64,000 bases of DNA, from positions 32,001-96,000 of IMG/VR virus record IMGVR_UViG_3300044681_000369; one strand, 5' to 3'. Every line of letters starts with the position of its first letter. The stretch's first letter is position 1. The notes under the pieces are model-generated. The model saw only the letters and a program-made list of their open reading frames with translations, made no database searches and had not been told where the DNA came from. A program made the translations under genes and the position numbers. Positions 1 to 64,000 of the stretch are shown here, piece by piece. This DNA is from a virus.

Positions 1-964
1 TATTTGTAGCACGTTGAATATTGTCGTGAATATCAAAGGACTTATAGAAATCGTTTTGATTATTATCAACATGATCTAAGTCATCTTGCATAGTCTTTGC
101 TTTGGCGTCTTTTGTTTTCTGCATCTTAACGGCATCAATAAGTTTCTGGTGCTTATTTCTCAGAAAATCTTTATATCCTTTGACGCTAGGTTGATCGCCA
201 GTTTCTACGGTCTGATTGATGTAAGACCGCATATGCCCTTCATGACCTCTTAGATGATCCCAAGAATGCCCATGCATCAATTCGGATGCACGGTCAAGAT
301 GTTGTCTTGCTTGTTCTTTATCTTTAGCATTCAAGAGCATGTGTTCCGGTTCAACGATGTGTGGAACCATGTGAACGTCTGGATGAGAACCAAAGTCGGA
401 CATATCTGTAATTGGTTCAGCCTTACGTTCTGGACCAACAAGACGAGTGTGTACTGTGAGGCTTACTTTTGATCGGGCAAGTCTTTGTCCTTCTGGACTA
501 TTTTTATGTGCCCGATATTCGACTGTGTTTGGTGTATGAGAAATTTCACCAGCAGGAGTAACTGTTCTAGTCTGTGGGGTAGACATAAATCCACCCTGAT
601 ATTCTCCTGGCTCTTTAGGAAGAACTTTACTGGCGTGTGCTAAAAGTGCATGAAGAGGACCAGCAACATAAGGCTTATCGGCATACTGTGCATCGATGTC
701 ATCTGGAGTATGATTGTATCTTGCGCCCTTGCCTTTATATTTTACTGAGACTGAACCGTCTGGATTTCGCATAAGATGGACTGACATTCTATCATCAATC
801 TTGCGAGTCATGTTGGCTTTACCAGCTAAAGCGCCACGCAATGTCTTCATTGCGTGGTCAGCGGCTTCAGCTCCATCAAAGTATCTGTCAGATGGATGCT
901 CAATGTGAGCAATTCCATCTTTATGTTCTACTTCTTCAGACAAGTATTCTCTAAACAAAAACAT
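1..964 (-). CDS. Conserved T4-like phage protein (DUF6267-like), runs off the left edge; possible capsid-internal protein
   Basis: Hand translation from ATG at 964: MFLFREYLSEEVEHKDGIAHIEHP...TRKIDD...HTPNTVEY...SKVSLTVHT, resembling the DUF6267 pattern (HxEH, TxKxDG, xPNT, HT). TATAAATA lies at 996-1003. Not in the ORF track because it has no stop in the window; only the first ~175 codons were translated. Confidence 0.6.
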   Translation of the reverse strand, partial: MFLFREYLSEEVEHKDGIAHIEHPSDRYFDGAEAADHAMKTLRGALAGKANMTRKIDDRMSVHLMRNPDGSVSVKYKGKGARYNHTPDDIDAQYADKPYVAGPLHALLAHASKVLPKEPGEYQGGFMSTPQTRTVTPAGEISHTPNTVEYRAHKNSPEGQRLARSKVSLTVHTRLVGPERKAEPITDMSDFGSHPDVHMVPHIVEPEHMLLNAKDKEQARQHLDRASELMHGHSWDHLRGHEGHMRSYINQTVETGDQPSVKGYKDFLRNKHQKLIDAVKMQKTKDAKAKTMQDDLDHVDNNQNDFYKSFDIHDNIQRATN

Positions 965-995
965 AGGAAGTCCATAACTTTTATACAGTACCCCC

Positions 996-1003
996 TATTT
1001 ATA
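996..1003 (-). promoter_or_regulatory. T4-type late promoter TATAAATA
   Basis: Exact match 32 nt upstream of ATG 964; gp55 is encoded in the window. Confidence 0.75.
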
Positions 1004-1007
1004 AGAG

Positions 1008-1466
1008 TTAGGCTTCAGTTTTTACGTTTAATCCGGTTGGAAGGTTTGCAAAAATTCGCTCAAGCTCTTCTTCAACATCAATTTCAAGTAGATTAATAGG
1101 AGGAAAATCTACTGCACCATTTAGATTCAACTGAAAATGTTCTGAGTTTGTGGGCATGTCAGCGAGATATATTTGCCAACCAGCAACAGTTTCCCTCTGA
1201 TCAAAACTACCACCCTCAAACATGTGGGCAACTTTTTGCACCTGTTGTACAATCTCTTCCATGGTTGGAGGACCCTTAAAAAATCCACCTAGATATTCTT
1301 TACCACCAACAATCTTCCATAGGGGCATATCTGTATTACCCACATTTGCCCAGGTATGACTTGCGATAATCAACTTTAGAGGCAAATCTTCTTCGGGAAT
1401 TGTAGGAACATCTAGTTCCACATTTACCGGTTCTTTTAAATTAATCTGTACTACATTATCACTCAT
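1008..1466 (-). CDS. Hypothetical protein
   Basis: 152-aa ORF with GAGG SD, co-oriented with neighbours. Confidence 0.7.
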   Translation of the reverse strand: MSDNVVQINLKEPVNVELDVPTIPEEDLPLKLIIASHTWANVGNTDMPLWKIVGGKEYLGGFFKGPPTMEEIVQQVQKVAHMFEGGSFDQRETVAGWQIYLADMPTNSEHFQLNLNGAVDFPPINLLEIDVEEELERIFANLPTGLNVKTEA

Positions 1467-1483
1467 TATTTACCTCATTAAAC

Positions 1484-1560
1484 TGGCGTCCCGTAAGAGA
1501 TTCGAACTCCTGACCTAGTGCTTAGAAGGCACTTGCTCTATCCGGCTGAGCTAACGGGAC
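1484..1560 (-). tRNA. tRNA-Arg(UCU)
   Basis: Reverse complement GTCCCGTTAGCTCAGCCGGATAGAGCAAGTGCCTTCTAAGCACTAGGTCAGGAGTTCGAATCTCTTACGGGACGCCA: cloverleaf, anticodon stem AGTGC/GCACT, loop CT-TCT-AA, TTCGAA T-loop, encoded CCA. Confidence 0.95.
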
Positions 1561-1568
1561 ATATTATT

Positions 1569-1597
1569 ATAATAGCAAACTTCTATTGGGATGTCAA
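1569..1597 (-). promoter_or_regulatory. sigma70-type promoter for the tRNA
   Basis: TTGACA-17 nt-TATTAT with TG extension. Confidence 0.7.
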
Positions 1598-1598
1598 G

Positions 1599-2981
1599 TT
1601 AAAAATTAAATTTACTTACATCTCTTTTACCAAAGGATGAGTTTTCGAACACCGGAACATCATCACCAGAGTCGGTAATATCTGCCTGTTCGGATTCCTC
1701 AAGATCATACAGCCGCATCTTGCCCCGGTCAATACCAACCATAAAGCGTTTGTTTATACCAGGATCATTGTATCGATTCTTCAACTGCTTAATCATTAGC
1801 TGTCCCATCTTCTCTAGGTCTTCGGTGGAAATTAGGGCAAACATCAAGTCGGCGGTTGCTGGCAAACCAAAAGATTCGGATGTGTCTGTAAGTTCAACAT
1901 CTGAGTTTGCATAACCACTGCGAGTTGTTTGTGTAGCAGATACAATAGGAACATTAAACTCGACAGCAAGACCGCGCAACTCTTCTGCAATACTCTTAAC
2001 ATATGTATAAGAATTTACGGAACCGCCCTGCTTGATTCGACTTGATGCCGCAATATTCAAGTAGTCAACAAAAATAATGTCCGGAGAAAAGTTTCTCTTT
2101 AGTGCAAGTTCATTCAACAGGGCTTTGAAGTGACCCACGTGGGCACCAGCAGTTGGATATTCCTTGATGATCAATCTACCCTCGGTCTTCGATTTGATCT
2201 TACTAATTCTCTGCTCAAACATTTTCCGAGGCAGGTCTTTAAGTTCTTGAATATTGACATTCATCAAGTTGGCGTCAATACGTTCGGCAATGCGCTCTTC
2301 TGCCATCTCTAGGGTAATATAGAGTACATTCTTTCCTTGTGATAATGCACCGGCTGCCACATGACACATAAACAAAGATTTACCAACGCCAGTACCAGCA
2401 AGGGCAATATTCAAAGTCTTGTTTGGCAAACCACCATTAGTGATTTTATTTAACATTTCAAGATCAAAAGGAATCTTTTCTTCCTTCTGATGGTAGAAGT
2501 CATAACGATTGTCGGCATTATCGATATAATCGTGTCCGACATTATTGTCAAACCCTACGGCAAGGGCATCGGATAAGATTGAAGGAATGCCATCTTGAGA
2601 AAAGTCTTTGTTACTACCATCTATAATCTGAATAGACTTCATGATGGCATTATATACGGCTTGATCTTTACAAAACTTTTCTGTGGATTCCAAAAGCCAA
2701 GAAGTATTTACTTCAACATCATCATCAATTCCAGTAAGTGTTTCAACAATTTTGGTAAACTCACGCTCGTTTATGCGTTTATCATTTTGTACTGTAATTG
2801 TGATTGCATCAACTGTAGGCAAGGCATTATACTTACCAACAAACTCTCGCACATAAGAAAAAATGGTGCGCTCGGCACCGTCCTGGAAATATTCGTCTTT
2901 TAAAAACGGAATAACCTTTCGCAAATAGTCTTCGTCTGAAAACAATTTACTGAGAATGATTGTCTCTATCTTCTTCTGCAT
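1599..2981 (-). CDS. gp41: Replicative DNA helicase (T4 gp41, DnaB-like)
   Basis: Walker A AGTGVGKS, YITLEMAEE, IIFVDYL, ATQTTR, KQLKNRY. Confidence 0.96.
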   Translation of the reverse strand: MQKKIETIILSKLFSDEDYLRKVIPFLKDEYFQDGAERTIFSYVREFVGKYNALPTVDAITITVQNDKRINEREFTKIVETLTGIDDDVEVNTSWLLESTEKFCKDQAVYNAIMKSIQIIDGSNKDFSQDGIPSILSDALAVGFDNNVGHDYIDNADNRYDFYHQKEEKIPFDLEMLNKITNGGLPNKTLNIALAGTGVGKSLFMCHVAAGALSQGKNVLYITLEMAEERIAERIDANLMNVNIQELKDLPRKMFEQRISKIKSKTEGRLIIKEYPTAGAHVGHFKALLNELALKRNFSPDIIFVDYLNIAASSRIKQGGSVNSYTYVKSIAEELRGLAVEFNVPIVSATQTTRSGYANSDVELTDTSESFGLPATADLMFALISTEDLEKMGQLMIKQLKNRYNDPGINKRFMVGIDRGKMRLYDLEESEQADITDSGDDVPVFENSSFGKRDVSKFNF

Positions 2982-3183
2982 TTATTTCCTCAAACAGTTC
3001 ATCATTAAGAGTATCTAGCCACGCTTGTTCGGCACAATTTTCACAAACGTATACTTCAAATTCTACACCAAGTTGTTCTCCATGTAAACAGATTGCGGCA
3101 TCTTTTTTGGGGTCGATGCCGCAACCACATTGATCACAAATTTTCGTATTCTTCTGAAATATCTTCGTCAGAAATTTCAACAT
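2947..3183 (-). CDS. Small Cys-rich (CxxC...CxxC) hypothetical protein
   Basis: CDQC...CENC; start trimmed to ATG MLKFL; overlaps uvsX and gp41. Confidence 0.5.
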   Translation of the reverse strand: MLKFLTKIFQKNTKICDQCGCGIDPKKDAAICLHGEQLGVEFEVYVCENCAEQAWLDTLNDELFEEINAEEDRDNHSQ

Positions 3184-4216
3184 TATCTGTCTCCAGCATT
3201 TGACCACCAGCCATGCGATAGCGTTTCTCAATCCATTGAGCAAATGTTTCATCAGTTAAAATGGGCATCCAAAATTCCTTGGAATAGGTATCTTTGATGC
3301 GAAACTTCTTATCTTCAACTTCACCGGTGGTAATATTAACCCTAGAATACCAACCGTTGCTCGGCTTGACAACGTGACCAGATGCTATAGCCATATCTAG
3401 CAATCCTGACCACTTGGCAATACCACCCTCAAATGTAACCTCAATAGGAATCTTAGACTTCTCTCGGACGTAGCGTGACTTCTCTACGTTAATGATGAAG
3501 TTATAACCTACAATGTCTGTGCCCTCTTTCTCTTGCTGGCGACCAATGATAAAGATGTTGTCAGCAGAGTAGTAAATGCCTGTTCCGCCAGATACGATAT
3601 CCTTAGGAAACATGCCGATTTCTTTGTAGGTGTGATTGACAACAATAGCAGGAATATCTTTAAGCGTCAAGTGTGGAGTGATCATACGAAACAGAGACTT
3701 CATCTGCTTGGCACGGGTCATGTCAGCAACCGACTTACCATCAATTGCATCTTCAACTTCCTTCTTTGAAGCAAGATTGCCAACGGAATCGACAACAATC
3801 ATCACTCGGTCAGACCTTTCAAGATCATTCAACTGCGACATAATATCATGCTTCAACTGTTCGATATCAGTGATGGGCGTATGTACAACCTTGTCAGTAT
3901 CGATACCAAAGTTCTCAAAGTATGCTTGAGGCGCACCAAACTCGGAATCATAAAACAGAATAATACCATCTTCATACTTCTGTTGAAAGCTCTTGGCAAG
4001 CAACATAGCAAATGCTGTTTTGAAGTGCTTAGATGGACCAGCAAATACAGTCAGACCTGGAGTCAGACCGCCATCAAGTTTACCAGAAAGTGCCACGTTT
4101 AAAACTGGCACAGAGGTCTGGATCAAATCTTTTGTACTAAACAGCTTGCTACTTGAAAGAACACTAGTTTCTTTAATGGTGCTGTTCTTCTTCAGTTTCT
4201 CTAATAGATTACTCAT
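3134..4216 (-). CDS. uvsX: UvsX RecA-like recombinase
   Basis: AGPSKHFKT, FYDSEFG, DSVGNLASKKE, SGGTGIYYSAD; start trimmed to MSNLL. Confidence 0.96.
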   Translation of the reverse strand: MSNLLEKLKKNSTIKETSVLSSSKLFSTKDLIQTSVPVLNVALSGKLDGGLTPGLTVFAGPSKHFKTAFAMLLAKSFQQKYEDGIILFYDSEFGAPQAYFENFGIDTDKVVHTPITDIEQLKHDIMSQLNDLERSDRVMIVVDSVGNLASKKEVEDAIDGKSVADMTRAKQMKSLFRMITPHLTLKDIPAIVVNHTYKEIGMFPKDIVSGGTGIYYSADNIFIIGRQQEKEGTDIVGYNFIINVEKSRYVREKSKIPIEVTFEGGIAKWSGLLDMAIASGHVVKPSNGWYSRVNITTGEVEDKKFRIKDTYSKEFWMPILTDETFAQWIEKRYRMAGGQMLETDNVEISDEDISEEYENL

Positions 4217-4646
4217 TGCCATAGCCCTTCCACTCTTCAACATTTATACCGTTATTAATATAGACTTCACAACCACTAGATTGCCAGCCAGCATCATCTA
4301 AAAATTCAAAACCAAGTTCACCGTGTTTCTCTATGAATTCCTCTTCTTCATCGGAATCCATTTCTGTGCCGTGAAAATAGATGTCTTCCGAACAGCCGTC
4401 ATAGGTAGAGAGTAGTTCCCACTCAGAAAAGGCAGAAACCTCAAACTCCTCTTCAGACAAAATGCCTTCATGTAACATGACAACCTCATCCTCATCGGCT
4501 GGCACGATAACATATTCGCCATATCTCCAGCAGGTAACAACTTCAACGCTACCTGGAAGATCCGAATGATTAAAGTATTCACACTCAACGACAGACTTTT
4601 TAAACTTCGGTTCTACCCGATAAGACTTTCCGATTTCAATCATCAT
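4209..4646 (-). CDS. Acidic hypothetical protein
   Basis: 145-aa ORF, GGAG SD, overlaps uvsX start. Confidence 0.7.
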   Translation of the reverse strand: MMIEIGKSYRVEPKFKKSVVECEYFNHSDLPGSVEVVTCWRYGEYVIVPADEDEVVMLHEGILSEEEFEVSAFSEWELLSTYDGCSEDIYFHGTEMDSDEEEEFIEKHGELGFEFLDDAGWQSSGCEVYINNGINVEEWKGYGNE

Positions 4647-4677
4647 TTATTGCACTCCTACAAGTTTTATTAGGAAG

Positions 4678-4707
4678 AATATAACACAAAGATGTCATGT
4701 CTGTCAA
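4678..4707 (-). promoter_or_regulatory. sigma70-type promoter upstream of the hypothetical/uvsX/gp41 unit
   Basis: TTGACA-18 nt-TATATT with TG extension. Confidence 0.55.
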
Positions 4708-4713
4708 GACATT

Positions 4714-5505
4714 TTATAAAATACCGTCTCGTCTCATCGACTCTCGTATCTTTGTGGCACTAACAGAATGGATAGCATCATCGAATACTTCTTGTTCAAT
4801 CTTATATCCGACATCACGACCATAAGTAATGTTTACGATGTTTGGTGCAAGATAAATTCTAAACTTACCTGCATACTCATATAATTCTTGTTCGATGTTG
4901 GCGGCAATATCCGCTTGATTCCAAGGATTACTTTCCGAAATAGGCATATCACGAATTAGAATAGCTACCTGTCCGTGCTTTGCCAATGCTCTCTCAAACA
5001 ACGCACGGTGCCCGGCGTGAAATGGCTGAAAGCGACCCAACATCTGAGTGGTTGGTTGATTAGTTTGAAACTCGCTATCCTTAATATCGACAGCCAAGAG
5101 TTTAGCCCAACGTTCAACCCATTCATCACTCCACCACTCGTCGGCTGTAATTTCCATATCAACGATATCTGGTGCTTCAAACATCTTGTTGGTATCTTCA
5201 AAGCGACCTTCTTTGATGGTGTTCATCCAGATCACATAGTCAGCTTTAAATTCTTCACGCAACGCTTGTGTCGGACATACAAAGTCAGCCATGCCATAGC
5301 GACCGTCCAATACACTCTTCCAGGTAAGATCGTACATGCGCTTCATTTGACGGGTACGACCTTCTGGGCTAAAATCCCAATCATCAAACTGCTTACGAAC
5401 ACTGTCGGCATTATACCAGTCAGCGTTACCAAGTGTTTCCTTTAAACGTTTAGCCAGCGTAGTCTTGCCAGCCCCAGGTAAACCACATATCAAAATCCGT
5501 TTCAT
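4714..5505 (-). CDS. Fusion: APS-kinase-like P-loop kinase + HxGH (cytidylyltransferase-like) nucleotidyltransferase
   Basis: N-term GLPGAGKTT and NADSVR..DWDFSPEGR; C-term GRFQPFHAGH and SATKIRE. Confidence 0.8.
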   Translation of the reverse strand: MKRILICGLPGAGKTTLAKRLKETLGNADWYNADSVRKQFDDWDFSPEGRTRQMKRMYDLTWKSVLDGRYGMADFVCPTQALREEFKADYVIWMNTIKEGRFEDTNKMFEAPDIVDMEITADEWWSDEWVERWAKLLAVDIKDSEFQTNQPTTQMLGRFQPFHAGHRALFERALAKHGQVAILIRDMPISESNPWNQADIAANIEQELYEYAGKFRIYLAPNIVNITYGRDVGYKIEQEVFDDAIHSVSATKIRESMRRDGIL

Positions 5506-5538
5506 ATATTACCCTTTAAAAATATTAAATTACTCCCA

Positions 5539-6267
5539 TTACAGGTCCGTTCTCCGCCTTTTGTTTGCTACAAGTGCATCTAAAAATACATTAGGATTGT
5601 TATTGCACAAAGATGCCATGTGCGTCAAGTCTTTTGGTAAACATTTGCCACCAAAACCAAAATTACCATCTGGTCCAGGAACATTCCAATGTGTTCCTCC
5701 TACAACAGGATCAGCCTCTAAGAGACTGTGAAGCATGTCATAGTTCATATGATAATCATTACAAATTTGATAAAATTCGTTTGCTATAGCAACTCTCATT
5801 GCAAGTGCAGTATTTCTAGCCAACTTATACATCATCGCTGGCACATTGCTTACATAGTAGCAACGCTTATGTGGAAAATATTCTTGTAGAGTTTGGCATA
5901 AATTTCCATCACCTACAATGATGGGCAACAAAGGATCATCCACATCTTCTTTCCAATGTTTTTCCCTTAGAAATTCGGGCATCATAATTGCTCCCGGAAA
6001 TTCAGGAACTTGATCTGGTCCTATGGTGCTTCTAATGACTACTGTGCCTTTATCTTTCCAATACTCATAGCATTCAGAAAGAACGGAAATGTCTAGAGAA
6101 TTGCCAACCAATGGAGTTGGAACACATAGAAAAATATAATCATAGCTATCTTTATCGGCAAACATCATCTTTGCCGGATCATCAATATCGATATCTACAT
6201 CAGTATTTCTAAAAAGATACTCTGTGGCAATTCCAACAAAGCCATAACCAACAATTAAAATATTCAT
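5539..6267 (-). CDS. ugd: UDP-glucose/GDP-mannose dehydrogenase family protein (short form)
   Basis: GYGFVG Rossmann motif, FLCVPTP, RST, PEFLRE, catalytic GFGGKCLPKD. Confidence 0.85.
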   Translation of the reverse strand: MNILIVGYGFVGIATEYLFRNTDVDIDIDDPAKMMFADKDSYDYIFLCVPTPLVGNSLDISVLSECYEYWKDKGTVVIRSTIGPDQVPEFPGAIMMPEFLREKHWKEDVDDPLLPIIVGDGNLCQTLQEYFPHKRCYYVSNVPAMMYKLARNTALAMRVAIANEFYQICNDYHMNYDMLHSLLEADPVVGGTHWNVPGPDGNFGFGGKCLPKDLTHMASLCNNNPNVFLDALVANKRRRTDL

Positions 6268-8762
6268 GCAAACAAGTCCTCAAGTGATGCTTTCGGTTCA
6301 GTATGCCAGCCAAGACCCTTGATAATGCCATCTAGCGGATCGAGGAAAGACTTCTGAAACATAGTATTGTAATCAACGTACTTATGTATATCAAATTCTG
6401 GCGGCAATTTGCCTAGGAATGAGATACAATTTTCACGCATGGTATTAGGTTCAGTAAGGTAAAGATATTTGATCTTCTCGCCCTCTTGAATTGACTCATA
6501 CTTTTTGGTAAGTTTGTTTTGTTCAAGGTAAAAATTGTATAGCAGTGCGCCACGAACATGAAGCGGCGTACCCTTGCTGTAGATGTCTGCCCTAGAGGCA
6601 TACTTCGACATACCATTTACGCTCCGTGGGAAGGCAATATCTTCTGGCGGCAAGGCTTTGAAGTCTTTTCTAACCGTCTCAATGAAAGCCTGAAGTGTAC
6701 GCTCATCCTTGGTTAAAATCAGACGCACGGCTTCTCTAAGAGTTTCACGAACTGGTGCGGGAGTGGAAGATTTGACAATTTCCAAACCCATGACTTTCAG
6801 TTTTGGGGTTTGATACCTAACACCTTCATTATCCAGGACATTAAGGGCATACCGCTTCTTCGCAACCCAAATGCCACGTTCCGCGATTGCTTCACGCTTG
6901 AAGATAATCTTCTTCTGAAATGCATTCGTGTATTCCGCCAGCTGATCGCAGGATTTGTTGATTGCCTGCGATATCTTCTCCTCACAGACCTTATCCAAAA
7001 TGCCAACGAGTTTATCATTACTGACACCATGATAATACTTATTAACAAGAGGCTCCAGGGAAATATAGCAAGAGTCAGTATCACTGTAGAAAGAGTAGTC
7101 GTAGTCATCCGTTCCAACAACCTTGTTCAAGAAGACATTGATCGAATTGCCGACTTGTTGAATGACATACTGACCAGTCATGGTAATACCCTCTGCAATT
7201 CTGGCATCATAGTAACGAAAGTATTCATTACCCATGGCACCAAAGAGAGAGTTCAACTGGATCTTTCTAGCCATCTGGAAGTTATTGTACTTCGAAATGT
7301 CATTTTTTAGTTTGGGATCTTTGGTCTTTTCGTATTCCTGTTGTGCCTTGATCATCAACTTCTTGTACCGTTGGCGATCATCAAAAAACTTTTCGACAAT
7401 CTCAGGAAATAAACCTTGCTTTTCTCTGGTATAACAATAGCCATTTGCGGCCATACAAAGATTTTCTTGCTTGAGATTTTCAAAGTCTTGCTTACCGTCA
7501 AGCAATGCGGCAACAGTGGTATCATAGACATTCGTTGGCTTGAATGTCTCCGGTGACATGTTGTATTGCATAATGATGGAAGGATACAGTGAGGTGGCGT
7601 CAAACGAAACTACCCAGTCATACTTGCCAGGCTTAGGCTCTTTGACATATGCACCTTCGATACCACGACCTTGCTGGTCACGTTTTTGTGGTATCTGAAT
7701 ATTCTTCTCATGAAGGTGATTGTAGATCAAGCAATCCCAGGTGCGTACTTGCGAGAATACATCCTGATAGTTACACTTGGCGTCATACGCCATAGTCAAA
7801 ATCAGTTCAACCAGCTTCAGTTTATGTTCCAGTTCATCCACAAGTTCAACGTCATGGATGTTGTACTCAACAAATCTTTGCCAGTCTTTGGTATAAAACT
7901 CGCGGAAACTATCGTAAGAATGTTCTAGTTTCTTTTTACCGAGTTCCTCGGCTGCAATATGATCCAGCTTGTAGGACTCTTGGCGGGTGTATGTAAACTT
8001 CTTATATAGATCAAGGTAGTCAAGCACCGCAACGCCGGTGATGTCATATTTAATGAAGTCACGCCCCATGATGTTCTGCACATTTCTGCGAACAAGACCC
8101 CAAGGCGAGAATTTCTTTTTCCACGTGGTATCTTCTTCATCACACATTGTCCGTTCGACTCGGGCAAGGAGATATGGAATATCAAAGAGTTCACAGTTCC
8201 AGCCAGTTACAACGTCTGGTTGATCAGCCGACCACTCTTGAATGAATGCCTTGAGAAGAGATTCCTCGTTGGCATATTGCCGATAGTCCACATCATCACG
8301 ATGGTTATTGAAGGGTCGAGTACCCCAGGTAATTATCTGTCCAGAGTTCAGGTCTCGGATAGAGATCAGCAAAACTTCTTCAACGGGGTTTGCAATCTCT
8401 GGGAAACCAAACTCGGTTGAAGTCTCAATATCAATTGTCCAGATTTTAATCTTGGAAATATCCCAGTTAATCTCGCCGGGATAATTTGCCGTGATGTACT
8501 GATAGCCAAAGTTAGTCTGGCCATAGATAGGAAAGTTCTCAACGTCTTTGTATTGCTGAGTAAATTCCTTGGCTTCTTTGCCATCGGTAAAGTTTAGCGG
8601 CTGAAGATATTCGCCATAAAGCGACTTATATTTGGTCGGTTCTTTGGCCTTAACGAACAAAACGGGAGAGAAGTCTGCCCGCTTTGTGACTCGTTTGCCG
8701 TTCTCTATGCCACGGGTGAGAACCTTGGCACCATATTGATACGCACAGGTATAGAAGTTCAT
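6264..8762 (-). CDS. gp43: DNA polymerase, family B (T4 gp43)
   Basis: ExoI DIET, FDATSLYPS, KIQLNSLFG, YSDTDS, KKRYALNV. Confidence 0.97.
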   Translation of the reverse strand: MNFYTCAYQYGAKVLTRGIENGKRVTKRADFSPVLFVKAKEPTKYKSLYGEYLQPLNFTDGKEAKEFTQQYKDVENFPIYGQTNFGYQYITANYPGEINWDISKIKIWTIDIETSTEFGFPEIANPVEEVLLISIRDLNSGQIITWGTRPFNNHRDDVDYRQYANEESLLKAFIQEWSADQPDVVTGWNCELFDIPYLLARVERTMCDEEDTTWKKKFSPWGLVRRNVQNIMGRDFIKYDITGVAVLDYLDLYKKFTYTRQESYKLDHIAAEELGKKKLEHSYDSFREFYTKDWQRFVEYNIHDVELVDELEHKLKLVELILTMAYDAKCNYQDVFSQVRTWDCLIYNHLHEKNIQIPQKRDQQGRGIEGAYVKEPKPGKYDWVVSFDATSLYPSIIMQYNMSPETFKPTNVYDTTVAALLDGKQDFENLKQENLCMAANGYCYTREKQGLFPEIVEKFFDDRQRYKKLMIKAQQEYEKTKDPKLKNDISKYNNFQMARKIQLNSLFGAMGNEYFRYYDARIAEGITMTGQYVIQQVGNSINVFLNKVVGTDDYDYSFYSDTDSCYISLEPLVNKYYHGVSNDKLVGILDKVCEEKISQAINKSCDQLAEYTNAFQKKIIFKREAIAERGIWVAKKRYALNVLDNEGVRYQTPKLKVMGLEIVKSSTPAPVRETLREAVRLILTKDERTLQAFIETVRKDFKALPPEDIAFPRSVNGMSKYASRADIYSKGTPLHVRGALLYNFYLEQNKLTKKYESIQEGEKIKYLYLTEPNTMRENCISFLGKLPPEFDIHKYVDYNTMFQKSFLDPLDGIIKGLGWHTEPKASLEDLFA

Positions 8763-8786
8763 AATATATCCTTACTTTATTCAATC

Positions 8787-8815
8787 ATTATATAACATCC
8801 ACATACGAAAGTAAA
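8787..8815 (-). promoter_or_regulatory. sigma70-type promoter for gp43
   Basis: TTTACT-17 nt-TATAAT. Confidence 0.6.
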
Positions 8816-8820
8816 GAGGT

Positions 8821-9258
8821 TTATTTGCACCAGGGAGACTTTGTTCCTCCGTCATATGGTACAGCCAGGCCTTCACGGATCTGCATATCAGCAAAGGATA
8901 CCCCATTGATGTAGACATGAGCATCTATACGGCCACCGTACTTGTCCCAGCTTACCAGAACGACCTGGACGATCTGGCCAGGCTTGATAGTAGCCTTTGC
9001 GTATTCAGTTGCCTTGTCTCCTAGCTTCGCCTCCGCTGTGCATTTAGCTCTGCCACCCTTCTCTGGAGTGTCAATCCCAACGATGCGTAGGGCAATATCG
9101 TCACCTAGCTCCTTTGGTAGCCAGGGCGCCTTGACCCGAATGGTGTCACCGTCGGTTACCTTTGTGACCTCGTAGTCATACTTTGTCTGGGCCTGGGCAG
9201 GGACGGTGGCTACAATTCCAACCAAAAGGAATGTAACAATCCCTAACAAGTTTTTCAT
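8821..9258 (-). CDS. Thermonuclease (SNase family) with signal peptide
   Basis: VTDGDTI, LRIVGIDTPE, DKYGGR, GLAVPYDG; hydrophobic N-terminus ending AQA. Confidence 0.85.
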   Translation of the reverse strand: MKNLLGIVTFLLVGIVATVPAQAQTKYDYEVTKVTDGDTIRVKAPWLPKELGDDIALRIVGIDTPEKGGRAKCTAEAKLGDKATEYAKATIKPGQIVQVVLVSWDKYGGRIDAHVYINGVSFADMQIREGLAVPYDGGTKSPWCK

Positions 9259-9268
9259 ACGCATACCC

Positions 9269-9574
9269 TTAGTTTGTGAAAATTTGTTTCTTTGGGAGTA
9301 CAATACCTTTACCAAACTTGGTGTTGTACTCGTTTTTCATTCCTGTTTCGGGTTCGTAAACTGCAATAACAGCCCCAGCCATGACAGGCACAATTCTATC
9401 TTTAGCATGAGGACAGAAAGGTGCTAGTCCGATGCCAAACTCTTTTCCGGTACCATTTGGTACCATCATTACCAGTAGTGGGTCTTTGAGGACAATTAGC
9501 CCCTGGACGCTCTCATCAATTTCAGCAATGATATCTTCACCACTGATTAACTTAATACATTTGACATCGGACAT
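9269..9574 (-). CDS. Conserved T4-like hypothetical protein (small beta-barrel type)
   Basis: IKLISGEDIIAE...LKDP...YNTKFG.GIVLP pattern. Confidence 0.65.
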   Translation of the reverse strand: MSDVKCIKLISGEDIIAEIDESVQGLIVLKDPLLVMMVPNGTGKEFGIGLAPFCPHAKDRIVPVMAGAVIAVYEPETGMKNEYNTKFGKGIVLPKKQIFTN

Positions 9575-9591
9575 AGCGACTCCATTAAATA

Positions 9592-10065
9592 TTATTCAGA
9601 CAAGAATTCTTTGGTAGATTTCTTACCAATAGTAATTGTCTTGGGTTTCTTTTCTTCTGGAACAATTCTCTTCAGATTGATATGAAGAATACCATCTGTG
9701 AATTCTGCTCCCAGAACTTCAACATCATGGGCTAGTGCAAATGAATGCGTAAAGTTTCTAGCACCGATGCCACGGTGAATGTATTCACGATCTGATTCAC
9801 CACGATCTTGGATACCCTGCACCACCAGTTTGTTTCCTTCTGGAACAAGATTGATGTTGAATTCTTCTTCACGGAAACCAGCACATGCGATCTCAATGAG
9901 ATATTCTTCTTCACCAGTCTTTACGATGTTGTAGGGCGGATAGCTTGGGCTTTTGAGTTCTGACACATTATAAAAATTGTCAAAGACACGATCAAACCCA
10001 ACTGCGAATGGTTTTACCTGATCGAAAATTCCGGACAATTGTCCTGTTGTATACTTACGTACCAT
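9592..10065 (-). CDS. hsp20: Small heat-shock protein Hsp20 (IbpA-like)
   Basis: GFD, YPPYNI, IEIACAGF, YIHRGI..R.F..SF.L, DGIL.I.L, PEE.KP..I.I. Confidence 0.95.
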   Translation of the reverse strand: MVRKYTTGQLSGIFDQVKPFAVGFDRVFDNFYNVSELKSPSYPPYNIVKTGEEEYLIEIACAGFREEEFNINLVPEGNKLVVQGIQDRGESDREYIHRGIGARNFTHSFALAHDVEVLGAEFTDGILHINLKRIVPEEKKPKTITIGKKSTKEFLSE

Positions 10066-10125
10066 AATAGTCTCCTTAATAAAGCGAGTGTTAATAAAAA
10101 AGGTGCCACCCGAAGCATGGCACCC
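10066..10125 (-). promoter_or_regulatory. ROSE-like RNA thermometer / structured 5'UTR of hsp20
   Basis: CUC-G-CUU-UAUU-AAGGAG: UCGCU pairs with the SD with a bulged G; preceded by hairpin GGUGCCAU-G-C(UUCG)G-GUGGCACC and a U6 tract. Confidence 0.6.
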
Positions 10126-10127
10126 TT

Positions 10128-10158
10128 TATTTATACTAGATTTTTAGGAAAAAGTCAA
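10128..10158 (-). promoter_or_regulatory. Overlapping sigma70-type and late promoter for hsp20
   Basis: TTGACT-17 nt-TATAAA, where the -10 box is part of TATAAATA. Confidence 0.6.
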
Positions 10159-10160
10159 TA

Positions 10161-10904
10161 TTATTTTCTAATAATTTCCCATGTTCCATCATAATTTTCT
10201 ACCAATGCAGTGCAACTTTCGCACCAGTCACCATCATTCATGTAAACAATATCATCATAATGAGTTATTTCTGCATGATGAATATGCCCACAGATAACGC
10301 CATCATAACCCTTGCGCTTACAGTAGTATGCCATCTCTTGTTCGAATGCACCAATATAATTGGCAGCAAGTTTTGCCTTTCGTTTCAAGTATTTTGACAA
10401 ACTCCATGGTTGCATTCCAACGGTTTTTCTAAAATCATTAACAAGTTTGTTAAGATAGATTAATGTGTCATATGCAAAGTCGCCCATATGCATAATGAAT
10501 CTACCTGTTTTGGTTCGCATCAAATTGTCAAACAGGTCGCCATGTATGACTAAGTATCGTTTACCGTCTATGCCAGTGTGAACATACCTATGTTCTACTT
10601 GGATTTTACCAATTGTTATATCCGGAAACGATCTAAAAATTTCATCATGATTGCCAGTAACATATACCACTTCTGTTTTTTCAGAAAGTTTTAGTATTTT
10701 TCTGACAATTTGATTGTGTTTCTTTGGCCAATACCATTTCTTTTTTAGGCGCCAACCATCAATAATATCCCCGACGAGATATAGTTTTTGTGTCTGTATA
10801 TTTGAGAGAAAATCTAAGAGAGCATCAGAATTACAATGCTTAGAACCAAGATGCAAATCTGATATGAAAACAGATTTATATTTGTTACCAGTATTTTTTG
10901 GCAT
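10161..10904 (-). CDS. Calcineurin-like metallophosphoesterase, PlcP/LpxH2 family
   Basis: ISDLHLG, GDIIDGW, GNHD, HGD, CGHIHHA, NDGDW.ESCTALVE. Confidence 0.85.
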   Translation of the reverse strand: MPKNTGNKYKSVFISDLHLGSKHCNSDALLDFLSNIQTQKLYLVGDIIDGWRLKKKWYWPKKHNQIVRKILKLSEKTEVVYVTGNHDEIFRSFPDITIGKIQVEHRYVHTGIDGKRYLVIHGDLFDNLMRTKTGRFIMHMGDFAYDTLIYLNKLVNDFRKTVGMQPWSLSKYLKRKAKLAANYIGAFEQEMAYYCKRKGYDGVICGHIHHAEITHYDDIVYMNDGDWCESCTALVENYDGTWEIIRK

Positions 10905-11589
10905 CTATTTTCTTCCAGTGTTCTTCGTTGTCTCTATTCAGGAAGTTCTTAATCAAATACCAAGTCATACCGAGATAACCCATCTTCTTAAATCTACGAC
11001 TGTCTTGGCCAAAGTAGTGATCAGCGATCATAAACTTACTAGGCTTATACTTCTTAGACAGAAAGAAGTCTTCGGATGTGGCATACTTCTCAGGAAACCC
11101 GCCAAGCGAATTAAACCTATCTGTTCTAGTAAGCATATATGCACCGACCGCAAAAGGACACCAACGAGATAGGATCTTATTAATAAAGTTAAAGATCATG
11201 AATGCTATAGAGGTTCTCAATGAACCATCATAACATTTAATTTTTAAGCCAATGAGATCCAGATTTTTGTTTTCAAGTAAATTTACTGTATCTTTGATAA
11301 CAGTCGAACTGAAGAATCTAACATCAGCATCTATAAAAAGAATATATGGAGTTGTTACTAACTTAGCACCATTATTTTTAGCAGTTGAAACTGGACCACC
11401 ATCAATAACAGTAATATTTAATCCCTGAGAGTTATTCTTGATTACTTCTCTGGTCGAATCAGTTGAGGCATCAGCAATGTATATTGTAACACCGCCGATG
11501 CCTTCTTGAGTTTTTAAATTATTTAATAAATGTGCAATATACTTTTCTTCGTTCTTACATGGAACGACAATGGAAAGTTTTTCAAACAT
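10885..11589 (-). CDS. Glycosyltransferase family 2
   Basis: SIVVPCKNEE, DASTDST, KNNGA, FIDAD, GGF..SED, SRRF. Confidence 0.9.
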   Translation of the reverse strand: MFEKLSIVVPCKNEEKYIAHLLNNLKTQEGIGGVTIYIADASTDSTREVIKNNSQGLNITVIDGGPVSTAKNNGAKLVTTPYILFIDADVRFFSSTVIKDTVNLLENKNLDLIGLKIKCYDGSLRTSIAFMIFNFINKILSRWCPFAVGAYMLTRTDRFNSLGGFPEKYATSEDFFLSKKYKPSKFMIADHYFGQDSRRFKKMGYLGMTWYLIKNFLNRDNEEHWKKIDAKKYW

Positions 11590-11598
11590 ATAAATTAA

Positions 11599-12015
11599 TT
11601 ACTTTTTGCGACCAATGTTATATTTCTGAACCAGCTCCCATTGATCTTTTTCTTTATAGGCAATGATCTTAATTTGATTCATAGGTGCCTTATCTTGATG
11701 GAGTTCTGGCTTTAGTATCTTGACTAGTCCCCAATCCGCAAGTAATCCGGCTACCGCATTCCTGCGCTGTAAGTCATTCTCACTAAAGTCAGCCGCTTTG
11801 CCATCTAGTGCAAAGAGTTCCTTAAAGTGAGTAATGAAGTATCTGCCTTGTTTATGCAGGATGTGACAAGATTGATATAAAATCTTATCTTTTCTGGAGG
11901 CAACACCGATTCGAGATAGTGTCTCACGAACTTTTAAAAAATCGTCAGGATTAGTTAATGTGACTTCCAGTGGTGCATATCCAGGGTATCCAATGTCAAA
12001 AAAATCTTCACTCAT
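11599..12015 (-). CDS. regA: RegA translational repressor
   Basis: DFLKVRETLSRIGVAS, LYQSCHILHKQGRY..HFKELF. Confidence 0.96.
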   Translation of the reverse strand: MSEDFFDIGYPGYAPLEVTLTNPDDFLKVRETLSRIGVASRKDKILYQSCHILHKQGRYFITHFKELFALDGKAADFSENDLQRRNAVAGLLADWGLVKILKPELHQDKAPMNQIKIIAYKEKDQWELVQKYNIGRKK

Positions 12016-12467
12016 TTTTTACCACCTTTATACAATTTCTCTTTTATATAATGTTTTTGTTGTTCTGTGAGAATTGTTAGAGCTTGGCGTGCCTTTTCAT
12101 TGCTATAGCCATAATACTCCTTAACCATCTCAAGTTCGGCATCGTCTACGATTTTGATCCATTTATCAAATCGCTTTCTAGACCTAATTGTATTTATAAG
12201 GAACGCATTTTGCATGGCGTTTGGCAAGTGTGAGCGACAATTCATGGCATTGGCTTGATGAATTGTTTCTTGGTTGAAACTTAAACCTCTATTGATGATC
12301 CAGGGATTATATTGCTTTTCCGACCACTCATCGACAATAAGGTTCTTCTTACCAGAATTGATATCATTGATGAAGTCAAACGGGGAGATTCCCTTCTTCT
12401 TTTCCTTGAAGTCTTCTTCCGAGTACTGGACTTTTGGTGCACCCAAGCCTTCTAGAATGCCGTCCAT
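12012..12467 (-). CDS. gp62: Clamp loader small subunit (gp62)
   Basis: YNPWIINRGLS, VKEYYGYSNEKA; lies between gp44 and regA. Confidence 0.9.
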   Translation of the reverse strand: MDGILEGLGAPKVQYSEEDFKEKKKGISPFDFINDINSGKKNLIVDEWSEKQYNPWIINRGLSFNQETIHQANAMNCRSHLPNAMQNAFLINTIRSRKRFDKWIKIVDDAELEMVKEYYGYSNEKARQALTILTEQQKHYIKEKLYKGGKK

Positions 12468-13399
12468 TATTTCCACTCCGATGAAGCCATAATCTCTGCG
12501 AGACAGGCTACAAGGTTGATCTCCTGGTTTGCGGCAAAGGCAGACTTATACTGATAGTCAGCAAGTAGTACAATCAGTGCGGCAGGGAACTTAACTTCAT
12601 CGACAACAACATCATAAATCTTACGGAAGATCATGCCAGCGTCATTGTCCATATTGTCTACAACCCATTGACGGACTTTCTTGAAGTCTTTGGCTTTAAG
12701 GGCTGTGGTCAGTTCTTTCATGTTGACCTCTTGGACATTTACCAAGATGCCCTGGTCAATAGTGCCGCTTACGCTGTATCGCTGTAGTTCATTGAGAACC
12801 CGGCGATAATCTGGGAAGTGCTTCTTGAGGACTTCGGCTACAACCTTTTCATCGTACTTAACATTTTCGGCAGTAAGAATATCGGCAAGCCGCTTCATAA
12901 AGCGACCAGCCATCTTTGGGCGATCGGCTTTAGAAATCTTAAATTCGATTACTGAGGTCCGACTGTGAAGCGGAGTGATGATTCGGTTCTTGAAGTTACA
13001 AGTAAAAATGAATCGGCAGTTGTTGGAAAACTCCTCGATAAAAGCCCTGAGTGCGGGCTGTGTCGAGTTGGGATTGAGATAATCCGCTTCGTCTAGAATG
13101 ACAACCTTGGTCTTTCCGGAAAAGGAAACACTTGAGGCAAAGTCACGAATTTTGGTTCGCAACACATCAATACCAGACTCTTCGGATCCGTTGATGATGA
13201 TATAGTCACAACCGAGTTCCTCACAAATGGCTCTAGCGATGGTAGTCTTACCAACACCTGCCGATCCACAAAGTAGCATGTTTGGAATTTCACCAGATGC
13301 TACAAACTGGTTAAAGGTTTCTAGTTGATCCTCGGGAAGGATACAGTCAGAAAGTTTGTGTGGGCGATACTTTTCTACCCACAGGAATTGTTCACGCAT
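12467..13399 (-). CDS. gp44: Clamp loader large subunit (gp44)
   Basis: LWVEKYRP, GSAGVGKTT, LDEAD, SR. Confidence 0.96.
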   Translation of the reverse strand: MREQFLWVEKYRPHKLSDCILPEDQLETFNQFVASGEIPNMLLCGSAGVGKTTIARAICEELGCDYIIINGSEESGIDVLRTKIRDFASSVSFSGKTKVVILDEADYLNPNSTQPALRAFIEEFSNNCRFIFTCNFKNRIITPLHSRTSVIEFKISKADRPKMAGRFMKRLADILTAENVKYDEKVVAEVLKKHFPDYRRVLNELQRYSVSGTIDQGILVNVQEVNMKELTTALKAKDFKKVRQWVVDNMDNDAGMIFRKIYDVVVDEVKFPAALIVLLADYQYKSAFAANQEINLVACLAEIMASSEWK

Positions 13400-13484
13400 G
13401 AAATATCTCCATAATAAAGTAAAGTGCCCGTCACGATGTTAGTGCATCCACGGACTCTGGCTTAGAGGACCAGCATTCAATATA

Positions 13485-14027
13485 TCAGTTGTTACGCAAC
13501 CAGTCAAGAATATTTTCCGGTGAAGTTTCTCCATACGGATCAAGTTCACAGTTATCTTCAATACCCGGCTCAATGAACCACTTCTCAATAAGACCGTTGT
13601 TCACAACACAGGCATATCGCCAAGAACGCATACCAAAACCAAGATTGTCCTTAGCTACAAGCATGTTCATCTGATCGGTAAATTCACCAGACCCGTCTGG
13701 AATAACCTTTACCTTCTTGATCTTCTGAGACTTAGCCCAAGCATTCATAACAAAGGCATCATTTACTGAAGTGCAATAGATGTCTTTAATACCAAGAGCC
13801 TTAAATTCTGGGAACAGCTTTTCGAACCCAGGAAGCTGGTATGTCGAACAAGTTGGCGTGAATGCGCCAGGAAGAGAGAAGAGAACTACCCGCTTGCCAG
13901 CAAAGTAGTCATACGTTGACTTATTTTCCCAGCGGAAAGGATTAGGTCCTTCAATGGAAGTATCACGAACCCGAGTCTTGAATACCACAGCGGGGACAAT
14001 TGATGGAAGTTCCGTCTTGTATGTCAT
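13485..14027 (-). CDS. Peroxiredoxin (Prx5/redoxin type)
   Basis: LPGAFTPTCS, SVNDAFVMNAW, DGSGEFT, RSWRY. Confidence 0.92.
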   Translation of the reverse strand: MTYKTELPSIVPAVVFKTRVRDTSIEGPNPFRWENKSTYDYFAGKRVVLFSLPGAFTPTCSTYQLPGFEKLFPEFKALGIKDIYCTSVNDAFVMNAWAKSQKIKKVKVIPDGSGEFTDQMNMLVAKDNLGFGMRSWRYACVVNNGLIEKWFIEPGIEDNCELDPYGETSPENILDWLRNN

Positions 14028-14037
14028 ATGTCTTTCC

Positions 14038-14697
14038 TTAGATTGACGATGAGGGATCCATTGCCAGATAATAGGTCAGTGATCGACCCTTACTGACAAA
14101 AGACATGGCACGTTTACTACCAAGAGTAACAGTGTAGTTATCAGGAATAACCTTTAGGTTTTCCGTCTTCAGTCGGCAATCAAAGACTGGCGCGGCAGTA
14201 TTTGAGATAGTCTTGGTAAATGAGTTAGACGATAGATTGGTAGGATCACCAACACGCAACTCTACAGTATTGCCGTCAGATACAATACTGATCATCGGCG
14301 CACCAGTAATAGATGCGGCACGGAAAATCATATTGACAGTATCGGTAGTCATTTCGAATGACCAAACTGGGTCAATCTCAAGATCCTTATCCGGAGCGGC
14401 AGTTACAGTACCAGGGTCTGAATAGAAGTATTCAAACTTTGATCCATCTTTGGTAACTCGGATCGACTTTTCGCCGAACGTTACATCTTGGTCTTCCATC
14501 AGGGTCAGTAGACCCAAGAAGGAATTGAGATCATAGATCGCAAACTCTTTTGGGAAAGATTCCGAAACTGTGGCTCGGGCAAAGATGTTCTTACCAGGGC
14601 TTACCGTAGCAAGAGTCGAACCTTCACGGAACAAAATGTTTGTGTTAATGCCAGCATAATTTTTTAGCAGGCTCAAAGTTTCATTTGAAATTTTCAT
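14038..14697 (-). CDS. gp45: Sliding clamp (gp45)
   Basis: MKIS.ETL.LLKNYA.IN.NI, FAIYDLN.FL, ENLK.IP..Y.V. Confidence 0.93.
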   Translation of the reverse strand: MKISNETLSLLKNYAGINTNILFREGSTLATVSPGKNIFARATVSESFPKEFAIYDLNSFLGLLTLMEDQDVTFGEKSIRVTKDGSKFEYFYSDPGTVTAAPDKDLEIDPVWSFEMTTDTVNMIFRAASITGAPMISIVSDGNTVELRVGDPTNLSSNSFTKTISNTAAPVFDCRLKTENLKVIPDNYTVTLGSKRAMSFVSKGRSLTYYLAMDPSSSI

Positions 14698-15182
14698 TAC
14701 GAATTTTTCTCCTTGGTTGTATCTGAAATTGAAAGATTCATATTATCATACAAACCGGAATCTGTCAAGTCAAATGTGGAAAAATAATTATTACCAGACA
14801 GGGTAATGGATTCAGACACGGGAATATCTACAGTCTGGCTTGCTGCCGGGAAGGTCAGAGTAGTACCAGCCATAAGGTCATCATATTCATCCAGAATATC
14901 TCGGATCACAGGATGTTCTTTATCGTGAACATACAGGGCAATCAAGGCATAGTGTAGAACCTTCATTAGATCCTTGCGGTTATAACCATCTTTATTGCCG
15001 TATCGTTGGGCATACTTCATGATGTTGCCAATACAGAAGCCCTCACCATGACCACCATCAATAATAAATTCGGTGGCTTGAAACTTATTCCTAGAATAAT
15101 GTGCGGAATAAGTAGAGTCTACATACTCCCGCAGTTCCGAAATCAAAGCATCTTCATTAAACTTATAATCGATCAACTTCAT
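14697..15182 (-). CDS. DUF3310-like protein
   Basis: HY..., GEGFCIGNIMKYAQRYGNK, DLMK.LHY. Confidence 0.7.
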   Translation of the reverse strand: MKLIDYKFNEDALISELREYVDSTYSAHYSRNKFQATEFIIDGGHGEGFCIGNIMKYAQRYGNKDGYNRKDLMKVLHYALIALYVHDKEHPVIRDILDEYDDLMAGTTLTFPAASQTVDIPVSESITLSGNNYFSTFDLTDSGLYDNMNLSISDTTKEKNS

Positions 15183-15194
15183 TTTAGTATCTCC

Positions 15195-16400
15195 TTAAAA
15201 AGGCACCTCGTCAGTGGATGCAGGTTCGTTTTCACCCACCGGTTCAGCGGTGTCACTATTAATTGCCTTCGCATCAACCTTGGTGTAAAGATCAAGGAAG
15301 GCAGCCTTGGTATCCGAATCAAAACGGTTCACACACAACTCAACTGCACGGGCACGATTGCCAAACATGGCGAAAGCATTGACAATGTGTTCCAGACGGC
15401 GGGTAGAAATCAGGTCGTCAATACCACCATCGTAGAAAGTCTTACGGATGATTTCAGCCCAGGTGACCAGGTTGTCGGCAAACTCCTCGTCAACCGCACC
15501 AGCCTTTTCCATCTTATTCAGAACAATCTTCTTTTCGACGGCAGCGGAAGGATATTCCTGCTCGACAGTGATAGCGAAACGTTCGAGGAAGGCGTCATCC
15601 AGGATCTGGGCCGAGATGAACTTACCATCATCAGAACCACGACCCTTAGTGTTGGCCGTAGCAATCACATTGAAGCCCGGCGCAGGGTAGACAGTCTCGC
15701 CAGTCTTCTTATTGAAGTAGGGCTTGCCTTCGAGGATTGCCTGGAGGCACATCATCTTATTCGAGCCGCGGTCAATTTCATCCAGAATGAGGATCGCACC
15801 GCGCTTCATGGCAGTGAGAACGGGACCTTCGCGGTACACCACGTTACCATCGATCAGGGTGTTGCCACCGATCAGGTCGTCTTCATCCGTCTCAACTGAG
15901 ATATTGACACGCAAGGCTTCACGCTTTAGGGCCGCGCAAACCTGCTCGACCATGGTGGTCTTGCCGTTACCAGACAGACCAGAGATAAAGGTGGGGTAGA
16001 AGACCTTAGCCTTGATTACCTTGGTCAGGTCCTTGTAGAACCCAAACGGCACAAAGGTCGGATCCTTGAAGGGCACCAGATTGTCTACTGTCACTTCCAT
16101 CTTGGCTTGAGTAAGTACCTTAGCTGGTTCTGCCGCTACTGGACGCGGCTTGGAAACAATCTCGGTAACTGGCGCGGGCTTACTGATAGAAACCACATTG
16201 GCGGCAACCGAAGAACTGTTACCAAGAAAACCATTGAGGTCGTAAACGCCGCGAGAAACGTTATTGTCCTTATTCAACAGCCACTCCAGCTTTTCAATAC
16301 CCATCGGGTGAGCGATGGCAAAAACGTCCTTCTTGCGGAAGAGACCGTTGTTGGTATTGGCCGAACGGAGGGCTTCAATCAAACTATCATTAATATTCAT
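15195..16400 (-). CDS. MoxR-type AAA+ ATPase (CobS/CbbQ-like)
   Basis: GLSGNGKT, LILDEID, ATANTKG.G, AFLERF, ISTRRL. Confidence 0.9.
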   Translation of the reverse strand: MNINDSLIEALRSANTNNGLFRKKDVFAIAHPMGIEKLEWLLNKDNNVSRGVYDLNGFLGNSSSVAANVVSISKPAPVTEIVSKPRPVAAEPAKVLTQAKMEVTVDNLVPFKDPTFVPFGFYKDLTKVIKAKVFYPTFISGLSGNGKTTMVEQVCAALKREALRVNISVETDEDDLIGGNTLIDGNVVYREGPVLTAMKRGAILILDEIDRGSNKMMCLQAILEGKPYFNKKTGETVYPAPGFNVIATANTKGRGSDDGKFISAQILDDAFLERFAITVEQEYPSAAVEKKIVLNKMEKAGAVDEEFADNLVTWAEIIRKTFYDGGIDDLISTRRLEHIVNAFAMFGNRARAVELCVNRFDSDTKAAFLDLYTKVDAKAINSDTAEPVGENEPASTDEVPF

Positions 16401-16444
16401 ATCTCAATCACCTTTTGCATAATAAATCATCAATCAACATGTAT

Positions 16445-16525
16445 ATAATACGAAATCCTGGGGTAAAAGTCAACACATTTTTTAAAGAAAGTGATAACTT
16501 TTACCCTATGGATATCAATAACTTA
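16445..16525 (-). promoter_or_regulatory. Early promoter with upstream IHF-consensus site
   Basis: TTGACT-17-TATTAT (16445-16473); WATCAAN4TTR = TATCAATAACTTA at 16513-16525. Confidence 0.65.
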
Positions 16526-18814
16526 CGCAACCGCCTCAATCATCTTGGTAAGCACCGAGCGGCTGGTACCCTTCTTGACCTGCATCTTCTTGAAGGCCTT
16601 CAGGATCTGTCCCTTAGCGGCACCGTCTTCAACCTCAAGAATGTCATCTTCAGTATTGAGACTGCCACCCTTCAGGATAAATTGCTGGTCAAATCCAGAC
16701 ACACCAGAAAGGACTGCGGTACCTTCCTTGAATTCCTTACGAACTTTGTTCCGGGTTTCCCAGTCGATTTCCTTAGTTCCGTAGCAGAGGTCATCAATGT
16801 AATATGCAGCCTGACGCCGGTCAGCCACAAAGAAATTGATTACCCTAGAACCAGTAGTTTGCTTATACAACTTCAAAAGTGCGGTAGCAAACATACGGCG
16901 ATTGCCAGAACCATAACGATCAAACTGACCAGTGCTAGGCTGAATTACAGTAAGATTGGTCTTTGCATCCGTGATTGCCATGTTATTCCTGCCGACACGG
17001 ATATTATTGTCCATAGGCGAGAAGTGACCGTCGCCATCGCCGTCAGTAAGGAACACGGTAGAGAGAACCTCAACACGATACTTAGTCCGGAATTCTTCAG
17101 CCAGATACCGAGCAACCATAATCGACTCTTCCAGAGGAGTGCTAGAAGACAAGCCGATCTTTGCCGAAGTTTCATTGGTAAGACAAACACTGCCACCCAT
17201 TCCAGCCGCTTGACCATATACCAGAAGGTTGCGCATCTGGATCTTGAACTTGGTGGAAGAAACATTGGTGCTAACCAACTGAAGGATACGGAAGTAACTA
17301 TTATCGATTTGAAGGTTTTTAGTGTCAGTGCGGTCATTACGCCCGTAGAGTGCATCCAATTCGGTATACTCTTGCGGGCAATAGTGATTGCTAGTAAAGC
17401 CATAGACTTCAAAAGGAATTCGAACTTTCTGGCAAAACGAAGCCAGAAGAACCAGCTGTTCCATCGTACCTTGAATGTTGGAACGCATTGAGCCAGACAT
17501 ATCCAAGAACATCAGAATGCCGTGGTTCTGCCCGTTGGGCACAACTGTCTGCTGGAGAAAAACATCTTCCGTCAGCTTATATGCCCAAATTTTATCCATG
17601 TTGATGCGACCAGTCTTGGAAGACCGCGCACGGGCAAATTGCTTGGCCTGCTTCTTGCGGTCAAAGTCCTGAACCATTGCATTCAGGTACTTATTATTCT
17701 TTGCAAGAAATTCCGCGTAAACTTTGGCTGGGAAAGCATTGATATCCTCGACAGGATCATTATTGTAAAACGGATAATACCGGCTGGTCTGGGACTCAAT
17801 CTTGACATTATTGTGGAAATAATCAACACCGAGAATAAAGTCAGCGGGGTTCAACTTGCCGAGGCGTACATAGGTATTTTCGCGGGCGTTGTCATCCAGA
17901 AGACTGTCCTCGCTTTCACGGAACTTTTGATCCGTGTAGCTAGACGGCTCAGACGGCTCTTGGTCTTCCTGAAATTCACCACCACTACCAGGAGTGGAAT
18001 CAGTATCGGCACTGTCCTTGTCTTGATTTTCGGTATTGTCTGATTCGGCATCAGAAGACTCGGCAGTTTCATCGGCAGCCGCCTCTTCAGCAAGATCACT
18101 CTTTTCATTAGACGAGCCGGGTTCGGCCTGAGCGTCCTCTTGCGGTTCGGTCTGCTCACCAACAGGAGCATCAGACGGCATATCAAGGCCATCCATTTCC
18201 ATTTCTTCAGCCAGAGACTGCATGGCATCCATGAAGTCTTCCCACTGAGACTCCTCTTGAGTGGTGTCAGCCCGCTCATAGAGTTCGGTAGCCAGGGCTA
18301 CCACATCGTCCCAGGTATTCAGAGTGTCAAGACGGTTAACAAAGGCTTGTTCATCAGCCGAGAACTTGATGTTAAGGAAAGAGCCAATCTTGGCGTAAAG
18401 ATTGATACGGTCGATAAACTTTAGCTTGTTAACGTCCATACCCTTGACGCCAAAGAAGTCCTTGTCGAACAATTCTTTGTAGCCGTTGAAAAACGAACGG
18501 CGAAGACCTGGATACTTTTCCTTCTGCATCCGTTCGATACGGGCGTCTTCAATGATGTTGAGAAAGCCCTTGAAGCCGCTGCCACGCTCACTCACGGAGT
18601 CGTGCCAACCTTCTTTGGGGGTGTTGAGGGCGTGACCAACCTCGTGACCAATAAGCAGGTCATAAAGATCGGGCGACATGTTTTTCCAGATGGGGAGAAC
18701 TACCGTGCGGGTAGCCAGGTCGAAGTAGGCAGTCTGTACCTTCTTATGTTCGACCGAGATGTTTTCAGTAGCCAGCAGTTTGGCTAGAATGGACTTTTCA
18801 GCAACATTGGTCAT
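16523..18814 (-). CDS. HExxH domain + acidic linker + VWA (MIDAS) domain protein (CobT-like partner of the AAA ATPase)
   Basis: LIGHEVGHAL, NIIEDARIE, D/E-rich linker, LDMSGSM, STPL, FLTDGD. Confidence 0.85.
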   Translation of the reverse strand: MTNVAEKSILAKLLATENISVEHKKVQTAYFDLATRTVVLPIWKNMSPDLYDLLIGHEVGHALNTPKEGWHDSVSERGSGFKGFLNIIEDARIERMQKEKYPGLRRSFFNGYKELFDKDFFGVKGMDVNKLKFIDRINLYAKIGSFLNIKFSADEQAFVNRLDTLNTWDDVVALATELYERADTTQEESQWEDFMDAMQSLAEEMEMDGLDMPSDAPVGEQTEPQEDAQAEPGSSNEKSDLAEEAAADETAESSDAESDNTENQDKDSADTDSTPGSGGEFQEDQEPSEPSSYTDQKFRESEDSLLDDNARENTYVRLGKLNPADFILGVDYFHNNVKIESQTSRYYPFYNNDPVEDINAFPAKVYAEFLAKNNKYLNAMVQDFDRKKQAKQFARARSSKTGRINMDKIWAYKLTEDVFLQQTVVPNGQNHGILMFLDMSGSMRSNIQGTMEQLVLLASFCQKVRIPFEVYGFTSNHYCPQEYTELDALYGRNDRTDTKNLQIDNSYFRILQLVSTNVSSTKFKIQMRNLLVYGQAAGMGGSVCLTNETSAKIGLSSSTPLEESIMVARYLAEEFRTKYRVEVLSTVFLTDGDGDGHFSPMDNNIRVGRNNMAITDAKTNLTVIQPSTGQFDRYGSGNRRMFATALLKLYKQTTGSRVINFFVADRRQAAYYIDDLCYGTKEIDWETRNKVRKEFKEGTAVLSGVSGFDQQFILKGGSLNTEDDILEVEDGAAKGQILKAFKKMQVKKGTSRSVLTKMIEAVA

Positions 18815-18847
18815 AAATCAACTCACATAATCATCATCAACATGTAT

Positions 18848-18928
18848 ATAATAGCAAAAGGGCTGACCGTAGTCAACCCTTTTTATCGTTTTTTTCAAAT
18901 TTTCTTTTCGTTTGGAATCAACCACTTA
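18848..18928 (-). promoter_or_regulatory. Early promoter with upstream IHF-consensus site
   Basis: TTGACT-17-TATTAT (18848-18876); AATCAACCACTTA at 18916-18928. Confidence 0.65.
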
Positions 18929-19282
18929 GCGACATACATGTTCCGCCAAGCGATATGGACGACCATACCTGTCAAATTCCGTGGTGTATACTGTATAACA
19001 CTTGACTCGGTAAGGCATATCACGGTAAACACCACGATAGCGGCGATCCTCATAGCGAGTGTCAGGGTAGTCATACCCACCACAACCACGACGGCAAGCG
19101 TCTCTACCACCGCGATGTCCGCGGTCATCATCCAAGGCTTCGTTGATTGCCGCACCAATAATGATGCCACCGATCAGTACGGCTGCATCGTTGTTACGTC
19201 TCCCATGATCGGCATATGCAGGTGAAGACACCATAAAAGCCAGAGCAAGGGCAGAAGCAACAGTAGCAATTTTCTTAATCAT
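18926..19282 (-). CDS. Small exported protein (signal peptide, GxxxG segment, R/Y-rich tail)
   Basis: MIKK-hydrophobic-PAYA/D cleavage site; LIGGIIIGAAI; GGAG SD. Confidence 0.7.
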   Translation of the reverse strand: MIKKIATVASALALAFMVSSPAYADHGRRNNDAAVLIGGIIIGAAINEALDDDRGHRGGRDACRRGCGGYDYPDTRYEDRRYRGVYRDMPYRVKCYTVYTTEFDRYGRPYRLAEHVCR

Positions 19283-19313
19283 TTCTGTATCTCCAGATTT
19301 ATCTCACAGTTAT

Positions 19314-19382
19314 ATATTAACATATACCTATGGCAAGTCAATACTTTTTTAAAACTTTAACCGTAGCAAAATCAAGCACTTA
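19314..19382 (-). promoter_or_regulatory. Early promoter with upstream IHF-consensus site
   Basis: TTGACT-16-TAATAT with TG extension (19314-19341); AATCAAGCACTTA at 19370-19382. Confidence 0.55.
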
Positions 19383-19631
19383 GAAAGTTTTCTGCAAAAT
19401 ATACGATACGGGCTGAACCACCTTGATTTCGTGGCGTACTCCGTTGACATCGTTGAATATAAAATGCTTATCGCTAACCTTTATTACCTTAGATAGAGTG
19501 TATACCTTTAGTGTAGTGGACTCAAGTCTTGTTCCGTCTGGCAAAACTTTTACATCATCTGGAAAATAGATAGTCAACTCCCATCTATCCACAAACAGCC
19601 ACTTTAAAAAGTTTTTAATAGAGGTTAACAT
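19380..19631 (-). CDS. Hypothetical protein
   Basis: 83-aa ORF packed in the operon. Confidence 0.6.
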   Translation of the reverse strand: MLTSIKNFLKWLFVDRWELTIYFPDDVKVLPDGTRLESTTLKVYTLSKVIKVSDKHFIFNDVNGVRHEIKVVQPVSYILQKTF

Positions 19632-19639
19632 GAAACTAT

Positions 19640-20293
19640 TTATACTTCGTCGGATGTTTCCTGAGTCTTCTCAATCTTCTTTGTTCTTTTTGATCTAGTT
19701 TTATTTTTCACTTCATCTGGTTTCTGAAGTTTCTGAAGTCTCTTTATAACTTCTTGGGCATCCATCCAAATGTCTTTATTGTCCAACATAGATTTAATTT
19801 CATCGTTGGTCAGGAAGTCCTTATAAAAAGAAGTAAACAGTTTTTCAGACCACGTTCTGAAGTGTGTGATTTGATCATACATTTCTCCACCTTTGCCCAT
19901 GGCACCACTAGAGTAATTGTGGAACATAAACATGGTGTGATCGGACACCTCGTATGAATGACCAGCTAAGAAAATTAAGGTTGCGGCAGACATGCATATG
20001 CCTTCAACAGACACAATCACATGACCTTTACATTCTTCAATTGCTCTAACTAACTGAAGTGTTGCAAATAGATCGCCACCCTCGCTGTTAATACGAATGT
20101 AGACAACATCGTTTTCGCTTACGCCTCGAAGAATTTGAAACCATTCAACATACTCTTCTGCGCCTTGTATTGGTCCACAAAGATATAGATTTATTACCCT
20201 TGCGATGGGTTGCTCAAAGAACTTCGGTCTAAACAACGCTTCAATATCGTTCGTAGTATCTGGTAATTGCTGTGATTTTTTCGATTTGCGCAT
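19640..20293 (-). CDS. clpP: ClpP-like serine protease
   Basis: IRINSEGG, G.CMSAAT (Ser), FMFH (His), DIWMDAQE; start uncertain. Confidence 0.85.
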   Translation of the reverse strand: MRKSKKSQQLPDTTNDIEALFRPKFFEQPIARVINLYLCGPIQGAEEYVEWFQILRGVSENDVVYIRINSEGGDLFATLQLVRAIEECKGHVIVSVEGICMSAATLIFLAGHSYEVSDHTMFMFHNYSSGAMGKGGEMYDQITHFRTWSEKLFTSFYKDFLTNDEIKSMLDNKDIWMDAQEVIKRLQKLQKPDEVKNKTRSKRTKKIEKTQETSDEV

Positions 20294-20621
20294 CAATGAT
20301 TGCTACCCTGTTTGGCCAATGAATGTATTCCTTTTCTGGATTCTTCATTAGGTTATATAATAGTGGAAGAATTAAATTTTCTACGTCCTTGAGTTTAGAT
20401 GCCACATCGGATTCAACTAGAGCCTTGTATTGCTCTACTTGTGCACCGTTATCCATTCCGATTAGTTTCGACTCAAGATCAAAAAGTTTTTTCATGATCT
20501 CGTCTTTCAGGTCTCCGGTATCAACGGTTACCTGAGTTGTAGTAGGTTGTGCTTGAACCTCTACAGGATCTTCAAACGAAAATCCAAAATCATAAGTTGT
20601 GTTGGAGATATTTCCTGACAT
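20241..20621 (-). CDS. Conserved T4-like hypothetical protein
   Basis: DFGFSF...ILPLL.NL.KNPEKEYIHWPNR. Confidence 0.7.
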   Translation of the reverse strand: MSGNISNTTYDFGFSFEDPVEVQAQPTTTQVTVDTGDLKDEIMKKLFDLESKLIGMDNGAQVEQYKALVESDVASKLKDVENLILPLLYNLMKNPEKEYIHWPNRVAIIDAQIEKITAITRYYERY

Positions 20622-21108
20622 ATTTCTTTGCTCTCTTTTCTAGTGATTTTAATGCCATCTTCATCTTTAACTCAGACGCATGATCAGAAAAATTCAAGCC
20701 TTCCATATGATCATATTCATGCTGAAAAATTCTAGCAGGCAAACCATCCAGTTCTTCAACAATAGTTTCGCCCGTCTCATTTTGATAGCTTACAACTACA
20801 GACTTAGGTCGCTTAATATTTAGCCATAGTCCAGGATAACTCAAGCATCCTTCCTTGGCAATATTGGTTTCTTCAGATGTGGAAATAATCTTAGGATTAA
20901 ATACATTCTTTCTGTTGTTTTGATCCACGCCCATAACAAAAACTCTAGCATCGATTCCAACTTGATTTGCGGAAAGACCTAGACCCTTTAATTGTCTACA
21001 TTTATTCCAAAGATCGTTAGCCAAATCTCTGGCAGATGTGGTTTCATCAAACACAAAGACTGATGGTTTGACTCTAAGTTTTGGATCGGTAAATTTAAGA
21101 AGTTGCAT
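20590..21108 (-). CDS. def: Peptide deformylase
   Basis: GLGLSANQVG, EGCLS, QHEYDHMEG. Confidence 0.95.
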   Translation of the reverse strand: MQLLKFTDPKLRVKPSVFVFDETTSARDLANDLWNKCRQLKGLGLSANQVGIDARVFVMGVDQNNRKNVFNPKIISTSEETNIAKEGCLSYPGLWLNIKRPKSVVVSYQNETGETIVEELDGLPARIFQHEYDHMEGLNFSDHASELKMKMALKSLEKRAKKYVRKYLQHNL

Positions 21109-21109
21109 A

Positions 21110-22825
21110 TTATACTACCATCTCACTATAGTTATTTTTCTTTTCGAACCGAATCAAACTACGGAACTTATCGAATAGTTGATCACCCTTATGACTGATA
21201 ACAAAGATGTTTGTCTCTTCGCCCATTGTATTTAGCAAGTTCATAACAAAGTCTGTACCATTATTATCTAGCGAGGAATCAAAAACCTCATCCAGAATTA
21301 ATAGATTGGTTGCCACAGAATTCTTCATCTTTGCAATAGTTCGCCAAGTAAATAACAATGCTAGGTCAATACGTTGCTTTTCTCCTTCAGAGAAAGATGC
21401 ATAGCTAAATGTATCACGATGGCGAGACTTTATAGTCTCATTGAACTTTTCGTCCAAATTAAATTGGACAAAGAAGTCCATAGACTGCAAATATTTATTT
21501 ACCAACTTGTTGATTACCGGCAAATATTGCCGAATAATTTTCGTCTTAATACCGGTATCTTTAAGAAGTGCGGCAGCGGCATCAAGATAATGCTTTTCTT
21601 CATTCAAACTGGACTTCTCATGATTTTGAGTAACCACATCTTTAGCCAAAGTCTTTAGCTTCGATTTCTCCACATCGATATCACCAGTCTTGCTGATAAT
21701 ATCATTGAGTTCCAAGTTTAGTGTTTGAATTAACCTCTGTTGTACGATAATTTCATTGTTCAACCCTTGAATTGCAGTGTTGATATTGTTTATCGATTGG
21801 GTTAATTTTTCATCCTCTGCAACCAAGGCTTCAACCTTAGCAAACTCCGCATCAAGTTTTTCAATACCCGCATTGATCTCTTCAATCTTAGCTTCTCTAA
21901 TTACCAAAATTGTTTGCTTGTGGTGGTGCGGTATGCCTTGCTGACAGGTAGGACATTCATCTGTTTCATTATAGAATGTAACTTCCTTGTTAAGGTCTCG
22001 CAGTTGCGAGGAAAACTTGCTCTTGAATAGTTCAAGTTTCTTCTGCTTATCCTTATAATTACCAAGGGCATTTCTAGCATCTTCACAGACCGTTTTGCCG
22101 GTTTCTTTGAGTGCTACATTTTTGGAAAGAGTATCGATTTCGGTCTGACAACTTACAATCTTGGCATTGATTTCATCAACTCGTTTATCTTTATTTGCTT
22201 GTAGGGTGTCAACATATTCTTTCTGAATAGCGGTCTTCTGCTTTAGAAGTTCCAGCTTGTTTTCGGCATCCTGAAGTTTAGCCTTAAGCTCGTTTGTTTT
22301 ATCCTTCAGTACGGTATTCATTGTAGTGAAAATCTGAATGTCCAGGATGTCTTCAATAATTTCTCGTCTTGTGGCGGCAGGCAATTGCATAAAGGGTGTA
22401 AATGACGCAGACCCTAGAATTACAATCTGTGTAAAAGACTTGAAGTTCAACTTTAGAATTGATTCCTCTAGATACTTTTGGTAATCTCTAGCGGCTGCAT
22501 CTTGGTTTATAAGTTGATCATTAATATAAATTTCAAATATACCTGGCTTAATACCCCTAACAATACGATAAGTTTTGCCAGACAGAACAAACTCTACATG
22601 CACCTCCGTCTGCTTATCATTGATTGTATTTACCAACTGTGGCTTATTGATGTTTCGAAAGGGTTTGCCAAATAGAGCAAAGCACAATGCATCTAGCATC
22701 GTGGACTTACCACTGCCATTCTCACCAACTATAAGGGTGTTTGGAGATCGATCTAATTTAATCTCGGTAAACTGATTACCAGTGGAAAGAAAATTGCGAT
22801 ACTTTATGCTCTTAAAATAAATCAT
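21110..22825 (-). CDS. gp46: Recombination endonuclease ATPase subunit (gp46, Rad50/SbcC-like)
   Basis: GENGSGKST, CPTC zinc hook, FSEGEK, LILDEVFD, ISHK. Confidence 0.96.
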   Translation of the reverse strand: MIYFKSIKYRNFLSTGNQFTEIKLDRSPNTLIVGENGSGKSTMLDALCFALFGKPFRNINKPQLVNTINDKQTEVHVEFVLSGKTYRIVRGIKPGIFEIYINDQLINQDAAARDYQKYLEESILKLNFKSFTQIVILGSASFTPFMQLPAATRREIIEDILDIQIFTTMNTVLKDKTNELKAKLQDAENKLELLKQKTAIQKEYVDTLQANKDKRVDEINAKIVSCQTEIDTLSKNVALKETGKTVCEDARNALGNYKDKQKKLELFKSKFSSQLRDLNKEVTFYNETDECPTCQQGIPHHHKQTILVIREAKIEEINAGIEKLDAEFAKVEALVAEDEKLTQSINNINTAIQGLNNEIIVQQRLIQTLNLELNDIISKTGDIDVEKSKLKTLAKDVVTQNHEKSSLNEEKHYLDAAAALLKDTGIKTKIIRQYLPVINKLVNKYLQSMDFFVQFNLDEKFNETIKSRHRDTFSYASFSEGEKQRIDLALLFTWRTIAKMKNSVATNLLILDEVFDSSLDNNGTDFVMNLLNTMGEETNIFVISHKGDQLFDKFRSLIRFEKKNNYSEMVV

Positions 22826-23877
22826 GTTGTAATATTCTGAGCCTCAACATATAGTGTTCTTAGCAAAGTTTTGATCTTAGACTTATCTAGATCCGTGCTA
22901 ATGGTATCGATGTAGTCATCTAGCACGGACATAGTATCTTCGACATTCAAGTCCTCGTCATCTGTTGCATCTGCTTCAAATTCCGAAAAGTCTTCTATAA
23001 TTTTTAACTCTACCAGATCACAATCATATAGCTTATCAACAAACCGATCAAACTTATAGAAGTCAGTCTTCTTTACCACAACCAAACGAACACATTTGCC
23101 ATTATACTTTTCACACACTGGTTCGGCAAGAGTTTCTTTGGTGTCATCATAATATATCTTCTCAAAAATCCTGTTTGGATTTTCATGAAACTCTATCTGA
23201 TTTGTTTCCGTATCGTAGATATGATATCCTCTAGGATCATCATAGTCAGACCAAGTAAGCTCGTAACTATTCCCAAGATAAGAAATATTACCCCGGGTAC
23301 TACGATGATGAAAGTGACCGCTACAAACGAGAGGAAAATTTCTAAAGTTAGTAGTGTCCATTCCGTGGTCGTTTTTATGACCTCTATACATTTCAAACCC
23401 AGAGAATTCAAAATGTCCAAAAACTGCTTGAGCATTGCTCTTCTCCACAATCTTCATGGTAGCTTCATAGTTACTAGAATTTATCCAGGGAACAAGCAAC
23501 AACTTCTTCCCAGAAATAATAATCTCTTCTGCTTCGGAATAAGTAACGATGTTTCCGTATTCTCCCAGTAAGAGATCCAATGAGTTGACTTCATTGGTGT
23601 TCTTAAAAAACGTGTCATGATTACCGGCAAGCATATGAACATCTATGCCCAGTTTCATGGTATTATCAAAGAAGTATTCTTTGCAGTTTTTTAATGTGTT
23701 GTAGTTGATATACTTTCTTCGATCAAATACATCACCAAGATGGATAATCGTTTTGATTTCTTCCTTCTCTAAATGCGGAAAGAAGGTCTCTTCGTAAAAT
23801 TTACGAAAGAACTTATCAAAAGGAATAGAATCGGATCTTGCGCCGAAATGCGTGTCCGTGATTAGGGCAATCTTCAT
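22822..23877 (-). CDS. gp47: Recombination endonuclease subunit (gp47, Mre11/SbcD-like)
   Basis: ITDTHFG, HLGDVFD, GNHD, GHFE, SGHFH. Confidence 0.95.
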   Translation of the reverse strand: MKIALITDTHFGARSDSIPFDKFFRKFYEETFFPHLEKEEIKTIIHLGDVFDRRKYINYNTLKNCKEYFFDNTMKLGIDVHMLAGNHDTFFKNTNEVNSLDLLLGEYGNIVTYSEAEEIIISGKKLLLVPWINSSNYEATMKIVEKSNAQAVFGHFEFSGFEMYRGHKNDHGMDTTNFRNFPLVCSGHFHHRSTRGNISYLGNSYELTWSDYDDPRGYHIYDTETNQIEFHENPNRIFEKIYYDDTKETLAEPVCEKYNGKCVRLVVVKKTDFYKFDRFVDKLYDCDLVELKIIEDFSEFEADATDDEDLNVEDTMSVLDDYIDTISTDLDKSKIKTLLRTLYVEAQNITT

Positions 23878-24419
23878 GAAGTAAGAACCTTAATTAGTGT
23901 CTTGGTTTGACTCAGCGCATCATCTAGTGCATGATGGTGTGTATCATTTTCCGACTTGCGAATATCGGAATTTCTGATGCCCATAAGGTTCATCACAGTT
24001 CTAAAACACATGATATTCCAGTGCTTCCAAGGATATCTAGATACACCGACAGCCTCAAATGCTTCCTCAAGAATAGTAACGTCAAAAGAGGCGCCGTTGC
24101 CCCAAATCATAATCTCATCATTGCCGCACCATTCATAAAACTTATTCATTGCAACCGTTAGTGGTTGCGGATCAACAAGCAATGCTTTGAGTGCTTCCTT
24201 ATTCTGTTCGCTCCACCATTTTACGGTGTCTTTAGACACATGTAATCCTGCTTCTTTGCAGGACTTACCGTCAACATTAATATAAAACGTATCAATAATA
24301 CCCTTACCAAGGGTAAACCTTACCGCTCCTATCGACAGGATGGTAGCGTTTGCTCTAGTGCTAAGGGTCTCAAGGTCCACCATAATATGAACCTGATTTG
24401 GATCTGTAGGATTTGCCAT
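23874..24419 (-). CDS. DEDDh 3'-5' exonuclease (DexA/Rv2179c-like)
   Basis: MVDLETL, ILSIGAV, WGNGASFD, HHALDDA..Q. Confidence 0.85.
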   Translation of the reverse strand: MANPTDPNQVHIMVDLETLSTRANATILSIGAVRFTLGKGIIDTFYINVDGKSCKEAGLHVSKDTVKWWSEQNKEALKALLVDPQPLTVAMNKFYEWCGNDEIMIWGNGASFDVTILEEAFEAVGVSRYPWKHWNIMCFRTVMNLMGIRNSDIRKSENDTHHHALDDALSQTKTLIKVLTS

Positions 24420-24451
24420 TGTTAATTGGTTCTCAAATTGCCATTCCGACC

Positions 24452-24480
24452 AGTTTAATCTAAATCTAGCTCATTGTCAA
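24452..24480 (-). promoter_or_regulatory. sigma70-type promoter in the 3' end of gp55, driving exonuclease-gp47-gp46
   Basis: A-tract + TTGACA-17-TAAACT. Confidence 0.6.
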
Positions 24481-25024
24481 TAGATTTTTTGTCAAGATAT
24501 TTTGGTCTTCGTTTTGGAATATTTCTAGGCGGTTCACCAGATGGCCGATCATGATCTTCTACCATATCAATCTGCTTTTTCAGATAATCGATAAATTCGT
24601 TGTGATACTCATCACCGTCATGCTCTTGCGTGACTAAATCATGTATGTCTAGGCTCTTGATGTACCGATATTTTGCCGCCTGCATTTTCTTTTCCTTCTG
24701 AATGCGGCGCAAAAATGCATAGTATGTGATCTGGGTAAAGTATGCAAAAGGATTCTTGGACTTGTCAGGATCAAAGTTGTCGATATAGGTAATGCAGTTT
24801 TCTATACCGTCAAGGATCATTTCCTCACGATAGGTATAGTTGATAAAGTTGGACTTATACGCAAGATGATTTGCAATCTTTAGAAAGCATTCGCCAATGT
24901 AGTTTGGCACCCTAGGCTTTTCTTTACCCGCATCTTTTGCTTCAATAACACTCTTTCTATATGCAACCATTGCTTCTAAAAAGTCGGCGTTATTGACGTA
25001 ATGTGCGTTCTTCTGTTTGTTCAT
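24455..25024 (-). CDS. gp55: Late-transcription sigma factor (gp55)
   Basis: HYVNN.DFL, YIGECFLKIA, NFINYTYREEMI.DGIENC, NPFAYFTQI; start trimmed to MNKQK. Confidence 0.95.
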   Translation of the reverse strand: MNKQKNAHYVNNADFLEAMVAYRKSVIEAKDAGKEKPRVPNYIGECFLKIANHLAYKSNFINYTYREEMILDGIENCITYIDNFDPDKSKNPFAYFTQITYYAFLRRIQKEKKMQAAKYRYIKSLDIHDLVTQEHDGDEYHNEFIDYLKKQIDMVEDHDRPSGEPPRNIPKRRPKYLDKKSIDNELDLD

Positions 25025-25048
25025 AATTACTCCATTACCATTTTGTTC

Positions 25049-25077
25049 ATCATACACTCATAATGTTACGTTGTCAA
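25049..25077 (-). promoter_or_regulatory. sigma70-type promoter for gp55
   Basis: TTGACA-17-TATGAT. Confidence 0.65.
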
Positions 25078-25099
25078 GAGAAAAAAATTTAAAAATCTA

Positions 25100-25128
25100 T
25101 TGACGACCCCGCCATCCGTCTATATAAT
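25100..25128 (+). promoter_or_regulatory. Divergent sigma70-type promoter firing antisense to the uvsW operon
   Basis: TTGACG-17-TATAAT with upstream A-tracts; no credible plus-strand CDS downstream. Confidence 0.55.
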
Positions 25129-25150
25129 AGGCTGTGTAAGCCTTTAAGAA

Positions 25151-25543
25151 TCAATGTAATATCTTCTTGCTTTCAGACAGTTGCTCTTGAAGAAATTTCA
25201 TAAACTCATCTTCTTCGTCATTCTCTAGCTCTTCAATCTCATCGGAGAGATTGTCTTGTGCGTAATAGTATTCGTTCACAAAGTTGTCATACTGATCGGC
25301 AATCTTACTTGTGACGTTGGCAAATGTCAATATATCTTTTTTGGCTATAAGGAATTTTCTATCACCAGAAAGAGATAGCCACGGACGAAACATAAAAGTT
25401 TCTCCTATCATCCCCTCTTTTTGCGTAGATATCGACTGAATTTGCACAGGGCAAACAACCCAAACAAGGGCATCGCTTTCTTCCTGAAAAGATGCTACCA
25501 GCATTTCTCTGTTCTGTAGATATATTAACTTAGGATCAGGCAT
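25151..25543 (-). CDS. Hypothetical protein downstream of uvsW
   Basis: 130 aa, acidic tail; overlaps uvsW stop. Confidence 0.7.
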   Translation of the reverse strand: MPDPKLIYLQNREMLVASFQEESDALVWVVCPVQIQSISTQKEGMIGETFMFRPWLSLSGDRKFLIAKKDILTFANVTSKIADQYDNFVNEYYYAQDNLSDEIEELENDEEDEFMKFLQEQLSESKKILH

Positions 25544-27026
25544 CTAGTTTTATCCGAACAAGTTTGTATTTGAAACCTTCTTCATTATATATTTTTATTC
25601 TCTCTATCAAGTGCTGAAGAGTATAGTTCTTTTTGCTCTTCCAGACTAACTCATCACCGATGTCAAATAAATTGCAGGTTGTCTTCTCAGACCCCTTTCG
25701 TAATCCTCTACCTATCGACTGCAAATTTCTAATTCTGCTTTTGCTGGGTGAGGCAAATATAACGTTGTGTAAGTTTCTAATATTTATGCCTGTGGAAAAC
25801 GTACCGTAGGACGCTATGATTATGGCGTCTTTCTCTTTTTCTGTGATATCTCTGATAGCTTCTCGCTGTTGCGTATCTGTGCTACCGTGGACAAAGAATA
25901 CTTTTCTGTCTTTTCCTACCTTATCGTTTACCAGATCAAATAAGACTTGACCGTGTTTTTCTACATACTGAAACAACACCAGTGTGTTGCCCTTTTGTGT
26001 TGTGGCTAGATTTTTAATGACGTTGTTTCTTTTCTTGTGACTTACTAGCCAGTCCATTTCTTCCTGGTAATTCATCTTGCTTACCAGCTTCTTTTCTTCA
26101 TCTGTATATTCCAACATAAGACAGGTTATGGCAAGATCAGCAACATCACCTTTATCCATAAGTTCTTTTGTTGAAATTACTTTCTTTACTTTACCAAATA
26201 AGCCCTCAAGAATGAGTTTGTGTGTCTTAGTGCCGTCCAAAGTTCCTGTTGTGCCTATTCTGTATTTTGTTTTAGTGCATTTACCGAATATGGTAGTCAG
26301 GGATTTCGATTTGAAAAGATGCGCTTCATCGCCGTAAATAACGTCAAAGCCATCAAAAAAACTTTTTGGCAACTTGTAGATACTTTGCCAGGTTGATATA
26401 GTAATGGGATACTCATTCGACTTCTCGAACCCTGAATAAATTCTTGCGCAATTATATGATGCTTTCCATTCCGTTTCTGAGGCATAATCTTGAAAGTCCT
26501 TATACATTTGTTCTACTAGGGATGTAGTAGGCACAATAATTAATTGTTTCTTACCAAACATTTGGTAGTAACGCATTAAGATATAGATGATTAGAGATTT
26601 ACCAGATGCGGTTGGAGAAAGAAGCAATGCTCTTCCTGTTCTGATTGAATATCTAACAGCGTCTAACTGATAGTCTCTAGGCTCAATAGGTTTACCCAAA
26701 CTGTGCAAATTCAACTTTTTTGCGAAATCCCGCACATCTTCTATAGTTACTGGATCCCCTATTGGATCAATATCAACTTCTAAGGTGTATTCTAATCTGT
26801 CGCAAAACTCTCTTAGATATGGCAACAGACCAACATAAAGCTCTTGGGTAAACATATTGTAAAGTCTGGCTTTGCCGTCCCACATACGAGACTTGTATGC
26901 AGGCATAAAGCGGGCGCCGGGTACATCAAAAGTAAAGTATTCGTTTAGCTCTTGCGCAATTCCAGGTTCGCAAGAAACTTTTAGATATACTTCATCTTTT
27001 TTTGAGACTTTCAATATGTCAGTCAT
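25536..27026 (-). CDS. uvsW: UvsW SF2 RNA-DNA/DNA-DNA helicase
   Basis: PRDYQ, SPTASGKS, DEAH, TGT, QSIGRGLR. Confidence 0.96.
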   Translation of the reverse strand: MTDILKVSKKDEVYLKVSCEPGIAQELNEYFTFDVPGARFMPAYKSRMWDGKARLYNMFTQELYVGLLPYLREFCDRLEYTLEVDIDPIGDPVTIEDVRDFAKKLNLHSLGKPIEPRDYQLDAVRYSIRTGRALLLSPTASGKSLIIYILMRYYQMFGKKQLIIVPTTSLVEQMYKDFQDYASETEWKASYNCARIYSGFEKSNEYPITISTWQSIYKLPKSFFDGFDVIYGDEAHLFKSKSLTTIFGKCTKTKYRIGTTGTLDGTKTHKLILEGLFGKVKKVISTKELMDKGDVADLAITCLMLEYTDEEKKLVSKMNYQEEMDWLVSHKKRNNVIKNLATTQKGNTLVLFQYVEKHGQVLFDLVNDKVGKDRKVFFVHGSTDTQQREAIRDITEKEKDAIIIASYGTFSTGINIRNLHNVIFASPSKSRIRNLQSIGRGLRKGSEKTTCNLFDIGDELVWKSKKNYTLQHLIERIKIYNEEGFKYKLVRIKLDA

Positions 27027-27466
27027 TACATCAAGCCGTTAGTAAACTTGGTCCACTCAATGGCATTCTTGATGTCCCAAGTTCTGCTATTCAGCGACTT
27101 CATTATATATTCTAAGTGGTTTATCATTGTTTTTAGATATTCTGTTTTATCCACAAGTCGAATAATGTCTTCATCACAATTGATGCGATCTTCCAAATCA
27201 TTCTTTAACGGCTTAAGGCCCTGATACTGATCCCAGCCAAGTTCCTCTAATTCCTGTTTAGTCATCTCACCCCGGAAATATTTGGTCTTGTTCCCACGGA
27301 GCCGATAGTAATCTGCCTCTGCTTTGCGCAACAGCAGTTTTGTGTTCGATAGCGTGTTTAGATATTTGGCATGGAGTTCGGCAGTCTTTAGTGCGGACTT
27401 TCCTAAATCAAGTTCATTGATTTTAGAGTCCTTCTGCCACTCTTCTTGGACTTCGGTAAGTTTCAT
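27026..27466 (-). CDS. uvsY: UvsY recombination mediator
   Basis: W..DS.I, LHAKYL, R.W.IKNAIEW.KF..G. Confidence 0.92.
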   Translation of the reverse strand: MKLTEVQEEWQKDSKINELDLGKSALKTAELHAKYLNTLSNTKLLLRKAEADYYRLRGNKTKYFRGEMTKQELEELGWDQYQGLKPLKNDLEDRINCDEDIIRLVDKTEYLKTMINHLEYIMKSLNSRTWDIKNAIEWTKFTNGLM

Positions 27467-27494
27467 TTGTCACCTCAAAAACGAAAATAATGTA

Positions 27495-27523
27495 ACTATA
27501 GCAAATTTTTATGGAGTTGTCAA
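27495..27523 (-). promoter_or_regulatory. sigma70-type promoter for uvsY-uvsW
   Basis: TTGACA-17-TATAGT with TG extension. Confidence 0.7.
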
Positions 27524-28102
27524 TAGCTCCATGGTATAATGTCTATACCTAAATGATGTCATTCCTACCAGATATTCCGATGATCCAGACTGAAGATCGA
27601 AATCCAAAGACTGTAGGCTTGTGGGAAAACAATCAAAGAATGTAAACTTAACGCATGGATTATTGTTGGCATCCAAAATAAACAAGTCTGCATCTGAGAA
27701 GTTTGACACACCCATACGTCTTTTCTTTATTGAGTATGGATATCTATATTGTTGTCCATCGTTATATCTTATATATTCTGATCTGTCATTGGGAAATCCA
27801 AGACCTACCAGCCATTGATATAACTCAATGTAGTTTGACATATTTTCTTGAATTAAGAATTTAAGGATCAACTCACCATATTGGAGTTTATCTCCAGGCA
27901 TATGCAGATCCGAAAGCGGCGTAGGTGCAATTGCATCACCTAAACCAATTGACGGAATGTTTGCAGACTGACAGAAATAGGAAACATTAGGAAGATTGTG
28001 AATTTGAAATTTGAATCCGTTTGGTTTCAGATAATTCAAATCAGACGGCTGCCTATTTTCCCATGTGCCCTCTGTAACGCCTAGTTCTGTTTTTAAGACC
28101 AT
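27509..28102 (-). CDS. gp3: Tail completion / sheath stabiliser (gp3)
   Basis: NYL.PNGFKF, P.VSYFCQ.ANIP, PGDKL.Y, FPTSL; position next to uvsY. Confidence 0.85.
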   Translation of the reverse strand: MVLKTELGVTEGTWENRQPSDLNYLKPNGFKFQIHNLPNVSYFCQSANIPSIGLGDAIAPTPLSDLHMPGDKLQYGELILKFLIQENMSNYIELYQWLVGLGFPNDRSEYIRYNDGQQYRYPYSIKKRRMGVSNFSDADLFILDANNNPCVKFTFFDCFPTSLQSLDFDLQSGSSEYLVGMTSFRYRHYTMELLTTP

Positions 28103-28485
28103 TACAATCTATTCCGTGTTATATTCTGCTTCTCATGGAATCTGCCCCAAATACAATGGGCAAGTTCATGACCTAAAAATTCTGGCTCATATTGTACTGA
28201 TGCATCCATTGTGTAGATTGTACAGTTATTGCCTACCGTACTTAGGCTACCAAATGCCGCAACAGTCTCAACTGGGAAATTTTTTCCTAGTTTTTGTCTT
28301 GCTGTTTCTTCAAACTCTCTTCTTGTTTGAAATAAAACAACTGTAACTCCAAGAGAAGTTCTTTCAAATTCCTTCTCTTCAAAATAATAATTGTCTGCGC
28401 CTTTTTTAGGCGCCTGATCGCAACTTGATAACAGGAATGTACCAAGCCCCAGAATTAATAAAGCAGTTATTTTTAGTTTCATCAT
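28102..28485 (-). CDS. Putative lipoprotein with HExxH motif
   Basis: Lipobox LSSC after hydrophobic leader; FLGHELAHC; late promoter immediately upstream. Confidence 0.65.
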   Translation of the reverse strand: MMKLKITALLILGLGTFLLSSCDQAPKKGADNYYFEEKEFERTSLGVTVVLFQTRREFEETARQKLGKNFPVETVAAFGSLSTVGNNCTIYTMDASVQYEPEFLGHELAHCIWGRFHEKQNITRNRL

Positions 28486-28490
28486 ATTAG

Positions 28491-28498
28491 TATTTATA
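28491..28498 (-). promoter_or_regulatory. Late promoter TATAAATA
   Basis: Exact match just downstream of the gp23 terminator. Confidence 0.75.
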
Positions 28499-28504
28499 AC
28501 GGAT

Positions 28505-28530
28505 AAAAAAAGGGGTGCCGAAGCACCCCT
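28505..28530 (-). terminator. Rho-independent terminator after gp23
   Basis: AGGGGTGC-TTCG-GCACCCCT followed by a T tract; T4-style C(UUCG)G loop. Confidence 0.9.
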
Positions 28531-28559
28531 CAAAATCGTCCCTTAAGGGATTCTTTTTA

Positions 28560-29846
28560 TCACATTAGATTTGTGACTTTTACTCGGCGGTAGTACTGGT
28601 TGCGGTTTGCAGTGAAGTTGTCTGCATCGGTGTTGCCCGAACCGTCTACAACGAATGGGTTAGCGATCATGCCATAACGGGTCTTGAAGCCAATCTTTGG
28701 CTGGAAGCTGTCTGGGTCAATCGCACGAACCATCTGGAGAGGAACGTATGGGCAGTAGAAGAGACCAGCATCATAAGCTGATGCGCCCTTATAACCAACA
28801 ACATAGAACTGGCTGGCAGCACCGGTGTTAGCTGAGTAAGGATCGATGTAAACCTTCTTGCCGCTGATTGTACCAACAAAGGTGTTGCCTGTGTCGTCTG
28901 AATCAAGAGCAGGTGAACCCTGTAGGGCACGACCGGTGTCAAGAACACCAGCCATTGCAAGAGCAGCCGCAACATCTGAAGAACAGATGATGAAGTTACC
29001 CTTACCGCGACGGGTATCTTGTGCGATTACGTTAGCATCACGCTCAATGTTGAAGAGAAGACCCTTGAAACGCTCAACTGACCAGCGACCGTTTGAGTCA
29101 ACGTCTAGGTCGAAAGTACCAGGAGTAGCTGTTGAAGCGGCGCCTGTCTTAGCAACCTTGTAGATTGTGCGGATAACTTCACGGTTGATTTCGCCAAGAA
29201 TTTCCTGTGAAAGGATATTCGAAAGCTCTGACTCTGCATCAAGACCGTGAATTGCTTTTAGGTCCTGAGCAAGCTCAACTGTGTACTCTGCTTTGAGCGC
29301 ACGGCTCTTAGCTGTAACAGTTGTCTTCTCGATTGAGAAAGCCATCTCGCCGAATGAACCACCGCCTGAGGTGCCTAGGGCTTCAGCGTCGGCAGTTGCA
29401 AGACCAGTACCGGTTGTGTAGGTACCATCAACTGGGTTTGAACCAGCGTGTGTGCCTGTACCGGCGAAGTCTGTGTCGGCTTCGTTGAAGAGGGCTTCTG
29501 CGCCAGCCTGTGTGCCATAGCGTGACTTCATAGCGAAGATCAAGCCAGTTGGGCCAGTCATTGGCTGAACGCCAGCAACGTCATAAGCCATTAGGTTAGG
29601 TAGAGCGCGGCGAACCAAGCTGATTAGAATTGGATCGTAGCGGTCAATTGCCGAAGCGCCTGAACCAGCGATATTGTTAGCAGGTACGGCCTCAAATAGT
29701 GCAGCCTTTTCTTCACGAAGGGCTTTTTCTTGGTTCTCAAGAACTACTGATGTGACCGCTCTCTTGTATGGGTCCGAAATCTTGCCTAAACCTTCATGGT
29801 TTAGAACGGGTTCCCACTTTTTCTGTAATTGCTCTGAAAGAAACAT
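28560..29846 (-). CDS. gp23: Major capsid protein (gp23)
   Basis: KWEPVL, GVQPMTGPTGLIFAM, SRALKAEY.VELAQDLKAIHGLDAE, YCPYVPL, QPKIGFKTRYG. Confidence 0.98.
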   Translation of the reverse strand: MFLSEQLQKKWEPVLNHEGLGKISDPYKRAVTSVVLENQEKALREEKAALFEAVPANNIAGSGASAIDRYDPILISLVRRALPNLMAYDVAGVQPMTGPTGLIFAMKSRYGTQAGAEALFNEADTDFAGTGTHAGSNPVDGTYTTGTGLATADAEALGTSGGGSFGEMAFSIEKTTVTAKSRALKAEYTVELAQDLKAIHGLDAESELSNILSQEILGEINREVIRTIYKVAKTGAASTATPGTFDLDVDSNGRWSVERFKGLLFNIERDANVIAQDTRRGKGNFIICSSDVAAALAMAGVLDTGRALQGSPALDSDDTGNTFVGTISGKKVYIDPYSANTGAASQFYVVGYKGASAYDAGLFYCPYVPLQMVRAIDPDSFQPKIGFKTRYGMIANPFVVDGSGNTDADNFTANRNQYYRRVKVTNLM

Positions 29847-29881
29847 GTAGTTATCTCCTTTTGGGGTGTTCTCAATACAAT

Positions 29882-29889
29882 TATTTATA
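29882..29889 (-). promoter_or_regulatory. Late promoter for gp23
   Basis: TATAAATA; AAGGAG SD downstream. Confidence 0.85.
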
Positions 29890-29894
29890 AAAAA

Positions 29895-31085
29895 TTAGTT
29901 TTTAGCCATCTTGTTGAGTGCTTCAACATACTTACTGACTGTAGAATCGTCCATATATGCAACATCATCGTCAACTAGTTTGTCCTCAGAAACAATCTTG
30001 CTCTTTGGGAAATAGTTTTCTTTGATTACATTAAGTTTGTCTTCAAAAATTTCTGCATTCTCGAATTCTACATCAGCAACTAATGACTTGAACTTTTCTA
30101 CTTCAGTCTTTGCAAGACCTTCAGAAACAGAGGCAAAAACACCATCTTTCTGTAGTTCAATATTATTGTTGTGCAGTTCTACATTTGCAGATAGTTGCTC
30201 GTCCAATTTTGCCTTAAGTGTGGCAATTTCGGTCTGCATTTCACCAAGCACATCATATTTCTCTTCGGGAACATCGATGTAGTGTTCGGCGAATAGATTC
30301 TTCATACCATTGATGAAGGATTCAGTAATGTCGTTGCGAAGACCATTTTCTACGGCCAGCTTATTTTCTTCTAGCCACTTCTCAACAACATAGTTCATAT
30401 AAGAGTCAAGTTTATCAATCATTTCGGCTTTAAAATCTTCAACAAGTTTAGCAGACTCTTCAACAAGTTGTTCTTCAATCTGCATTACTTTGTCGTTAAC
30501 TCTAGCGGTTACAACGGCTTCAAATAGAGAAGATGCTCTGGTACGAAACTCTTCTGAAAGTTCTTCGTTACCATCAAACAATGAAGAGATGTCAACAACT
30601 TCTTCTGTGGATTCAGCATCTACGATTTCATCTTCTAGAATAATTTCCTCGTCTTCTGTTGTCTCAACTTCTTCTTTAGCAACATTGCCCTTAGAAGATG
30701 CTTGATTTACAACATTGCGTGGATCTTCTTCATCTGTGAAGTTAGGAGCCTTGCCTGCACCTTTTTGGCTAACGGTGCCTTGGTTGCTGCCTGAAACTGG
30801 AGCGGCTTCTTTAGCTCCTGGATTTTCCGTCTCATCGTCACGGGTGCTGGATACAGGAGCATCCTTCGAATCGCCTTGACGTGGCTGTGTCTGATCGCCA
30901 GCAACTTTTGCGGGAATAGAGGTATCTTTACCTTTGTCTGCTCCCATTTTACCGGCTGATGGAGAGGCTTCAGAAGAACCCTGCTTAGGATTAGCAGAAT
31001 CGCCTGCCACCTTTTCTTCTAGAACTTCCTCTGATAGTTGCTTTTTGCCTTCAAGCAACTCTCTGATTTTGTTTTCTACGCTCAT
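29895..31085 (-). CDS. gp22: Prohead core scaffold (gp22)
   Basis: LSEEF..A..FEA, YM.YVVE.W..EN.LAVE.G, F.EHYIDVPEEK, IKENYF. Confidence 0.92.
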   Translation of the reverse strand: MSVENKIRELLEGKKQLSEEVLEEKVAGDSANPKQGSSEASPSAGKMGADKGKDTSIPAKVAGDQTQPRQGDSKDAPVSSTRDDETENPGAKEAAPVSGSNQGTVSQKGAGKAPNFTDEEDPRNVVNQASSKGNVAKEEVETTEDEEIILEDEIVDAESTEEVVDISSLFDGNEELSEEFRTRASSLFEAVVTARVNDKVMQIEEQLVEESAKLVEDFKAEMIDKLDSYMNYVVEKWLEENKLAVENGLRNDITESFINGMKNLFAEHYIDVPEEKYDVLGEMQTEIATLKAKLDEQLSANVELHNNNIELQKDGVFASVSEGLAKTEVEKFKSLVADVEFENAEIFEDKLNVIKENYFPKSKIVSEDKLVDDDVAYMDDSTVSKYVEALNKMAKN

Positions 31086-31115
31086 TTTAATCTCCTAAGT
31101 GCGGATTTTATACTT

Positions 31116-31123
31116 TATTTATA
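31116..31123 (-). promoter_or_regulatory. Late promoter for gp22
   Basis: TATAAATA. Confidence 0.8.
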
Positions 31124-31129
31124 AAACTT

Positions 31130-31789
31130 TTATTTTACAGATAAGTTTTCTAGGAATTTATTGAAGACAGCAAGTTTTGCCTCTTCAAGTTGCTTTTTAT
31201 TGGCTTTGCGGATGTTACGCTTTGCCATATCACAGTGTTGCTCTGTCCATACGCCGTTTACTATTACCCACTCTTTGTTTTCCATAATGCCTCTAACAAA
31301 AGCATCTGGTGCAGATGGGTCTGCCACAATATCGGCAGCAGTTGCTAAATGAAAATCATCTTGTACAACTTGAACGCCTTCTTTATTTTCTCTAAGAGTA
31401 CCTAAACCGCGAGAAGATACTGCTAATTGCCCGCCAGATTCGATAAGGCCTCGGGCAATATTGCCCATAGGTGTTTCTGTGATTTTTGCTTTACCCATCC
31501 AGTTGTCACCGTCTTTCCATAACTCAGTAATGATATGTGAAACACGATCTAGATTGATAGAAGGGCCATCAGGATGACCTAACTCACCAAACGCTCTTTT
31601 GTTTGCAACCGATTCTTTCATGTAACGGTCGACTTCTTTTTCCATGACTTCGCCTGGATACATACGACCGTTACGATTTTTTAAATTTGATTGTAAAAAG
31701 ATGCCTTCAATGTAAAGGTTCTTTTTGCCTGAAGATGACTCTTCGGCAATGTAACGAACTTGCTCGTTAACTTCTGTGATAAGTTTCAT
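31130..31789 (-). CDS. gp21: Prohead protease (gp21)
   Basis: YIEGIFLQ, NRNGR.Y, GELGHP, SSRGLG, DIVADPSAPDA. Confidence 0.96.
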   Translation of the reverse strand: MKLITEVNEQVRYIAEESSSGKKNLYIEGIFLQSNLKNRNGRMYPGEVMEKEVDRYMKESVANKRAFGELGHPDGPSINLDRVSHIITELWKDGDNWMGKAKITETPMGNIARGLIESGGQLAVSSRGLGTLRENKEGVQVVQDDFHLATAADIVADPSAPDAFVRGIMENKEWVIVNGVWTEQHCDMAKRNIRKANKKQLEEAKLAVFNKFLENLSVK

Positions 31790-32178
31790 TAGCCTAGACT
31801 CCCATCAGCGTCTTGATGCTGTTGTGGTCCATAACCACTTACCTTAACGCAATCGATAATAACTATACTGTCGCCGTTATGAAATTCAACAACAATATCA
31901 GAGGCATTTTCTTGATTGTCCGAAAATCCATTGAAGTCTAAATCTCCGTTTCCGAACAAATGCCAACAGTGAACGCCATTTCTTAAAATGATTATTTCAG
32001 CGTTCTTATCAGCAGACCAATATATTCTTCTGATATTTACAACAGGAGAAGCCACGGTTTCAGTGGATTTCTTTAGTGTAGTGGCAAGGGCAATAGTCGC
32101 AGTCTCGCTGTTCTGGCCGTGAACCTTTACGACACCTTGCACTTGTGTAAGTTTTAGAACAGTGGTAATTGCTGCCAT
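31789..32178 (-). CDS. Hypothetical head-module protein
   Basis: 129 aa, between portal and gp21, abutting the gp21 start. Confidence 0.65.
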   Translation of the reverse strand: MAAITTVLKLTQVQGVVKVHGQNSETATIALATTLKKSTETVASPVVNIRRIYWSADKNAEIIILRNGVHCWHLFGNGDLDFNGFSDNQENASDIVVEFHNGDSIVIIDCVKVSGYGPQQHQDADGSLG

Positions 32179-32188
32179 TTGCTATTCC

Positions 32189-32491
32189 TTACCTTTTAGT
32201 TTGTGGCGAGCCTAATGTGGCTTGCATATCTTTTTTGGACTTTTTGTGTTTTGCTTTAAATTCTTTTTCGCCCATTTGTTCCATATCATACGCAAGCTCT
32301 TTCATGCGACCTTCAGCCGCAAACTCAACCTCTTCTGCGGCAAGCTTGGCAGCAATTGCCATTTCTCGGCGCTTCTTGTCAGACTTGCCTGTAAATTGTG
32401 GCGCATCGGATTTTTTAAAGTCACGAATGACTGTACCCATGCTTGCCTTTCTTACGTCAAGTCTTTCTAAGAGGTTTTTATACGTTATCAT
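32189..32491 (-). CDS. Small basic head-module protein (possible internal/core protein)
   Basis: DFKKSDAPQF.GKS..KRR.MAIAA; N-term MITYKNLLE. Confidence 0.6.
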   Translation of the reverse strand: MITYKNLLERLDVRKASMGTVIRDFKKSDAPQFTGKSDKKRREMAIAAKLAAEEVEFAAEGRMKELAYDMEQMGEKEFKAKHKKSKKDMQATLGSPQTKR

Positions 32492-32771
32492 CTGTGTTTT
32501 CCTGAGCTTCGTCTGCAATATCATCTTCTACAGTTGCTGGCGAATCATCAAAAATGCTTGCGGCATATTGTTGACGCATAGCATCCAATCTTTGTGCAAC
32601 TTTATCATCCATAATACTGTTAAACATCTCTTCCGCATCCGAAAGAGTATTATTATCAATACTATTTATAAAGTCATCCATAGTAAACTCTGAATTATCT
32701 TCAACGTCTTCATTACCAACTGGTTCTTTAGGATCGTTTACTGGTTCATTTTCAAATTCATTATCTTCCAT
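32478..32771 (-). CDS. Prohead core protein, gp67-like
   Basis: Small acidic ORF directly after portal; FN..M.DKVA..LD..R...A.SIF. Confidence 0.65.
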   Translation of the reverse strand: MEDNEFENEPVNDPKEPVGNEDVEDNSEFTMDDFINSIDNNTLSDAEEMFNSIMDDKVAQRLDAMRQQYAASIFDDSPATVEDDIADEAQENTDDNV

Positions 32772-34341
32772 TATTTTGCTCCAAGTTTGATTGCGCATTC
32801 GGATCAAGTTCTTGTGGTGGTTGTCCCTCTAACGGAGAATAATCTGGAGGTGACACTTCAGGAACTTCCGAATCATTTTCTTGTTTAATTTCGTCAATCT
32901 CATCGTCAGAAAGTTTCAAAATTTCTTTCTGAACATAAGACTTACTATACATTGTACCAATAAATGGCGCAACGCCCTGCAAAATTTCTATCCGTGATTG
33001 CAAAATTTGTTGCTCTTTTGATTCGGTATAGAAAGCATCTGTAGCATATCTATACTGAATTTGATCTTTAATTTTTTTCCAGTCTTCTTCTGTAAGAATA
33101 CCTTTGAGAATTAACTGTGTTTTTAATAAGTCATCAAACAACAAAGCAAAACGTCTACGAAGTTTAGCAACAAATTTTGTAAATTTCCACTCATCTCTAT
33201 TTATTTCTGCGGCACGACCAAAATTTAAACCTGTAACTTGCTGTAGTCTAGAAATTGGCACATTCAACGCTTGATATAATTTTGTCTGGAAGTATTCAAT
33301 ATCTCCCATTTCACCTAAACCCTGACCGCCAGGTAAAGTCTCAATCTGTGTACCTCTGCCACCTTCTCTTCTTGGCAACCAGAAGTCCTCAAGCATTGAC
33401 ATGAACTTTTTGTCATCTCTAATCTCACCAGTATTTGAATCGTAAACAATTTTGTTACGATACTGATTCATAATGCCTTTTAAATATTGCTCGGCTTTAA
33501 TCTTAGGCAAGTTACCAACATCAACATAGAATACTCTGCGCTCAGGTGCTCTAGTGATACGATAAATTACTGCCGCATTTTCCATCATGCGTAACTGATT
33601 TGCTGGACGAATTGCCTTGTGTAAATACGACAAAGGCATGTTTCTGTCCATGTCTTTTAATCCAGAAGGCACAAAACAAATTGCATCCTTCTCAATACGC
33701 ATTGTTCCTGCACCACCTTGTTGCAAAGATGCTGAAGGTGTAAAGGTCTTGTTAGGAACTAAGCCGCGTTCATTGTAAATAAAATACTCTTTGATATCCT
33801 TAATAAACTCAACACCAGTTGCCTGATCTTTTTCTTTAAGGATTTCTCGCATCTTTTTAATCTTGCGAGGATCGATATATCTTACGTCTTTTAAACCATC
33901 TTTTGGTCTTGCTGTATCAATAACTTTATGAAAATACAGTCTACCGTCAATATACCAATGTCTAAAATAATCTTGCGCTCTTAAATTAAAATCAAGTAAT
34001 TGAAGCAGGTATTGAAACTCTGCTTCAATATCTTTCTTGATTCCTCTAGATAAGTCCACGTTATCTAAGTCAATAGTAAGTGGAGCTTCATCATCTAAGT
34101 TAGCAACAGCATCGTTTACAATATCGTCAATTGCAGTGTCAATATCGGACATTATAGCAATGTCACGATACTTTCTAATCAACTCAATTTCATTGTTTGC
34201 AATACCATCAATGTCGATATATGTGCCGTAATAACCACCAGCTCGGATAGTTTCTACGCCACCATCGTCCGTAGGCGCCACGAACGATCTCTCTGTTTCG
34301 GGCGCCTTGGACCTTTCAATTGTATAACCAAATAATTTCAT
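32761..34341 (-). CDS. gp20: Portal protein (gp20)
   Basis: WYIDGR, RYIDPRKI, YRITRAPERRVFYVDVGNLP, EDFWLPRREGGRGT. Confidence 0.98.
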   Translation of the reverse strand: MKLFGYTIERSKAPETERSFVAPTDDGGVETIRAGGYYGTYIDIDGIANNEIELIRKYRDIAIMSDIDTAIDDIVNDAVANLDDEAPLTIDLDNVDLSRGIKKDIEAEFQYLLQLLDFNLRAQDYFRHWYIDGRLYFHKVIDTARPKDGLKDVRYIDPRKIKKMREILKEKDQATGVEFIKDIKEYFIYNERGLVPNKTFTPSASLQQGGAGTMRIEKDAICFVPSGLKDMDRNMPLSYLHKAIRPANQLRMMENAAVIYRITRAPERRVFYVDVGNLPKIKAEQYLKGIMNQYRNKIVYDSNTGEIRDDKKFMSMLEDFWLPRREGGRGTQIETLPGGQGLGEMGDIEYFQTKLYQALNVPISRLQQVTGLNFGRAAEINRDEWKFTKFVAKLRRRFALLFDDLLKTQLILKGILTEEDWKKIKDQIQYRYATDAFYTESKEQQILQSRIEILQGVAPFIGTMYSKSYVQKEILKLSDDEIDEIKQENDSEVPEVSPPDYSPLEGQPPQELDPNAQSNLEQNNGR

Positions 34342-34370
34342 TATTTAACCATTCTACGATACCGCCAAAA

Positions 34371-34904
34371 TTAAACGGCGGTACCACCAGCTGACGAGTA
34401 TGTGTAATACTGATATTGGAAAGTCACTGAGAACTCTTCAATAACATCATTCTGACCATAGTTTAGACCAACATCAGATACGTTGATTGGGAATGCACCC
34501 TCAAGAACGTATGTTGCAATTGCGGCTTCGGAATCGCCAGTCTCGCGGGCTAGTTGCTCAACAACGATTTGCTGAGTGTAGTCCTGCCAGGCTGTTGCGC
34601 CCTCATTGGTTTGAACGTTGTTAATTAGGTTCATCCATTCCATCATTGCACCGTGGATGGTAAAACCAGTGTCGTTAAGAACTGTAATTGTGAACGGATC
34701 ATAGATTCGCTCACCAGCAAACTTAACTTCACGACCACGATACTGTACAATCGTTGGATTGATTGTAGCTGATGGAAGTGTAGCACCGGTGACTAGCAAG
34801 TTGTAGTCACCTAGTGTGCCGTTTGGTGTGTTTAGGGTAACTCTAAATTGGTTTGGTCTTGCACCACCATTTCCTAGTAACCCCTTAAAAGCGTCAATTT
34901 GCAT
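34371..34904 (-). CDS. gp19: Tail tube protein (gp19)
   Basis: GGARPNQF, YRGR.VK.AGER, T..ND, W, IEEF.VTF.Y. Confidence 0.92.
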   Translation of the reverse strand: MQIDAFKGLLGNGGARPNQFRVTLNTPNGTLGDYNLLVTGATLPSATINPTIVQYRGREVKFAGERIYDPFTITVLNDTGFTIHGAMMEWMNLINNVQTNEGATAWQDYTQQIVVEQLARETGDSEAAIATYVLEGAFPINVSDVGLNYGQNDVIEEFSVTFQYQYYTYSSAGGTAV

Positions 34905-34942
34905 AATAGTCTCCTATTTCTTTTGTTCTATTTATTGGGTTA

Positions 34943-36610
34943 TTAGGCACCAACTTCCTCGAACGATACTGAAGTTCTTACCGCAACAAAGTTGAGGTAA
35001 ATGAAGTTGATTGAACGGGCAGGTTTGATGTAGATGTCTGCAACAAACTCATTGCGGTCAATAACTTCTCCAGTATTGTTTGTTTCGTCACAAACAACTC
35101 GGAAGTCATAGATACCACGGCGACCCTGTACGTCTCTTAGGAAAGGCTCAACCATGGAGCGGAACTGCGCTCTTGTGAATACATCGTTGAACTCGAACAA
35201 CTGATACTTAGCGGCAGTAGCAATTGCTTTCTCAAGAACAATAAACAGTCTACGAACGTTAATACGATCAAATGCGCTTGGCTTGCTCAACTGAGTCTTA
35301 TCACCAAACAAGACTGTACCCTGACCAACAAACGAAACAACTGGGTTGACGTTCGATTTGTATAGAGTATCACGCTCTGTCTGATCTGGTGACCAGATTA
35401 GCTTGATAACATTCTTGACCTGACCACGATTGTAACCAGCAGGTGACCACCAAGGATCATTTGTCTGGTCTGTTCTAGCACATAGACCGGCAGTATCAGC
35501 ATTTAGAGGAATGTTAACATACTCGTCATTGTATGAGTCGTATTGAACTTTCCAGCCAGAATCCATCACCGCATATGAAGTTGAGCGATTGATGGTTGTG
35601 TTTCTGTAGTCTGCAACGTCGGTAGCCTCTGAACCAGCATTATTCTTAACTGCCACTAGAGGAGGCGAGAAGAATACCATGCAGTCTAGGCGAGCTAGTG
35701 CTACGTTGTCGATGGCATGCTTGACGACCGTATCGCTGTGACCACCAGTTAGTAGCAGAGAAACATCGTACTTGTCTTTGTCGGCCAGCATTGAGTAGCC
35801 AACATTGATGTCTGCATCCGAAGGTTCAACAGAGGTACCACCAGCAAAGGTGTGTGTATCTGGCTCAGATAGGCTCATAAATGTTGTGCCAATTGCTGTC
35901 CCGCCCCAGTTGGTCATTGAATTAGGATGATCCATCCACCAAATATACTGAGAACCCTTGTTGAGAACTTCTTTATAGTAGTTTGTGCTACCGTCAGAGA
36001 GTTTAGCAGTAAGAGCCTTAGACATGAATGGCCACTTCTCTAGTACGGCACCCTGTGTTCCGGTAAATACGCCGCTACCGTCGATGATGATAACGTGAAG
36101 TTCGTCATTTGAACCCGACTTGCTGGCTACAAAAGCAGATGTGCCTGGAGCACTATCAAAGTATGCTTTGTAGTCCCATTCGTCAAATGTTGCTGAGTCT
36201 GCCATGGAAACGATAAGACCGTTGCCACCTAGACCTGGGCATTTTGCCGCCCAGTTGCCAACATCAGCAGAACCTGTTGAGTAGTTGTTGTCGTAGTGAA
36301 CCTCGTTCTCAACAAGAATGCCTGTGCCGTCGGCAGTAGCATTCTTTGAACCTTCACCAACTACACGAACCAACTGTAGATTGTTGCCGTAGCCCAAAAA
36401 GTTAGATGCAGTAAAGAAGTCTACCTTATTGGAAACTGGTTTACCGAAGTATCTTACTAGATTTGCTTCGTTAGAAATTACTCTAACTTCCTTAACAGGT
36501 CCCCAAGTGAAATTACCAACAAAGCCTGCCGCAGAACTTGATACCGCAGGAACAATGTTGGTTAAATCCTTCTCTGTAACTTGGACGCCTGGCGATAATT
36601 GAAAAGCCAT
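34943..36610 (-). CDS. gp18: Tail sheath protein (gp18)
   Basis: SPGV...E.D, F.WGP, W.SPAG.NRG, FDRINVRRLF, IKPARSINFI. Confidence 0.97.
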   Translation of the reverse strand: MAFQLSPGVQVTEKDLTNIVPAVSSSAAGFVGNFTWGPVKEVRVISNEANLVRYFGKPVSNKVDFFTASNFLGYGNNLQLVRVVGEGSKNATADGTGILVENEVHYDNNYSTGSADVGNWAAKCPGLGGNGLIVSMADSATFDEWDYKAYFDSAPGTSAFVASKSGSNDELHVIIIDGSGVFTGTQGAVLEKWPFMSKALTAKLSDGSTNYYKEVLNKGSQYIWWMDHPNSMTNWGGTAIGTTFMSLSEPDTHTFAGGTSVEPSDADINVGYSMLADKDKYDVSLLLTGGHSDTVVKHAIDNVALARLDCMVFFSPPLVAVKNNAGSEATDVADYRNTTINRSTSYAVMDSGWKVQYDSYNDEYVNIPLNADTAGLCARTDQTNDPWWSPAGYNRGQVKNVIKLIWSPDQTERDTLYKSNVNPVVSFVGQGTVLFGDKTQLSKPSAFDRINVRRLFIVLEKAIATAAKYQLFEFNDVFTRAQFRSMVEPFLRDVQGRRGIYDFRVVCDETNNTGEVIDRNEFVADIYIKPARSINFIYLNFVAVRTSVSFEEVGA

Positions 36611-36667
36611 ATTCTTCTCCTCGTTTTAATATAATCTGACAACCACTTGTCTTGTTTTATATGAATT

Positions 36668-36675
36668 TATTTATA
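36668..36675 (-). promoter_or_regulatory. Late promoter for gp18
   Basis: TATAAATA. Confidence 0.8.
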
Positions 36676-36688
36676 ATAACCGATATTT

Positions 36689-38320
36689 CTATCTAAACCA
36701 ATTCGATCCCACATCGGAATCGACTTTCCACACATCGCCCGATTCCACAAAAACTTCTTCTTCAGTGCCGTTATTTATAGCACCGAAAGGAGTAAGTTCA
36801 TCCTCGATCTGTTCCATCTGCTCTGAATACATCTTCTTACGAACATCAACATCTGTCATGTCTTTGAAGTAAGGATTACTTGACATCCAGGCAATTAAAA
36901 CCAATGACATTACGAGATCATCAAAATATCCTTCGTCTGCCATCCAGGATCCTTGCTTTTCAATAAAAGTCGAGAACTCAGAGATGGTATCCGCATCAAA
37001 TACCAATAATTTCTGCTCTTCAAGTAAAGATTTTAAGGCAAAACAGCCCTGGCGCTTTACTTGTTTGGTCATTCTAACACCGCGTTGGGTTTTTGTGCCA
37101 AATCCAGGTGACAAATATTGCTTCAACTGGGCTTTGACAGTAGTTAGAATGTTGTCATACTCCAATTCCATATGGAGAATGTCTGCTACTTGTTGACCAA
37201 TATCGTTAATCTCAACAAGAACATATGCTTTATTATAATCATTGCCAACCTTAGCAATGATGTTTGGAAACAACATGGGTGCAATCTTATTATCACGATA
37301 CTTAGCCACCAGTTTATATGGGACTTGAGTTACGTCAACAACACTAAATGTTGAATAATCTCCACCCACGCCTCGTGCCGTATCAACACCCATCGCATAA
37401 ATGTGATCTTTTATAGGCTCTTCATATATATCTAAACCGTCTTTTTGATAAATTGGATCAACAGAACTCATGGCACCCAAAGTCTTGGCACCAATCAGTG
37501 TGTTGCTTGAACCCAAAAACTCACATAGAACTTCTTGATTGAACTTCAATTCACCAAGAAGACGTAACTGTTCTTCTGCCCATGCATCATCTCTACCAGG
37601 AATTCTGTGGTAAGGAATGAACATCGGCTCAAACCCGTTACGACCTTTTTCTGCTTCGTTCCAGAATTTCCAGAAATGGTTATAACCAAGTGGGGTTGAG
37701 GTCAAAAGAATTTTTGTTGTTTGACCAGCTGAAATGGTAGGATAAACGGATGCAAAGAACTGCTCTGCAACGGTGTTTGGAATGATTGCCGCTTCGTCAA
37801 TGTATAGCCAGTTAACAGACTTACCACGAATACCAGAAGCGGTAGTAGCGGCGGTAAAAATTTTAGACCCGTTTTCTAGTTCTACGTCACCCTTGTTCCA
37901 TGTACGAACGCCCTGTTGCATCCATAATGGCAAATTCTCATACATACCCTGATAACGAGCCATAACTTCCCTGGCTGCAGCCGTCTTGTTAGCCATAATA
38001 GCCACGGTCTTACTATCTTGGAAAAGAGTATACCACAAAATACAAGCGGCAGATGTAATAGTCTTACCCTGCTGGCGACCTTCCATTAAAATTGCTTTAC
38101 GATTGTTTAGAATGTGGTGAACTTTTTCTTTCTGACAATCGTATAATTTAAATAATTGTAAGCCGTGGTCCAGAGTAACTATTTGACAATAGTTCTCAAT
38201 AAAATAAATTGGATCTTCTTGGCACTTTATCAACTCAATAAGTTGTTCGTTGGTAAAAGTGTGTGTAAATCCAGCCGGCTTTAAATTGATATTACCGTGA
38301 TATGAATTTTCAGTCGCCAT
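36689..38320 (-). CDS. gp17: Terminase large subunit (gp17)
   Basis: GRQQGKT, YIDEAA, STPLG.NHF, GVDTA.G..GDYS, DDLVMSL. Confidence 0.97.
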   Translation of the reverse strand: MATENSYHGNINLKPAGFTHTFTNEQLIELIKCQEDPIYFIENYCQIVTLDHGLQLFKLYDCQKEKVHHILNNRKAILMEGRQQGKTITSAACILWYTLFQDSKTVAIMANKTAAAREVMARYQGMYENLPLWMQQGVRTWNKGDVELENGSKIFTAATTASGIRGKSVNWLYIDEAAIIPNTVAEQFFASVYPTISAGQTTKILLTSTPLGYNHFWKFWNEAEKGRNGFEPMFIPYHRIPGRDDAWAEEQLRLLGELKFNQEVLCEFLGSSNTLIGAKTLGAMSSVDPIYQKDGLDIYEEPIKDHIYAMGVDTARGVGGDYSTFSVVDVTQVPYKLVAKYRDNKIAPMLFPNIIAKVGNDYNKAYVLVEINDIGQQVADILHMELEYDNILTTVKAQLKQYLSPGFGTKTQRGVRMTKQVKRQGCFALKSLLEEQKLLVFDADTISEFSTFIEKQGSWMADEGYFDDLVMSLVLIAWMSSNPYFKDMTDVDVRKKMYSEQMEQIEDELTPFGAINNGTEEEVFVESGDVWKVDSDVGSNWFR

Positions 38321-38783
38321 GATCTATAATATTTTCTTTTTCTGCTTTTAAGGCTTTCAGTAATTCTTGTGTGCTTCCGGCAAAAACAATATTATTCTGG
38401 GTATCGATATTTTGTGACTTAGATTCTGGATCACGCAACTTCTTTTTTGCGCTTTGAAGAGCAAGCAAGTCTTTAGCCGTATCGCCTGTTGTTTTAATTA
38501 ATTGTCCAACAACCTCATATGCTCTAGGGCTATCGCTTGATAACGCAACATTTAGTGCGCCATCTAAAGCCTTTTCGCTTTTAGTGATGAGATCGTTTAA
38601 TTTTTTTCTTGCTACCTGATAATCATCTTCAATATCATCTCCGGTGGAAACGACTTCAGGTAAAGCTGGCGGGTCTTGAATTGCAGGAAGCTGTTGGGAT
38701 TCTTCCCGCTTTTTTAACGCATCTTCCAGATGTGTTCCAAAAATATCATCAAGTTTATTATAGGGGTTGTTCGTAGGTTTCAT
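38310..38783 (-). CDS. gp16: Terminase small subunit (gp16)
   Basis: DDY..AR, SPRAYEV.GQLIK, NN.VF.GST.EL.K; start trimmed to MKPTN. Confidence 0.9.
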   Translation of the reverse strand: MKPTNNPYNKLDDIFGTHLEDALKKREESQQLPAIQDPPALPEVVSTGDDIEDDYQVARKKLNDLITKSEKALDGALNVALSSDSPRAYEVVGQLIKTTGDTAKDLLALQSAKKKLRDPESKSQNIDTQNNIVFAGSTQELLKALKAEKENIIDHGD

Positions 38784-39549
38784 CAAACTGCTCCACATAG
38801 TCCCAGGCATCAACCACAGTTGCGTCTTCAGGATTTACTGTAACTGTATATTTACGGCTAATATCCGCATTTGTGTCTAAAGTCTCATAAGTCTTAGCAA
38901 TTGCCGTTTTAATAACGCCTTCTTGACTTACTGGACCATAGAAATTTAATGCTAGGGTAAATGATAATTCCCAAACAATTGCTGTTCTCTGAGTAAAGTT
39001 GCCCTCATACACATCTTGATATGTAATTCCGTCTAACCCAATTTCAAGAACTCTTTTGATTCCCATTTCTGGCAAATCATTAATAGAAACAGCAAAGTCT
39101 GGATTAAAAAACGGCAGTATTTGCTCTAATATCTGTAAACCATCATCTTGATTTTTTGCGGCAATATACAAATTAATATTCATATTATATGGTGCCGCAA
39201 CATATTGACTGCGAACGGAGTTTGGTCTATCGTCAACTCCTATCGCCTTATTCTTCTGAATGTAACTGACTTTTCTACTAGGATCATGAGACAGCCCTAC
39301 AATCTCAAAGCCCATTCTGGGAAGTATTGTAGCAACAGTGGCTGGCTGTACGCCATCATCGCCACCAGGAACAGCCTGAACTCTAGTTAAAAACTTATCT
39401 TTTGGAGCATATGCAAGTGGAACTCTGAGAGATTGTACAATCTTGGAAGAGGAATTCAATCTATTGATCGTTATTTGATTGAAGATTGTTCCAAAGGCAA
39501 TAATTGCCTTTCTAATATGCTGATGATAAAAGTGTTGTTTTAAAAACAT
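38758..39549 (-). CDS. gp15: Tail sheath stabiliser/terminator (gp15)
   Basis: FYH..IRK.I.AFGT.FN, VPLAYAPK.KF, LPRMGFE, QILEQILPFF.P. Confidence 0.93.
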   Translation of the reverse strand: MFLKQHFYHQHIRKAIIAFGTIFNQITINRLNSSSKIVQSLRVPLAYAPKDKFLTRVQAVPGGDDGVQPATVATILPRMGFEIVGLSHDPSRKVSYIQKNKAIGVDDRPNSVRSQYVAAPYNMNINLYIAAKNQDDGLQILEQILPFFNPDFAVSINDLPEMGIKRVLEIGLDGITYQDVYEGNFTQRTAIVWELSFTLALNFYGPVSQEGVIKTAIAKTYETLDTNADISRKYTVTVNPEDATVVDAWDYVEQFDETYEQPL

Positions 39550-40289
39550 TATCTAATCTCACCAAATGGGTTGAATGCAGAGAAATCGATAATTCCTTCT
39601 GCTTCGCTTTCTATATCAAGAGTATCATCAATTAATACAGATGTAGTAGATTTGAATTTTTCCATAATAATAGCTTTGCCATATTCATCTACAAGATTAT
39701 TGCCACTCTCGGTCAACACTTGCCATGCAAGTGAATCTTGAGTTTTATCATCTATAGAGTTTTGAATTCCTTCAATATCTGTATCAACAAATTCAGAACT
39801 GTATTCCCAAACCTCACATGCAAGTTTAAATGTATAAATTTTGCCTAATTGATAAAAAGGATTTAGAGCATCAACATATGTTATCTGGAAAAATGTCTGT
39901 GTTTTTGGAAAAAATAAAACATCACCTTCGGCTGGGCGATCTGGCAAAATTAAATTTTCTGCCTGTCTACCGATTGCCTCTTCCCAACGTCTTTTAGAAA
40001 CAACAAATGTTGCTGTGGATCTAAACTCGTATCCAAATTTTGTTAGAAGTTCGCCCTGCCCCTCAAATCCATCAGTATTTTCTAGATACATTTCTAGAGG
40101 ATACGCTTGATTGAAATAACCAATAGGGTCTTGATTAAAAATTGGATCTTGATTTACAATTGTGCGCGGAAGATAATAGACATCATGACCATATATCTTC
40201 ATACTCTCAATAACCAAGTCCTCCAACAAACGCTGTTCGTTGGTGGTACCTGAGGTATTACCAGATTGAAAGTAGAAATTAGTGGGCAT
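39549..40289 (-). CDS. gp14: Neck protein (gp14)
   Basis: EQ.L.EDL..ES..IYG.DVYYLPR, RP.EGD, PFYQLGK, FS..NPFG. Confidence 0.93.
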   Translation of the reverse strand: MPTNFYFQSGNTSGTTNEQRLLEDLVIESMKIYGHDVYYLPRTIVNQDPIFNQDPIGYFNQAYPLEMYLENTDGFEGQGELLTKFGYEFRSTATFVVSKRRWEEAIGRQAENLILPDRPAEGDVLFFPKTQTFFQITYVDALNPFYQLGKIYTFKLACEVWEYSSEFVDTDIEGIQNSIDDKTQDSLAWQVLTESGNNLVDEYGKAIIMEKFKSTTSVLIDDTLDIESEAEGIIDFSAFNPFGEIR

Positions 40290-40292
40290 AAT

Positions 40293-41261
40293 TTATCCCA
40301 CCATAAAATCGACAGGAAGTTCTGATTTAGATTGCATCTCTTGTTCTATTAGTGCAATCTCCTGAACGGCTTCATCATAAACTTGCTGTCCATTCATTAT
40401 GATGCCGCCGGGCAATTGCATGCCGCCAAACTTTTTCATGTTCTCGCCCCACTGTCTTTTAATAAGAGCAGTAGCGTATTTCTTTAAGAACATATCATCA
40501 TAAACTTGGGTAAATGTTTCTGGATCTAAAATACGATAACACTCAACAAGAACAAAGTCGCCTGGTTCAAAAACATCTTCCCAGTTGCAATGAACTTTTA
40601 AAGTGTCCGTTTTACGATTGAAAGAAAATGACCTATCGCCAACAAGAAGCATGTCAAGCATTGACAAGTATTGCTTCATTTGTGTATAGTAAATCATATC
40701 CGCAGATAACAAATTATACATGTCATTTAAACGGAATTGATACACAAGATCAAACATGTTGTTTGCGTTTTGTGAGCCACTGCTGGCTCCATTAATAGGC
40801 AATACTCTAATTACTCCAATTACAGCATCGCTAATGGAAATTTCTCCATTTTGCATGTCGCCGGGAGTATAAAAACTTGTAGATGCGAGTGTGCGAGAAT
40901 ACCCGGACTCTTGTCCAGTTAAATTTTCTCCTGCAACAAAGGTGCCTTGAACCTTTGTAATTGTTACTGTGGTGCTGGCTATAGAATAGACCTTACATGA
41001 GGCGCCAGATGTGTCGCCAATCAATGTTTCGCCCACAGTAAAAGAGGGCGCAGAAAGCCCTGTGAATTTTAGGGTAGCTGTTGTTACTTGGTGTTGAAGA
41101 TATACTCTCTCGACACCATCAAAATGATACTCTTGGAAATATTGCAGAGCGTCATCGATTCGGTCGGAAACCTGATCATCATCAACGTTAATCTCTATTA
41201 CTGGAAAACCAAGTCTGCGTAGACAGTAATCTACCAGCCCCTGTCGTGATGAAATAGCCAT
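40293..41261 (-). CDS. gp13: Neck protein (gp13)
   Basis: YCLRRLG.PVIEINV, YHFDG, K.YATALIK.QWG.N..KF, LPGG. Confidence 0.94.
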   Translation of the reverse strand: MAISSRQGLVDYCLRRLGFPVIEINVDDDQVSDRIDDALQYFQEYHFDGVERVYLQHQVTTATLKFTGLSAPSFTVGETLIGDTSGASCKVYSIASTTVTITKVQGTFVAGENLTGQESGYSRTLASTSFYTPGDMQNGEISISDAVIGVIRVLPINGASSGSQNANNMFDLVYQFRLNDMYNLLSADMIYYTQMKQYLSMLDMLLVGDRSFSFNRKTDTLKVHCNWEDVFEPGDFVLVECYRILDPETFTQVYDDMFLKKYATALIKRQWGENMKKFGGMQLPGGIIMNGQQVYDEAVQEIALIEQEMQSKSELPVDFMVG

Positions 41262-41283
41262 ATTTTGTCCTCTTTTCTAGGAC

Positions 41284-41291
41284 TATTTATA
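41284..41291 (-). promoter_or_regulatory. Late promoter for gp13
   Basis: TATAAATA. Confidence 0.8.
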
Positions 41292-41292
41292 A

Positions 41293-41712
41293 TTACCAAG
41301 AAGACAGTGCTATTCTTTTCCAAGTATTTTCTGAAACACAAATATAAAGATAGTTGGCATCGGCAGCCAATTGATTTACTTTTCCGGTTGCCGTAGATGA
41401 AGCCGGTACACTAACATATTCTACGTTAGTAATAACATCACCCAAAGTCTTTGATGCTGAAGATACGTTTGAAACACTACCTAAATTTAGGTTTGTATCT
41501 ACAGCCTGTGTAATTAAACCGAAGTCTTGACTTGATGAAAGATAATAATCGTCTGGTAGATTGCTACCAATTTCAATGATTGCGCCGTCTGTTCTCTTAG
41601 AATATAATGTACCATCTGCTAAATTTATAGCAAGTTCCCCAACCGCAATTTGACCTGCGGTTGGGGTAACGCCACTTGTTTCACTTCTTTTGAGTTGAAC
41701 GGTGGTTGCCAT
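41293..41712 (-). CDS. Small fibre/adaptor module with KRS-type (Mtd-N-like) N-terminal domain
   Basis: MATTVQLKRS...GELAINLADG.LY; C-term P.SSTA.G......D.NYLYIC...NTWKR.AL..W. Confidence 0.7.
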   Translation of the reverse strand: MATTVQLKRSETSGVTPTAGQIAVGELAINLADGTLYSKRTDGAIIEIGSNLPDDYYLSSSQDFGLITQAVDTNLNLGSVSNVSSASKTLGDVITNVEYVSVPASSTATGKVNQLAADANYLYICVSENTWKRIALSSW

Positions 41713-41713
41713 A

Positions 41714-43675
41714 TTAGTTCAACAGATTTCCTGATGCATCATAGACGTTTAGACGATAATAAGAGCCTTGCTGACCATCTAGAAGATCCGCGTCAAGCCC
41801 AGATCCAGAACCGTCCGCAGTCTTAATCGCTGTCAATAACTCTGCCGCCGTTGAATATGTTTCTGAGAAAGAAACTACGCCAGTTGAAGAGTTATAAGAC
41901 AAGTCGCCACTTACACTAATTGCGCTTCTTGCTCTAGCATTTGTGAAATACTGATTAGTGGAGCCTTCTGCCAGATCATCTGTATCGTGGTTTGAGATGC
42001 TATTTGTTGTTCCTGACGAGCCAGTTACGTTACCAGTTACGTTACCGGTTACGTTACCAACAAAGGTGCCAGCAACAAATGTTTCTGCCCCAACAGTCCA
42101 GCGATCATTTGTTTCATCCCACAATAGAGATTTGTTTGCTAAGGTGCCACGCTCAATTTCAATACCACCATTTTCTGATGGAGTTGAACCAGTATAGTTG
42201 CTGTTTAAGACAATTGTATTGTCAGCAATATTTACTGTTTCTGTATTGATTGTAGTTGTTGTGCCACTTACGGTTAGATTACCGTTCAACGTAAGATTGT
42301 CAAACGTTGGACTTGCCGAAGTTGCAACACTCTGACCAATGCTTACTTGACCAGCAACTACAGAGACGCCTGTGCCAGCAGTGATGGCTGCCTGCGCTCT
42401 TGCATTTGTGTAGTAAAGATTTGTTGAACCTTCACTCAAAGCATCAGTATTGTGATTGCTTAAAGAAGCAATTGTGCTTGGTGTTGTATACGACACAACA
42501 CCGGATGCTGAGTTGTAAGACAAAGAACCCGAAACGCTGATTGCGCCTCTAGCTCTTGCATCTGTAAAGTAAAGGTTTGCGCCCTCAGCGAGATCGCCAG
42601 TATCATGATTGCTTAGAGTAGAAACTTGACCAGTAAGATTACCGATAAAGGTTCCAGCAACAAAAGATTCGCCACCTACAGTCCAGCGATCATTTGCTTC
42701 ATCCCATAGTAGCGTAACACTTGTTGAACCGCCGCGAGAAATGCTGATACCAGCATCTTCGGTTGGCACACCAGAAGTGAAGTTGCTATTAAGAACAATC
42801 GTGTTGTCTGCTAAATTTACTGTTTCCGAATTGATGGTTGTTGTTGTGCCTGCAACAGTTAAATTGCCTGTCACATTCAAGTCATCATTTACGGTAACAT
42901 TACCAGTTCCAGCACCAGAAAGAACAAGATTTGTATCATTGTCTTTTGTGGTAATCTGATTTACTTTAATGTTATTACCAAATGAGATTGGATTACCAGC
43001 TGAGTTCGTAACATTTACGCCGTCTTCAAGCTGTAGTGTTCCTTTAACTGCAACAACGCCAGTTCCTGTAGGATCTAACTCTAAGTCACCAGAACCGCTA
43101 GTTTGAAGAACGAGATTTTGGTTAGAGTCGGCAGAAACAACAATGTTACCAGAATTTTCTTCTAGAACTTTCTGACCGTTAACGTAAAGTGAACCAGGAC
43201 CAACGTAAACGTCAGCCCACTGATAGCTAGGTGAACCCAAAGAGTACGTTACGTCTGCGGCAGGAATAATATTTCCGTCAAGTGCAGTTAGTAATGTTTT
43301 AACTCTTGCATCTGTGTAGTAAAGATTTGTTGTACCTTCTGTGATATCATCTGAATCGCCAGACAACTCACTTAAGGCATCTTTAGATTGAATTTGTGTT
43401 GTTACCCAAGAACGCTCTGCAATTGTTGACGTATCAACTGCAATTTCGCCCGTGGAATTGTTGTAATTGATACCAGTGCCGCCACTTAAACTTGTTAGTG
43501 CAATAGCAGTTGTGTTTGACAAGTCTGCTAGAGCCAACTCATAACCGCCTGCAGTTGAACCATCATGTACAACAACAGCAAATTTGCTGGTATCGACCGT
43601 GATTTCGCCCTCTGCACCAGTAAATGATGAGTGCTGTGCGCTAGTGCCTCTTCTTAGTTGTAAAATCGTTGCCAT
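41714..43675 (-). CDS. Fibre protein with Mtd-N-like RRG domain and EG.TNLY.T.AR repeats
   Basis: MATILQLRRGT...FTGAEGEITVDT; 4 x EG..N.Y.T.AR; GNVT repeats; DGSGSGLDADLLDG. Confidence 0.8.
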   Translation of the reverse strand: MATILQLRRGTSAQHSSFTGAEGEITVDTSKFAVVVHDGSTAGGYELALADLSNTTAIALTSLSGGTGINYNNSTGEIAVDTSTIAERSWVTTQIQSKDALSELSGDSDDITEGTTNLYYTDARVKTLLTALDGNIIPAADVTYSLGSPSYQWADVYVGPGSLYVNGQKVLEENSGNIVVSADSNQNLVLQTSGSGDLELDPTGTGVVAVKGTLQLEDGVNVTNSAGNPISFGNNIKVNQITTKDNDTNLVLSGAGTGNVTVNDDLNVTGNLTVAGTTTTINSETVNLADNTIVLNSNFTSGVPTEDAGISISRGGSTSVTLLWDEANDRWTVGGESFVAGTFIGNLTGQVSTLSNHDTGDLAEGANLYFTDARARGAISVSGSLSYNSASGVVSYTTPSTIASLSNHNTDALSEGSTNLYYTNARAQAAITAGTGVSVVAGQVSIGQSVATSASPTFDNLTLNGNLTVSGTTTTINTETVNIADNTIVLNSNYTGSTPSENGGIEIERGTLANKSLLWDETNDRWTVGAETFVAGTFVGNVTGNVTGNVTGSSGTTNSISNHDTDDLAEGSTNQYFTNARARSAISVSGDLSYNSSTGVVSFSETYSTAAELLTAIKTADGSGSGLDADLLDGQQGSYYRLNVYDASGNLLN

Positions 43676-43700
43676 TTTTGTCTCCTATTTCATTCTCTAT

Positions 43701-43913
43701 TTAGCTGCCACTGGAATAGGTTCCACCGTCAAGAACGGCACCGTCATCTAAGTTTGCAAGGTTAGTTTTAAGCAATTCGTGACCACCTGTTGTGCTACCA
43801 TCATGGACTCTAATTGTCCAATTTGTGGTATCAACTGTAATCTCGGCTTGCGCCCCGGTAAAGCTATTGTGTTGAGCTTCTGTACCTCTGCGGAGTTTTA
43901 CTCTAGCTGCCAT
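43701..43913 (-). CDS. Stand-alone Mtd-N-like (RRG-type) module ending in DGGTY
   Basis: Paralog of the N-terminal ~55 aa of 41714..43675. Confidence 0.75.
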   Translation of the reverse strand: MAARVKLRRGTEAQHNSFTGAQAEITVDTTNWTIRVHDGSTTGGHELLKTNLANLDDGAVLDGGTYSSGS

Positions 43914-43915
43914 GG

Positions 43916-44266
43916 TTATAGACTCCCGTAATCAATACTGTTGAACGCTTCAACACTATCAGTAATTAAGCCATAGTCTAAGTCAAATTGATTATTCAAT
44001 CTGACAATGGCTACACCTGGTGTTGTTTCGGTATCAACATAGAAGTCTGTAAAAGCTGTATCAGCAAACGAAATTGTAGAAACACTTGCTGTGTTGTCTC
44101 CATTGTTTACTTCTACGCCACCCATGGCTACTACAGTACCGTCGCTCTTTTTAGAGAATATCTTTCGATCGGTGAGGTTAATGGCAAGTTCGCCAACTGC
44201 TAAATCGGCAGCCGATGGCTCAGAGCCAGTAGTCTCACTCCTTTTAACCTGTACTATTGTAGACAT
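43916..44266 (-). CDS. KRS-type fibre adaptor with two DYG motifs
   Basis: MSTIVQVKRS...GELAINLTD; LDYGLIT...IDYGSL. Confidence 0.7.
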   Translation of the reverse strand: MSTIVQVKRSETTGSEPSAADLAVGELAINLTDRKIFSKKSDGTVVAMGGVEVNNGDNTASVSTISFADTAFTDFYVDTETTPGVAIVRLNNQFDLDYGLITDSVEAFNSIDYGSL

Positions 44267-44280
44267 TGATTTGCCCTGCC

Positions 44281-44499
44281 CTATTCTTTATTAAATGATC
44301 CGTTTTCCCAATCATCAGTTTGCTTTTTACTTGATTTACTGTCTTTGTTGACCGCTTTATCTAGTGCGGCAGTCAACTCTTGTATTTGTTCATTAGCCAT
44401 TGACAATTGAGTCTTTAGCATAATATTGTCAAGAGACATTGCTTTTACTTGTTCAGCTAGATTATTGATGTAGCTGTTTATAAACTTAGTCTGATCCAT
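44281..44499 (-). CDS. Small coiled-coil protein (possible fibre chaperone)
   Basis: Heptad-like LAEQVKAMSLDNIMLKTQL; follows the fibre gene. Confidence 0.6.
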   Translation of the reverse strand: MDQTKFINSYINNLAEQVKAMSLDNIMLKTQLSMANEQIQELTAALDKAVNKDSKSSKKQTDDWENGSFNKE

Positions 44500-44517
44500 T
44501 ATTTACTCTCAAGTTGT

Positions 44518-44537
44518 GGGGGAGCAAAAGCCCCCCC
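44518..44537 (-). other. GC-rich intergenic hairpin after the fibre gene
   Basis: GGGGGGGC-TTTT-GCTCCCCC; no U tract. Confidence 0.5.
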
Positions 44538-44553
44538 GTTTCATTTACTATTA

Positions 44554-46116
44554 TTAGTAAGTGCCACCGTCGATGTTGCCAAACGATGGGGCATTACCTG
44601 AACCATTTGATAGAAGAACCTGACCGGCTGTGCCTACTGCGGTTGCCTGAATGGCGCTTGTGCCGCCACCAAAGAGAACACCGTTAGCAGTTAGCGTTGT
44701 TGCGCCAGTACCACCATCTGCTACACCGATTGCAGCCGAAAGACCGGAAACTGTGCCGCCAGATAGTGAACCCTCAAGGTTAGCAACAAGTGTTGCTACT
44801 GTGTAACCCGAACCGGCAACGTCAACAGTTGTTGTTGGTGCAGATTGTAGATCCTTGAAGAGTCTCCACTTGCCGTCAGTAGCATCACGGAATAGACCGG
44901 CATAGAGGTCCTGTGAGCCTGTCGAATCGTACATACCGAAGAGACCGAGGTCAACTGCGTCGGTTGCGTTATTGTCGTTACCAACAAAGATGAGTGGGTC
45001 AGTTACAGAAATCGTTGACGAGTTGACAGTTGTGGTTGTACCAGTTACTGTCAAGTTACCGGCAACAGTGATGTTACCAGCAGTGATATCGTCCGAATAA
45101 AGTGTACCATCAACAGTTACGTCATTGAATGTTACGTTATCTGTGGTACCAACTGCCTGACCGATGCTTACAACACCATTAGTTACATCAACACCAGTGC
45201 CGGCTGTGATAGCTGCCTGCGCTCTTGCGTCTGTGAAGTAAAGGTTGTTTGCGCCTTCTTGCACATCGTCTGTATCGTGGTCTGATAGTGTGAAGCCTAC
45301 AACACCGCCGGCGTAAGTTAGATCGCCAGAAACGCTGATAGCTGCCTGCGCTCTTGCGTCTGTGAAGTAAAGGTTGTTTACACCTTCAGCTACAGTATCA
45401 GAATCACCTTGAGTGTAGCTAATTTCACCAGTTGATGAGTCATAGCTTAGTGAACCAGTGGCAGAGATTGCGCCTCTTGCGCGGGCGTCTGTATAATACT
45501 GATTGGTAGCACCTTCACCAATATCGTCTGTGTCTAGTACAACTGCACCGACTTCACCGTTTACGCTTGTAACGCCACCGGTTACGTTGATGACACCAGT
45601 AGAAGAGTCATAAGTTGCGGCGCCAGTTACGCTGATTGCACCACGTGCGCGGGCATCAGTAAAGTATAGGTTGCTTGAACCTTCGCTTAGACCATCTGTA
45701 TCGTGGTTGCTGATATCTGAAACTGTACCAGTTACGTTACCTGTTACGTTACCAGTTACGTTACCAGTTACGTCACCAGTAAGATCACCAGTTACGTCAC
45801 CAGTAAGATCACCAGTTACGTCACCAGTAAGGTCAGCGGTAATTACGCCTGCGCTGAAATTGCCTGAAGCATCACGCTTAACTAGTGTGCTTGCTGTGTT
45901 GGCATTTGTTGCTGAATCGACGGCAGAAGTATAAAACTTACCACCGATAGCTTCAATGACAGCACTACCACTTGAGTTTACGGACTCAATATAGAGTTTC
46001 GCACCTGCGCCATTATTACTGGCGTCTTCAGCATATGCCAACTCGCCTTCTAGCAAATCGCTAGTTGTTGGAGCGGCTGAACCGGAACTTCTCTTAATTT
46101 GAATAATTGTGGACAT
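44554..46116 (-). CDS. Fibre protein, KRS-type N-terminus, GxxT and EG.NLYFTDAR repeats, ends IDGGTY
   Basis: MSTIIQIKRS...EGELAY; (GDVT/GDLT/GNVT)n; 4 x EG..N.Y.TDARA. Confidence 0.8.
   Translation of the reverse strand: MSTIIQIKRSSGSAAPTTSDLLEGELAYAEDASNNGAGAKLYIESVNSSGSAVIEAIGGKFYTSAVDSATNANTASTLVKRDASGNFSAGVITADLTGDVTGDLTGDVTGDLTGDVTGNVTGNVTGNVTGTVSDISNHDTDGLSEGSSNLYFTDARARGAISVTGAATYDSSTGVINVTGGVTSVNGEVGAVVLDTDDIGEGATNQYYTDARARGAISATGSLSYDSSTGEISYTQGDSDTVAEGVNNLYFTDARAQAAISVSGDLTYAGGVVGFTLSDHDTDDVQEGANNLYFTDARAQAAITAGTGVDVTNGVVSIGQAVGTTDNVTFNDVTVDGTLYSDDITAGNITVAGNLTVTGTTTTVNSSTISVTDPLIFVGNDNNATDAVDLGLFGMYDSTGSQDLYAGLFRDATDGKWRLFKDLQSAPTTTVDVAGSGYTVATLVANLEGSLSGGTVSGLSAAIGVADGGTGATTLTANGVLFGGGTSAIQATAVGTAGQVLLSNGSGNAPSFGNIDGGTY
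45725..45835 (-). repeat. 12-bp tandem coding repeat (GDLT/GDVT/GNVT)
   Basis: accagttacgtc/accagtaagatc/accagttacgtt units on the plus strand. Confidence 0.85.
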
Positions 46117-46139
46117 ATTAGCCTATTCCTCTTTTTTTG

Positions 46140-46352
46140 TTAAAATGTGCCGCCATCTACGCGGGTTATTGTTTGCTCGTCCAGGGATTTTGCTTCCCAC
46201 TTCTTTGTTGTAGCATTATAAACTAAAGTGTCACCTTCACCTACATCGTCAATAACAACGTCCTTAAGAGACGAAACCAACACAGATGACTTTGTACTAA
46301 CGACACTTGTATTTATATTTTTTGTTAATGGAACGGTGACTTTAATTGCCAT
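46140..46352 (-). CDS. Small fibre adaptor ending VDGGTF
   Basis: L.DV...G.TLVYN....KW motif; C-term DGGTF. Confidence 0.7.
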   Translation of the reverse strand: MAIKVTVPLTKNINTSVVSTKSSVLVSSLKDVVIDDVGEGDTLVYNATTKKWEAKSLDEQTITRVDGGTF

Positions 46353-46681
46353 TATCTGGTAACCTCCGGATTAACAACTATGATGCCTTCTAACACACGC
46401 ATAGTCTCGCCATTTCCAGTAATTTCAACATCATAAACATATCTGCCGGCTTTTACTGCACCGGACTCGCTTGCAGATAACGAAATAATAACTTCACCAT
46501 CTAAAGGTGAAGATATTGTTGCATTCAAATCGATATAAGTATTAGTATAATACGACCGACGCATTTGAGCGGCAGCAGTATAATCAGACAAGTCCAACGG
46601 TTCGTCAGTCTGATCATTAACATTGAGTGAAGCGTTAAATGTACTTCCTTGATCAATGTAAAGATTTTTGATTGTAGCCAT
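46352..46681 (-). CDS. Conserved T4-like virion structural protein (BppU-N-like adaptor)
   Basis: NLYIDQGSTF, LDL..Y...AQMR.SY, GRYVYDVEI, RVLEG...V.PEVT. Confidence 0.75.
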   Translation of the reverse strand: MATIKNLYIDQGSTFNASLNVNDQTDEPLDLSDYTAAAQMRRSYYTNTYIDLNATISSPLDGEVIISLSASESGAVKAGRYVYDVEITGNGETMRVLEGIIVVNPEVTR

Positions 46682-46690
46682 TAGGGACCT

Positions 46691-46721
46691 TATAAATTAT
46701 ATGGTGTTTGAGTTATTTATA
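46691..46721. promoter_or_regulatory. Overlapping bidirectional late promoters
   Basis: Minus-strand TATAAATA at 46714-46721; plus-strand TATAAATT (7/8 match) at 46691-46698 upstream of the GT cluster. Confidence 0.55.
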
Positions 46722-46735
46722 ATTGGGAAAATATC

Positions 46736-47422
46736 ATGAAGACCATTTTAATGCTAAAATATGGCACAAAATACTCTAAAATAGATGTTGATAGAATTAT
46801 TTCTGCCACCGGCGGAAAGTATCATTATGCTTGTATAACTGATGATCCAGATCTAGACCCTAGAGTCCAGATAATCCCTATTCCAGATGATATAGACGGA
46901 ACATTCCGCAAGATTTGGATGTACAGTCTGGAAAATCTGGGTGATATACTGTATTTAGACTTGGACGTTCGTATACAAAAAGATATCGATCACCTATGGA
47001 AATATATTGACAATACACCAACAATAGTGTATACTTATTGGAAAGATGTGGGTTTTGTAGATCAACCGCATAGTGGTTACAGTATGCAGTATCTAAGCAA
47101 CTACAACTCTAGTGCAGTCCTCTGGAAATCTGGATCTCCTGACGCTAAAATTATATGGGAAAAATTTTCCGAAGACCCAGATTACTATCAAATTAAGTAT
47201 TGGGGAGACGATAGATTTCTTTGGCACGAAGGATTCAAATTTAAATGGTTTCCAAAAGGCGAGTTCTACTCTTTTCTATATGGAGCAGACTTCTATGTTC
47301 CAGAGTTGAAGACATGTGATCGATATCGACCAGAATATACAATAGCACTATTAAACGGATTGGACTTATACCCGGAGCACGACAAATTATATGATGATCT
47401 TTCTAACAATAAAATGGGGTAA
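46736..47422 (+). CDS. GT-A fold glycosyltransferase-like protein, paralog 1
   Basis: KYG.KY, CITDD, LYLDLDV, NSSAVLW, GDD.F. Confidence 0.75.
   Translation: MKTILMLKYGTKYSKIDVDRIISATGGKYHYACITDDPDLDPRVQIIPIPDDIDGTFRKIWMYSLENLGDILYLDLDVRIQKDIDHLWKYIDNTPTIVYTYWKDVGFVDQPHSGYSMQYLSNYNSSAVLWKSGSPDAKIIWEKFSEDPDYYQIKYWGDDRFLWHEGFKFKWFPKGEFYSFLYGADFYVPELKTCDRYRPEYTIALLNGLDLYPEHDKLYDDLSNNKMG
47007..47035 (+). promoter_or_regulatory. Internal sigma70-type promoter
   Basis: TTGACA-17-TATACT inside GT paralog 1. Confidence 0.45.
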
Positions 47423-48167
47423 GAAATACCCAGCCAAGTATGTAAACAATCTATACAACATGGTAAAGAGAAACTATGTTGGAGACTTTAGATTTGTATG
47501 TTACACGGATGATCCTCAACGAATCAATAAAGAAATTGAAGTCGTTCCTATTCCAGATGACGGACTACTTCATCCAAAATACTACTTTGGTAAAGAAGAT
47601 TATTGCTTTGACCGAGCAAAATTCCTAGTATTCAACTCTGAAGAGTGGCTTGAAAATGTGTCTTTCGTGGACACATTTTGCTACTTCGATCTGGATGTTG
47701 TAATTCAAGGCGACATTAGCATTATCGATGATCTGGCACAAAAGCCCAGACTAATTCATTGCTTTTGGCAAAAACCAGGCTACGACAAAGATGATAGATT
47801 TTTTATCGATACTCGAGGAACATACTACAACTCAAGTATGATGCTTTGGTCTTATCGTCAATGCAGTCATATATACTACGATGTCTTCGAAAACAGAGAC
47901 ATCATTTTTAAGACCTTCTTCAAAGGCTCAGACAACTATCACTACTGGAGACAAAAGAACTTCTGGAAAAATATTCCAGAAACTTGGTGTTATTCTTGGA
48001 ACAGAGGTCGATATTATCCAGAAGATGTAGAAGCATTTAAGTTTAGACCAGATGCCGCAATCTGTTTATTCAATACGGATAATGTTCCAGATCCTGTGTC
48101 AAAAACTCACACAGAGTTAGACAAGTGTAAAGACAAAAACATCAAAAAATTATGGACGGCAAAATGA
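47391..48167 (+). CDS. GT-A fold glycosyltransferase-like protein, paralog 2
   Basis: KWG.KY...YVN.L, F.CYTDD, YFDLDVVI, NSSMMLW. Confidence 0.78.
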   Translation: MMIFLTIKWGKKYPAKYVNNLYNMVKRNYVGDFRFVCYTDDPQRINKEIEVVPIPDDGLLHPKYYFGKEDYCFDRAKFLVFNSEEWLENVSFVDTFCYFDLDVVIQGDISIIDDLAQKPRLIHCFWQKPGYDKDDRFFIDTRGTYYNSSMMLWSYRQCSHIYYDVFENRDIIFKTFFKGSDNYHYWRQKNFWKNIPETWCYSWNRGRYYPEDVEAFKFRPDAAICLFNTDNVPDPVSKTHTELDKCKDKNIKKLWTAK

Positions 48168-48991
48168 GAGTTAATTATATCTGTTGCAAATGGGGAACAA
48201 AATATGGTCCCGAGTTTGTCAATCGACTAAATCGGATGGCTAGACTAAACACGCCAGACAAATATGATGTACATTTCTATTGTTATACCGATGATGCTAA
48301 GGGACTAGACGAGAATATTACTCATATTGATTTTCCAGATATTCCAGAAATTCACCCTAAGTATTGGTTTGGATCTGATAACTTCAAGTATGGTATGGCT
48401 CGTTGCTGGGACAGACCAAAAACGATGATATTCAACACTCACAATTTTGCTCCAGACAAACCTACTGGCAAATTTATCTTTTTTGATTTGGACGTAATCA
48501 TCCAAAGTGATCTAACTCCGATAATTGAGTATGATTATGATAATCCTCGAAAGTTGCGCTCTTGGTGGCAAGATCCAAGACCTATGAAGACTAGACAATT
48601 CAAACTCAGTCACGGAGCATACACAAATGGCTCTTGTATGGCATGGATGGATGATCAGACTGAATGTATCTGGCAAGATGTTTTAGAAAATCAAGAGCGT
48701 ATATGGTTTACGTTCACAGATGGAACAGATAACTATCACAGTTGGCGTTGGGGAGATTTTAGACCTGACGGCAAACCACCTTTATGGAAACATTTTCCAA
48801 AAGAATTTGCGTACTCATATAACAGAGGAAGAGATTGGGATTCTAATGACCTAGAAGTAGGTATATATAGAAAAGATGCTATTATTTGTGTGTTCAATGT
48901 GGACTTGCTCCCATTCCAAGATAATAGTCGTGGTAAGGTAAAACAAGCATCGCTAGTTGATCCAGACCTATTAGCGCATTGGGATATATAA
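48164..48991 (+). CDS. GT-A fold glycosyltransferase-like protein, paralog 3
   Basis: KWGTKY, FYCYTDD, FFDLDVII, NGSCMAW. Confidence 0.78.
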   Translation: MRVNYICCKWGTKYGPEFVNRLNRMARLNTPDKYDVHFYCYTDDAKGLDENITHIDFPDIPEIHPKYWFGSDNFKYGMARCWDRPKTMIFNTHNFAPDKPTGKFIFFDLDVIIQSDLTPIIEYDYDNPRKLRSWWQDPRPMKTRQFKLSHGAYTNGSCMAWMDDQTECIWQDVLENQERIWFTFTDGTDNYHSWRWGDFRPDGKPPLWKHFPKEFAYSYNRGRDWDSNDLEVGIYRKDAIICVFNVDLLPFQDNSRGKVKQASLVDPDLLAHWDI

Positions 48992-48992
48992 A

Positions 48993-49676
48993 ATGATTAA
49001 CATTTATACAGTAAAGTGGGGACAGAAGTATGGTCCCGAAGCAGTAAACGCAATTCATGACCAATGTAAAAAATACATTACCGAAGAATTTGATTTTTAT
49101 TGCTTGACAGAATATCCTCACGATTTAAATCCGGATATTCTTGTTATTGATTTCCCAAAAGGAAATTACTATGAGAAATGGTGGAACAAACTCCATCTAT
49201 TTGACCCAAACGTTGTTTCTCAAAAAGGCGAAAAGTTATTTTTCGATTTGGATGTGCAGATACAATCGAATATTGATTGTATTGTAAACTACGATCCCGG
49301 GGATAAACTTACCTTTGTTAGAACATGCTGGCACAATTTGAAAAAAATGAAGCGAGATGTTAAAGATATTCCTTGGGCATATACTGAGCTAAACTCTTCC
49401 GTTTTACGCTGGAACGACATGTTTGACGGAAAGAAAATCACAAAGTTTGTTAAAGATTATCCTTCTCAAATGTTTTTCTACTATCGCGGTCTAGATAATC
49501 TTTTTGGTCATCAACGTGAAAGGCTGTTAAAGATTGATCATTTTCCAGACGGCTGGGTATACAGTTATAATAACGGCTATATATGGCCAACAGATGTGAG
49601 AAAGCACACCCTAAGAGAAGATCCGCTAATTTGTTTGTATGATTCTATGGAGCGACCAGAAGATGTTAAGCTATAA
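48993..49676 (+). CDS. GT-A fold glycosyltransferase-like protein, paralog 4
   Basis: KWGQKY, FYCLTE, WWNKL.LF, FFDLDV.I, NSSVL.W. Confidence 0.78.
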   Translation: MINIYTVKWGQKYGPEAVNAIHDQCKKYITEEFDFYCLTEYPHDLNPDILVIDFPKGNYYEKWWNKLHLFDPNVVSQKGEKLFFDLDVQIQSNIDCIVNYDPGDKLTFVRTCWHNLKKMKRDVKDIPWAYTELNSSVLRWNDMFDGKKITKFVKDYPSQMFFYYRGLDNLFGHQRERLLKIDHFPDGWVYSYNNGYIWPTDVRKHTLREDPLICLYDSMERPEDVKL

Positions 49677-50319
49677 CTTTTTGAATAATTATCGAAATTG
49701 GGGCGATGGCCTCGATAAGATTAGCCACGAAATGCCTTGGAAACATGAAGACTTTAGAAAGTCTTTGAATCCAAATACTATGGAAGCCGCAATCTGGTTG
49801 GTAGAAGAACTAAAGCCACTTTTGCCTAAAAATAAAGGACTAGATATTACTGTTCTTAATTCCTGGCTTGGTTTTCCTTTAGTTCCACTTCTTTGTGAAA
49901 ATCTTTCAATAACTAAAATCAACCTTATTGATGTTGATAATGATGCACTTGAGTTATCCAAAGTTTTTAATAGGTATTATGTCGAACAGGGTATTGATTT
50001 AAATCATATTAATTGGGATATACCTTTTGCATATCATGATATTAATGCCCTTGAAACAGATGTTGTCATCTCTATGTGTGCAGAAACCATGTATCCACTT
50101 AGAGAAATGACCACCGCAAACAAAAAGTGTATCTTTGCATGTCAATCTTCAAACGTGTTTAAAGAAATGTATGGCATAAATTGTGTGCCTACAATAGAAG
50201 CACACATTGAAAATGTAGGTATTAAGACTGCAAAGTATACCGGAGAGATTAAGCAGTTTTATTACAGCTTTGATGGTAAAACCGAATTTGATCGTTTTAT
50301 GGCAATAGGAACAAAATAA
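49663..50319 (+). CDS. Class I SAM-methyltransferase-like protein (degenerate motif I)
   Basis: ITVLNSWLG...INLIDVD...A...SK; DVVI..C.E.M pattern of Rossmann-fold MTases. Confidence 0.5.
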   Translation: MLSYNFLNNYRNWGDGLDKISHEMPWKHEDFRKSLNPNTMEAAIWLVEELKPLLPKNKGLDITVLNSWLGFPLVPLLCENLSITKINLIDVDNDALELSKVFNRYYVEQGIDLNHINWDIPFAYHDINALETDVVISMCAETMYPLREMTTANKKCIFACQSSNVFKEMYGINCVPTIEAHIENVGIKTAKYTGEIKQFYYSFDGKTEFDRFMAIGTK

Positions 50320-50320
50320 C

Positions 50321-51259
50321 ATGGGCAGAGTAAGAATTGTTGCACCACCTCCAGAAAACTTTATTCCTGTTCCGCTTGAGCAGACTCACGTATCCATTGA
50401 TGTAAACAACGATGGAGTAATTGATGTGAAAGATGAGATTGAATTAAAGCAAGACGAAGAATCTAGACTAAAACTAGAAGAAGAGATCAAAAGAAAGGAT
50501 GAAATTGCAAAGCAAATTCATCAAGACTTGCTAAAGAAAAAGAAGTTGGATGAAAAAAAGAAACTCCGGGCTGAAAAAGCGGCAACAAAAACTATATTGG
50601 CAACCAGAGAAAACTCTCAGCTTAAAGCAATTCTAAAGAAGAAAGATATTCAGATTGAAGAATTGCTCACAAAAATCTCGTCAATCGAAAGTTCTATTTC
50701 AGAAACTGCCTTAAAGCAAGAAGGCGCAATTGATCTAATGCGCAAAGAAATCTCTCTAATGAGAGAACAGAAGCTGGCAGCCGAAAAGGCTAGAGATGAA
50801 ACACTAATGAAATACCGTGAGCAATCTGTCGGACAATCTCAATTGAGAACCAAAGAATCTGCCAGAATTGTAGAACTAGAAACTGAACTAAAAGAAACCA
50901 AAGCAAAAATTCAAGTGGCTAGAGAAGAGGCATTACTGATCTTTAGAGAAGAACAGAGTCGAAAAAAAGAAACTCAGATCCGAGCCGCACAAGATTTGAA
51001 GATACAAAACATCAAGTCATCGTCAACCTGGTGGTCAAATTTTGTAGCTTTTGTAAAGCGCAAAAAGATTGAGTTGTCTATGGCAGGAATTACAAATTAT
51101 GAGGCGGCAGTTATTGTCCGAACAAAATTTGCAATTCCAAAAATGTTAGATGACATTGAGAGAATGCATGAGCAACTGGCAATCTTGGAAGAAATGATTG
51201 CTATGCTTGAAAAGAATAAGTCTAAGTCTCAGAAAGAGAACCAAAGTCCTGCCCAGTAA
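50321..51259 (+). CDS. Long coiled-coil protein with EF-hand-like loop
   Basis: DVNNDGVIDVKD; ~190-aa E/K/Q-rich helix; WWSNFVAFVKRKK amphipathic segment. Confidence 0.65.
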   Translation: MGRVRIVAPPPENFIPVPLEQTHVSIDVNNDGVIDVKDEIELKQDEESRLKLEEEIKRKDEIAKQIHQDLLKKKKLDEKKKLRAEKAATKTILATRENSQLKAILKKKDIQIEELLTKISSIESSISETALKQEGAIDLMRKEISLMREQKLAAEKARDETLMKYREQSVGQSQLRTKESARIVELETELKETKAKIQVAREEALLIFREEQSRKKETQIRAAQDLKIQNIKSSSTWWSNFVAFVKRKKIELSMAGITNYEAAVIVRTKFAIPKMLDDIERMHEQLAILEEMIAMLEKNKSKSQKENQSPAQ

Positions 51260-51878
51260 TATCTTCAATCATCATTTTCCAGAAACTCTCATCTGGAATA
51301 ACATAGCCTAATGTAATTCTTTTACTCTTGGAACCGGCACAGTGATACCACACTTTGTCGGTTTCACTTCTTCTGCCAAAATAGCCCACTTTAACTGACC
51401 ATCCTTTAGGATCCAAAAGAGTTACCATTTCTTTGGTAATAGGATCACGATACCTAAAATAACCAGCTTCAGCTTCTGGGTTGTATGTTAAAAGAATGTT
51501 ATATCCAGAAGCATTCCAGTTTGTGTGCCAGCCCATAAATCCGCCTTCTGGATAATAGACATGTACCGCGTTTGTCTTTGCACCCAAGAACGAGATTAAT
51601 TCTCTATTCAATAGACGTTGCTTTTCTCTGTGTGCTTCTGGTATACCTGGAGTTAAACTAATATCACAACAATATGCGACTTCAGGAAATCCAACGTGAT
51701 CTCCATCTTTTTTAACTATATGATCTAGGTACTCTTTGTTAGTTGCAGATTCCATAGTATGTCCATGGACTCTATCTGGTTCTTTTAGCTTTGCGTGATC
51801 CGTCTGAGAGAAAAACCAATCTGTATAAGGAGTAACGATATCTAAAAGCTCATCGCTAATTGTATTTGTAAACTTCAT
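51222..51878 (-). CDS. 2OG-Fe(II) oxygenase / cupin-like protein
   Basis: YPEGGFMGWHTN...WYHCAG...RITLG (HxN...H...R arrangement). Confidence 0.6.
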   Translation of the reverse strand: MKFTNTISDELLDIVTPYTDWFFSQTDHAKLKEPDRVHGHTMESATNKEYLDHIVKKDGDHVGFPEVAYCCDISLTPGIPEAHREKQRLLNRELISFLGAKTNAVHVYYPEGGFMGWHTNWNASGYNILLTYNPEAEAGYFRYRDPITKEMVTLLDPKGWSVKVGYFGRRSETDKVWYHCAGSKSKRITLGYVIPDESFWKMMIEDITGQDFGSLSET

Positions 51879-51881
51879 GTA

Positions 51882-52604
51882 TTATGCGTTCCTTATGGAC
51901 GGCGGCAAAGTATAGTGATGAATAATTTTAGGTTGACCTTTTAATTCTTCTTCTTTGTATCCGATAACAAAGTTCCAACGTGCGTCTGGATCAGGAAATC
52001 TTCCAGTCTTAACTCCCATGTTACCGTAAGTCAATAGACGCCACATTGTAAAGGTGTCCCATTCCAGTGCTTCTTTTGGATAATGTTCGTGATCGTATCC
52101 AGGTTCCTGTTGCTTTAGATACTCACCCCACCAAGCACTCATTAAATTGATTGTTTTTGGATTATGTCTGTAAACAAATAGTCCACAATGCTCTGTCATC
52201 TCTTCTGTGTTTGACAGCTTTGTGATTGCCGCGTTATATGGACGATTTGCTGTAAAGATAATATCAACGTTTTTTGGAATTTGATCGAAAATTGTTGTAA
52301 TATCTTCATGCACAATTTCAGTATCGCAATCCAAATATGCCGTTATATCATATGGAGTTTTGTCTAATGCCCAAAGTTTTGCCCGATGGTGTCTAGGAAC
52401 ACCATCGGTAATGATGTTCTCAAAAATTTCATAGTCTTCATCCTCTACCCACTCTTCATGCGTGAATAGAGTAATTTTAGCTTCAGGAAAATAATCTAAA
52501 AGAGATAACGCTGAATTCTTTGCGGCTAGATAGTAGCCTCTACGAAGAGATGCCACATAAAGAAATCCCTTTTTTACAATATTACCATCATTCTTCTGTC
52601 GCAT
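51882..52604 (-). CDS. GT-A (GT8-like) nucleotide-diphospho-sugar transferase
   Basis: GFLYVA, SA.SL, KL.AL..TPYD.T.YLDCD, GLFVY, RWN, I.HH. Confidence 0.75.
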   Translation of the reverse strand: MRQKNDGNIVKKGFLYVASLRRGYYLAAKNSALSLLDYFPEAKITLFTHEEWVEDEDYEIFENIITDGVPRHHRAKLWALDKTPYDITAYLDCDTEIVHEDITTIFDQIPKNVDIIFTANRPYNAAITKLSNTEEMTEHCGLFVYRHNPKTINLMSAWWGEYLKQQEPGYDHEHYPKEALEWDTFTMWRLLTYGNMGVKTGRFPDPDARWNFVIGYKEEELKGQPKIIHHYTLPPSIRNA

Positions 52605-53055
52605 TGTCTTCAGCCTGAATCAACATTACTGTATATGCCAAAACTTCGAATGAGTTTTTAGCTCTACGAATTTTAGATTTCAAAGTTTTATTCTTAGACT
52701 GTTTGACTACTGGAATTTCAAAAGCATCCAATTTTGCTTCAAATAGGGCTTCATCTTTACGTCTTTGTTCATCAACTTTGCTACGCTCAATTCTTTCCCT
52801 TACTTCACGATGTCTACGCTCTTCTCTTTGACGAGTGTTTGCATCAATTTCTTCTTCTGTAAACGCCTTCATTATGGCGTCATAGTCCGGATTATTTCCG
52901 CCTTCTCCAGACACAGATGCAGGTAGGCTTTTACCAGTATCTGGATAATACATAATAACCATTACCTGCTTCTGAGCCTTGTTTAGCCAGAAGGGTTCTT
53001 TATATTGTTTTGGAGTTTCCTTTTCAGGAGAGATTTCTACTTCCACTTCAATCAC
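52588..53055 (-). CDS. Hypothetical protein, possible fibre-assembly chaperone
   Basis: Immediately downstream of the needle fibre gene; helical C-terminus. Confidence 0.55.
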   Translation of the reverse strand: MIEVEVEISPEKETPKQYKEPFWLNKAQKQVMVIMYYPDTGKSLPASVSGEGGNNPDYDAIMKAFTEEEIDANTRQREERRHREVRERIERSKVDEQRRKDEALFEAKLDAFEIPVVKQSKNKTLKSKIRRAKNSFEVLAYTVMLIQAEDNATEE

Positions 53056-53093
53056 CTCATTAATGTTAAAATTACATACTATTATATAGTAGA

Positions 53094-53127
53094 GCCTGGA
53101 GGTGACCCCGTAGAGTCACCTCCAAGC
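53094..53127 (-). other. 15-bp hairpin with C(UACG)G tetraloop
   Basis: GCTTGGAGGTGACTC-TACG-GGGTCACCTCCAGGC, 10 nt after the stop of 53138..54574. Confidence 0.75.
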
Positions 53128-53137
53128 ATTTTTCATC

Positions 53138-54574
53138 TTAAGCAGTTCTTACCCAAAGAGTTACTGTTGAGACAACATCTTTGTTTGAGACAATGGTGTC
53201 ACCTGCATATGTACCAGAGTAAGAACCTGAGTAAGTTCTTGAGCCAGCGTATGAGCCTGAATAAGTTCTTGAGCCAGAGTATGAGTTTGCATATGTGCCA
53301 GAGTAAGTTCTGCTACCCGCATAGTTTGCGGAATAAGTTCTTGAGCCAGAGTATGAGTTTGCAAAGTACAGTGTGCCTGATGTATATGTGCCGGAATATG
53401 TTCTGCTACCAGCAAAGGAACTAGAAAAGTATTGTGTTGCAGAAACGTATGAGGCAGAATATGTTCTGGTTCCGGCAAAGTTACCGTTTAGATAACCACC
53501 GTAATATCTAGCATATGAGCCAGAATATGTTCTGCTACCAGAATATGGTCTTGTGCCGCCGTATGTTGAAACGTATGAGCCAGAATATGTTCTGCTGCCC
53601 GAATAGTTTCTAGTACCGGCATATGTATTTGCATATGAGTCAGAATATGTTCTGGATCCCGCATACTGAGAGGGGCTTGACGAATATGTTCTCGTACCAC
53701 CATAGGTATTTGTGTATGAAGAGCTATATGATCTTGTACCGCCATAGCTGGTGCTATAAGTTCTAGTGCCACCATATGAGCCAGTATAGTTTTGTGATAT
53801 AACCTGTTCTCTGGTATCCGAAGCGGATCCCATATTTACCCATGTTCCGCCAGAAGGCGTAGATGCTTGCAGTTTGTATGTGCCAACACCAGATGCAATA
53901 ATTCTATTTCTAAAATTAGCAGTCATCTGTTTAATTTCCGCATCAGTCATTGCAGTGACATTATTTCCGGAAACTTTTAGAGGACGCAAATCTGAATTAG
54001 CAGACGAAGTTGCGGCAGTTTTTTGCCAAATGTAGTAGGTTGTATTTCCGCCGTTTGCTACGTCTGTAATCGTATAGCGAGATGTCCATGTGCCACCGGT
54101 TGGTGCTGAACCAGAAAGACGATATTGACCGGCAGTATAATCGGATTCAGTTACCATAGCAGAAATAACTTTATCTAAGATATCTGTGCTAATTTCAGCG
54201 TTTGATAGTTGCTTAATACCACCAGAAACAGTGTCAAAACCAACTGTTCTAGCAGTAATTGATTCCGTGGCTGAAGATGTAACTTGCTTTGCGTAATATG
54301 TTACGGTTGCGGTGGAACCAGTTGCAGGGTGAGTACCAGTTGCTTCTGTTCGATCAGTATCAGAAAATGTACCGATAGATGTTCCAGTGAGTGCGTTTGC
54401 TGTATCAAGATTGATATCTGCTGGATTGCTGCCGTTACTTGCCGCTGTTGCAAAGTCTGTTGTAATTTGACTTGCAATATAGTTTTTTACTTCCGCGTCG
54501 GACATAACCTGCAAACCTTGAAAGTTTGCAGAGGTGATTGGCGAACCAGAAGCCTTTAGTCTTAATGGATTCAT
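53138..54574 (-). CDS. Virion fibre with C-terminal Tyr/Ser/Gly/Thr repeat needle
   Basis: Three M/L(S/T).AE(V/I) and two G.Y.L....P.GGTW repeats; ~190 aa of (xxxY)/(xGxRxY) units; ends TLWVRTA. Confidence 0.75.
   Translation of the reverse strand: MNPLRLKASGSPITSANFQGLQVMSDAEVKNYIASQITTDFATAASNGSNPADINLDTANALTGTSIGTFSDTDRTEATGTHPATGSTATVTYYAKQVTSSATESITARTVGFDTVSGGIKQLSNAEISTDILDKVISAMVTESDYTAGQYRLSGSAPTGGTWTSRYTITDVANGGNTTYYIWQKTAATSSANSDLRPLKVSGNNVTAMTDAEIKQMTANFRNRIIASGVGTYKLQASTPSGGTWVNMGSASDTREQVISQNYTGSYGGTRTYSTSYGGTRSYSSSYTNTYGGTRTYSSSPSQYAGSRTYSDSYANTYAGTRNYSGSRTYSGSYVSTYGGTRPYSGSRTYSGSYARYYGGYLNGNFAGTRTYSASYVSATQYFSSSFAGSRTYSGTYTSGTLYFANSYSGSRTYSANYAGSRTYSGTYANSYSGSRTYSGSYAGSRTYSGSYSGTYAGDTIVSNKDVVSTVTLWVRTA
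53205..53790 (-). repeat. Degenerate coding repeat RTYSGSYAGS
   Basis: Recurrent gagccagaatatgttctgct / gagtaagttcttgagcc units on the plus strand. Confidence 0.9.
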
Positions 54575-54585
54575 CGAAAGTTACC

Positions 54586-55068
54586 TTAGTTTAATCTGGT
54601 TCCAGATTCATCGTAAATTACAAGTGGGGTATTTGTATACCAGTCGGTACCATCTTTTGCAACAAAGGTTGCAGAAGTATACCCAGCCATTGTAACTGCC
54701 GCGTCTGAAGACCCGCCGTTAATTTTATCGCCAGTATTTGGATAAACTTTCAATGCTGTTCCTGTCGTATTAACTACTGTGTAGACTAACGCGGCAGAAG
54801 CAACTGGAAGTTTAACACCTTGTCCAGCACTTACTGTGGTAACAATGCTATTTGTAGCCGATAAGGCAGTAGCACCGCTCTGATCTGTACCAGCGGCAGA
54901 TACTGTAGCACTAATAGATGGCTTGAGGTCACCAGACAGAGTAAGCGTGCCAAAGCTAGGATTATCCCCAGACTGATACTTATCTGTATTAAGATTGTTA
55001 AAGTTATTATCAACCTCAGTGTTCGTTAGGGGCGAACCTTTAGCCGATCTTAAAGTGATTGTTGACAT
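54586..55068 (-). CDS. Short fibre/adaptor virion protein
   Basis: MSTITLR..KGSPLTN.EVD.NF..LN.DK anchor-like N-terminus; ends IYDESGTRLN. Confidence 0.7.
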   Translation of the reverse strand: MSTITLRSAKGSPLTNTEVDNNFNNLNTDKYQSGDNPSFGTLTLSGDLKPSISATVSAAGTDQSGATALSATNSIVTTVSAGQGVKLPVASAALVYTVVNTTGTALKVYPNTGDKINGGSSDAAVTMAGYTSATFVAKDGTDWYTNTPLVIYDESGTRLN

Positions 55069-55070
55069 AT

Positions 55071-55301
55071 CTACTTACCTTGATTTTTTATGATTTGTTG
55101 CAACATTAATTTTATGTCGATCATTTCTTGCTTAACTGTATTTATATCGGTTTCAATCTCACGCATCCGATTTAGAATACTTTTTTGACTTTCTCGCTTT
55201 GCACGATATTGCTTTAGCCCTTCCAAATCATTAGAAATGATGGCCTTTGAATGCCCATCTCTTAGATATTTAGTTGTATCTTCCAAAGCATATTTCGACA
55301 T
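55071..55301 (-). CDS. Small coiled-coil hypothetical protein
   Basis: RD..SKAII..D...Y...R; C-terminal heptads; start trimmed to MSKY. Confidence 0.65.
   Translation of the reverse strand: MSKYALEDTTKYLRDGHSKAIISNDLEGLKQYRAKRESQKSILNRMREIETDINTVKQEMIDIKLMLQQIIKNQGK
55139..55146 (-). promoter_or_regulatory. Late promoter (intragenic) upstream of 54586..55068
   Basis: TATAAATA. Confidence 0.6.
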
Positions 55302-55305
55302 AAAA

Positions 55306-58300
55306 TTATACCTGTAGAGCAATTGCACGAAGTTCCCTGACTTTAGGAACAACGCACTGTTTGGTGGACAACATCACGATTTTAATCGCAAAAATCTTAT
55401 ACCCAGTGTATGTCACTCCGGCATCTGTATATTCATACACACCAGAACCATTCAAGACGCTTGCTGGTAAGTCATATGTGTATTCAGCATAACCAGTTGG
55501 TAACAATTCTGACGGAGGAGTTGTTTCCATCAGGACCCAATCTTTATCCTCAAATGCTTCTGGGTCAGCCTCGTGCTGTAGTCTTGCATATACCTTAACA
55601 TCTGTTCCAGATGGAAGATTATTTGTCAAGTAAACTCGCAGGTCTTCGGCTTCTTGTCCATCATCCAATACAACTCTTCTAGAAACATATTTCGATCTTG
55701 CAGATCCAAACCCGGTTTCTTCATCGGTGTCATCATTATTAATATCATTGGCTGTTGCTATCATAGAGCATTTTCTCAAATCAATTACTGGAGAAACAGT
55801 AGAGGTTTGAGTGTACATGCCAACTCTAATCTTAAATGACTTTTCTCCACCAAGATTTTCATATTCATTCGAGAATGATCTAATAGACGCATCATATAGC
55901 AATTCTTCAGGCTTGTCTGCTGTGAAGTTCTCAAAATCTGTACCGGCAGTAGTTTCTGTTCCGGTATTTTCCGTGGCAGAATATGACCAAACCATTCTGC
56001 ATGGTGTATGATTCATATGACCAACGTTTGCAGTGAGTGAATTGATTGCCTTATCTTCAACTTCTACAACTTCTCCGTAAGCGGTACCGTTACCAACAAC
56101 ATCGCTGGCAGAGAATGCGCCTGTTACAACATACAACTTGGCAACATTATACAATGTGTCATAAGTTTGGATTAAACCGGAATTTAATCTAACCGTTGCT
56201 GAGCCGTCTGTGCCACCAGAAATTGTACTGAATGAAATTGTTGGCGCACTTGTGTAGCCTGCTCCTGGATTTGTAACAGTAATGCTTGAAATTTGATTTG
56301 ATGAAACAACAACATCTACAGTTGCATCTGTTGTGGCTCCACCGCCAGACAGTGTAATTGAATGTGTGCCGTTTGTATATCCAGAACCGGCATCATCAAT
56401 AGTAAACGAGAACCCGTGAATAGATTCGCCCACATCAAAGTTTCCGCCTGTAAATTGATCAAAGCGGAGATAATCAATATCTTGAGTTTCCAGTTCGACC
56501 AAACCAACACTGTTGATATCAAAGTCTGCTCTGTTTAGCAGGAACTTCATGTCTTCTGCCTGGTGTGCTGTCCAAGTTCTATTGTTTGCTGAAGTGAATA
56601 GTACACCAACGCTTGGCTGTTCCGTAACTCTTGTTGTTGTGTTTACAACATTTTCACCCAACTCAGATACCCAAACTTCATAGTCTGGAGAGTTACCTTC
56701 AGGCAACAGAACATAGCAATATTCTGTATTGTTCTTTAGATAGACAGGAGAAGGGAATGTAAACCGAGTTCTTGCACCCGCATTGTCAGCGTCAACGTTA
56801 ACTTGCTCTGGTCTTAATGTTACTTCACCAAATGGTAGAATGTTATTTGAAGGATAACCATTCTGAACTTCTCTCAATTCTAATTTAATTGCGGCTGTAT
56901 CTGATTTTGTTCTAAAGAAAACATCAACCGATGTTGCATACATGCCAAAAGGCATATCTTCAACCATAAAGGTCTGAGAGATAGGATCAAAGCCTGGTGT
57001 AAAAGCAAGACCACAATTCCAGTTCCACTGCCAAGCGGTATCCCACCAGAGAGACAGTTCGTCTGCAATCCAAAAATCGTCCCAACAAGCTATGTTAGGA
57101 TTGGGATCCGGAACAGGAGCGGCAGTAGTTGTAGTTGGCGCCGCCGTTGTGGTGGTGGTGGTCGTAGTTGTTGGCGCCGCCGTTGTGGTGGTGGTCGTAG
57201 TTGTAGTGGTTGTAGTTGGCGCCGCCGTTGTGGTGGTCGTAGTTGTTGGCGCCGCCGTAGTTGTAGTTGTTGTTACTCTCGGAGTAGTGGTTTCCGGGTT
57301 AACAGTGGGAACTACAGGCTCATCCGGCGGCGATGGCGGAGGATAAATAATAGTTGTGTTAGTATTATTGACAGTTGTAGTATTATCAACATAGGTATTT
57401 TGAATATTTGTAGTGTTGTTTACTGTAGTATATGTGTTATTTACTACAGTGGTTTGAATACCAACTCTTCTCCCCTCAAGTCTATTGACTGTGGTTTGAG
57501 TATCATATGTAAGTCTAGTATCCGTAAGAGTGTTGGTTGCAATCTTAGCAACTCTAGTAGAAATTACGGTATCTTGAACATTTTGTGCTAAACCGTTTGC
57601 AGAAAATGTTTGACTACAAACTGTAGTTAAGAATTTTTCTCTATTTTGCTCATCATCAGCCAAACGGAAAATCTTTTCGCCAACTCTAAATTGTCCCTGT
57701 GGGATTCTAAATTGTCCCATGGCTCTACCTTCATCGTTAGTGATGATGGCATCACCCCAATCACCATCCGCATAAGATGATGCTTCGACTGAATTGGTAA
57801 AGTTCTGATTCCATGCGCCAGATACTGCAACTGGTCGGCAATGTTCTGACACTGCAATACCATCAAAGAAAGGATATATCCGTGTGTTAGGCTTCATTCT
57901 CTCTGCCTTAAACGTTACGGTTATACTTCTCATGAATGGAATGATTGAAGTATTTGTTACTCTGGCTCCAGTTCTCTGAGTTTGAGTTTCTGGTGTAACA
58001 CTAATTGAAATGCCCTGTCTTGTTTGACGCTGTTCAATTGTAGATGTTACAATTTGCATGTCTGTCTGGAATCCGGTATCGCCTCCACCATAAACGGCGC
58101 TTACCGCATCTGTGGTTTCTGTTGATACAACTCTACCAGTTCCTAAATCTTGCCAGTCGCCCCACTGAGTTCCCCAGGCATCTGCCATCTGTTCCCAGGC
58201 ATCATAGTTTCCATCAAAGTTTGCAGAAACATCGGGAAGAACGCTAGTATCTGTCCAGTTGTCAACCGGAGGATCAAGTTGCATATCACCAATATAATTG

Positions 58301-61300
58301 AAGAGCAACTCACCCACACAATTTCTTGGTTTGGTAGCAAATAGGTTTCTAGTATAATTTACTTCAGTGTATGGCAATGTAATCAAATCGCCAGTCTTTT
58401 GAATATTTGACGAATTTGTAGAATTATACTGAAGATCAACGTTTTCTAAAAAGAAGAACGCACGAAGTTCTTTTTTCTCAGGATCTATAGCTGAGTGATG
58501 TTCAGAACTCTTAACGTTTGCAATATTGTGACCAGTAAAGGCATCAACTAGAATGCCGTTCTTAAATCGATTTAAGCCTGGATCTGCGGCAGAAGGAATT
58601 ACGAGGTCCTTTGCTGCCTTCTCTAAAAGATTTAGAGAACTATAATACTCTAGTCGATTAATTCTCTGTTCTAATACACCAATGTCTCGCATGGTGTATC
58701 TACGATTATCTTGTAATTTATACTTTACGCCCATTTCTGGCTTACCAATTACCTTAGCAACGTTTGGTGCCAAAGATGGATAAGGAGGAATGGTTACAAC
58801 TGCTAATGTCATAGCATTGTCTGGTTCGGCTGCCTCTAATGGAGATAGAGAAGGAACGCCGTAAACTGATGAGAAATTGCCTTCTTCATCAATAACAATT
58901 CTATCTTTTCTACCCATGTAGTATTCGATGTCAGTAATGAACTGCTCTGTAGGAACAGGTACAATTACTGCGCCACCTTGAGGACCACTCAAAGTAGATG
59001 CATATGCAGGGTTTGTATTTGATGGATCTGATTCGGCAGTAGAAACATTTGTGTAGTATGAAATTTCGTTATCATACCTTGGTCTAAAGTCTAATGTATC
59101 TCTTAGATCGTAAGAGCTACCAGAAACCGTTGAGGTAAAGATAGGAATCTCATACGTTTTTAGTGTACCTGCCGCACCAGTTTCGTCATCTACTGGATAT
59201 GAATCCACGGTGTAGAAGTTATAGTTTGTAACTGGAGAACCGTTGTGTTCAAAATAATCAAAAACAACAACAAGTTTTGAATCAGTTAAATTCAGAGATG
59301 ATGTTGGTTTCTTGATGATTCTGCAATTTGCATAGAAATTGTCTCTTTGCCCATTGTCAAAAGTAAACTGATCTTTTACATCATCTCCCAAAGCAACAAC
59401 ATCTGCCGCAGTCTCATCGTACGGTCCAACATAAACGTGTTTTAGTTGCCAACCGTCTGACGCACCTAAACTATATGTGCCTGAGGTGTCGCCACTAGTA
59501 TTAGTGTTAATGATAACAACGGCATCTTCCTTCATAACCTTAGTTACAGGATCAGCGTTTGCAACATGTACCTTAACGAGTACCTGAACTGTTGCCGCTG
59601 TTGCTCCAGCACTACCAGGAAGATTAATTGTTAACTGTGTGCCTGTGTTGCTAACGCTAAATCCAGAAGCACTCAAATCTAGAATAGAACCGGCTGGATA
59701 AGAAGTGCCCTCAATGGTTGCAGCCTGTGTTAGAGTTACAACAACATTGTCTAGTGCTTCAGTATCACTTAATGTAGGAATTGAAAACGGAAAACTTTCA
59801 CTTCCTGAAACGCCAACTGTAATCGAATTTGTTGATGTTGAAATTGATCCAGAAAGTTGTTTTGTGTAGTCAAAACTATTGTCTTGCGCAAGATTTGGCT
59901 TTGTTGTTTTTGTTGCTTTTGACGGAAGTCTAAACAACAACCTATTAAATTTTGTCTCTTTTAATACTGCTATACCAGACTCTAAAACTAGGTCTGCGTG
60001 GCCATCGGCTGTTGTATTATAGTACAACGCTCGGACAGAATCAAAATTTTGACCAGAATTAATTTTGATGTCATAGAGATAAACTCTATACTGTGCTGCC
60101 GCATTGCCTGGTGTACCAGAACTGTACTGAACGTAACGAACTTTTGCTGTACCAATTTCGCTACCACCGGCAGCTGTTGATGACAAGGTTCCAGACGTAA
60201 CTGCATTTGTTGCGGCGCTTCTTAAAGATACTGTGCCGCCACCAGCAACATCCCATGAACCGCAGAAATCATCAACGATAACATAGTTACCGTAAGACGT
60301 TGCTACAGAATTCTCTTGAATTGTTCTTGTGGTTAATCCTTTTGGTACAATAATGTATTCGGTTTTATATGTTTCGGCTAAATAACCGCGAACATATGCT
60401 TTACCTGGCTCAATACCAATGGCAAGCAATTCTTCATTGCCTCCCATATTTGGATCATCTGAATTATATGGCAGTAAACCAGAATTTGTGCCATCATCTA
60501 GATGTTCCAAAATTCTGATAGGAAATGGTTTTACTGAATAGTTGCCAGACTCATCGTATGTTCTCTTTGCAATATTCTTGCCAAGAAGAGCATAGATTTT
60601 ATCTTCAGTCTGAGTTGTGTATAATGAACCCGCTTTAATTTCAATATATTGCTGGAAGTCTTCAGATACTTGATCGTTTCTTCCATATTTTACCAAAGAT
60701 GCTGTTGACAAATATCTGTCTGCACCAGGCGCGGCAAAGTTAAATGTTCCTTGCGCTGGATCAAGTAGTGTTTGATCTTCTTCGGCATTTACAATATTTT
60801 CAATTAATTCAAAACCAATCTTATATGTAGGAAGATTACTATATGGATCAAGAATCATCGTTTCTTTTGTAAACTCGACAAATTTGCCGTCAAGATATAC
60901 AATACCATCATTGACGGTAACAAAAGAACCAAGACCTCTATATGCCTGATCGCCAGGAACTAAGCTATCGTTAGCAACAAATGTGTCGCCAATTAGAGTG
61001 ACATCTTCTGCATCTGTAACCAAAAGAACTTCGCTTGGTTCAAAATATGAATTTGAAGTTTCGCCGTCACCAGAAATATATCTCAAATATAATGTGTTTA
61101 AGAATGGTGCAGTTGTCTGAGAACCAGAAAGCACATTTACTACTAGTGCGGTGATCCCAGATGTTTGTCCTGTTACCGTGCATCCAACATATCTGTTTAA
61201 GTCAGATAGTGTTAGTCCAGATGCGTCTAAGTCATTGATTTTAATGAAGTTTGCGTTAACATCTAGCTGAAATTCGCAGCCAGCAATAACGGCACCATTC

Positions 61301-61473
61301 TTAAATACATGATTACCAAATTTGCCAATCTGGTCCTGAAGTAAGGTTTGAAGTTGCGTTAGTTCTCTAGCCTGAACTGCATAGCCAGGCTTAAAGAGTA
61401 GCTTTGTATATTTTTTTGCAATCGCATCTTCCGAATTATCGAAATATGGAGATACATTTAGGTCAAGTGCCAT
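55306..61473 (-). CDS. Large virion/baseplate protein, DUF4815 (VrlC-like) family
   Basis: NVSPYFD, F.PG..VQARELTQLQ, APGADR, RTYDESG.Y, YTMRDIG.LE.RI..LEYY, RFKNG..VD.F, DPISQTF, P.V..LRAIAL. Confidence 0.85.
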   Translation of the reverse strand: MALDLNVSPYFDNSEDAIAKKYTKLLFKPGYAVQARELTQLQTLLQDQIGKFGNHVFKNGAVIAGCEFQLDVNANFIKINDLDASGLTLSDLNRYVGCTVTGQTSGITALVVNVLSGSQTTAPFLNTLYLRYISGDGETSNSYFEPSEVLLVTDAEDVTLIGDTFVANDSLVPGDQAYRGLGSFVTVNDGIVYLDGKFVEFTKETMILDPYSNLPTYKIGFELIENIVNAEEDQTLLDPAQGTFNFAAPGADRYLSTASLVKYGRNDQVSEDFQQYIEIKAGSLYTTQTEDKIYALLGKNIAKRTYDESGNYSVKPFPIRILEHLDDGTNSGLLPYNSDDPNMGGNEELLAIGIEPGKAYVRGYLAETYKTEYIIVPKGLTTRTIQENSVATSYGNYVIVDDFCGSWDVAGGGTVSLRSAATNAVTSGTLSSTAAGGSEIGTAKVRYVQYSSGTPGNAAAQYRVYLYDIKINSGQNFDSVRALYYNTTADGHADLVLESGIAVLKETKFNRLLFRLPSKATKTTKPNLAQDNSFDYTKQLSGSISTSTNSITVGVSGSESFPFSIPTLSDTEALDNVVVTLTQAATIEGTSYPAGSILDLSASGFSVSNTGTQLTINLPGSAGATAATVQVLVKVHVANADPVTKVMKEDAVVIINTNTSGDTSGTYSLGASDGWQLKHVYVGPYDETAADVVALGDDVKDQFTFDNGQRDNFYANCRIIKKPTSSLNLTDSKLVVVFDYFEHNGSPVTNYNFYTVDSYPVDDETGAAGTLKTYEIPIFTSTVSGSSYDLRDTLDFRPRYDNEISYYTNVSTAESDPSNTNPAYASTLSGPQGGAVIVPVPTEQFITDIEYYMGRKDRIVIDEEGNFSSVYGVPSLSPLEAAEPDNAMTLAVVTIPPYPSLAPNVAKVIGKPEMGVKYKLQDNRRYTMRDIGVLEQRINRLEYYSSLNLLEKAAKDLVIPSAADPGLNRFKNGILVDAFTGHNIANVKSSEHHSAIDPEKKELRAFFFLENVDLQYNSTNSSNIQKTGDLITLPYTEVNYTRNLFATKPRNCVGELLFNYIGDMQLDPPVDNWTDTSVLPDVSANFDGNYDAWEQMADAWGTQWGDWQDLGTGRVVSTETTDAVSAVYGGGDTGFQTDMQIVTSTIEQRQTRQGISISVTPETQTQRTGARVTNTSIIPFMRSITVTFKAERMKPNTRIYPFFDGIAVSEHCRPVAVSGAWNQNFTNSVEASSYADGDWGDAIITNDEGRAMGQFRIPQGQFRVGEKIFRLADDEQNREKFLTTVCSQTFSANGLAQNVQDTVISTRVAKIATNTLTDTRLTYDTQTTVNRLEGRRVGIQTTVVNNTYTTVNNTTNIQNTYVDNTTTVNNTNTTIIYPPPSPPDEPVVPTVNPETTTPRVTTTTTTAAPTTTTTTTAAPTTTTTTTTTTTTAAPTTTTTTTTTAAPTTTTAAPVPDPNPNIACWDDFWIADELSLWWDTAWQWNWNCGLAFTPGFDPISQTFMVEDMPFGMYATSVDVFFRTKSDTAAIKLELREVQNGYPSNNILPFGEVTLRPEQVNVDADNAGARTRFTFPSPVYLKNNTEYCYVLLPEGNSPDYEVWVSELGENVVNTTTRVTEQPSVGVLFTSANNRTWTAHQAEDMKFLLNRADFDINSVGLVELETQDIDYLRFDQFTGGNFDVGESIHGFSFTIDDAGSGYTNGTHSITLSGGGATTDATVDVVVSSNQISSITVTNPGAGYTSAPTISFSTISGGTDGSATVRLNSGLIQTYDTLYNVAKLYVVTGAFSASDVVGNGTAYGEVVEVEDKAINSLTANVGHMNHTPCRMVWSYSATENTGTETTAGTDFENFTADKPEELLYDASIRSFSNEYENLGGEKSFKIRVGMYTQTSTVSPVIDLRKCSMIATANDINNDDTDEETGFGSARSKYVSRRVVLDDGQEAEDLRVYLTNNLPSGTDVKVYARLQHEADPEAFEDKDWVLMETTPPSELLPTGYAEYTYDLPASVLNGSGVYEYTDAGVTYTGYKIFAIKIVMLSTKQCVVPKVRELRAIALQV
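57115..57273 (-). repeat. Mucin-like (T)nAAP repeat within the large virion protein
   Basis: Five T4-12-AAP units; DNA repeat gttggcgccgccgttgtggtggt. Confidence 0.9.
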
Positions 61474-61489
61474 CGCTTACTTCTCTTTT

Positions 61490-63052
61490 TTAGAAATTAA
61501 TAATTGTTCGTACTTTTTCAACTTGATCTTGCTGCCTTGTGATCTGTCTACGATTCTCAATATAGAGAATTTCGCCTGTAGTATTAATCACATCTGGCGC
61601 AGTCAAACTATTTATAGTCAAATCTGAGATCGTTTGAGTGTTGTTGCTCAATATACTTGTTGAGCTTATGCTCGGAATAATAGGAAGAAGGTAAATTTTA
61701 TTTAATTCCGATACTATTTGAGCAACAACAAACCTGCCACCAGTATTTGTCCATATCTCATCATCAACGTTGTATAACGAAACATCATCAACTTCTATGA
61801 TATAGCATGTTGTTCCTGTGTCATCCGTAAAGTTTGCATCGTTGGATTTAAGAACATTTTTAACTATGCCGACTTGTCTAAAGTCATTATTCAAGAAATA
61901 GTCTGAGGTATCATTATCCAAATTTACAGATACGCACACGTTTGTGGCATATAACTCTTTTATAGGATTTGATCCGTGACCATAATAAGGTGATACTGTG
62001 GCTTTTGCAACTGCGCCAGTTCCCAACCCAAGAATGTTATTGAAATAGACTTCAGCAAAAGTGTATCCGGTTCCTTGATTGGTTATTCTAACATTTGAAA
62101 TTTCACCAAATGCGTTTACTTCGGCTACTGCCTCTGCGCCTGTTCCATCGCCAACAATTTGCACAAGAACATCATCTATAGAATAATTTTCACCTACGGC
62201 TGTCAAAACAATTCGATCTACCGTTCCTGGAATAGCGGCTGCCTCAATATTCTCTTGAATTACTGAGGTAGGATTATTGCCTAACTCAACAGAAAACTCT
62301 GCGCCGCTTCCGGTTCCATTATCAACAAGAGTCAAATATGCAAATGAATAACCACTACCGCCAGTAAAGGATACCGAAGTAATTTCTCCAGCCTCATTAA
62401 CACCATCAATAGTAACTGTTGCTCCGTTGCCGTCCCCATGAACAATAACTTGCGGAACGTTACCGATATCGTAGCCAGAACCTGGATTTACAATAGTGAT
62501 TTGATCAAGTTCACCATTAATATCATATAACGGTTGACCAACACCTGCCATTTTTCTAACAGGAATATAATCAACAGTTAAGAACTTGATCTCGTCTGAA
62601 GCCTCAACGCTAAACATGTATTTCCAAACATAGCCGTCTGGCAACAAAAATGCATTATTAACATCTTCGTTGGAGGGCTTATACTGACTAGGCGAACCAT
62701 TGTTATTGTTTAGGCACTTGTATACTCTCATGTCAGACGTTAAGACATAAAAGTTTGATTGAGACAAATCAATGTCATCTTCATACTGATCGTATACAGT
62801 ATCTTGTTCCCAATCAATTCGTCTTGCCATAAGGACAACATCCGTCGGCTGAACTCTCTTAACAAACATCATATTTCTATGAGTTGTTCCATTATAGAAT
62901 TCAGTGTCCAGAGGTTCTTCTTCAATTGGCTCATTAGACCATTCTGTGGTTTTACCCACAAAGATATAAAAGAAGTCGTTTTCGTTTACAATATCACGAT
63001 AGAAACTTCTTGCCAATTCTTGTCTTGCAAGACTTCTTAGCAATAAGGCCAC
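61490..63052 (-). CDS. gp8: Baseplate wedge subunit (gp8)
   Basis: R.DW....Y, FYV.T....VYKCL.NN, DGYVWKYM, NDFRQVGI, GEILYIENR..I.R..DQ.E......NF. Confidence 0.9.
   Translation of the reverse strand: MALLLRSLARQELARSFYRDIVNENDFFYIFVGKTTEWSNEPIEEEPLDTEFYNGTTHRNMMFVKRVQPTDVVLMARRIDWEQDTVYDQYEDDIDLSQSNFYVLTSDMRVYKCLNNNNGSPSQYKPSNEDVNNAFLLPDGYVWKYMFSVEASDEIKFLTVDYIPVRKMAGVGQPLYDINGELDQITIVNPGSGYDIGNVPQVIVHGDGNGATVTIDGVNEAGEITSVSFTGGSGYSFAYLTLVDNGTGSGAEFSVELGNNPTSVIQENIEAAAIPGTVDRIVLTAVGENYSIDDVLVQIVGDGTGAEAVAEVNAFGEISNVRITNQGTGYTFAEVYFNNILGLGTGAVAKATVSPYYGHGSNPIKELYATNVCVSVNLDNDTSDYFLNNDFRQVGIVKNVLKSNDANFTDDTGTTCYIIEVDDVSLYNVDDEIWTNTGGRFVVAQIVSELNKIYLLPIIPSISSTSILSNNTQTISDLTINSLTAPDVINTTGEILYIENRRQITRQQDQVEKVRTIINF
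61609..61616 (-). promoter_or_regulatory. Late promoter (intragenic) upstream of the DUF4815-type gene
   Basis: TATAAATA. Confidence 0.6.
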
Positions 63053-63070
63053 AATAGCGTCCTACTTAAA

Positions 63071-63529
63071 TTATTCTACAGTGACCGTCCAGGTGATGGT
63101 CATAGAGTCACCCGCGGCCTTGTTGATTACCGCAAACTCTGTACGACATAGCATTGTTCCAGCACTAGCATCGTTAAAGATACCAGCTTCTGTAATTGCA
63201 CCTGTGCCATTACCAGCCGCAAACGTGGCAACATATTGTACCGAATTGTTTGTGGTAGTTGCAGAAGTTAGTGTCGCACGATATAGCTCATGCTCTAGTG
63301 CTGTGTCGCCAGCGGCTGGGTTAGTAGCACCGCCAGCTTGGTCGCCGTCGCCAATTGCCATATGCGACATGACGCCAGCGGATGCGGAAGTCATGCGTGA
63401 TGCAATATAGTCTAAACCAGCATCAACAACTAGGTTGGTTACGTTATATTCCTGCTTTAGGTTGCCAGAAGCATCGTTAACAACGATGTTTAGCTTACCG
63501 GTTGCGGAAAGAAATTCGATATTTCTCAT
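63071..63529 (-). CDS. Virion structural protein (baseplate region)
   Basis: NLVV..G, MAIG.G, D.AL..E..R, TEAGIFN, G.ML.RT.F..INK...D...I.W. Confidence 0.75.
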   Translation of the reverse strand: MRNIEFLSATGKLNIVVNDASGNLKQEYNVTNLVVDAGLDYIASRMTSASAGVMSHMAIGDGDQAGGATNPAAGDTALEHELYRATLTSATTTNNSVQYVATFAAGNGTGAITEAGIFNDASAGTMLCRTEFAVINKAAGDSMTITWTVTVE

Positions 63530-63558
63530 GATTTTTACCTTCTTCTTGGTTTAAAAAT

Positions 63559-64000
63559 TTAGATTGAATAATTCGTGCCGACGTAATCACCGGAATGAAA
63601 GTCGCCAGCCCAATAATCCTGTATATTTATAATGCCTGACTCACTAGTTCCTAAAGTATCTACTGTCTGTTTTGCCAGAGATGAACTCTGATTTTCCATT
63701 AAGTGTAATGTTGACTGCGCACCGCCCCCATTTGAGGCTATTGATATATTTTCATTTACTTCATTTGTCTCATTTACAACAGGACCATGGAAAACAATAC
63801 GATCATCGCCTACTGATGTTGCATCTACAACACTCTTTACTGTGTGTCCAGAAAATACATCGGTTACTATCGGATCGTCATTAGGAACAGTAAATACTGG
63901 CTGATTAACTACAGTATCCGAAGTAGATACAACTTCTGTAATAACTTTCTGATATGTTACATTATATAGCTCACCTACAATTGCGTTTTCTACTATAACT
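63559..64000 (-). CDS. 3' end of a baseplate-region structural gene (partial)
   Basis: Open frame from the right edge to TAA at 63559-63561, ending ...QDYWAGDFHSGDYVGTNYSI. Confidence 0.65.
   Translation of the reverse strand, partial: VIVENAIVGELYNVTYQKVITEVVSTSDTVVNQPVFTVPNDDPIVTDVFSGHTVKSVVDATSVGDDRIVFHGPVVNETNEVNENISIASNGGGAQSTLHLMENQSSSLAKQTVDTLGTSESGIINIQDYWAGDFHSGDYVGTNYSI
63624..63631 (-). promoter_or_regulatory. Late promoter (intragenic) upstream of 63071..63529
   Basis: TATAAATA. Confidence 0.6.

Follow-up and report, generated by a model that had tools for sequence, protein, structure and literature searches.

The fibre gene cluster and its surroundings

The window analysed here is a stretch of 64,000 nucleotides (positions 32,001 to 96,000) of the viral record IMGVR_UViG_3300044681_000369, which comprises 140,970 bp and was included as a whole in the motif census. 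Judged by its genes, the phage that carries it is a T4-like aquatic myovirus. The neck genes gp13, gp14 and gp15 were identified in the phage genome, and directly upstream of them, at the place held by gp12/wac in T4, lies a cluster of fibre genes, all on the minus strand and just where an earlier note on this DNA had placed them. The fibre appears to consist of six to seven small proteins, each encoded by a gene of its own. Their putative N-terminal docking domains, of a KRS or an RRG type, are referred to here as sockets, and their recurring C-terminal motifs as hooks. The genes discussed are the following.

46352..46681, minus strand: p109, an Ig-like protein related to the T5 p132/DT57C LtfC collar protein
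46140..46352, minus strand: S70, a 70-aa anchor adaptor with its own N-terminus, MAIKVTVP.., and the hook ..VDGGTF
44554..46116, minus strand: K520, a fibre of 520 aa that is rich in repeats and has a KRS socket and the terminal hook ..IDGGTY
44281..44499, minus strand: a 72-aa coiled-coil protein with only weak coiled-coil Pfam matches
43916..44266, minus strand: A116, an adaptor with a KRS socket and the bipartite C-terminal hook DLDYGLIT..(8)..IDYGSL, its C-terminus reading ..DLDYGLITDSVEAFNSIDYGSL
43701..43913, minus strand: R70, a minimal socket plus hook, made of an Mtd_N domain and the end ..LDGGTYSSGS
41714..43675, minus strand: Rfib653, a fibre that has an Mtd_N socket and a shaft with internal repeats and ends in ..YDASGNLLN
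41293..41712, minus strand: K139, which has a KRS socket, carries the bipartite hook internally as a further copy, DFGLITQAVDTNLNLGSV, and has an added tip domain of ~55 aa
54586..55068, minus strand: p160, a small fibre protein whose N-terminus is of the GSPLTNTEVDNNF type and which ends in ..IYDESGTRLN
53138..54574, minus strand: a Tyr/Ser/Thr-repeat 'needle' fibre with the conserved N-terminus M.PL[KR].KAS..P

The end motifs are kept in more than 100 related viral contigs. Both a freshwater clade (gp13 identity 72-82%) and a marine clade (52-57%) retain the cluster genes together with these motifs, and S70 is found in each as a gene of 71-88 aa with an IDGGT[YF] end; in HTVC008M, an S70-type N-terminus heads a 1020-aa fibre placed after the p109 homologue. 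In most related loci, and in both clades, the gene of the 72-aa coiled-coil protein follows directly after that of the K fibre; its product may be an assembly factor or a component of a joint. Other parts of the cluster vary extensively. A116 and R70 are present or absent as a pair, the last gene of the cluster is swapped among relatives, with an 80-aa protein (K80) ending in ..IDLGDIT..YDMGSL standing in place of K139 in most freshwater relatives, and the Rfib shaft can be as short as 69 aa or as long as 1097 aa while both ends persist. Repeated DNA segments are also present inside the fibre genes.

The 109-aa product of the first gene matches phrog_3304 (E 1.4e-22), a family annotated as 'L-shaped tail fiber protein assembly'. 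When its AF2 model (pLDDT 92) was compared with the PDB by Foldseek, the top matches, with E 2e-8 to 6e-8 and TMq 0.71-0.77, were 8hqz_T/Q from the DT57C baseplate and 7qg9_L/J from the T5 tail tip; the collar subunit of these phages is an Ig-like protein of ~140 aa. By analogy with these collar proteins, p109 is likely the docking platform for the first piece of the fibre.

Two socket families and one family of hooks

KRS-type N-termini occur at 46116 (MSTIIQIKRS), 44266 (MSTIVQVKRS) and 41712 (MATTVQLKRS), and these three are the only ones in the whole record. Over 51 residues, A116 shares 25 identities (49%, E 8e-15) with the N-terminus of T4 gp37; the KRS socket is also matched by phrog_1699 (E 9e-14 and 4e-15), and in a tblastn search it matched the gp37 start in about 1000 Straboviridae records, while a sequence search of the PDB with the KRS domain gave no match. 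Sequence similarity thus identifies this socket as a member of a known family, the gp36-binding N-terminus of gp37. In T4, gp36 indeed binds the N-terminal region of gp37 (PMC3004832).

RRG-type N-termini are found at 43913 (MAARVKLRRG) and 43675 (MATILQLRRG), the only two in the record, and a Pfam search for Mtd_N returned exactly two as well. With PF18454 (cut-off 26.3 bits), R70 scored 60.5 bits over residues 5-41 and Rfib653 53.9 bits over residues 6-41, and phmmer matched the R70 socket to Mtd (PDB 1YU0, E 2.6e-10), in whose crystal structures three chains are intertwined in a beta-prism. By these profile matches the RRG socket is the known Mtd_N domain. Both N-terminal domains thus belong to known families and are not new types. 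Homology between the two is not demonstrable, because their alignment by hhalign reaches a probability of only 2.3% (E 0.02).

The hooks, as far as their sequences tell, are one family of the form phi-D-x-G-x-phi. DGGT[YF] occurs three times in the whole record, always in the cluster and 0-4 residues from the C-terminus, so that the census bears out both the positions and the numbers of the earlier note (three KRS, two RRG, three DGGT[YF]). A bare D[YF]G has 14 matches genome-wide and so tells little, and D[YF]GLIT is restricted to two cluster genes. An xGGT[YF] end is present in 114 of the 120 best representatives of the R70 family. Since invariant hook residues vary synonymously (Leu with 6 codons, Thr with 4, Gly with 3), selection acts on the protein, and the motifs are not due to chance.

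Two of the motifs were, however, read differently on closer comparison. The pair of DYG motifs does lie in A116, as had been noted, but rather than two separate hooks it makes up one bipartite module, which elsewhere mostly precedes a single Mtd_N gene. Likewise, the 'extra DFG' within 41293..41712 is present and is accounted for by the internal copy of the bipartite hook in K139. In this protein, phrog_1699 matches the N-terminus and phrog_17312 the C-terminus.

A further terminal motif, YD.SG..LN, occurs twice in the whole record, each time at the exact C-terminus, in Rfib653 and in p160, the latter before the needle fibre, as had been claimed. The p160 end is kept in both clades as [YF][DN]xxGxR[LV]N, and the needle gene always starts 2-15 nt past the p160 stop codon. 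Because the next gene has a conserved N-terminus, these ends may, from their sequence and position, be further joints. Comparison of the needle N-terminus with the KRS domain by hhalign and hmmsearch showed nothing beyond a six-residue strand, LKIKAS/IQIKRS.

Pairing of hooks and sockets

The same arrangement of hook and socket recurs in other genomes. T4 gp36 ends in ..VQDFGYY, and the genes upstream of gp37-N-type genes in other Straboviridae end in DFGEF, DYGTF, DFGTF and DFGTF. Among 67 prokaryote Mtd_N loci, which are not phylogenetically independent, 34 have a terminal D-x-G on the ORF directly upstream of the Mtd_N gene, compared with 12 of 2450 ORFs in a background set that contains spurious six-frame ORFs (p 4e-48); on the same reading, a bipartite hook precedes the gene in 28 of the 67, against 5 of 2450, and 31 of 66 loci have no motif upstream. 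Phage ends at this position include ..IDFGTL (S-TIP37), ..VNLGGLA (AH02) and ..VDLGSVA (HTVC008M), and bipartite modules lie upstream of Mtd_N genes in Vibrio K437b and D69. Overall, the C-terminal motif is carried by many prophages and by elements of myo-, podo- and siphovirus-like type, recurring in unrelated phage groups that share no DNA similarity.

Within the cluster, hook and socket also change together. In 67 related loci, the S70 hook has D with a KRS socket on the K fibre in 63 and S or N with KSS in 4; this co-variation of KSS with SGGTY is found in one clade only and probably goes back to one event.

One pair was modelled as a complex, namely three copies of A116 with three of R70, the DYG-RRG combination for which the earlier note had proposed such a check. 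The prediction passed with a score of 0.79, the best of three controls reaching 0.00; the mark applied is passed by 58 of 80 solved complexes against 2 of 110 mismatched pairs. Contacts agree by at least 86% between runs and are identical for all three copies, and partner pLDDT is at least 89. At the predicted interface, formed by A116 residues 93-106 and R70 residues 1-26, the DLDYGLIT of the A116 hook is docked in the R70 socket, paired with the MAARVKLRRG strand, and the terminal IDYGSL lies outside the confident region. The A116 monomer model (pLDDT 51) was too poor for a fold search.

These data make it fairly probable that the cluster encodes a multi-piece fibre joined end to end, in which a hook strand docks into the N-terminal domain of the next piece. 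Each piece except the first would start with a docking domain of ~45 residues, of gp37 N-terminal or Mtd_N type, and would end in, or contain, a hydrophobic-Asp-x-Gly-x-hydrophobic motif, single or bipartite. The hook strand would pair with the docking domain's first basic beta-strand (phi-x-phi-[KR]-[RK]-[SG]), its Asp facing the socket Lys or Arg, so that the principle of the gp36-gp37 joint of the T4 long tail fibre would be reused several times in series with very small adaptors. The first piece, S70, would probably be held by the T5 p132/LtfC-like collar protein p109. The pieces are presumably homotrimers; we infer their trimeric state, their order and the seat of the fibre, neck as against baseplate. 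Of the docking code put forward in the earlier note, the docking of a C-terminal motif onto the next N-terminal domain is thus upheld by the T4 precedent, by adjacency, co-variation and complex prediction, but a strict code and the proposed branching are not. In particular, DGG and DYG do not discriminate between sockets, because T-even phages place DFG/DYG ends before KRS sockets. A linear chain in gene order was not accepted outright as the whole answer, as it needs DGGTY to serve both socket families. Joining of A116 and R70 by stop-codon readthrough was rejected, because the two genes, in frame here, are out of frame or overlapping in relatives.

A rather unlikely alternative, a refined form of the model in the earlier note, is that a true specificity code exists, in which aromatic-ended hooks, D-[FYG]-G-x-[FY]-COOH, fit KRS sockets, aliphatic or bipartite ones, D-[YFLM]-G-[SG]-[LIV](A), fit Mtd_N, and the physical order differs from the gene order or the fibre branches; A116 would then hold the two RRG proteins, or the order along the chain would be S70 > K520 > A116 > R70 > K139/K80 > Rfib. 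In agreement with such classes, the residue following G-x is aromatic in 5 of 5 genes before gp37-N-type genes in Straboviridae, whereas before Mtd_N in 66 prokaryote loci it is never aromatic, being aliphatic in 23 and of another kind in 12. The common freshwater architecture fits as well, with three aromatic hooks for three KRS sockets and two bipartite hooks for two RRG sockets, and the KSS clade changed both aromatic-type hooks jointly with both KRS-type sockets, but not the RRG socket or the LLN end. The model uses only the first DYG of A116, leaving the terminal one free, and Vibrio K437b has two Mtd_N genes after one module. On the other hand, the counts that the earlier note had matched here do not hold across related genomes: the marine clade, counted over the cluster and 55-77 kb of four records that are 31-43% complete, has three DGGT hooks for two KRS sockets and one bipartite module for two RRG sockets. 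No third KRS gene was found in these four records, at only that completeness. Across clades, the presence of R70 does not correlate with that of the last KRS protein, and the aromatic hook of R70 lies directly before an RRG gene in every genome. Bipartite modules mostly stand before a single Mtd_N gene, YD..G..LN ends are found ahead of a KRS gene and of a KAS-type gene as well, and two classes alone would permit runaway A116-R70 polymerisation. The broader proposal of a two-class hook-socket grammar across tailed phages, used combinatorially here through converter adaptors of 67-116 aa, we regard as unlikely. Under it, A116 would convert KRS to aliphatic and R70 RRG to aromatic, and the outcome could be a branched fibre, or one of variable length built of repeating A116-R70 units.

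Two other explanations dispense with joints altogether. If the motifs were nuclei of folding or trimerisation (foldon-like caps), or tags recognised by an assembly chaperone, for instance the 72-aa coiled-coil protein, each protein would be fixed to the virion on its own, through its N-terminal domain. Beta-structured fibres often do fold from a C-terminal nucleus, as in T4 fibritin and the adenovirus fibre, the motif is retained in K80 and Rfib of relatives, where the distal end presumably lies, and the poor A116 monomer model is as expected of an obligate oligomer chain. We nevertheless consider this quite improbable, as it leaves unexplained why the motifs lie just upstream of gp37-N or Mtd_N genes, why hook and socket co-vary, why the A116-R70 complex passed against controls of 0.00 and why proteins of 67-80 aa made solely of socket and hook exist; the binding of gp36 to the gp37 N-terminal region also speaks against it. 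The junctions might instead be DNA-level recombination linkers that shuffle fibre cassettes, with the protein motifs a by-product, as the cassette variation described above (the A116/R70 pair, the shaft and the last gene) and the repeated DNA segments could suggest. This is by far the least credible of the readings, since codons at the invariant hook residues vary freely, placing the conservation at the protein level, and the motif is shared by phage groups without DNA similarity.

Known fibre systems and significance

A fibre of separately encoded pieces joined in series, as preferred here, resembles the T4 long tail fibre (gp34-gp35-gp36-gp37), where the physical order equals the gene order; the KRS socket is homologous to the gp37 N-terminus and the gp36 end DFGYY is of the cluster hook type. 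Unlike T4, the cluster recalls gp36 only in this terminal motif: no Pfam match to the gp36 family was obtained in S70, K520 or A116, and PF03903 was absent from the genome in a profile search in which the control genomes were silent too. Nothing with the size or annotation of the gp34 proximal rod or the gp35 kneecap is found in the cluster, which adjoins the neck genes and would have 5-6 joints, adaptors down to 67-80 aa and, in Mtd_N, a second socket family.

With T5 and DT57C, the cluster shares the collar-protein fold of p109, and the collar holds the lateral-fibre N-termini there. The DT57C lateral fibre is branched and made of two proteins (PMC10713586). In these siphoviruses, however, the collar sits at the tail tip, the fibre proteins have no relation to those of the cluster, and the attachment of LtfB to LtfA is not resolved there. 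BPP-1 likewise has an Mtd_N socket, and the upstream gene bbp9 ends in ..GLADLGGIA, a hook of the aliphatic class; the literature searched held no description of the Bbp9-Mtd attachment. In contrast to the cluster, where Mtd_N heads a 70-aa adaptor and a repeat fibre, BPP-1 is podovirus-like and has a single Mtd as well as a C-type lectin tip and a diversity-generating retroelement. Receptor-binding proteins interlinked via conserved N-terminal modules are known from CBA120 (TSP1-4), G7C (gp63.1/gp66) and Klebsiella phages with T4 gp10-like anchors. Those complexes branch via gp10-like or XD domains, whereas the candidate joint of the cluster is a short terminal strand, and no cluster protein gave a Pfam or PHROG match to a gp10-like or XD domain. 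Natural fusions of hook and socket were found neither in about 330 loci nor among the longer A116 relatives.

Serial attachment of the T4 fibre is textbook knowledge, while no residue-level description of the gp36-gp37 joint was found in the literature searched. What the present data suggest is a short C-terminal motif, conserved widely, that has two common N-terminal docking domains as its partners. In this lineage the parts are seen at their smallest, and the fibre shaft can shrink to nothing with both ends kept. If the pairing is true, the assembly order of multi-gene fibres would become readable from genomes, and proteins of 67-116 aa would offer natural plug-and-socket parts for swapping receptor-binding modules in laboratory phages.

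The fibre cluster and its end motifs

The window covers bases 32001-96000 of a 140,970-bp IMG/VR virus record, itself estimated to be 86% complete. At window positions 38758-41261 lie the neck genes gp15 (PF16724), gp14 (PF11649) and gp13, the last about 40% identical to gp13 of cyanophages and of the Pelagibacter phage HTVC008M. Given these neck genes and the likeness of gp13, the virus can be classed, from its sequence, as a T4-like aquatic myovirus. Directly upstream of gp13, at the place of gp12 and wac in T4, eight minus-strand genes form the fibre cluster.

46352-46681, minus: p109, 109 aa
46140-46352, minus: S70, anchor protein
44554-46116, minus: K520, long KRS-type fibre
44281-44499, minus: 72-aa coil
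43916-44266, minus: A116, adaptor with a bipartite D.G..D.G end
43701-43913, minus: R70, RRG-type adaptor
41714-43675, minus: Rfib653, long RRG-type fibre
41293-41712, minus: K139, KRS-type protein

In a census of the whole record, the C-terminal hook DGGT[YF] was found three times, each within four residues of a C-terminus and always in this cluster, to which the N-terminal sockets (three of KRS type, two of RRG type) are also confined. YD.SG..LN occurs twice, each time as the exact C-terminus, while bare D[YF]G, with 14 copies, carries little information. All motifs reported in the earlier note are present where it placed them. Cluster and end motifs alike are preserved in a freshwater clade, represented by 80 contigs with a gp13 identity of 72-82%, and in a marine clade (52-57%). 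Since many synonymous codons are used at invariant hook residues, selection on the hooks acts at the protein level. Both long fibre genes contain 12-nt tandem repeat runs (45703-45854 and 42008-42087) encoding (T/V)G(D/N)(V/L)T units and have repeats of 69-116 nt in common; all these repeats probably serve as substrates for variation in shaft length.

Sockets, hooks and the predicted A116-R70 joint

The RRG type is the Pfam domain Mtd_N (60.5 and 53.9 bits, cut-off 26.3) and matches the N-terminus of Bordetella phage Mtd crystal structures (E 2.6e-10). As for the KRS type, it is the T4 gp37 N-terminus (25/51 residues identical, E 8e-15); its matches also include the gp37 start in about 1000 Straboviridae records and PHROG families annotated "long tail fiber distal subunit". 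In T4, this region of gp37 is bound by trimeric gp36 (PMC3004832). In view of these matches and of the gp36-gp37 binding, both sockets are known docking ends, though profile comparison of the two types did not show their homology. RRG fibres range from 69 to 1097 residues among relatives, and their shaft appears dispensable: in the 69-aa forms (L018:3142-3348 and L038:9512-9718) it is wholly deleted, leaving only Mtd_N and a ..YDAAG.LLN end.

Hooks also occur next to socket genes of other phages. T4 gp36 ends in ..VQDFGYY, and in four further genera of Straboviridae the gp37-type gene directly follows a gene ending in DFGEF, DYGTF, DFGTF or DFGTF. In Synechococcus phage ACG-2014f, a very large KRS-type fibre gene (record 179209-191112) has as upstream neighbour a putative endonuclease gene, not a hook-bearing one.

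Cultured phages: ends of genes upstream of Mtd_N genes
T7-like S-TIP37: ..IDFGTL
BPP-1 Bbp9: ..ADLGGIA
Pseudomonas AH02: ..VNLGGLA
HTVC008M: ..VDLGSVA
Vibrio K437b: ..DFGMITD..TATGLA
Vibrio D69: ..DYGLVTEN..DDGGLS

With an Mtd_N profile, a scan of prokaryote genomes, one for each species, gave 74 loci with 67 non-redundant upstream ORFs. D-[YFLMW]-G lies at most five residues before the stop in 34/67 of them versus 12/2450 background ORFs (Fisher p 4e-48), and bipartite D.G-(8-18)-D.G is present in 28/67 versus 5/2450, the background being other six-frame ORFs of the same, phylogenetically non-independent loci, non-coding ORFs included. Typical ends, ..DLDYGLISGLPTSATDYGSIA and ..EDYGLITGSLTSQADYGSIA, are close to the A116 end ..DLDYGLITDSVEAFNSIDYGSL. 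Because the same bipartite end recurs before these Mtd_N genes, the two DYG motifs of A116, formerly counted as separate, are one conserved module. Likewise, the "extra DFG" of K139 belongs to an internal copy of the module (DFGLITQAVDTNLNLGSV), followed there by an added tip domain. Most freshwater relatives have an 80-aa protein (K80) at this position, and the internal copy can be aligned with its end, IDLGDIT..YDMGSL.

Some of the surveyed loci have features of their own. In alphaproteobacterial loci such as L134 and L138, the bipartite end is carried by a Phage-tail_3/Rcc01698_C protein (GTA-type host-specificity) of about 700-830 aa, and the next gene is a diverged Mtd_N-like one (MSVQVKRRRD..); GTA-like elements may use this joint too. 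Fibre and neck genes of phage type are found on three contigs catalogued as bacterial MAGs or single-cell genomes of Flavobacteriales and Prochlorococcus (PCBP01000045.1, NHEL02000031.1, QCHO01000030.1), which probably are of phage origin and were binned together with the cells or attached to them.

A complex of three A116 and three R70 chains, predicted with an alignment of relatives for each, scored 0.79 (runs 0.81, 0.75, 0.79), the best of three controls reaching 0.00; this mark is attained by 58/80 solved complexes and 2/110 mismatched pairs. Contacts agreed between runs by at least 86%, with a partner pLDDT of at least 89. The confident interface joins A116 residues 93-106 (QFDLDYGLITDSVE) to R70 residues 1-10, 14-15, 18, 20-21, 23 and 26, with the hook strand against the R70 strand MAARVKLRRG and D97 near K6; the terminal IDYGSL of A116 lies outside it. 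According to this model, which is not a measurement, the A116 hook would dock on the Mtd_N strand of R70. Stop-codon readthrough joining the two proteins is excluded, as their frames differ in relatives.

Co-variation, counts and alternative readings

In a freshwater subclade (L021, L024, L032, L036), [SN]GGTY replaces DGGTY in the hooks of the S70-type anchor and the long fibre, and KSS replaces KRS in both KRS-type proteins, with the RRG socket and ..LLN end unaltered. Of 67 loci, 63 combine a D in the anchor hook with a KRS fibre socket and the other 4 an S or N with KSS, without exception; this co-variation is probably a single evolutionary event. The KSS sockets also have AE for GE, and these four loci are without A116 and R70 genes. 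The xGGT[YF] end is kept in 114 of the 120 best R70-family cluster representatives.

The earlier note had proposed a count-matched code, with DGG hooks for KRS sockets and DYG hooks for RRG sockets. The common marine order is p109, S8x (IDGGTF), K4xx (KRS, DGGTY), coil, A10x (K[RK][SN] socket, ..EDLGSVA), R84 (RRG, IDGGTY), Rfib (..IYNAAGTKLN) and gp13, and the marine counts do not match: three DGGT versus two KRS, and one module versus two RRG. A further KRS gene was not found in four marine records of 55-77 kb, 31-43% complete. Some clusters are without R84, others without both A116 and R70, and elsewhere most bipartite modules precede one Mtd_N gene. The DGG/DYG difference cannot be the code, since in T-even relatives KRS sockets are preceded by DFG or DYG. 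Docking of a C-terminal motif on the N-domain of another fibre protein is favoured by the A116-R70 prediction, adjacency and co-variation; the strict code is not supported.

A refined rule, in which an aromatic residue after G-x directs the hook to gp37-type sockets and a non-aromatic one to Mtd_N, may apply. This residue is aromatic in 5/5 ends before gp37-type sockets and in 0/35 motif-bearing ends before Mtd_N sockets of the prokaryote loci, and the S70 and K-fibre hooks of this lineage end in Y or F. The freshwater genes could then be read as one chain, S > K > A116 > R70 > K80 > Rfib, using each socket once, and the KSS co-variation would be fully paired. Two observations contradict the rule: the aromatic R70 hook lies immediately ahead of an RRG gene in all genomes, and the marine counts do not fit. 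The fibre could be a linear chain that follows the gene order, a linear chain in another order, or a structure branching at A116. If the hooks were instead foldon-like elements or chaperone tags, the adjacency statistics, co-variation and complex prediction would be left unexplained. A role as DNA-level recombination linkers is contradicted by the synonymous variation and by the fact that phages lacking DNA similarity share the motif.

Anchor, needle pair and novelty

At the other end of the cluster, p109 hits PHROG 3304, annotated as "L-shaped tail fiber protein assembly". Its confident AF2 model (pLDDT 92) has its best PDB matches in chains of 137-140 aa from the baseplate of DT57C (8hqz) and the tail tip of T5 (7qg9), with E values of 2e-8 to 6e-8 and a TMq of 0.71-0.77; in DT57C, the LtfC ring is entered by LtfA chains (PMC10713586). 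Because in HTVC008M the p109 homologue is followed by a 1020-aa fibre with an S70-like N-terminus, S70 looks like a detached fibre base bearing a hook.

The 160-aa protein p160 (54586-55068), ending ..[YF][DN]xxGxR[LV]N, is kept in freshwater and marine relatives. In both clades it is adjacent to the Tyr/Ser/Thr-repeat needle gene (53138-54574), which always starts 2-15 nt after it and has a conserved N-terminus (M.PL[KR].KAS..P), unrelated to KRS beyond the first strand. Given this arrangement, YD.SG..LN ends may be joints rather than chain termini, and the p160-needle pair may represent a third type of joint. The island at 46736-52604, between the two fibre gene groups, has on its plus strand paralogous genes (about 230-280 aa), one methyltransferase-like gene and a gene for a coiled-coil protein of 312 aa, and on its minus strand two genes (51222-52604); its HTVC008M equivalent has 2OG-Fe(II) oxygenase genes, and it may be a virion-modification system. 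A 2055-aa structural protein at 55306-61473 combines a long tract rich in Thr, Ala and Pro with DUF4815 (PF16075, E 5e-55); its HTVC008M counterpart is annotated VrlC.

Already known are docking through conserved N-terminal modules, branched fibres, and both domains, Mtd_N and the gp37 N-terminus; serial C-to-N joining of fibre proteins is established in T4. Relative to the literature searched, what seems new is the conserved D-x-G end as partner of gp37-N and Mtd_N domains in many phage groups, the minimal socket-plus-hook adaptors of 67-116 aa, and the number of joints within one cluster. These features are relevant to phage structural biology and fibre engineering.

What the first reader, a model, noticed from the sequence alone, without database searches (positions are those of the whole stretch)
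46736..52604. Convergent enzyme island within the fibre genes: a candidate virion glycosylation/modification system
Seen: the only plus-strand operon in 64 kb (four tandem paralogous DxD GT-A proteins, an MTase-like protein and a coiled-coil protein) converges on a fifth GT and a 2OG-Fe(II)-like gene that follow the Tyr/Ser/Thr needle fibre. The island shares a bidirectional late-promoter region with the fibre operon, and hydroxyl-rich targets flank it (YSG needle, poly-Thr tract). Known: some actinobacteriophages glycosylate capsid and tail proteins with their own GTs. Inference: an assembly line adding and tailoring glycans on fibres of a T4-like phage. Alternatives are DNA hypermodification or host-surface modification.
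Basis: partly seen in the sequence, partly recalled or inferred. Interest (0 to 1): 0.8.

Follow-up and report, generated by a model that had tools for sequence, protein, structure and literature searches.

The report
Phage fibre-linked sugar-transferase gene island
An uncultured aquatic T4-like phage carries five sugar-transferase-like genes, a hydroxylase-like gene and a methyltransferase-like gene that always travel with one tyrosine-repeat fibre gene, so they probably decorate that fibre with sugars, though no chemistry has been shown.

Summary
The gene content and layout are as described. Four tandem paralogues (26-28% identical, invariant D-L-D) fold as glycogenin/LARGE1/UGGT-type GT-A glycosyltransferases. 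The "MTase" is a class I SAM-fold protein. The "2OG" gene has a prolyl-hydroxylase-like fold, but its iron motif is a non-canonical H-x-N...H...R. The fifth GT is only probable, because it could not be folded.

The new evidence is comparative. In 160 viral contigs (19 lineages at 70% identity) and in cultured phage C48C1, one cassette recurs: Tyr-repeat protein, small protein, GT5, oxygenase, then a slot, then a tail-fibre-assembly-like gene. The slot holds 0, 1, 2 or 4 members of the GT1-4 family. In some lineages these lie co-directionally inside the fibre operon. In this clade they are inverted and joined by the MTase.

The poly-Thr tract is not conserved with the island. The genome record shows no hmC, TET or C5-MTase pathway, and the island proteins have no membrane segments.

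Best reading (about 50%) is glycosylation, perhaps with hydroxylation, of the Tyr-repeat fibre. The main rival is the published view that such GTs remodel host LPS. The scan has flagged the same island in several other genomes, and follow-ups there reached compatible conclusions.

The parts
53138..54574 (-). Tyr/Ser/Thr/Gly/Arg repeat protein (fibB, 478 aa). N-terminal globular domain plus about 200 aa of G-S-R-T-Y-S-type repeats. Candidate substrate.
   Evidence: Translation. Composition is S17, T15, Y10, G11 %. The N-domain is homologous to the N-terminus of the 3347-aa Tyr-repeat protein of phage C48C1, which is 10.4% Tyr. Relatives occupy this position in 60/60 and 63/65 testable loci.
53097..53124 (.). 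10-bp-stem G+C-rich hairpin between the repeat-protein gene and the enzyme genes. Possible attenuator or RNA-stability element.
   Evidence: No T-run follows it on the - strand.
52588..53055 (-). Small conserved charged protein (155 aa) of unknown function. Always the first gene after the Tyr-repeat gene.
   Evidence: 40% identical over 96 aa to the 153-aa C48C1 protein in the same position. Present in nearly all loci.
51882..52604 (-). GT5: probable GT-A glycosyltransferase (240 aa). Invariant R74, K76 and D92-x-D94. Start overlaps the preceding gene.
   Evidence: Alignments A5/A8. GT8-like local motif. Weak Pfam GT2 or Nucleotid_trans hits in 6 of 17 relatives. No PDB sequence hit. Not folded.
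51222..51878 (-). OG: double-stranded beta-helix protein of the 2OG-oxygenase superfamily, prolyl-hydroxylase-like, with motif H118-x-N120...H179...R187.
   Evidence: AF2 pLDDT 92. Foldseek and VIA give Z about 10 to PHD2, P4H, PiuC and OGFOD1. Invariant residues.
50321..51259 (+). Charged, probably helical or coiled-coil protein (312 aa). Last gene of the + operon. Variable in length and dispensable across relatives.
   Evidence: Composition. Only 34-61% identity over parts, or absent, in relatives. Its 3' end overlaps the OG gene by 38 bp.
49639..50319 (+). MT: class I SAM-fold transferase-like protein (226 aa; an alternative start lies at residue 9).
   Evidence: Family profile A7 hits spermidine synthases at E 2e-6, and Methyltransf_25/31/12 in some members. 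Language-model neighbours are MTases. 26% identical to a 'putative methyltransferase' in the sugar island of Pelagibacter phage Mosig.
48993..49676 (+). GT4: GT8-like GT-A glycosyltransferase paralogue.
   Evidence: 31% identical (E 1e-15) to the single co-directional GT of locus L213.
48152..48991 (+). GT3: GT8-like GT-A paralogue. The most conserved gene of the island (72-83% identity across the clade).
47391..48167 (+). GT2: GT8-like GT-A paralogue.
46736..47422 (+). GT1: GT8-like retaining-type GT-A glycosyltransferase (the modelled paralogue).
   Evidence: Pfam GT8 at 19.6 bits, below the 24.3 cut-off. PHROG 1962. AF2 pLDDT 94. Z 15.6 to LARGE1 and glycogenin.
46682..46735 (.). Divergent control region. 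TATAAATA on the - strand (46714-46721) lies 33 nt before the tfa-like gene. TATAAATT on the + strand (46691-46698) lies 38 nt before GT1.
46352..46681 (-). Tail-fibre-assembly-like protein (109 aa). The conserved downstream boundary of the cassette.
   Evidence: PHROG 1084 and 3304. 38% identical to the C48C1 gene annotated 'L-shaped tail fiber protein assembly'.
55139..55146 (-). TATAAATA late-type promoter motif upstream of the 160-aa gene, the repeat-protein gene and the co-directional enzyme genes.

Best explanation
The island is the expanded form of an old, phage-specific cassette whose enzymes post-translationally modify the neighbouring Tyr/Ser/Thr/Arg-repeat fibre protein.

Proposed order of events:
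1. The repeat protein is made from the late fibre operon together with a small partner protein, GT5 and the prolyl-hydroxylase-like protein.
2. GT5 attaches the first sugar to a side chain of the repeat (Tyr, Ser/Thr or Arg). The oxygenase-fold protein may first introduce a hydroxyl group.
3. The four GT8-like paralogues each add one further sugar, in a retaining manner, from host or phage-made NDP-sugars.
4. The SAM-fold enzyme caps or tailors the glycan.

The number of extra GTs in the slot (0, 1, 2 or 4) would set glycan length in different phage lineages.

Shown here: the folds of GT1 and OG, the catalytic-type motifs, the paralogy, and the cassette's conservation and copy-number series.

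Inferred: that the substrate is the repeat protein, the acceptor residue, the order of steps, and any activity at all.
For: 1. GT1-4 have a GT-A fold with an invariant DxD. Their top neighbours mostly act on proteins or protein-bound glycans: glycogenin, GlyE, Skp1 Gat1, UGGT and LARGE1.
2. Every homologue found falls nearest to GT1, GT2 or GT3 and is at least 45% identical to it, with one exception (P0101, 36% to GT3); none was nearest GT4. So at least three of the paralogues are old, separately kept lineages, not redundant copies.
3. OG is closest to protein prolyl hydroxylases.
4. The cassette Tyr-repeat protein / small protein / GT5 / OG / slot / tfa-like gene is kept in 160 loci. That is 19 OG lineages at 70% identity, and 11 at 50%. 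It is also in cultured phage C48C1. A Tyr-rich ORF lies directly upstream in 123 of 125 testable loci.
5. GT1-4-family members fill the same slot in other lineages, on the same strand as the fibre genes. That places them in the late structural operon there.
6. Among 50,697 phage records, the repeat-protein N-domain and GT5 are found in C48C1 alone. OG is found in C48C1 plus one weak match in an uncultured phage record. The nearest cultured relatives (Melnitz, HTVC008M, Mosig) have none of the three.
7. Late-type TATAAATA motifs lie upstream of both fibre transcription units.
8. The phage encodes three NDP-sugar epimerase/dehydratase-family genes elsewhere.
9. The one OG-family match found in a pattern scan of 185,579 species' genomes is the phage island itself, on a 6.5-kb contig within a MAG.
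Against: - There are no chemical or proteomic data.
- Conserved gene order can be inherited without a functional link, and the loci are phylogenetically related.
- GT8 enzymes of bacteria are mostly LPS enzymes. LgtC scores within 1.5 Z of the best hits.
- The published reading for pelagimyophage GT8 genes is host O-chain modification (PMC7029224).
- OG has Asn where the iron-binding Asp/Glu should be. A distant OG-like domain with the same H-T-N motif is fused to a capsular-polysaccharide-synthesis domain. That hints at a carbohydrate rather than a protein substrate.
- GT5 and MT could not be folded.
- The + operon lacks a perfect late promoter.
- The enzymes are more conserved (GT3 72-83%) than the fibres (34-81%).
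Confidence: 0.5

Rival explanations
1. Host envelope remodelling. The glycosyltransferases and the methyltransferase act in the infected cell on LPS core/O-chain or capsule precursors. This changes the cell surface, for example to block superinfection or to stop progeny from re-adsorbing. This is the published proposal for GT8 genes in the host-recognition cluster of pelagimyophages.
For: Zaragoza-Solas et al. 2020 (PMC7029224) found GT8 to be the commonest GT family in pelagimyophage host-recognition clusters and argued for O-chain modification. The cyanomyovirus literature reads such GTs the same way (PMC12801897). LgtC, an LOS galactosyltransferase, is among the structural neighbours (Z 14.1-14.4). 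An OG-like domain is fused to a capsular-polysaccharide-synthesis domain in P0466. The phage carries NDP-sugar epimerase/dehydratase genes. Pelagibacter phage Mosig has a different sugar-biosynthesis island, with an MT homologue, beside VrlC.
Against: - The enzymes keep a fixed position next to one particular repeat protein across 19 lineages, and in some lineages lie inside the late fibre operon.
- None of the eight proteins has a membrane segment or Gtr-type component (highest 19-residue hydropathy 1.47).
- The GT1-4 and OG families gave no hits attributable to cellular genomes.
- The island is highly conserved while the surrounding receptor-binding genes diverge.
Confidence: 0.2
2. Another target, or no catalysis on the fibre. 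The cassette proteins could be assembly factors for the repeat fibre. They could modify other virion or host cytoplasmic proteins. They could make a free or lipid-linked oligosaccharide or small molecule used during infection.
For: The non-canonical H-x-N motif of OG. No invariant C-terminal His in the GT1-4 family, unlike classical GT8. Pfam scores below cut-off for all island proteins. The MT family is closest to aminopropyltransferases rather than to sugar O-methyltransferases. A tail-fibre-assembly-like gene closes the cassette.
Against: The DxD and G-x-D motifs in all four paralogues, D-x-D in GT5 and H...H...R in OG are invariant across distant lineages. That argues for catalysis. The stepwise variation in GT number (0/1/2/4) is typical of glycan elaboration.
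Confidence: 0.2
3. DNA hypermodification. A methyltransferase, an oxygenase and glycosyltransferases together make glycosylated bases, as in T4 hmC glucosylation or the phage TET/5mC pathways.
For: The combination MTase + 2OG-type oxygenase + GTs resembles the gene content of TET-associated DNA hypermodification clusters (own knowledge). AlkB-family nucleic-acid oxygenases appear among OG's structural neighbours, slightly below the prolyl hydroxylases.
Against: The 141-kb record (86% complete) gives no match to thymidylate-synthase/dCMP-hydroxymethylase (PF00303), C5 DNA methylase (PF00145) or Tet_JBP (PF12851). The MT family shows no similarity to DNA MTases. The GTs are GT-A, whereas the T4 alpha/beta-glucosyltransferases are GT-B (own knowledge). 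The genes sit in the fibre module, and in other lineages in the late fibre operon.
Confidence: 0.03

Closest known systems
Virion glycosylation of mycobacteriophages by phage-encoded glycosyltransferases (Freeman et al. 2023, Cell Host Microbe; cited as ref. 61 in PMC12801897; the paper itself is not held, so details are from own knowledge)
   Same: Phage-encoded GT genes lie beside the structural genes, and the proposed targets are virion proteins.
   Different: Those are siphoviruses of Actinobacteria with one to a few GTs, and the glycans sit on capsid and tail-tube proteins. Here the phage is an aquatic T4-like myovirus. It has five GT-like genes, a hydroxylase-fold gene and a SAM-fold gene. 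The candidate substrate is a dedicated Tyr-repeat fibre. Nothing has been shown chemically.
Glycosyltransferase-rich host-recognition cluster of pelagimyophages and cyanomyophages (Zaragoza-Solas et al. 2020, PMC7029224)
   Same: Same kind of phage: the major capsid protein is 66-68% identical to those of Melnitz, HTVC008M and Mosig. Same genomic region, between VrlC and the neck genes. GT8-type enzymes were noted among the fibre genes.
   Different: That paper reads the GTs as host O-chain modifiers. It does not describe the fixed cassette with the Tyr-repeat protein, the oxygenase-fold gene or the GT copy-number series. The three cultured relatives lack this particular island.
Serine-rich-repeat adhesin glycosylation islands of Gram-positive bacteria (for example S. 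pneumoniae PsrP with GlyE and other GT8 enzymes; PDB 5gvv/5gvw)
   Same: A repetitive hydroxyl-rich fibrillar surface protein is encoded next to several GT8-type paralogues that extend its O-glycan stepwise. GlyE is a top structural neighbour of GT1 (Z 14.9).
   Different: That system is bacterial, starts with a GT-B pair (GtfA/B) and is exported by an accessory Sec system (own knowledge). None of these features is seen here.
Skp1 prolyl-hydroxylation/glycosylation pathway of Dictyostelium and Toxoplasma (PhyA prolyl 4-hydroxylase, then GTs ending with the GT8 enzyme Gat1; PDB 6t8m, 6mw5)
   Same: The logic is a cytoplasmic PHD-type hydroxylase followed by sequential soluble GTs. Both DdPhyA (Z 9.9) and Gat1 (Z 14.6) are among the structural neighbours.
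   Different: That system is eukaryotic, with a single Pro acceptor. The repeat protein here has almost no Pro (2%), and OG has H-x-N instead of H-x-D.
Chlorovirus PBCV-1 capsid glycosylation (A064R: two GT domains plus a methyltransferase domain) and Mimivirus L230 hydroxylase-glycosyltransferase (own knowledge)
   Same: Virus-encoded cytoplasmic GTs plus a methyltransferase or hydroxylase tailor the glycans of virion proteins.
   Different: Those are eukaryotic giant viruses with fused multidomain enzymes and no sequence relationship detected here. PBCV-1 prolyl hydroxylase (5c5t) is only a weak Foldseek neighbour of OG.

Membership tests
GT-A glycosyltransferases of the GT8/GT24 (retaining) type, for GT1-GT4 | GT-A Rossmann-like fold superposable on GT8 enzymes | tested here: met
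   GT1 model has pLDDT 94. Z 14-15.6, rmsd 3.3-3.7 A, 190-210 of 228 residues aligned to glycogenin, LARGE1, UGGT, GlyE, Gat1 and LgtC.
GT-A glycosyltransferases of the GT8/GT24 (retaining) type, for GT1-GT4 | DxD metal/nucleotide-sugar motif after a hydrophobic strand | tested here: met
   D75-L-D77 is invariant in 58 family members.
GT-A glycosyltransferases of the GT8/GT24 (retaining) type, for GT1-GT4 | Match to the Pfam Glyco_transf_8 model above its gathering score | tested here: not met
   GT1 scores 19.6 bits against a cut-off of 24.3. GT2-4 give no hit.
GT-A glycosyltransferases of the GT8/GT24 (retaining) type, for GT1-GT4 | C-terminal His as third metal ligand (as in LgtC and glycogenin; own knowledge) | tested here: inconclusive
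   No invariant His is present in the family alignment. Structural equivalence was not examined.
GT-A glycosyltransferases of the GT8/GT24 (retaining) type, for GT1-GT4 | Sugar transfer from an NDP-sugar | not testable with these tools
   Needs an enzyme assay.
GT-A glycosyltransferase, for GT5 | GT-A fold and DxD | tested here: inconclusive
   D92-x-D94, R74 and K76 are invariant in 17 sequences down to 29% identity. A GT8-like local motif is present. Weak Pfam GT2 hits (5/17) and one Nucleotid_trans hit (1/17) appear. hhalign to the GT1-4 family is negative.
2-oxoglutarate/Fe(II) oxygenases, prolyl-hydroxylase-like, for OG | Double-stranded beta-helix core | tested here: met
   Model pLDDT 92. 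Z 9.5-10.5, about 150 residues aligned to PHD2, P. putida P4H, PiuC, OGFOD1 and Tpa1.
2-oxoglutarate/Fe(II) oxygenases, prolyl-hydroxylase-like, for OG | H-x-D/E...H iron-binding triad | tested here: not met
   The motif is H118-T-N120...H179. The Asn is invariant in 48 sequences and also present in the distant fusion protein P0466.
2-oxoglutarate/Fe(II) oxygenases, prolyl-hydroxylase-like, for OG | Basic residue binding the 2OG C5 carboxylate, 8-10 residues after the distal His | tested here: met
   R187 is invariant, eight residues after H179, at the start of the next strand. The assignment rests on position only.
Class I SAM-dependent methyltransferase fold, for MT | Sequence-profile similarity to SAM-binding Rossmann-fold transferases, with an acidic residue at the end of strand 2 | tested here: met
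   Profile A7 against PDB hits spermidine synthases at E 2e-6 over motifs I-IV. Methyltransf_25/31/12 match in some members. D98 and D100 are near-invariant. The Gly-rich loop is degenerate (N-S-W-L-G). Not folded.
T4-type or TET-type DNA base glycosylation | Pathway making the hydroxymethyl base: dCMP/dUMP hydroxymethylase, or C5-MTase plus TET/JBP | tested here: not met
   No PF00303, PF00145 or PF12851 match in the 141-kb record, which is 86% complete.
Phage seroconversion (Gtr-type O-antigen glucosylation) | Membrane proteins GtrA, GtrB and Gtr(type) | tested here: not met
   No hydrophobic segment in any island protein. The highest 19-residue Kyte-Doolittle mean is 1.47.
Phage virion glycosylation system (mycobacteriophage type) | Phage GT genes adjoining structural genes | tested here: met
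Phage virion glycosylation system (mycobacteriophage type) | Glycans demonstrated on virion proteins | not testable with these tools
   Needs glycoproteomics or glycan staining.

The most novel reading that the evidence does not exclude
A widespread, phage-specific modification system of aquatic T4-like phages builds an oligosaccharide on a tyrosine/arginine/serine-repeat beta-hairpin fibre. An atypical (His-x-Asn) prolyl-hydroxylase-fold enzyme and a divergent GT-A start the chain, possibly on tyrosine as glycogenin does. A variable number (0-4) of GT8-like paralogues plus a SAM-fold enzyme set its length and cap. Glycan complexity would then be a heritable, tunable trait of the fibre.
Probability: 0.3. 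Interest if true: 0.8.

Novelty: new variant of a known kind. Interest (0 to 1): 0.62.

Why it matters
Virion glycosylation by phage-encoded enzymes has been demonstrated only in a few actinobacteriophages. In marine and freshwater T4-like phages, which are among the most abundant viruses on Earth, glycosyltransferase genes have been read as host-surface or DNA modifiers.

If this cassette glycosylates a fibre, several things follow:
- A large share of "LPS-related auxiliary genes" in pelagimyophage-like genomes would have to be reinterpreted.
- A sugar coat would become a factor in adsorption, host range, grazing and particle stickiness of aquatic phages.
- A compact enzyme/substrate set would be available for testing. 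The minimal form is four genes in a cultured phage, C48C1.
- That set includes an unusual His-x-Asn oxygenase-fold enzyme and a possibly tyrosine-directed GT.

Tried and rejected
- DNA and protein searches of 50,697 phage records with the island, GT1 and GT3 found nothing.
- Pfam, NCBIfam and PHROG scans of the island proteins gave only sub-threshold hits.
- Ortholog profiles of OG, MT and GT5 against PDB sequences gave nothing. Only the wider MT family profile gave a hit.
- hhalign of GT5 against the GT1-4 family was negative, so GT5 is not a fifth paralogue of that family.
- The poly-Thr/Pro stalk of the VrlC-like protein was considered as a substrate (an extensin- or mucin-like idea). It was rejected as a conserved partner, because only one of 18 long relatives has anything similar.
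- A sigma-70 reading of the + strand promoter (TTGATT-N17-TATAAA) was considered. The -10 hexamer lacks the conserved final T, and the scan tool did not list it. The timing of the + operon remains open.
- A search for fused OG forms gave one protein only.
- The search for related loci on genome contigs with the GT family alignment failed, because there was no conserved stretch.
- The Freeman 2023 paper is not held.

Full report
CONTEXT. The window is bases 32001-96000 of a 140,970-bp IMG/VR virus record. It is a T4-like myovirus. PHROG assignments cover the major head protein, portal, sheath, terminase, baseplate wedge and others. The major capsid protein is 66-68% identical to those of Methylophilales phage Melnitz and Pelagibacter phages HTVC008M and Mosig. 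Almost all genes are on the - strand. The record has only two multi-gene + strand operons. One is the island. The other holds a TnsA-like endonuclease gene, baseplate and tail genes and a HAD-like phosphatase gene.

OBSERVATION. The + operon is GT1 46736-47422, GT2 47391-48167, GT3 48152-48991, GT4 48993-49676, MT 49639-50319 and CC 50321-51259. Its genes overlap or abut, which suggests translational coupling. On the - strand, the Tyr-repeat protein (53138-54574) is followed by a hairpin, a 155-aa protein (52588-53055), GT5 (51882-52604) and OG (51222-51878). The 3' end of OG overlaps the end of CC by 38 bp, with no terminator between them.

THE FOUR PARALOGUES.
- GT1-4 are 26-28% identical to one another and share invariant motifs, including D-L-D.
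- Sequence libraries give only sub-threshold hits: Pfam GT8 at 19.6 bits against a cut-off of 24.3, and PHROG 1962 "glycosyltransferase".
- An AlphaFold model of GT1, built on 58 family members, has pLDDT 94.
- Its neighbours are GT8/GT24 retaining GT-A enzymes: LARGE1 Xyl-T domain, glycogenin, UGGT, GlyE, Skp1 Gat1 and LgtC. Z is 14-15.6 over about 200 residues. These scores are effectively tied, so the fold does not say whether the acceptor is a protein-bound glycan or LPS.
- Of the 120 homologues listed from a 5.8-billion-protein search, each was nearest to GT1, GT2 or GT3. All but one were at least 45% identical to that nearest paralogue. None was nearest GT4. So at least three of the paralogues are old and separately maintained.
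- Every homologue that carries a name is annotated as hypothetical, and all come from metagenomes.

THE OTHER ENZYMES.
- OG folds with pLDDT 92 into a double-stranded beta-helix. It is closest to protein prolyl hydroxylases (PHD2, P. putida P4H, Dictyostelium PhyA, OGFOD1/Tpa1) and PiuC, at Z about 10. AlkB-type enzymes score just below.
- The expected H-x-D...H...R motif reads H118-T-N120...H179...R187 in OG. The Asn is invariant in 48 sequences. The same H-T-N occurs in a distant OG-like domain fused to a PF10364 "capsular polysaccharide synthesis" domain. OG therefore has the fold but fails one defining feature of the family. Its chemistry is open.
- MT gave nothing on its own. A profile of 56 distant relatives, taken from an exhaustive HMMER search (289 cluster representatives), matches spermidine synthases at E 2e-6 over the SAM-binding core. 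Some members match class I methyltransferase Pfams. There is no similarity to DNA methyltransferases.
- GT5 has an invariant D-x-D and a GT8-like K-L-W...Y-x-D-x-D-T motif. Only weak GT2-type Pfam hits appear, and only in relatives. It shows no profile similarity to GT1-4. It is a probable GT-A glycosyltransferase, not a proven one.
- CC is a highly charged protein. It varies in length and is missing in several relatives.

COMPARATIVE GENOMICS, THE MAIN NEW RESULT.
- Fifty-seven IMG/VR loci found with GT1, and 80 found with an OG profile, all carry the whole block in the same order wherever the contig reaches. GT3 (72-83%) and GT5 (61-82%) are the most conserved. The flanking fibre proteins diverge more (34-81%).
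- Among 50,697 phage records, only C48C1 (Kyanoviridae) has GT5, and it has the best OG match. The only other OG match is a weak hit in an uncultured phage record.
- In C48C1 a 3347-aa protein, a 153-aa protein, GT5, OG and an "L-shaped tail fiber protein assembly" gene follow one another on one strand. No GT1-4 or MT is present.
- The small protein and the assembly-like protein are homologous to the window's.
- The N-terminus of the giant protein matches the N-domain of the window's repeat protein. The rest of the giant protein is a Tyr/Arg/Ser/Thr repeat with 10.4% Tyr.
- Using C48C1's OG as a query gave 80 further loci, down to 37% identity. Together the 160 OG-derived loci form 19 OG lineages at 70% identity, or 11 at 50%.
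- GT5 and OG are adjacent in 156 of the 160. In the other four the contig starts at OG, so the GT5 position is not covered.
- An ORF with at least 13 Tyr per 100 residues ends directly upstream of the small protein in 60/60 and 63/65 testable loci.
- The slot between OG and the assembly-like gene is empty in nine lineages. It holds one GT1-4-family member in three lineages (31% identical to GT4, E 1e-15). It holds two in one lineage, in each case on the same strand as the fibre genes. It holds four plus MT, inverted, in the three lineages of this clade.
- A pattern scan of one genome from each of 185,579 prokaryote species found the OG family once. That hit is the phage island itself, on a 6.5-kb contig binned into a MAG.

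WHAT THIS DOES TO THE HYPOTHESES.
For the Tyr-repeat protein it is not independent, and the association is very tight.
- For the poly-Thr/AAP stalk of the VrlC-like protein the criterion is met. The stalk is real, but it is absent from most relatives that keep the island.
- DNA modification is unlikely. The record has no thymidylate-synthase/hydroxymethylase family, C5 methylase or TET/JBP match. The GTs are GT-A. In other lineages the genes lie in the late fibre operon.
- Host-surface remodelling is the published reading for GT8 genes in this genomic region of pelagimyophages (PMC7029224) and for GTs of cyanomyoviruses (PMC12801897). It cannot be excluded. It does not explain the fixed partnership with one repeat protein, the lack of membrane components, or the failure to find cellular homologues.
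- The phage also encodes three NDP-sugar epimerase/dehydratase-family proteins elsewhere. That fits either reading.

REGULATION.
- TATAAATA occurs 16 times in the window, all on the - strand, against 4 expected. In the whole record it occurs 22 times on the - strand and once on the + strand.
- Copies lie shortly upstream of the capsid, sheath and fibre genes. One is 33 nt before the assembly-like gene, and one lies upstream of the repeat-protein unit.
- The + operon has only TATAAATT, 38 nt before GT1. The 7-mer is conserved in most relatives, but the eighth base is never A, and the motif overlaps the ribosome-binding region of the divergent gene.
- The other + operon, which is structural, uses AATAAATA and CATAAATA.
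- Late expression of the inverted operon is therefore plausible but not shown.

VERDICT. The most likely function (about 0.5) is glycosylation, perhaps with hydroxylation and methylation, of the Tyr-repeat fibre protein, with GT copy number setting glycan length. In mechanism it resembles mycobacteriophage virion glycosylation, serine-rich-repeat adhesin glycosylation and the Skp1 hydroxylation/glycosylation pathway. It is not a sequence-level member of any described system. I class it as a new variant of a known kind.

EARLIER SCAN NOTES. Notes consulted after my own analysis show that the scan has flagged the same island in several other genomes. Follow-ups there independently concluded that GT-like enzymes travel with a Tyr-rich repeat protein. 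This agrees with my result but is not independent experimental evidence.

Noticed in passing
window, 16 sites (e.g. 29882-29889, 31116-31123, 36668-36675, 41284-41291, 46714-46721, 55139-55146); whole record 23 sites: TATAAATA is strongly enriched and strand-biased: 16 in the window against 4 expected, all on the - strand, and 22 of 23 in the record. It sits 20-70 nt upstream of capsid, sheath and fibre genes. This looks like a T4-type late promoter. The pelagimyophage paper PMC7029224 reported that late promoters could not be detected in this group.
   Followed up: partly
G000:C1:111200-116883 (locus L063 701-6384), outside the window: The only other + strand operon of the genome. It holds a TnsA-like endonuclease, a gp19-like protein, a T4 baseplate protein, an 854-aa glycine-zipper protein and a HAD-type phosphatase-like protein. 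AATAAATA and CATAAATA motifs lie upstream, and a divergent - strand TATAAATA is also present.
   Followed up: partly
window about 57100-57340 (-), residues about 1378-1460 of the 2055-aa VrlC-like protein: A mucin- or extensin-like stalk: a P-P-P-S-P-P segment followed by five Thr-run/A-A-P repeats (Thr runs of 4-12), then a Trp/Cys-rich segment. It is a variable insert. Only one of 18 long related loci (L096) has a comparable Pro/Thr-rich tract.
   Followed up: partly
protein P0466 (535 aa, JGI metagenome, 5-kb contig): A distant OG-like domain with the same H-T-N...H...R-type motif is fused to a PF10364 NKWYS 'putative capsular polysaccharide synthesis' domain. This hints that this His-x-Asn branch of the oxygenase fold may act on carbohydrates.
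   Followed up: partly
window 53097-53124: A perfect 10-bp G+C-rich hairpin lies between the repeat-protein gene and the downstream enzyme genes. On the - strand it is not followed by a T-run. It could lower expression of the enzymes relative to the structural protein, or stabilise the upstream mRNA.
   Followed up: no
G000:C1:21451-22074, 130381-131079, 138555-139190 (all outside the window): Three genes of the NAD-dependent epimerase/dehydratase family (PF01370, E 2e-30 to 8e-51). The phage probably makes or alters its own nucleotide sugars. No nucleotidyltransferase (PF00483) was found.
   Followed up: no
window 51222-51259: The convergent genes CC (+) and OG (-) overlap by 38 bp at their 3' ends. 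In relatives lacking CC, MT and OG overlap by 4 bp. The two transcription units must therefore read into each other.
   Followed up: no
locus L062 (Pelagibacter phage Mosig MT647606, 60728-75219): Mosig carries, beside its VrlC gene, a different + strand sugar-tailoring island. It holds an aminotransferase, a carbamoyltransferase, radical-SAM-like proteins, nitroreductase-like proteins and an epimerase. It also includes a methyltransferase 26% identical to MT.
   Followed up: no
locus L230 (CALPIE020000128.1, 6.5 kb): A contig carrying this phage island (GT1-4, MT, OG, GT5 at 54-79% identity) is binned in a MAG labelled Bifidobacterium breve. This is almost certainly a binning contaminant.
   Followed up: yes
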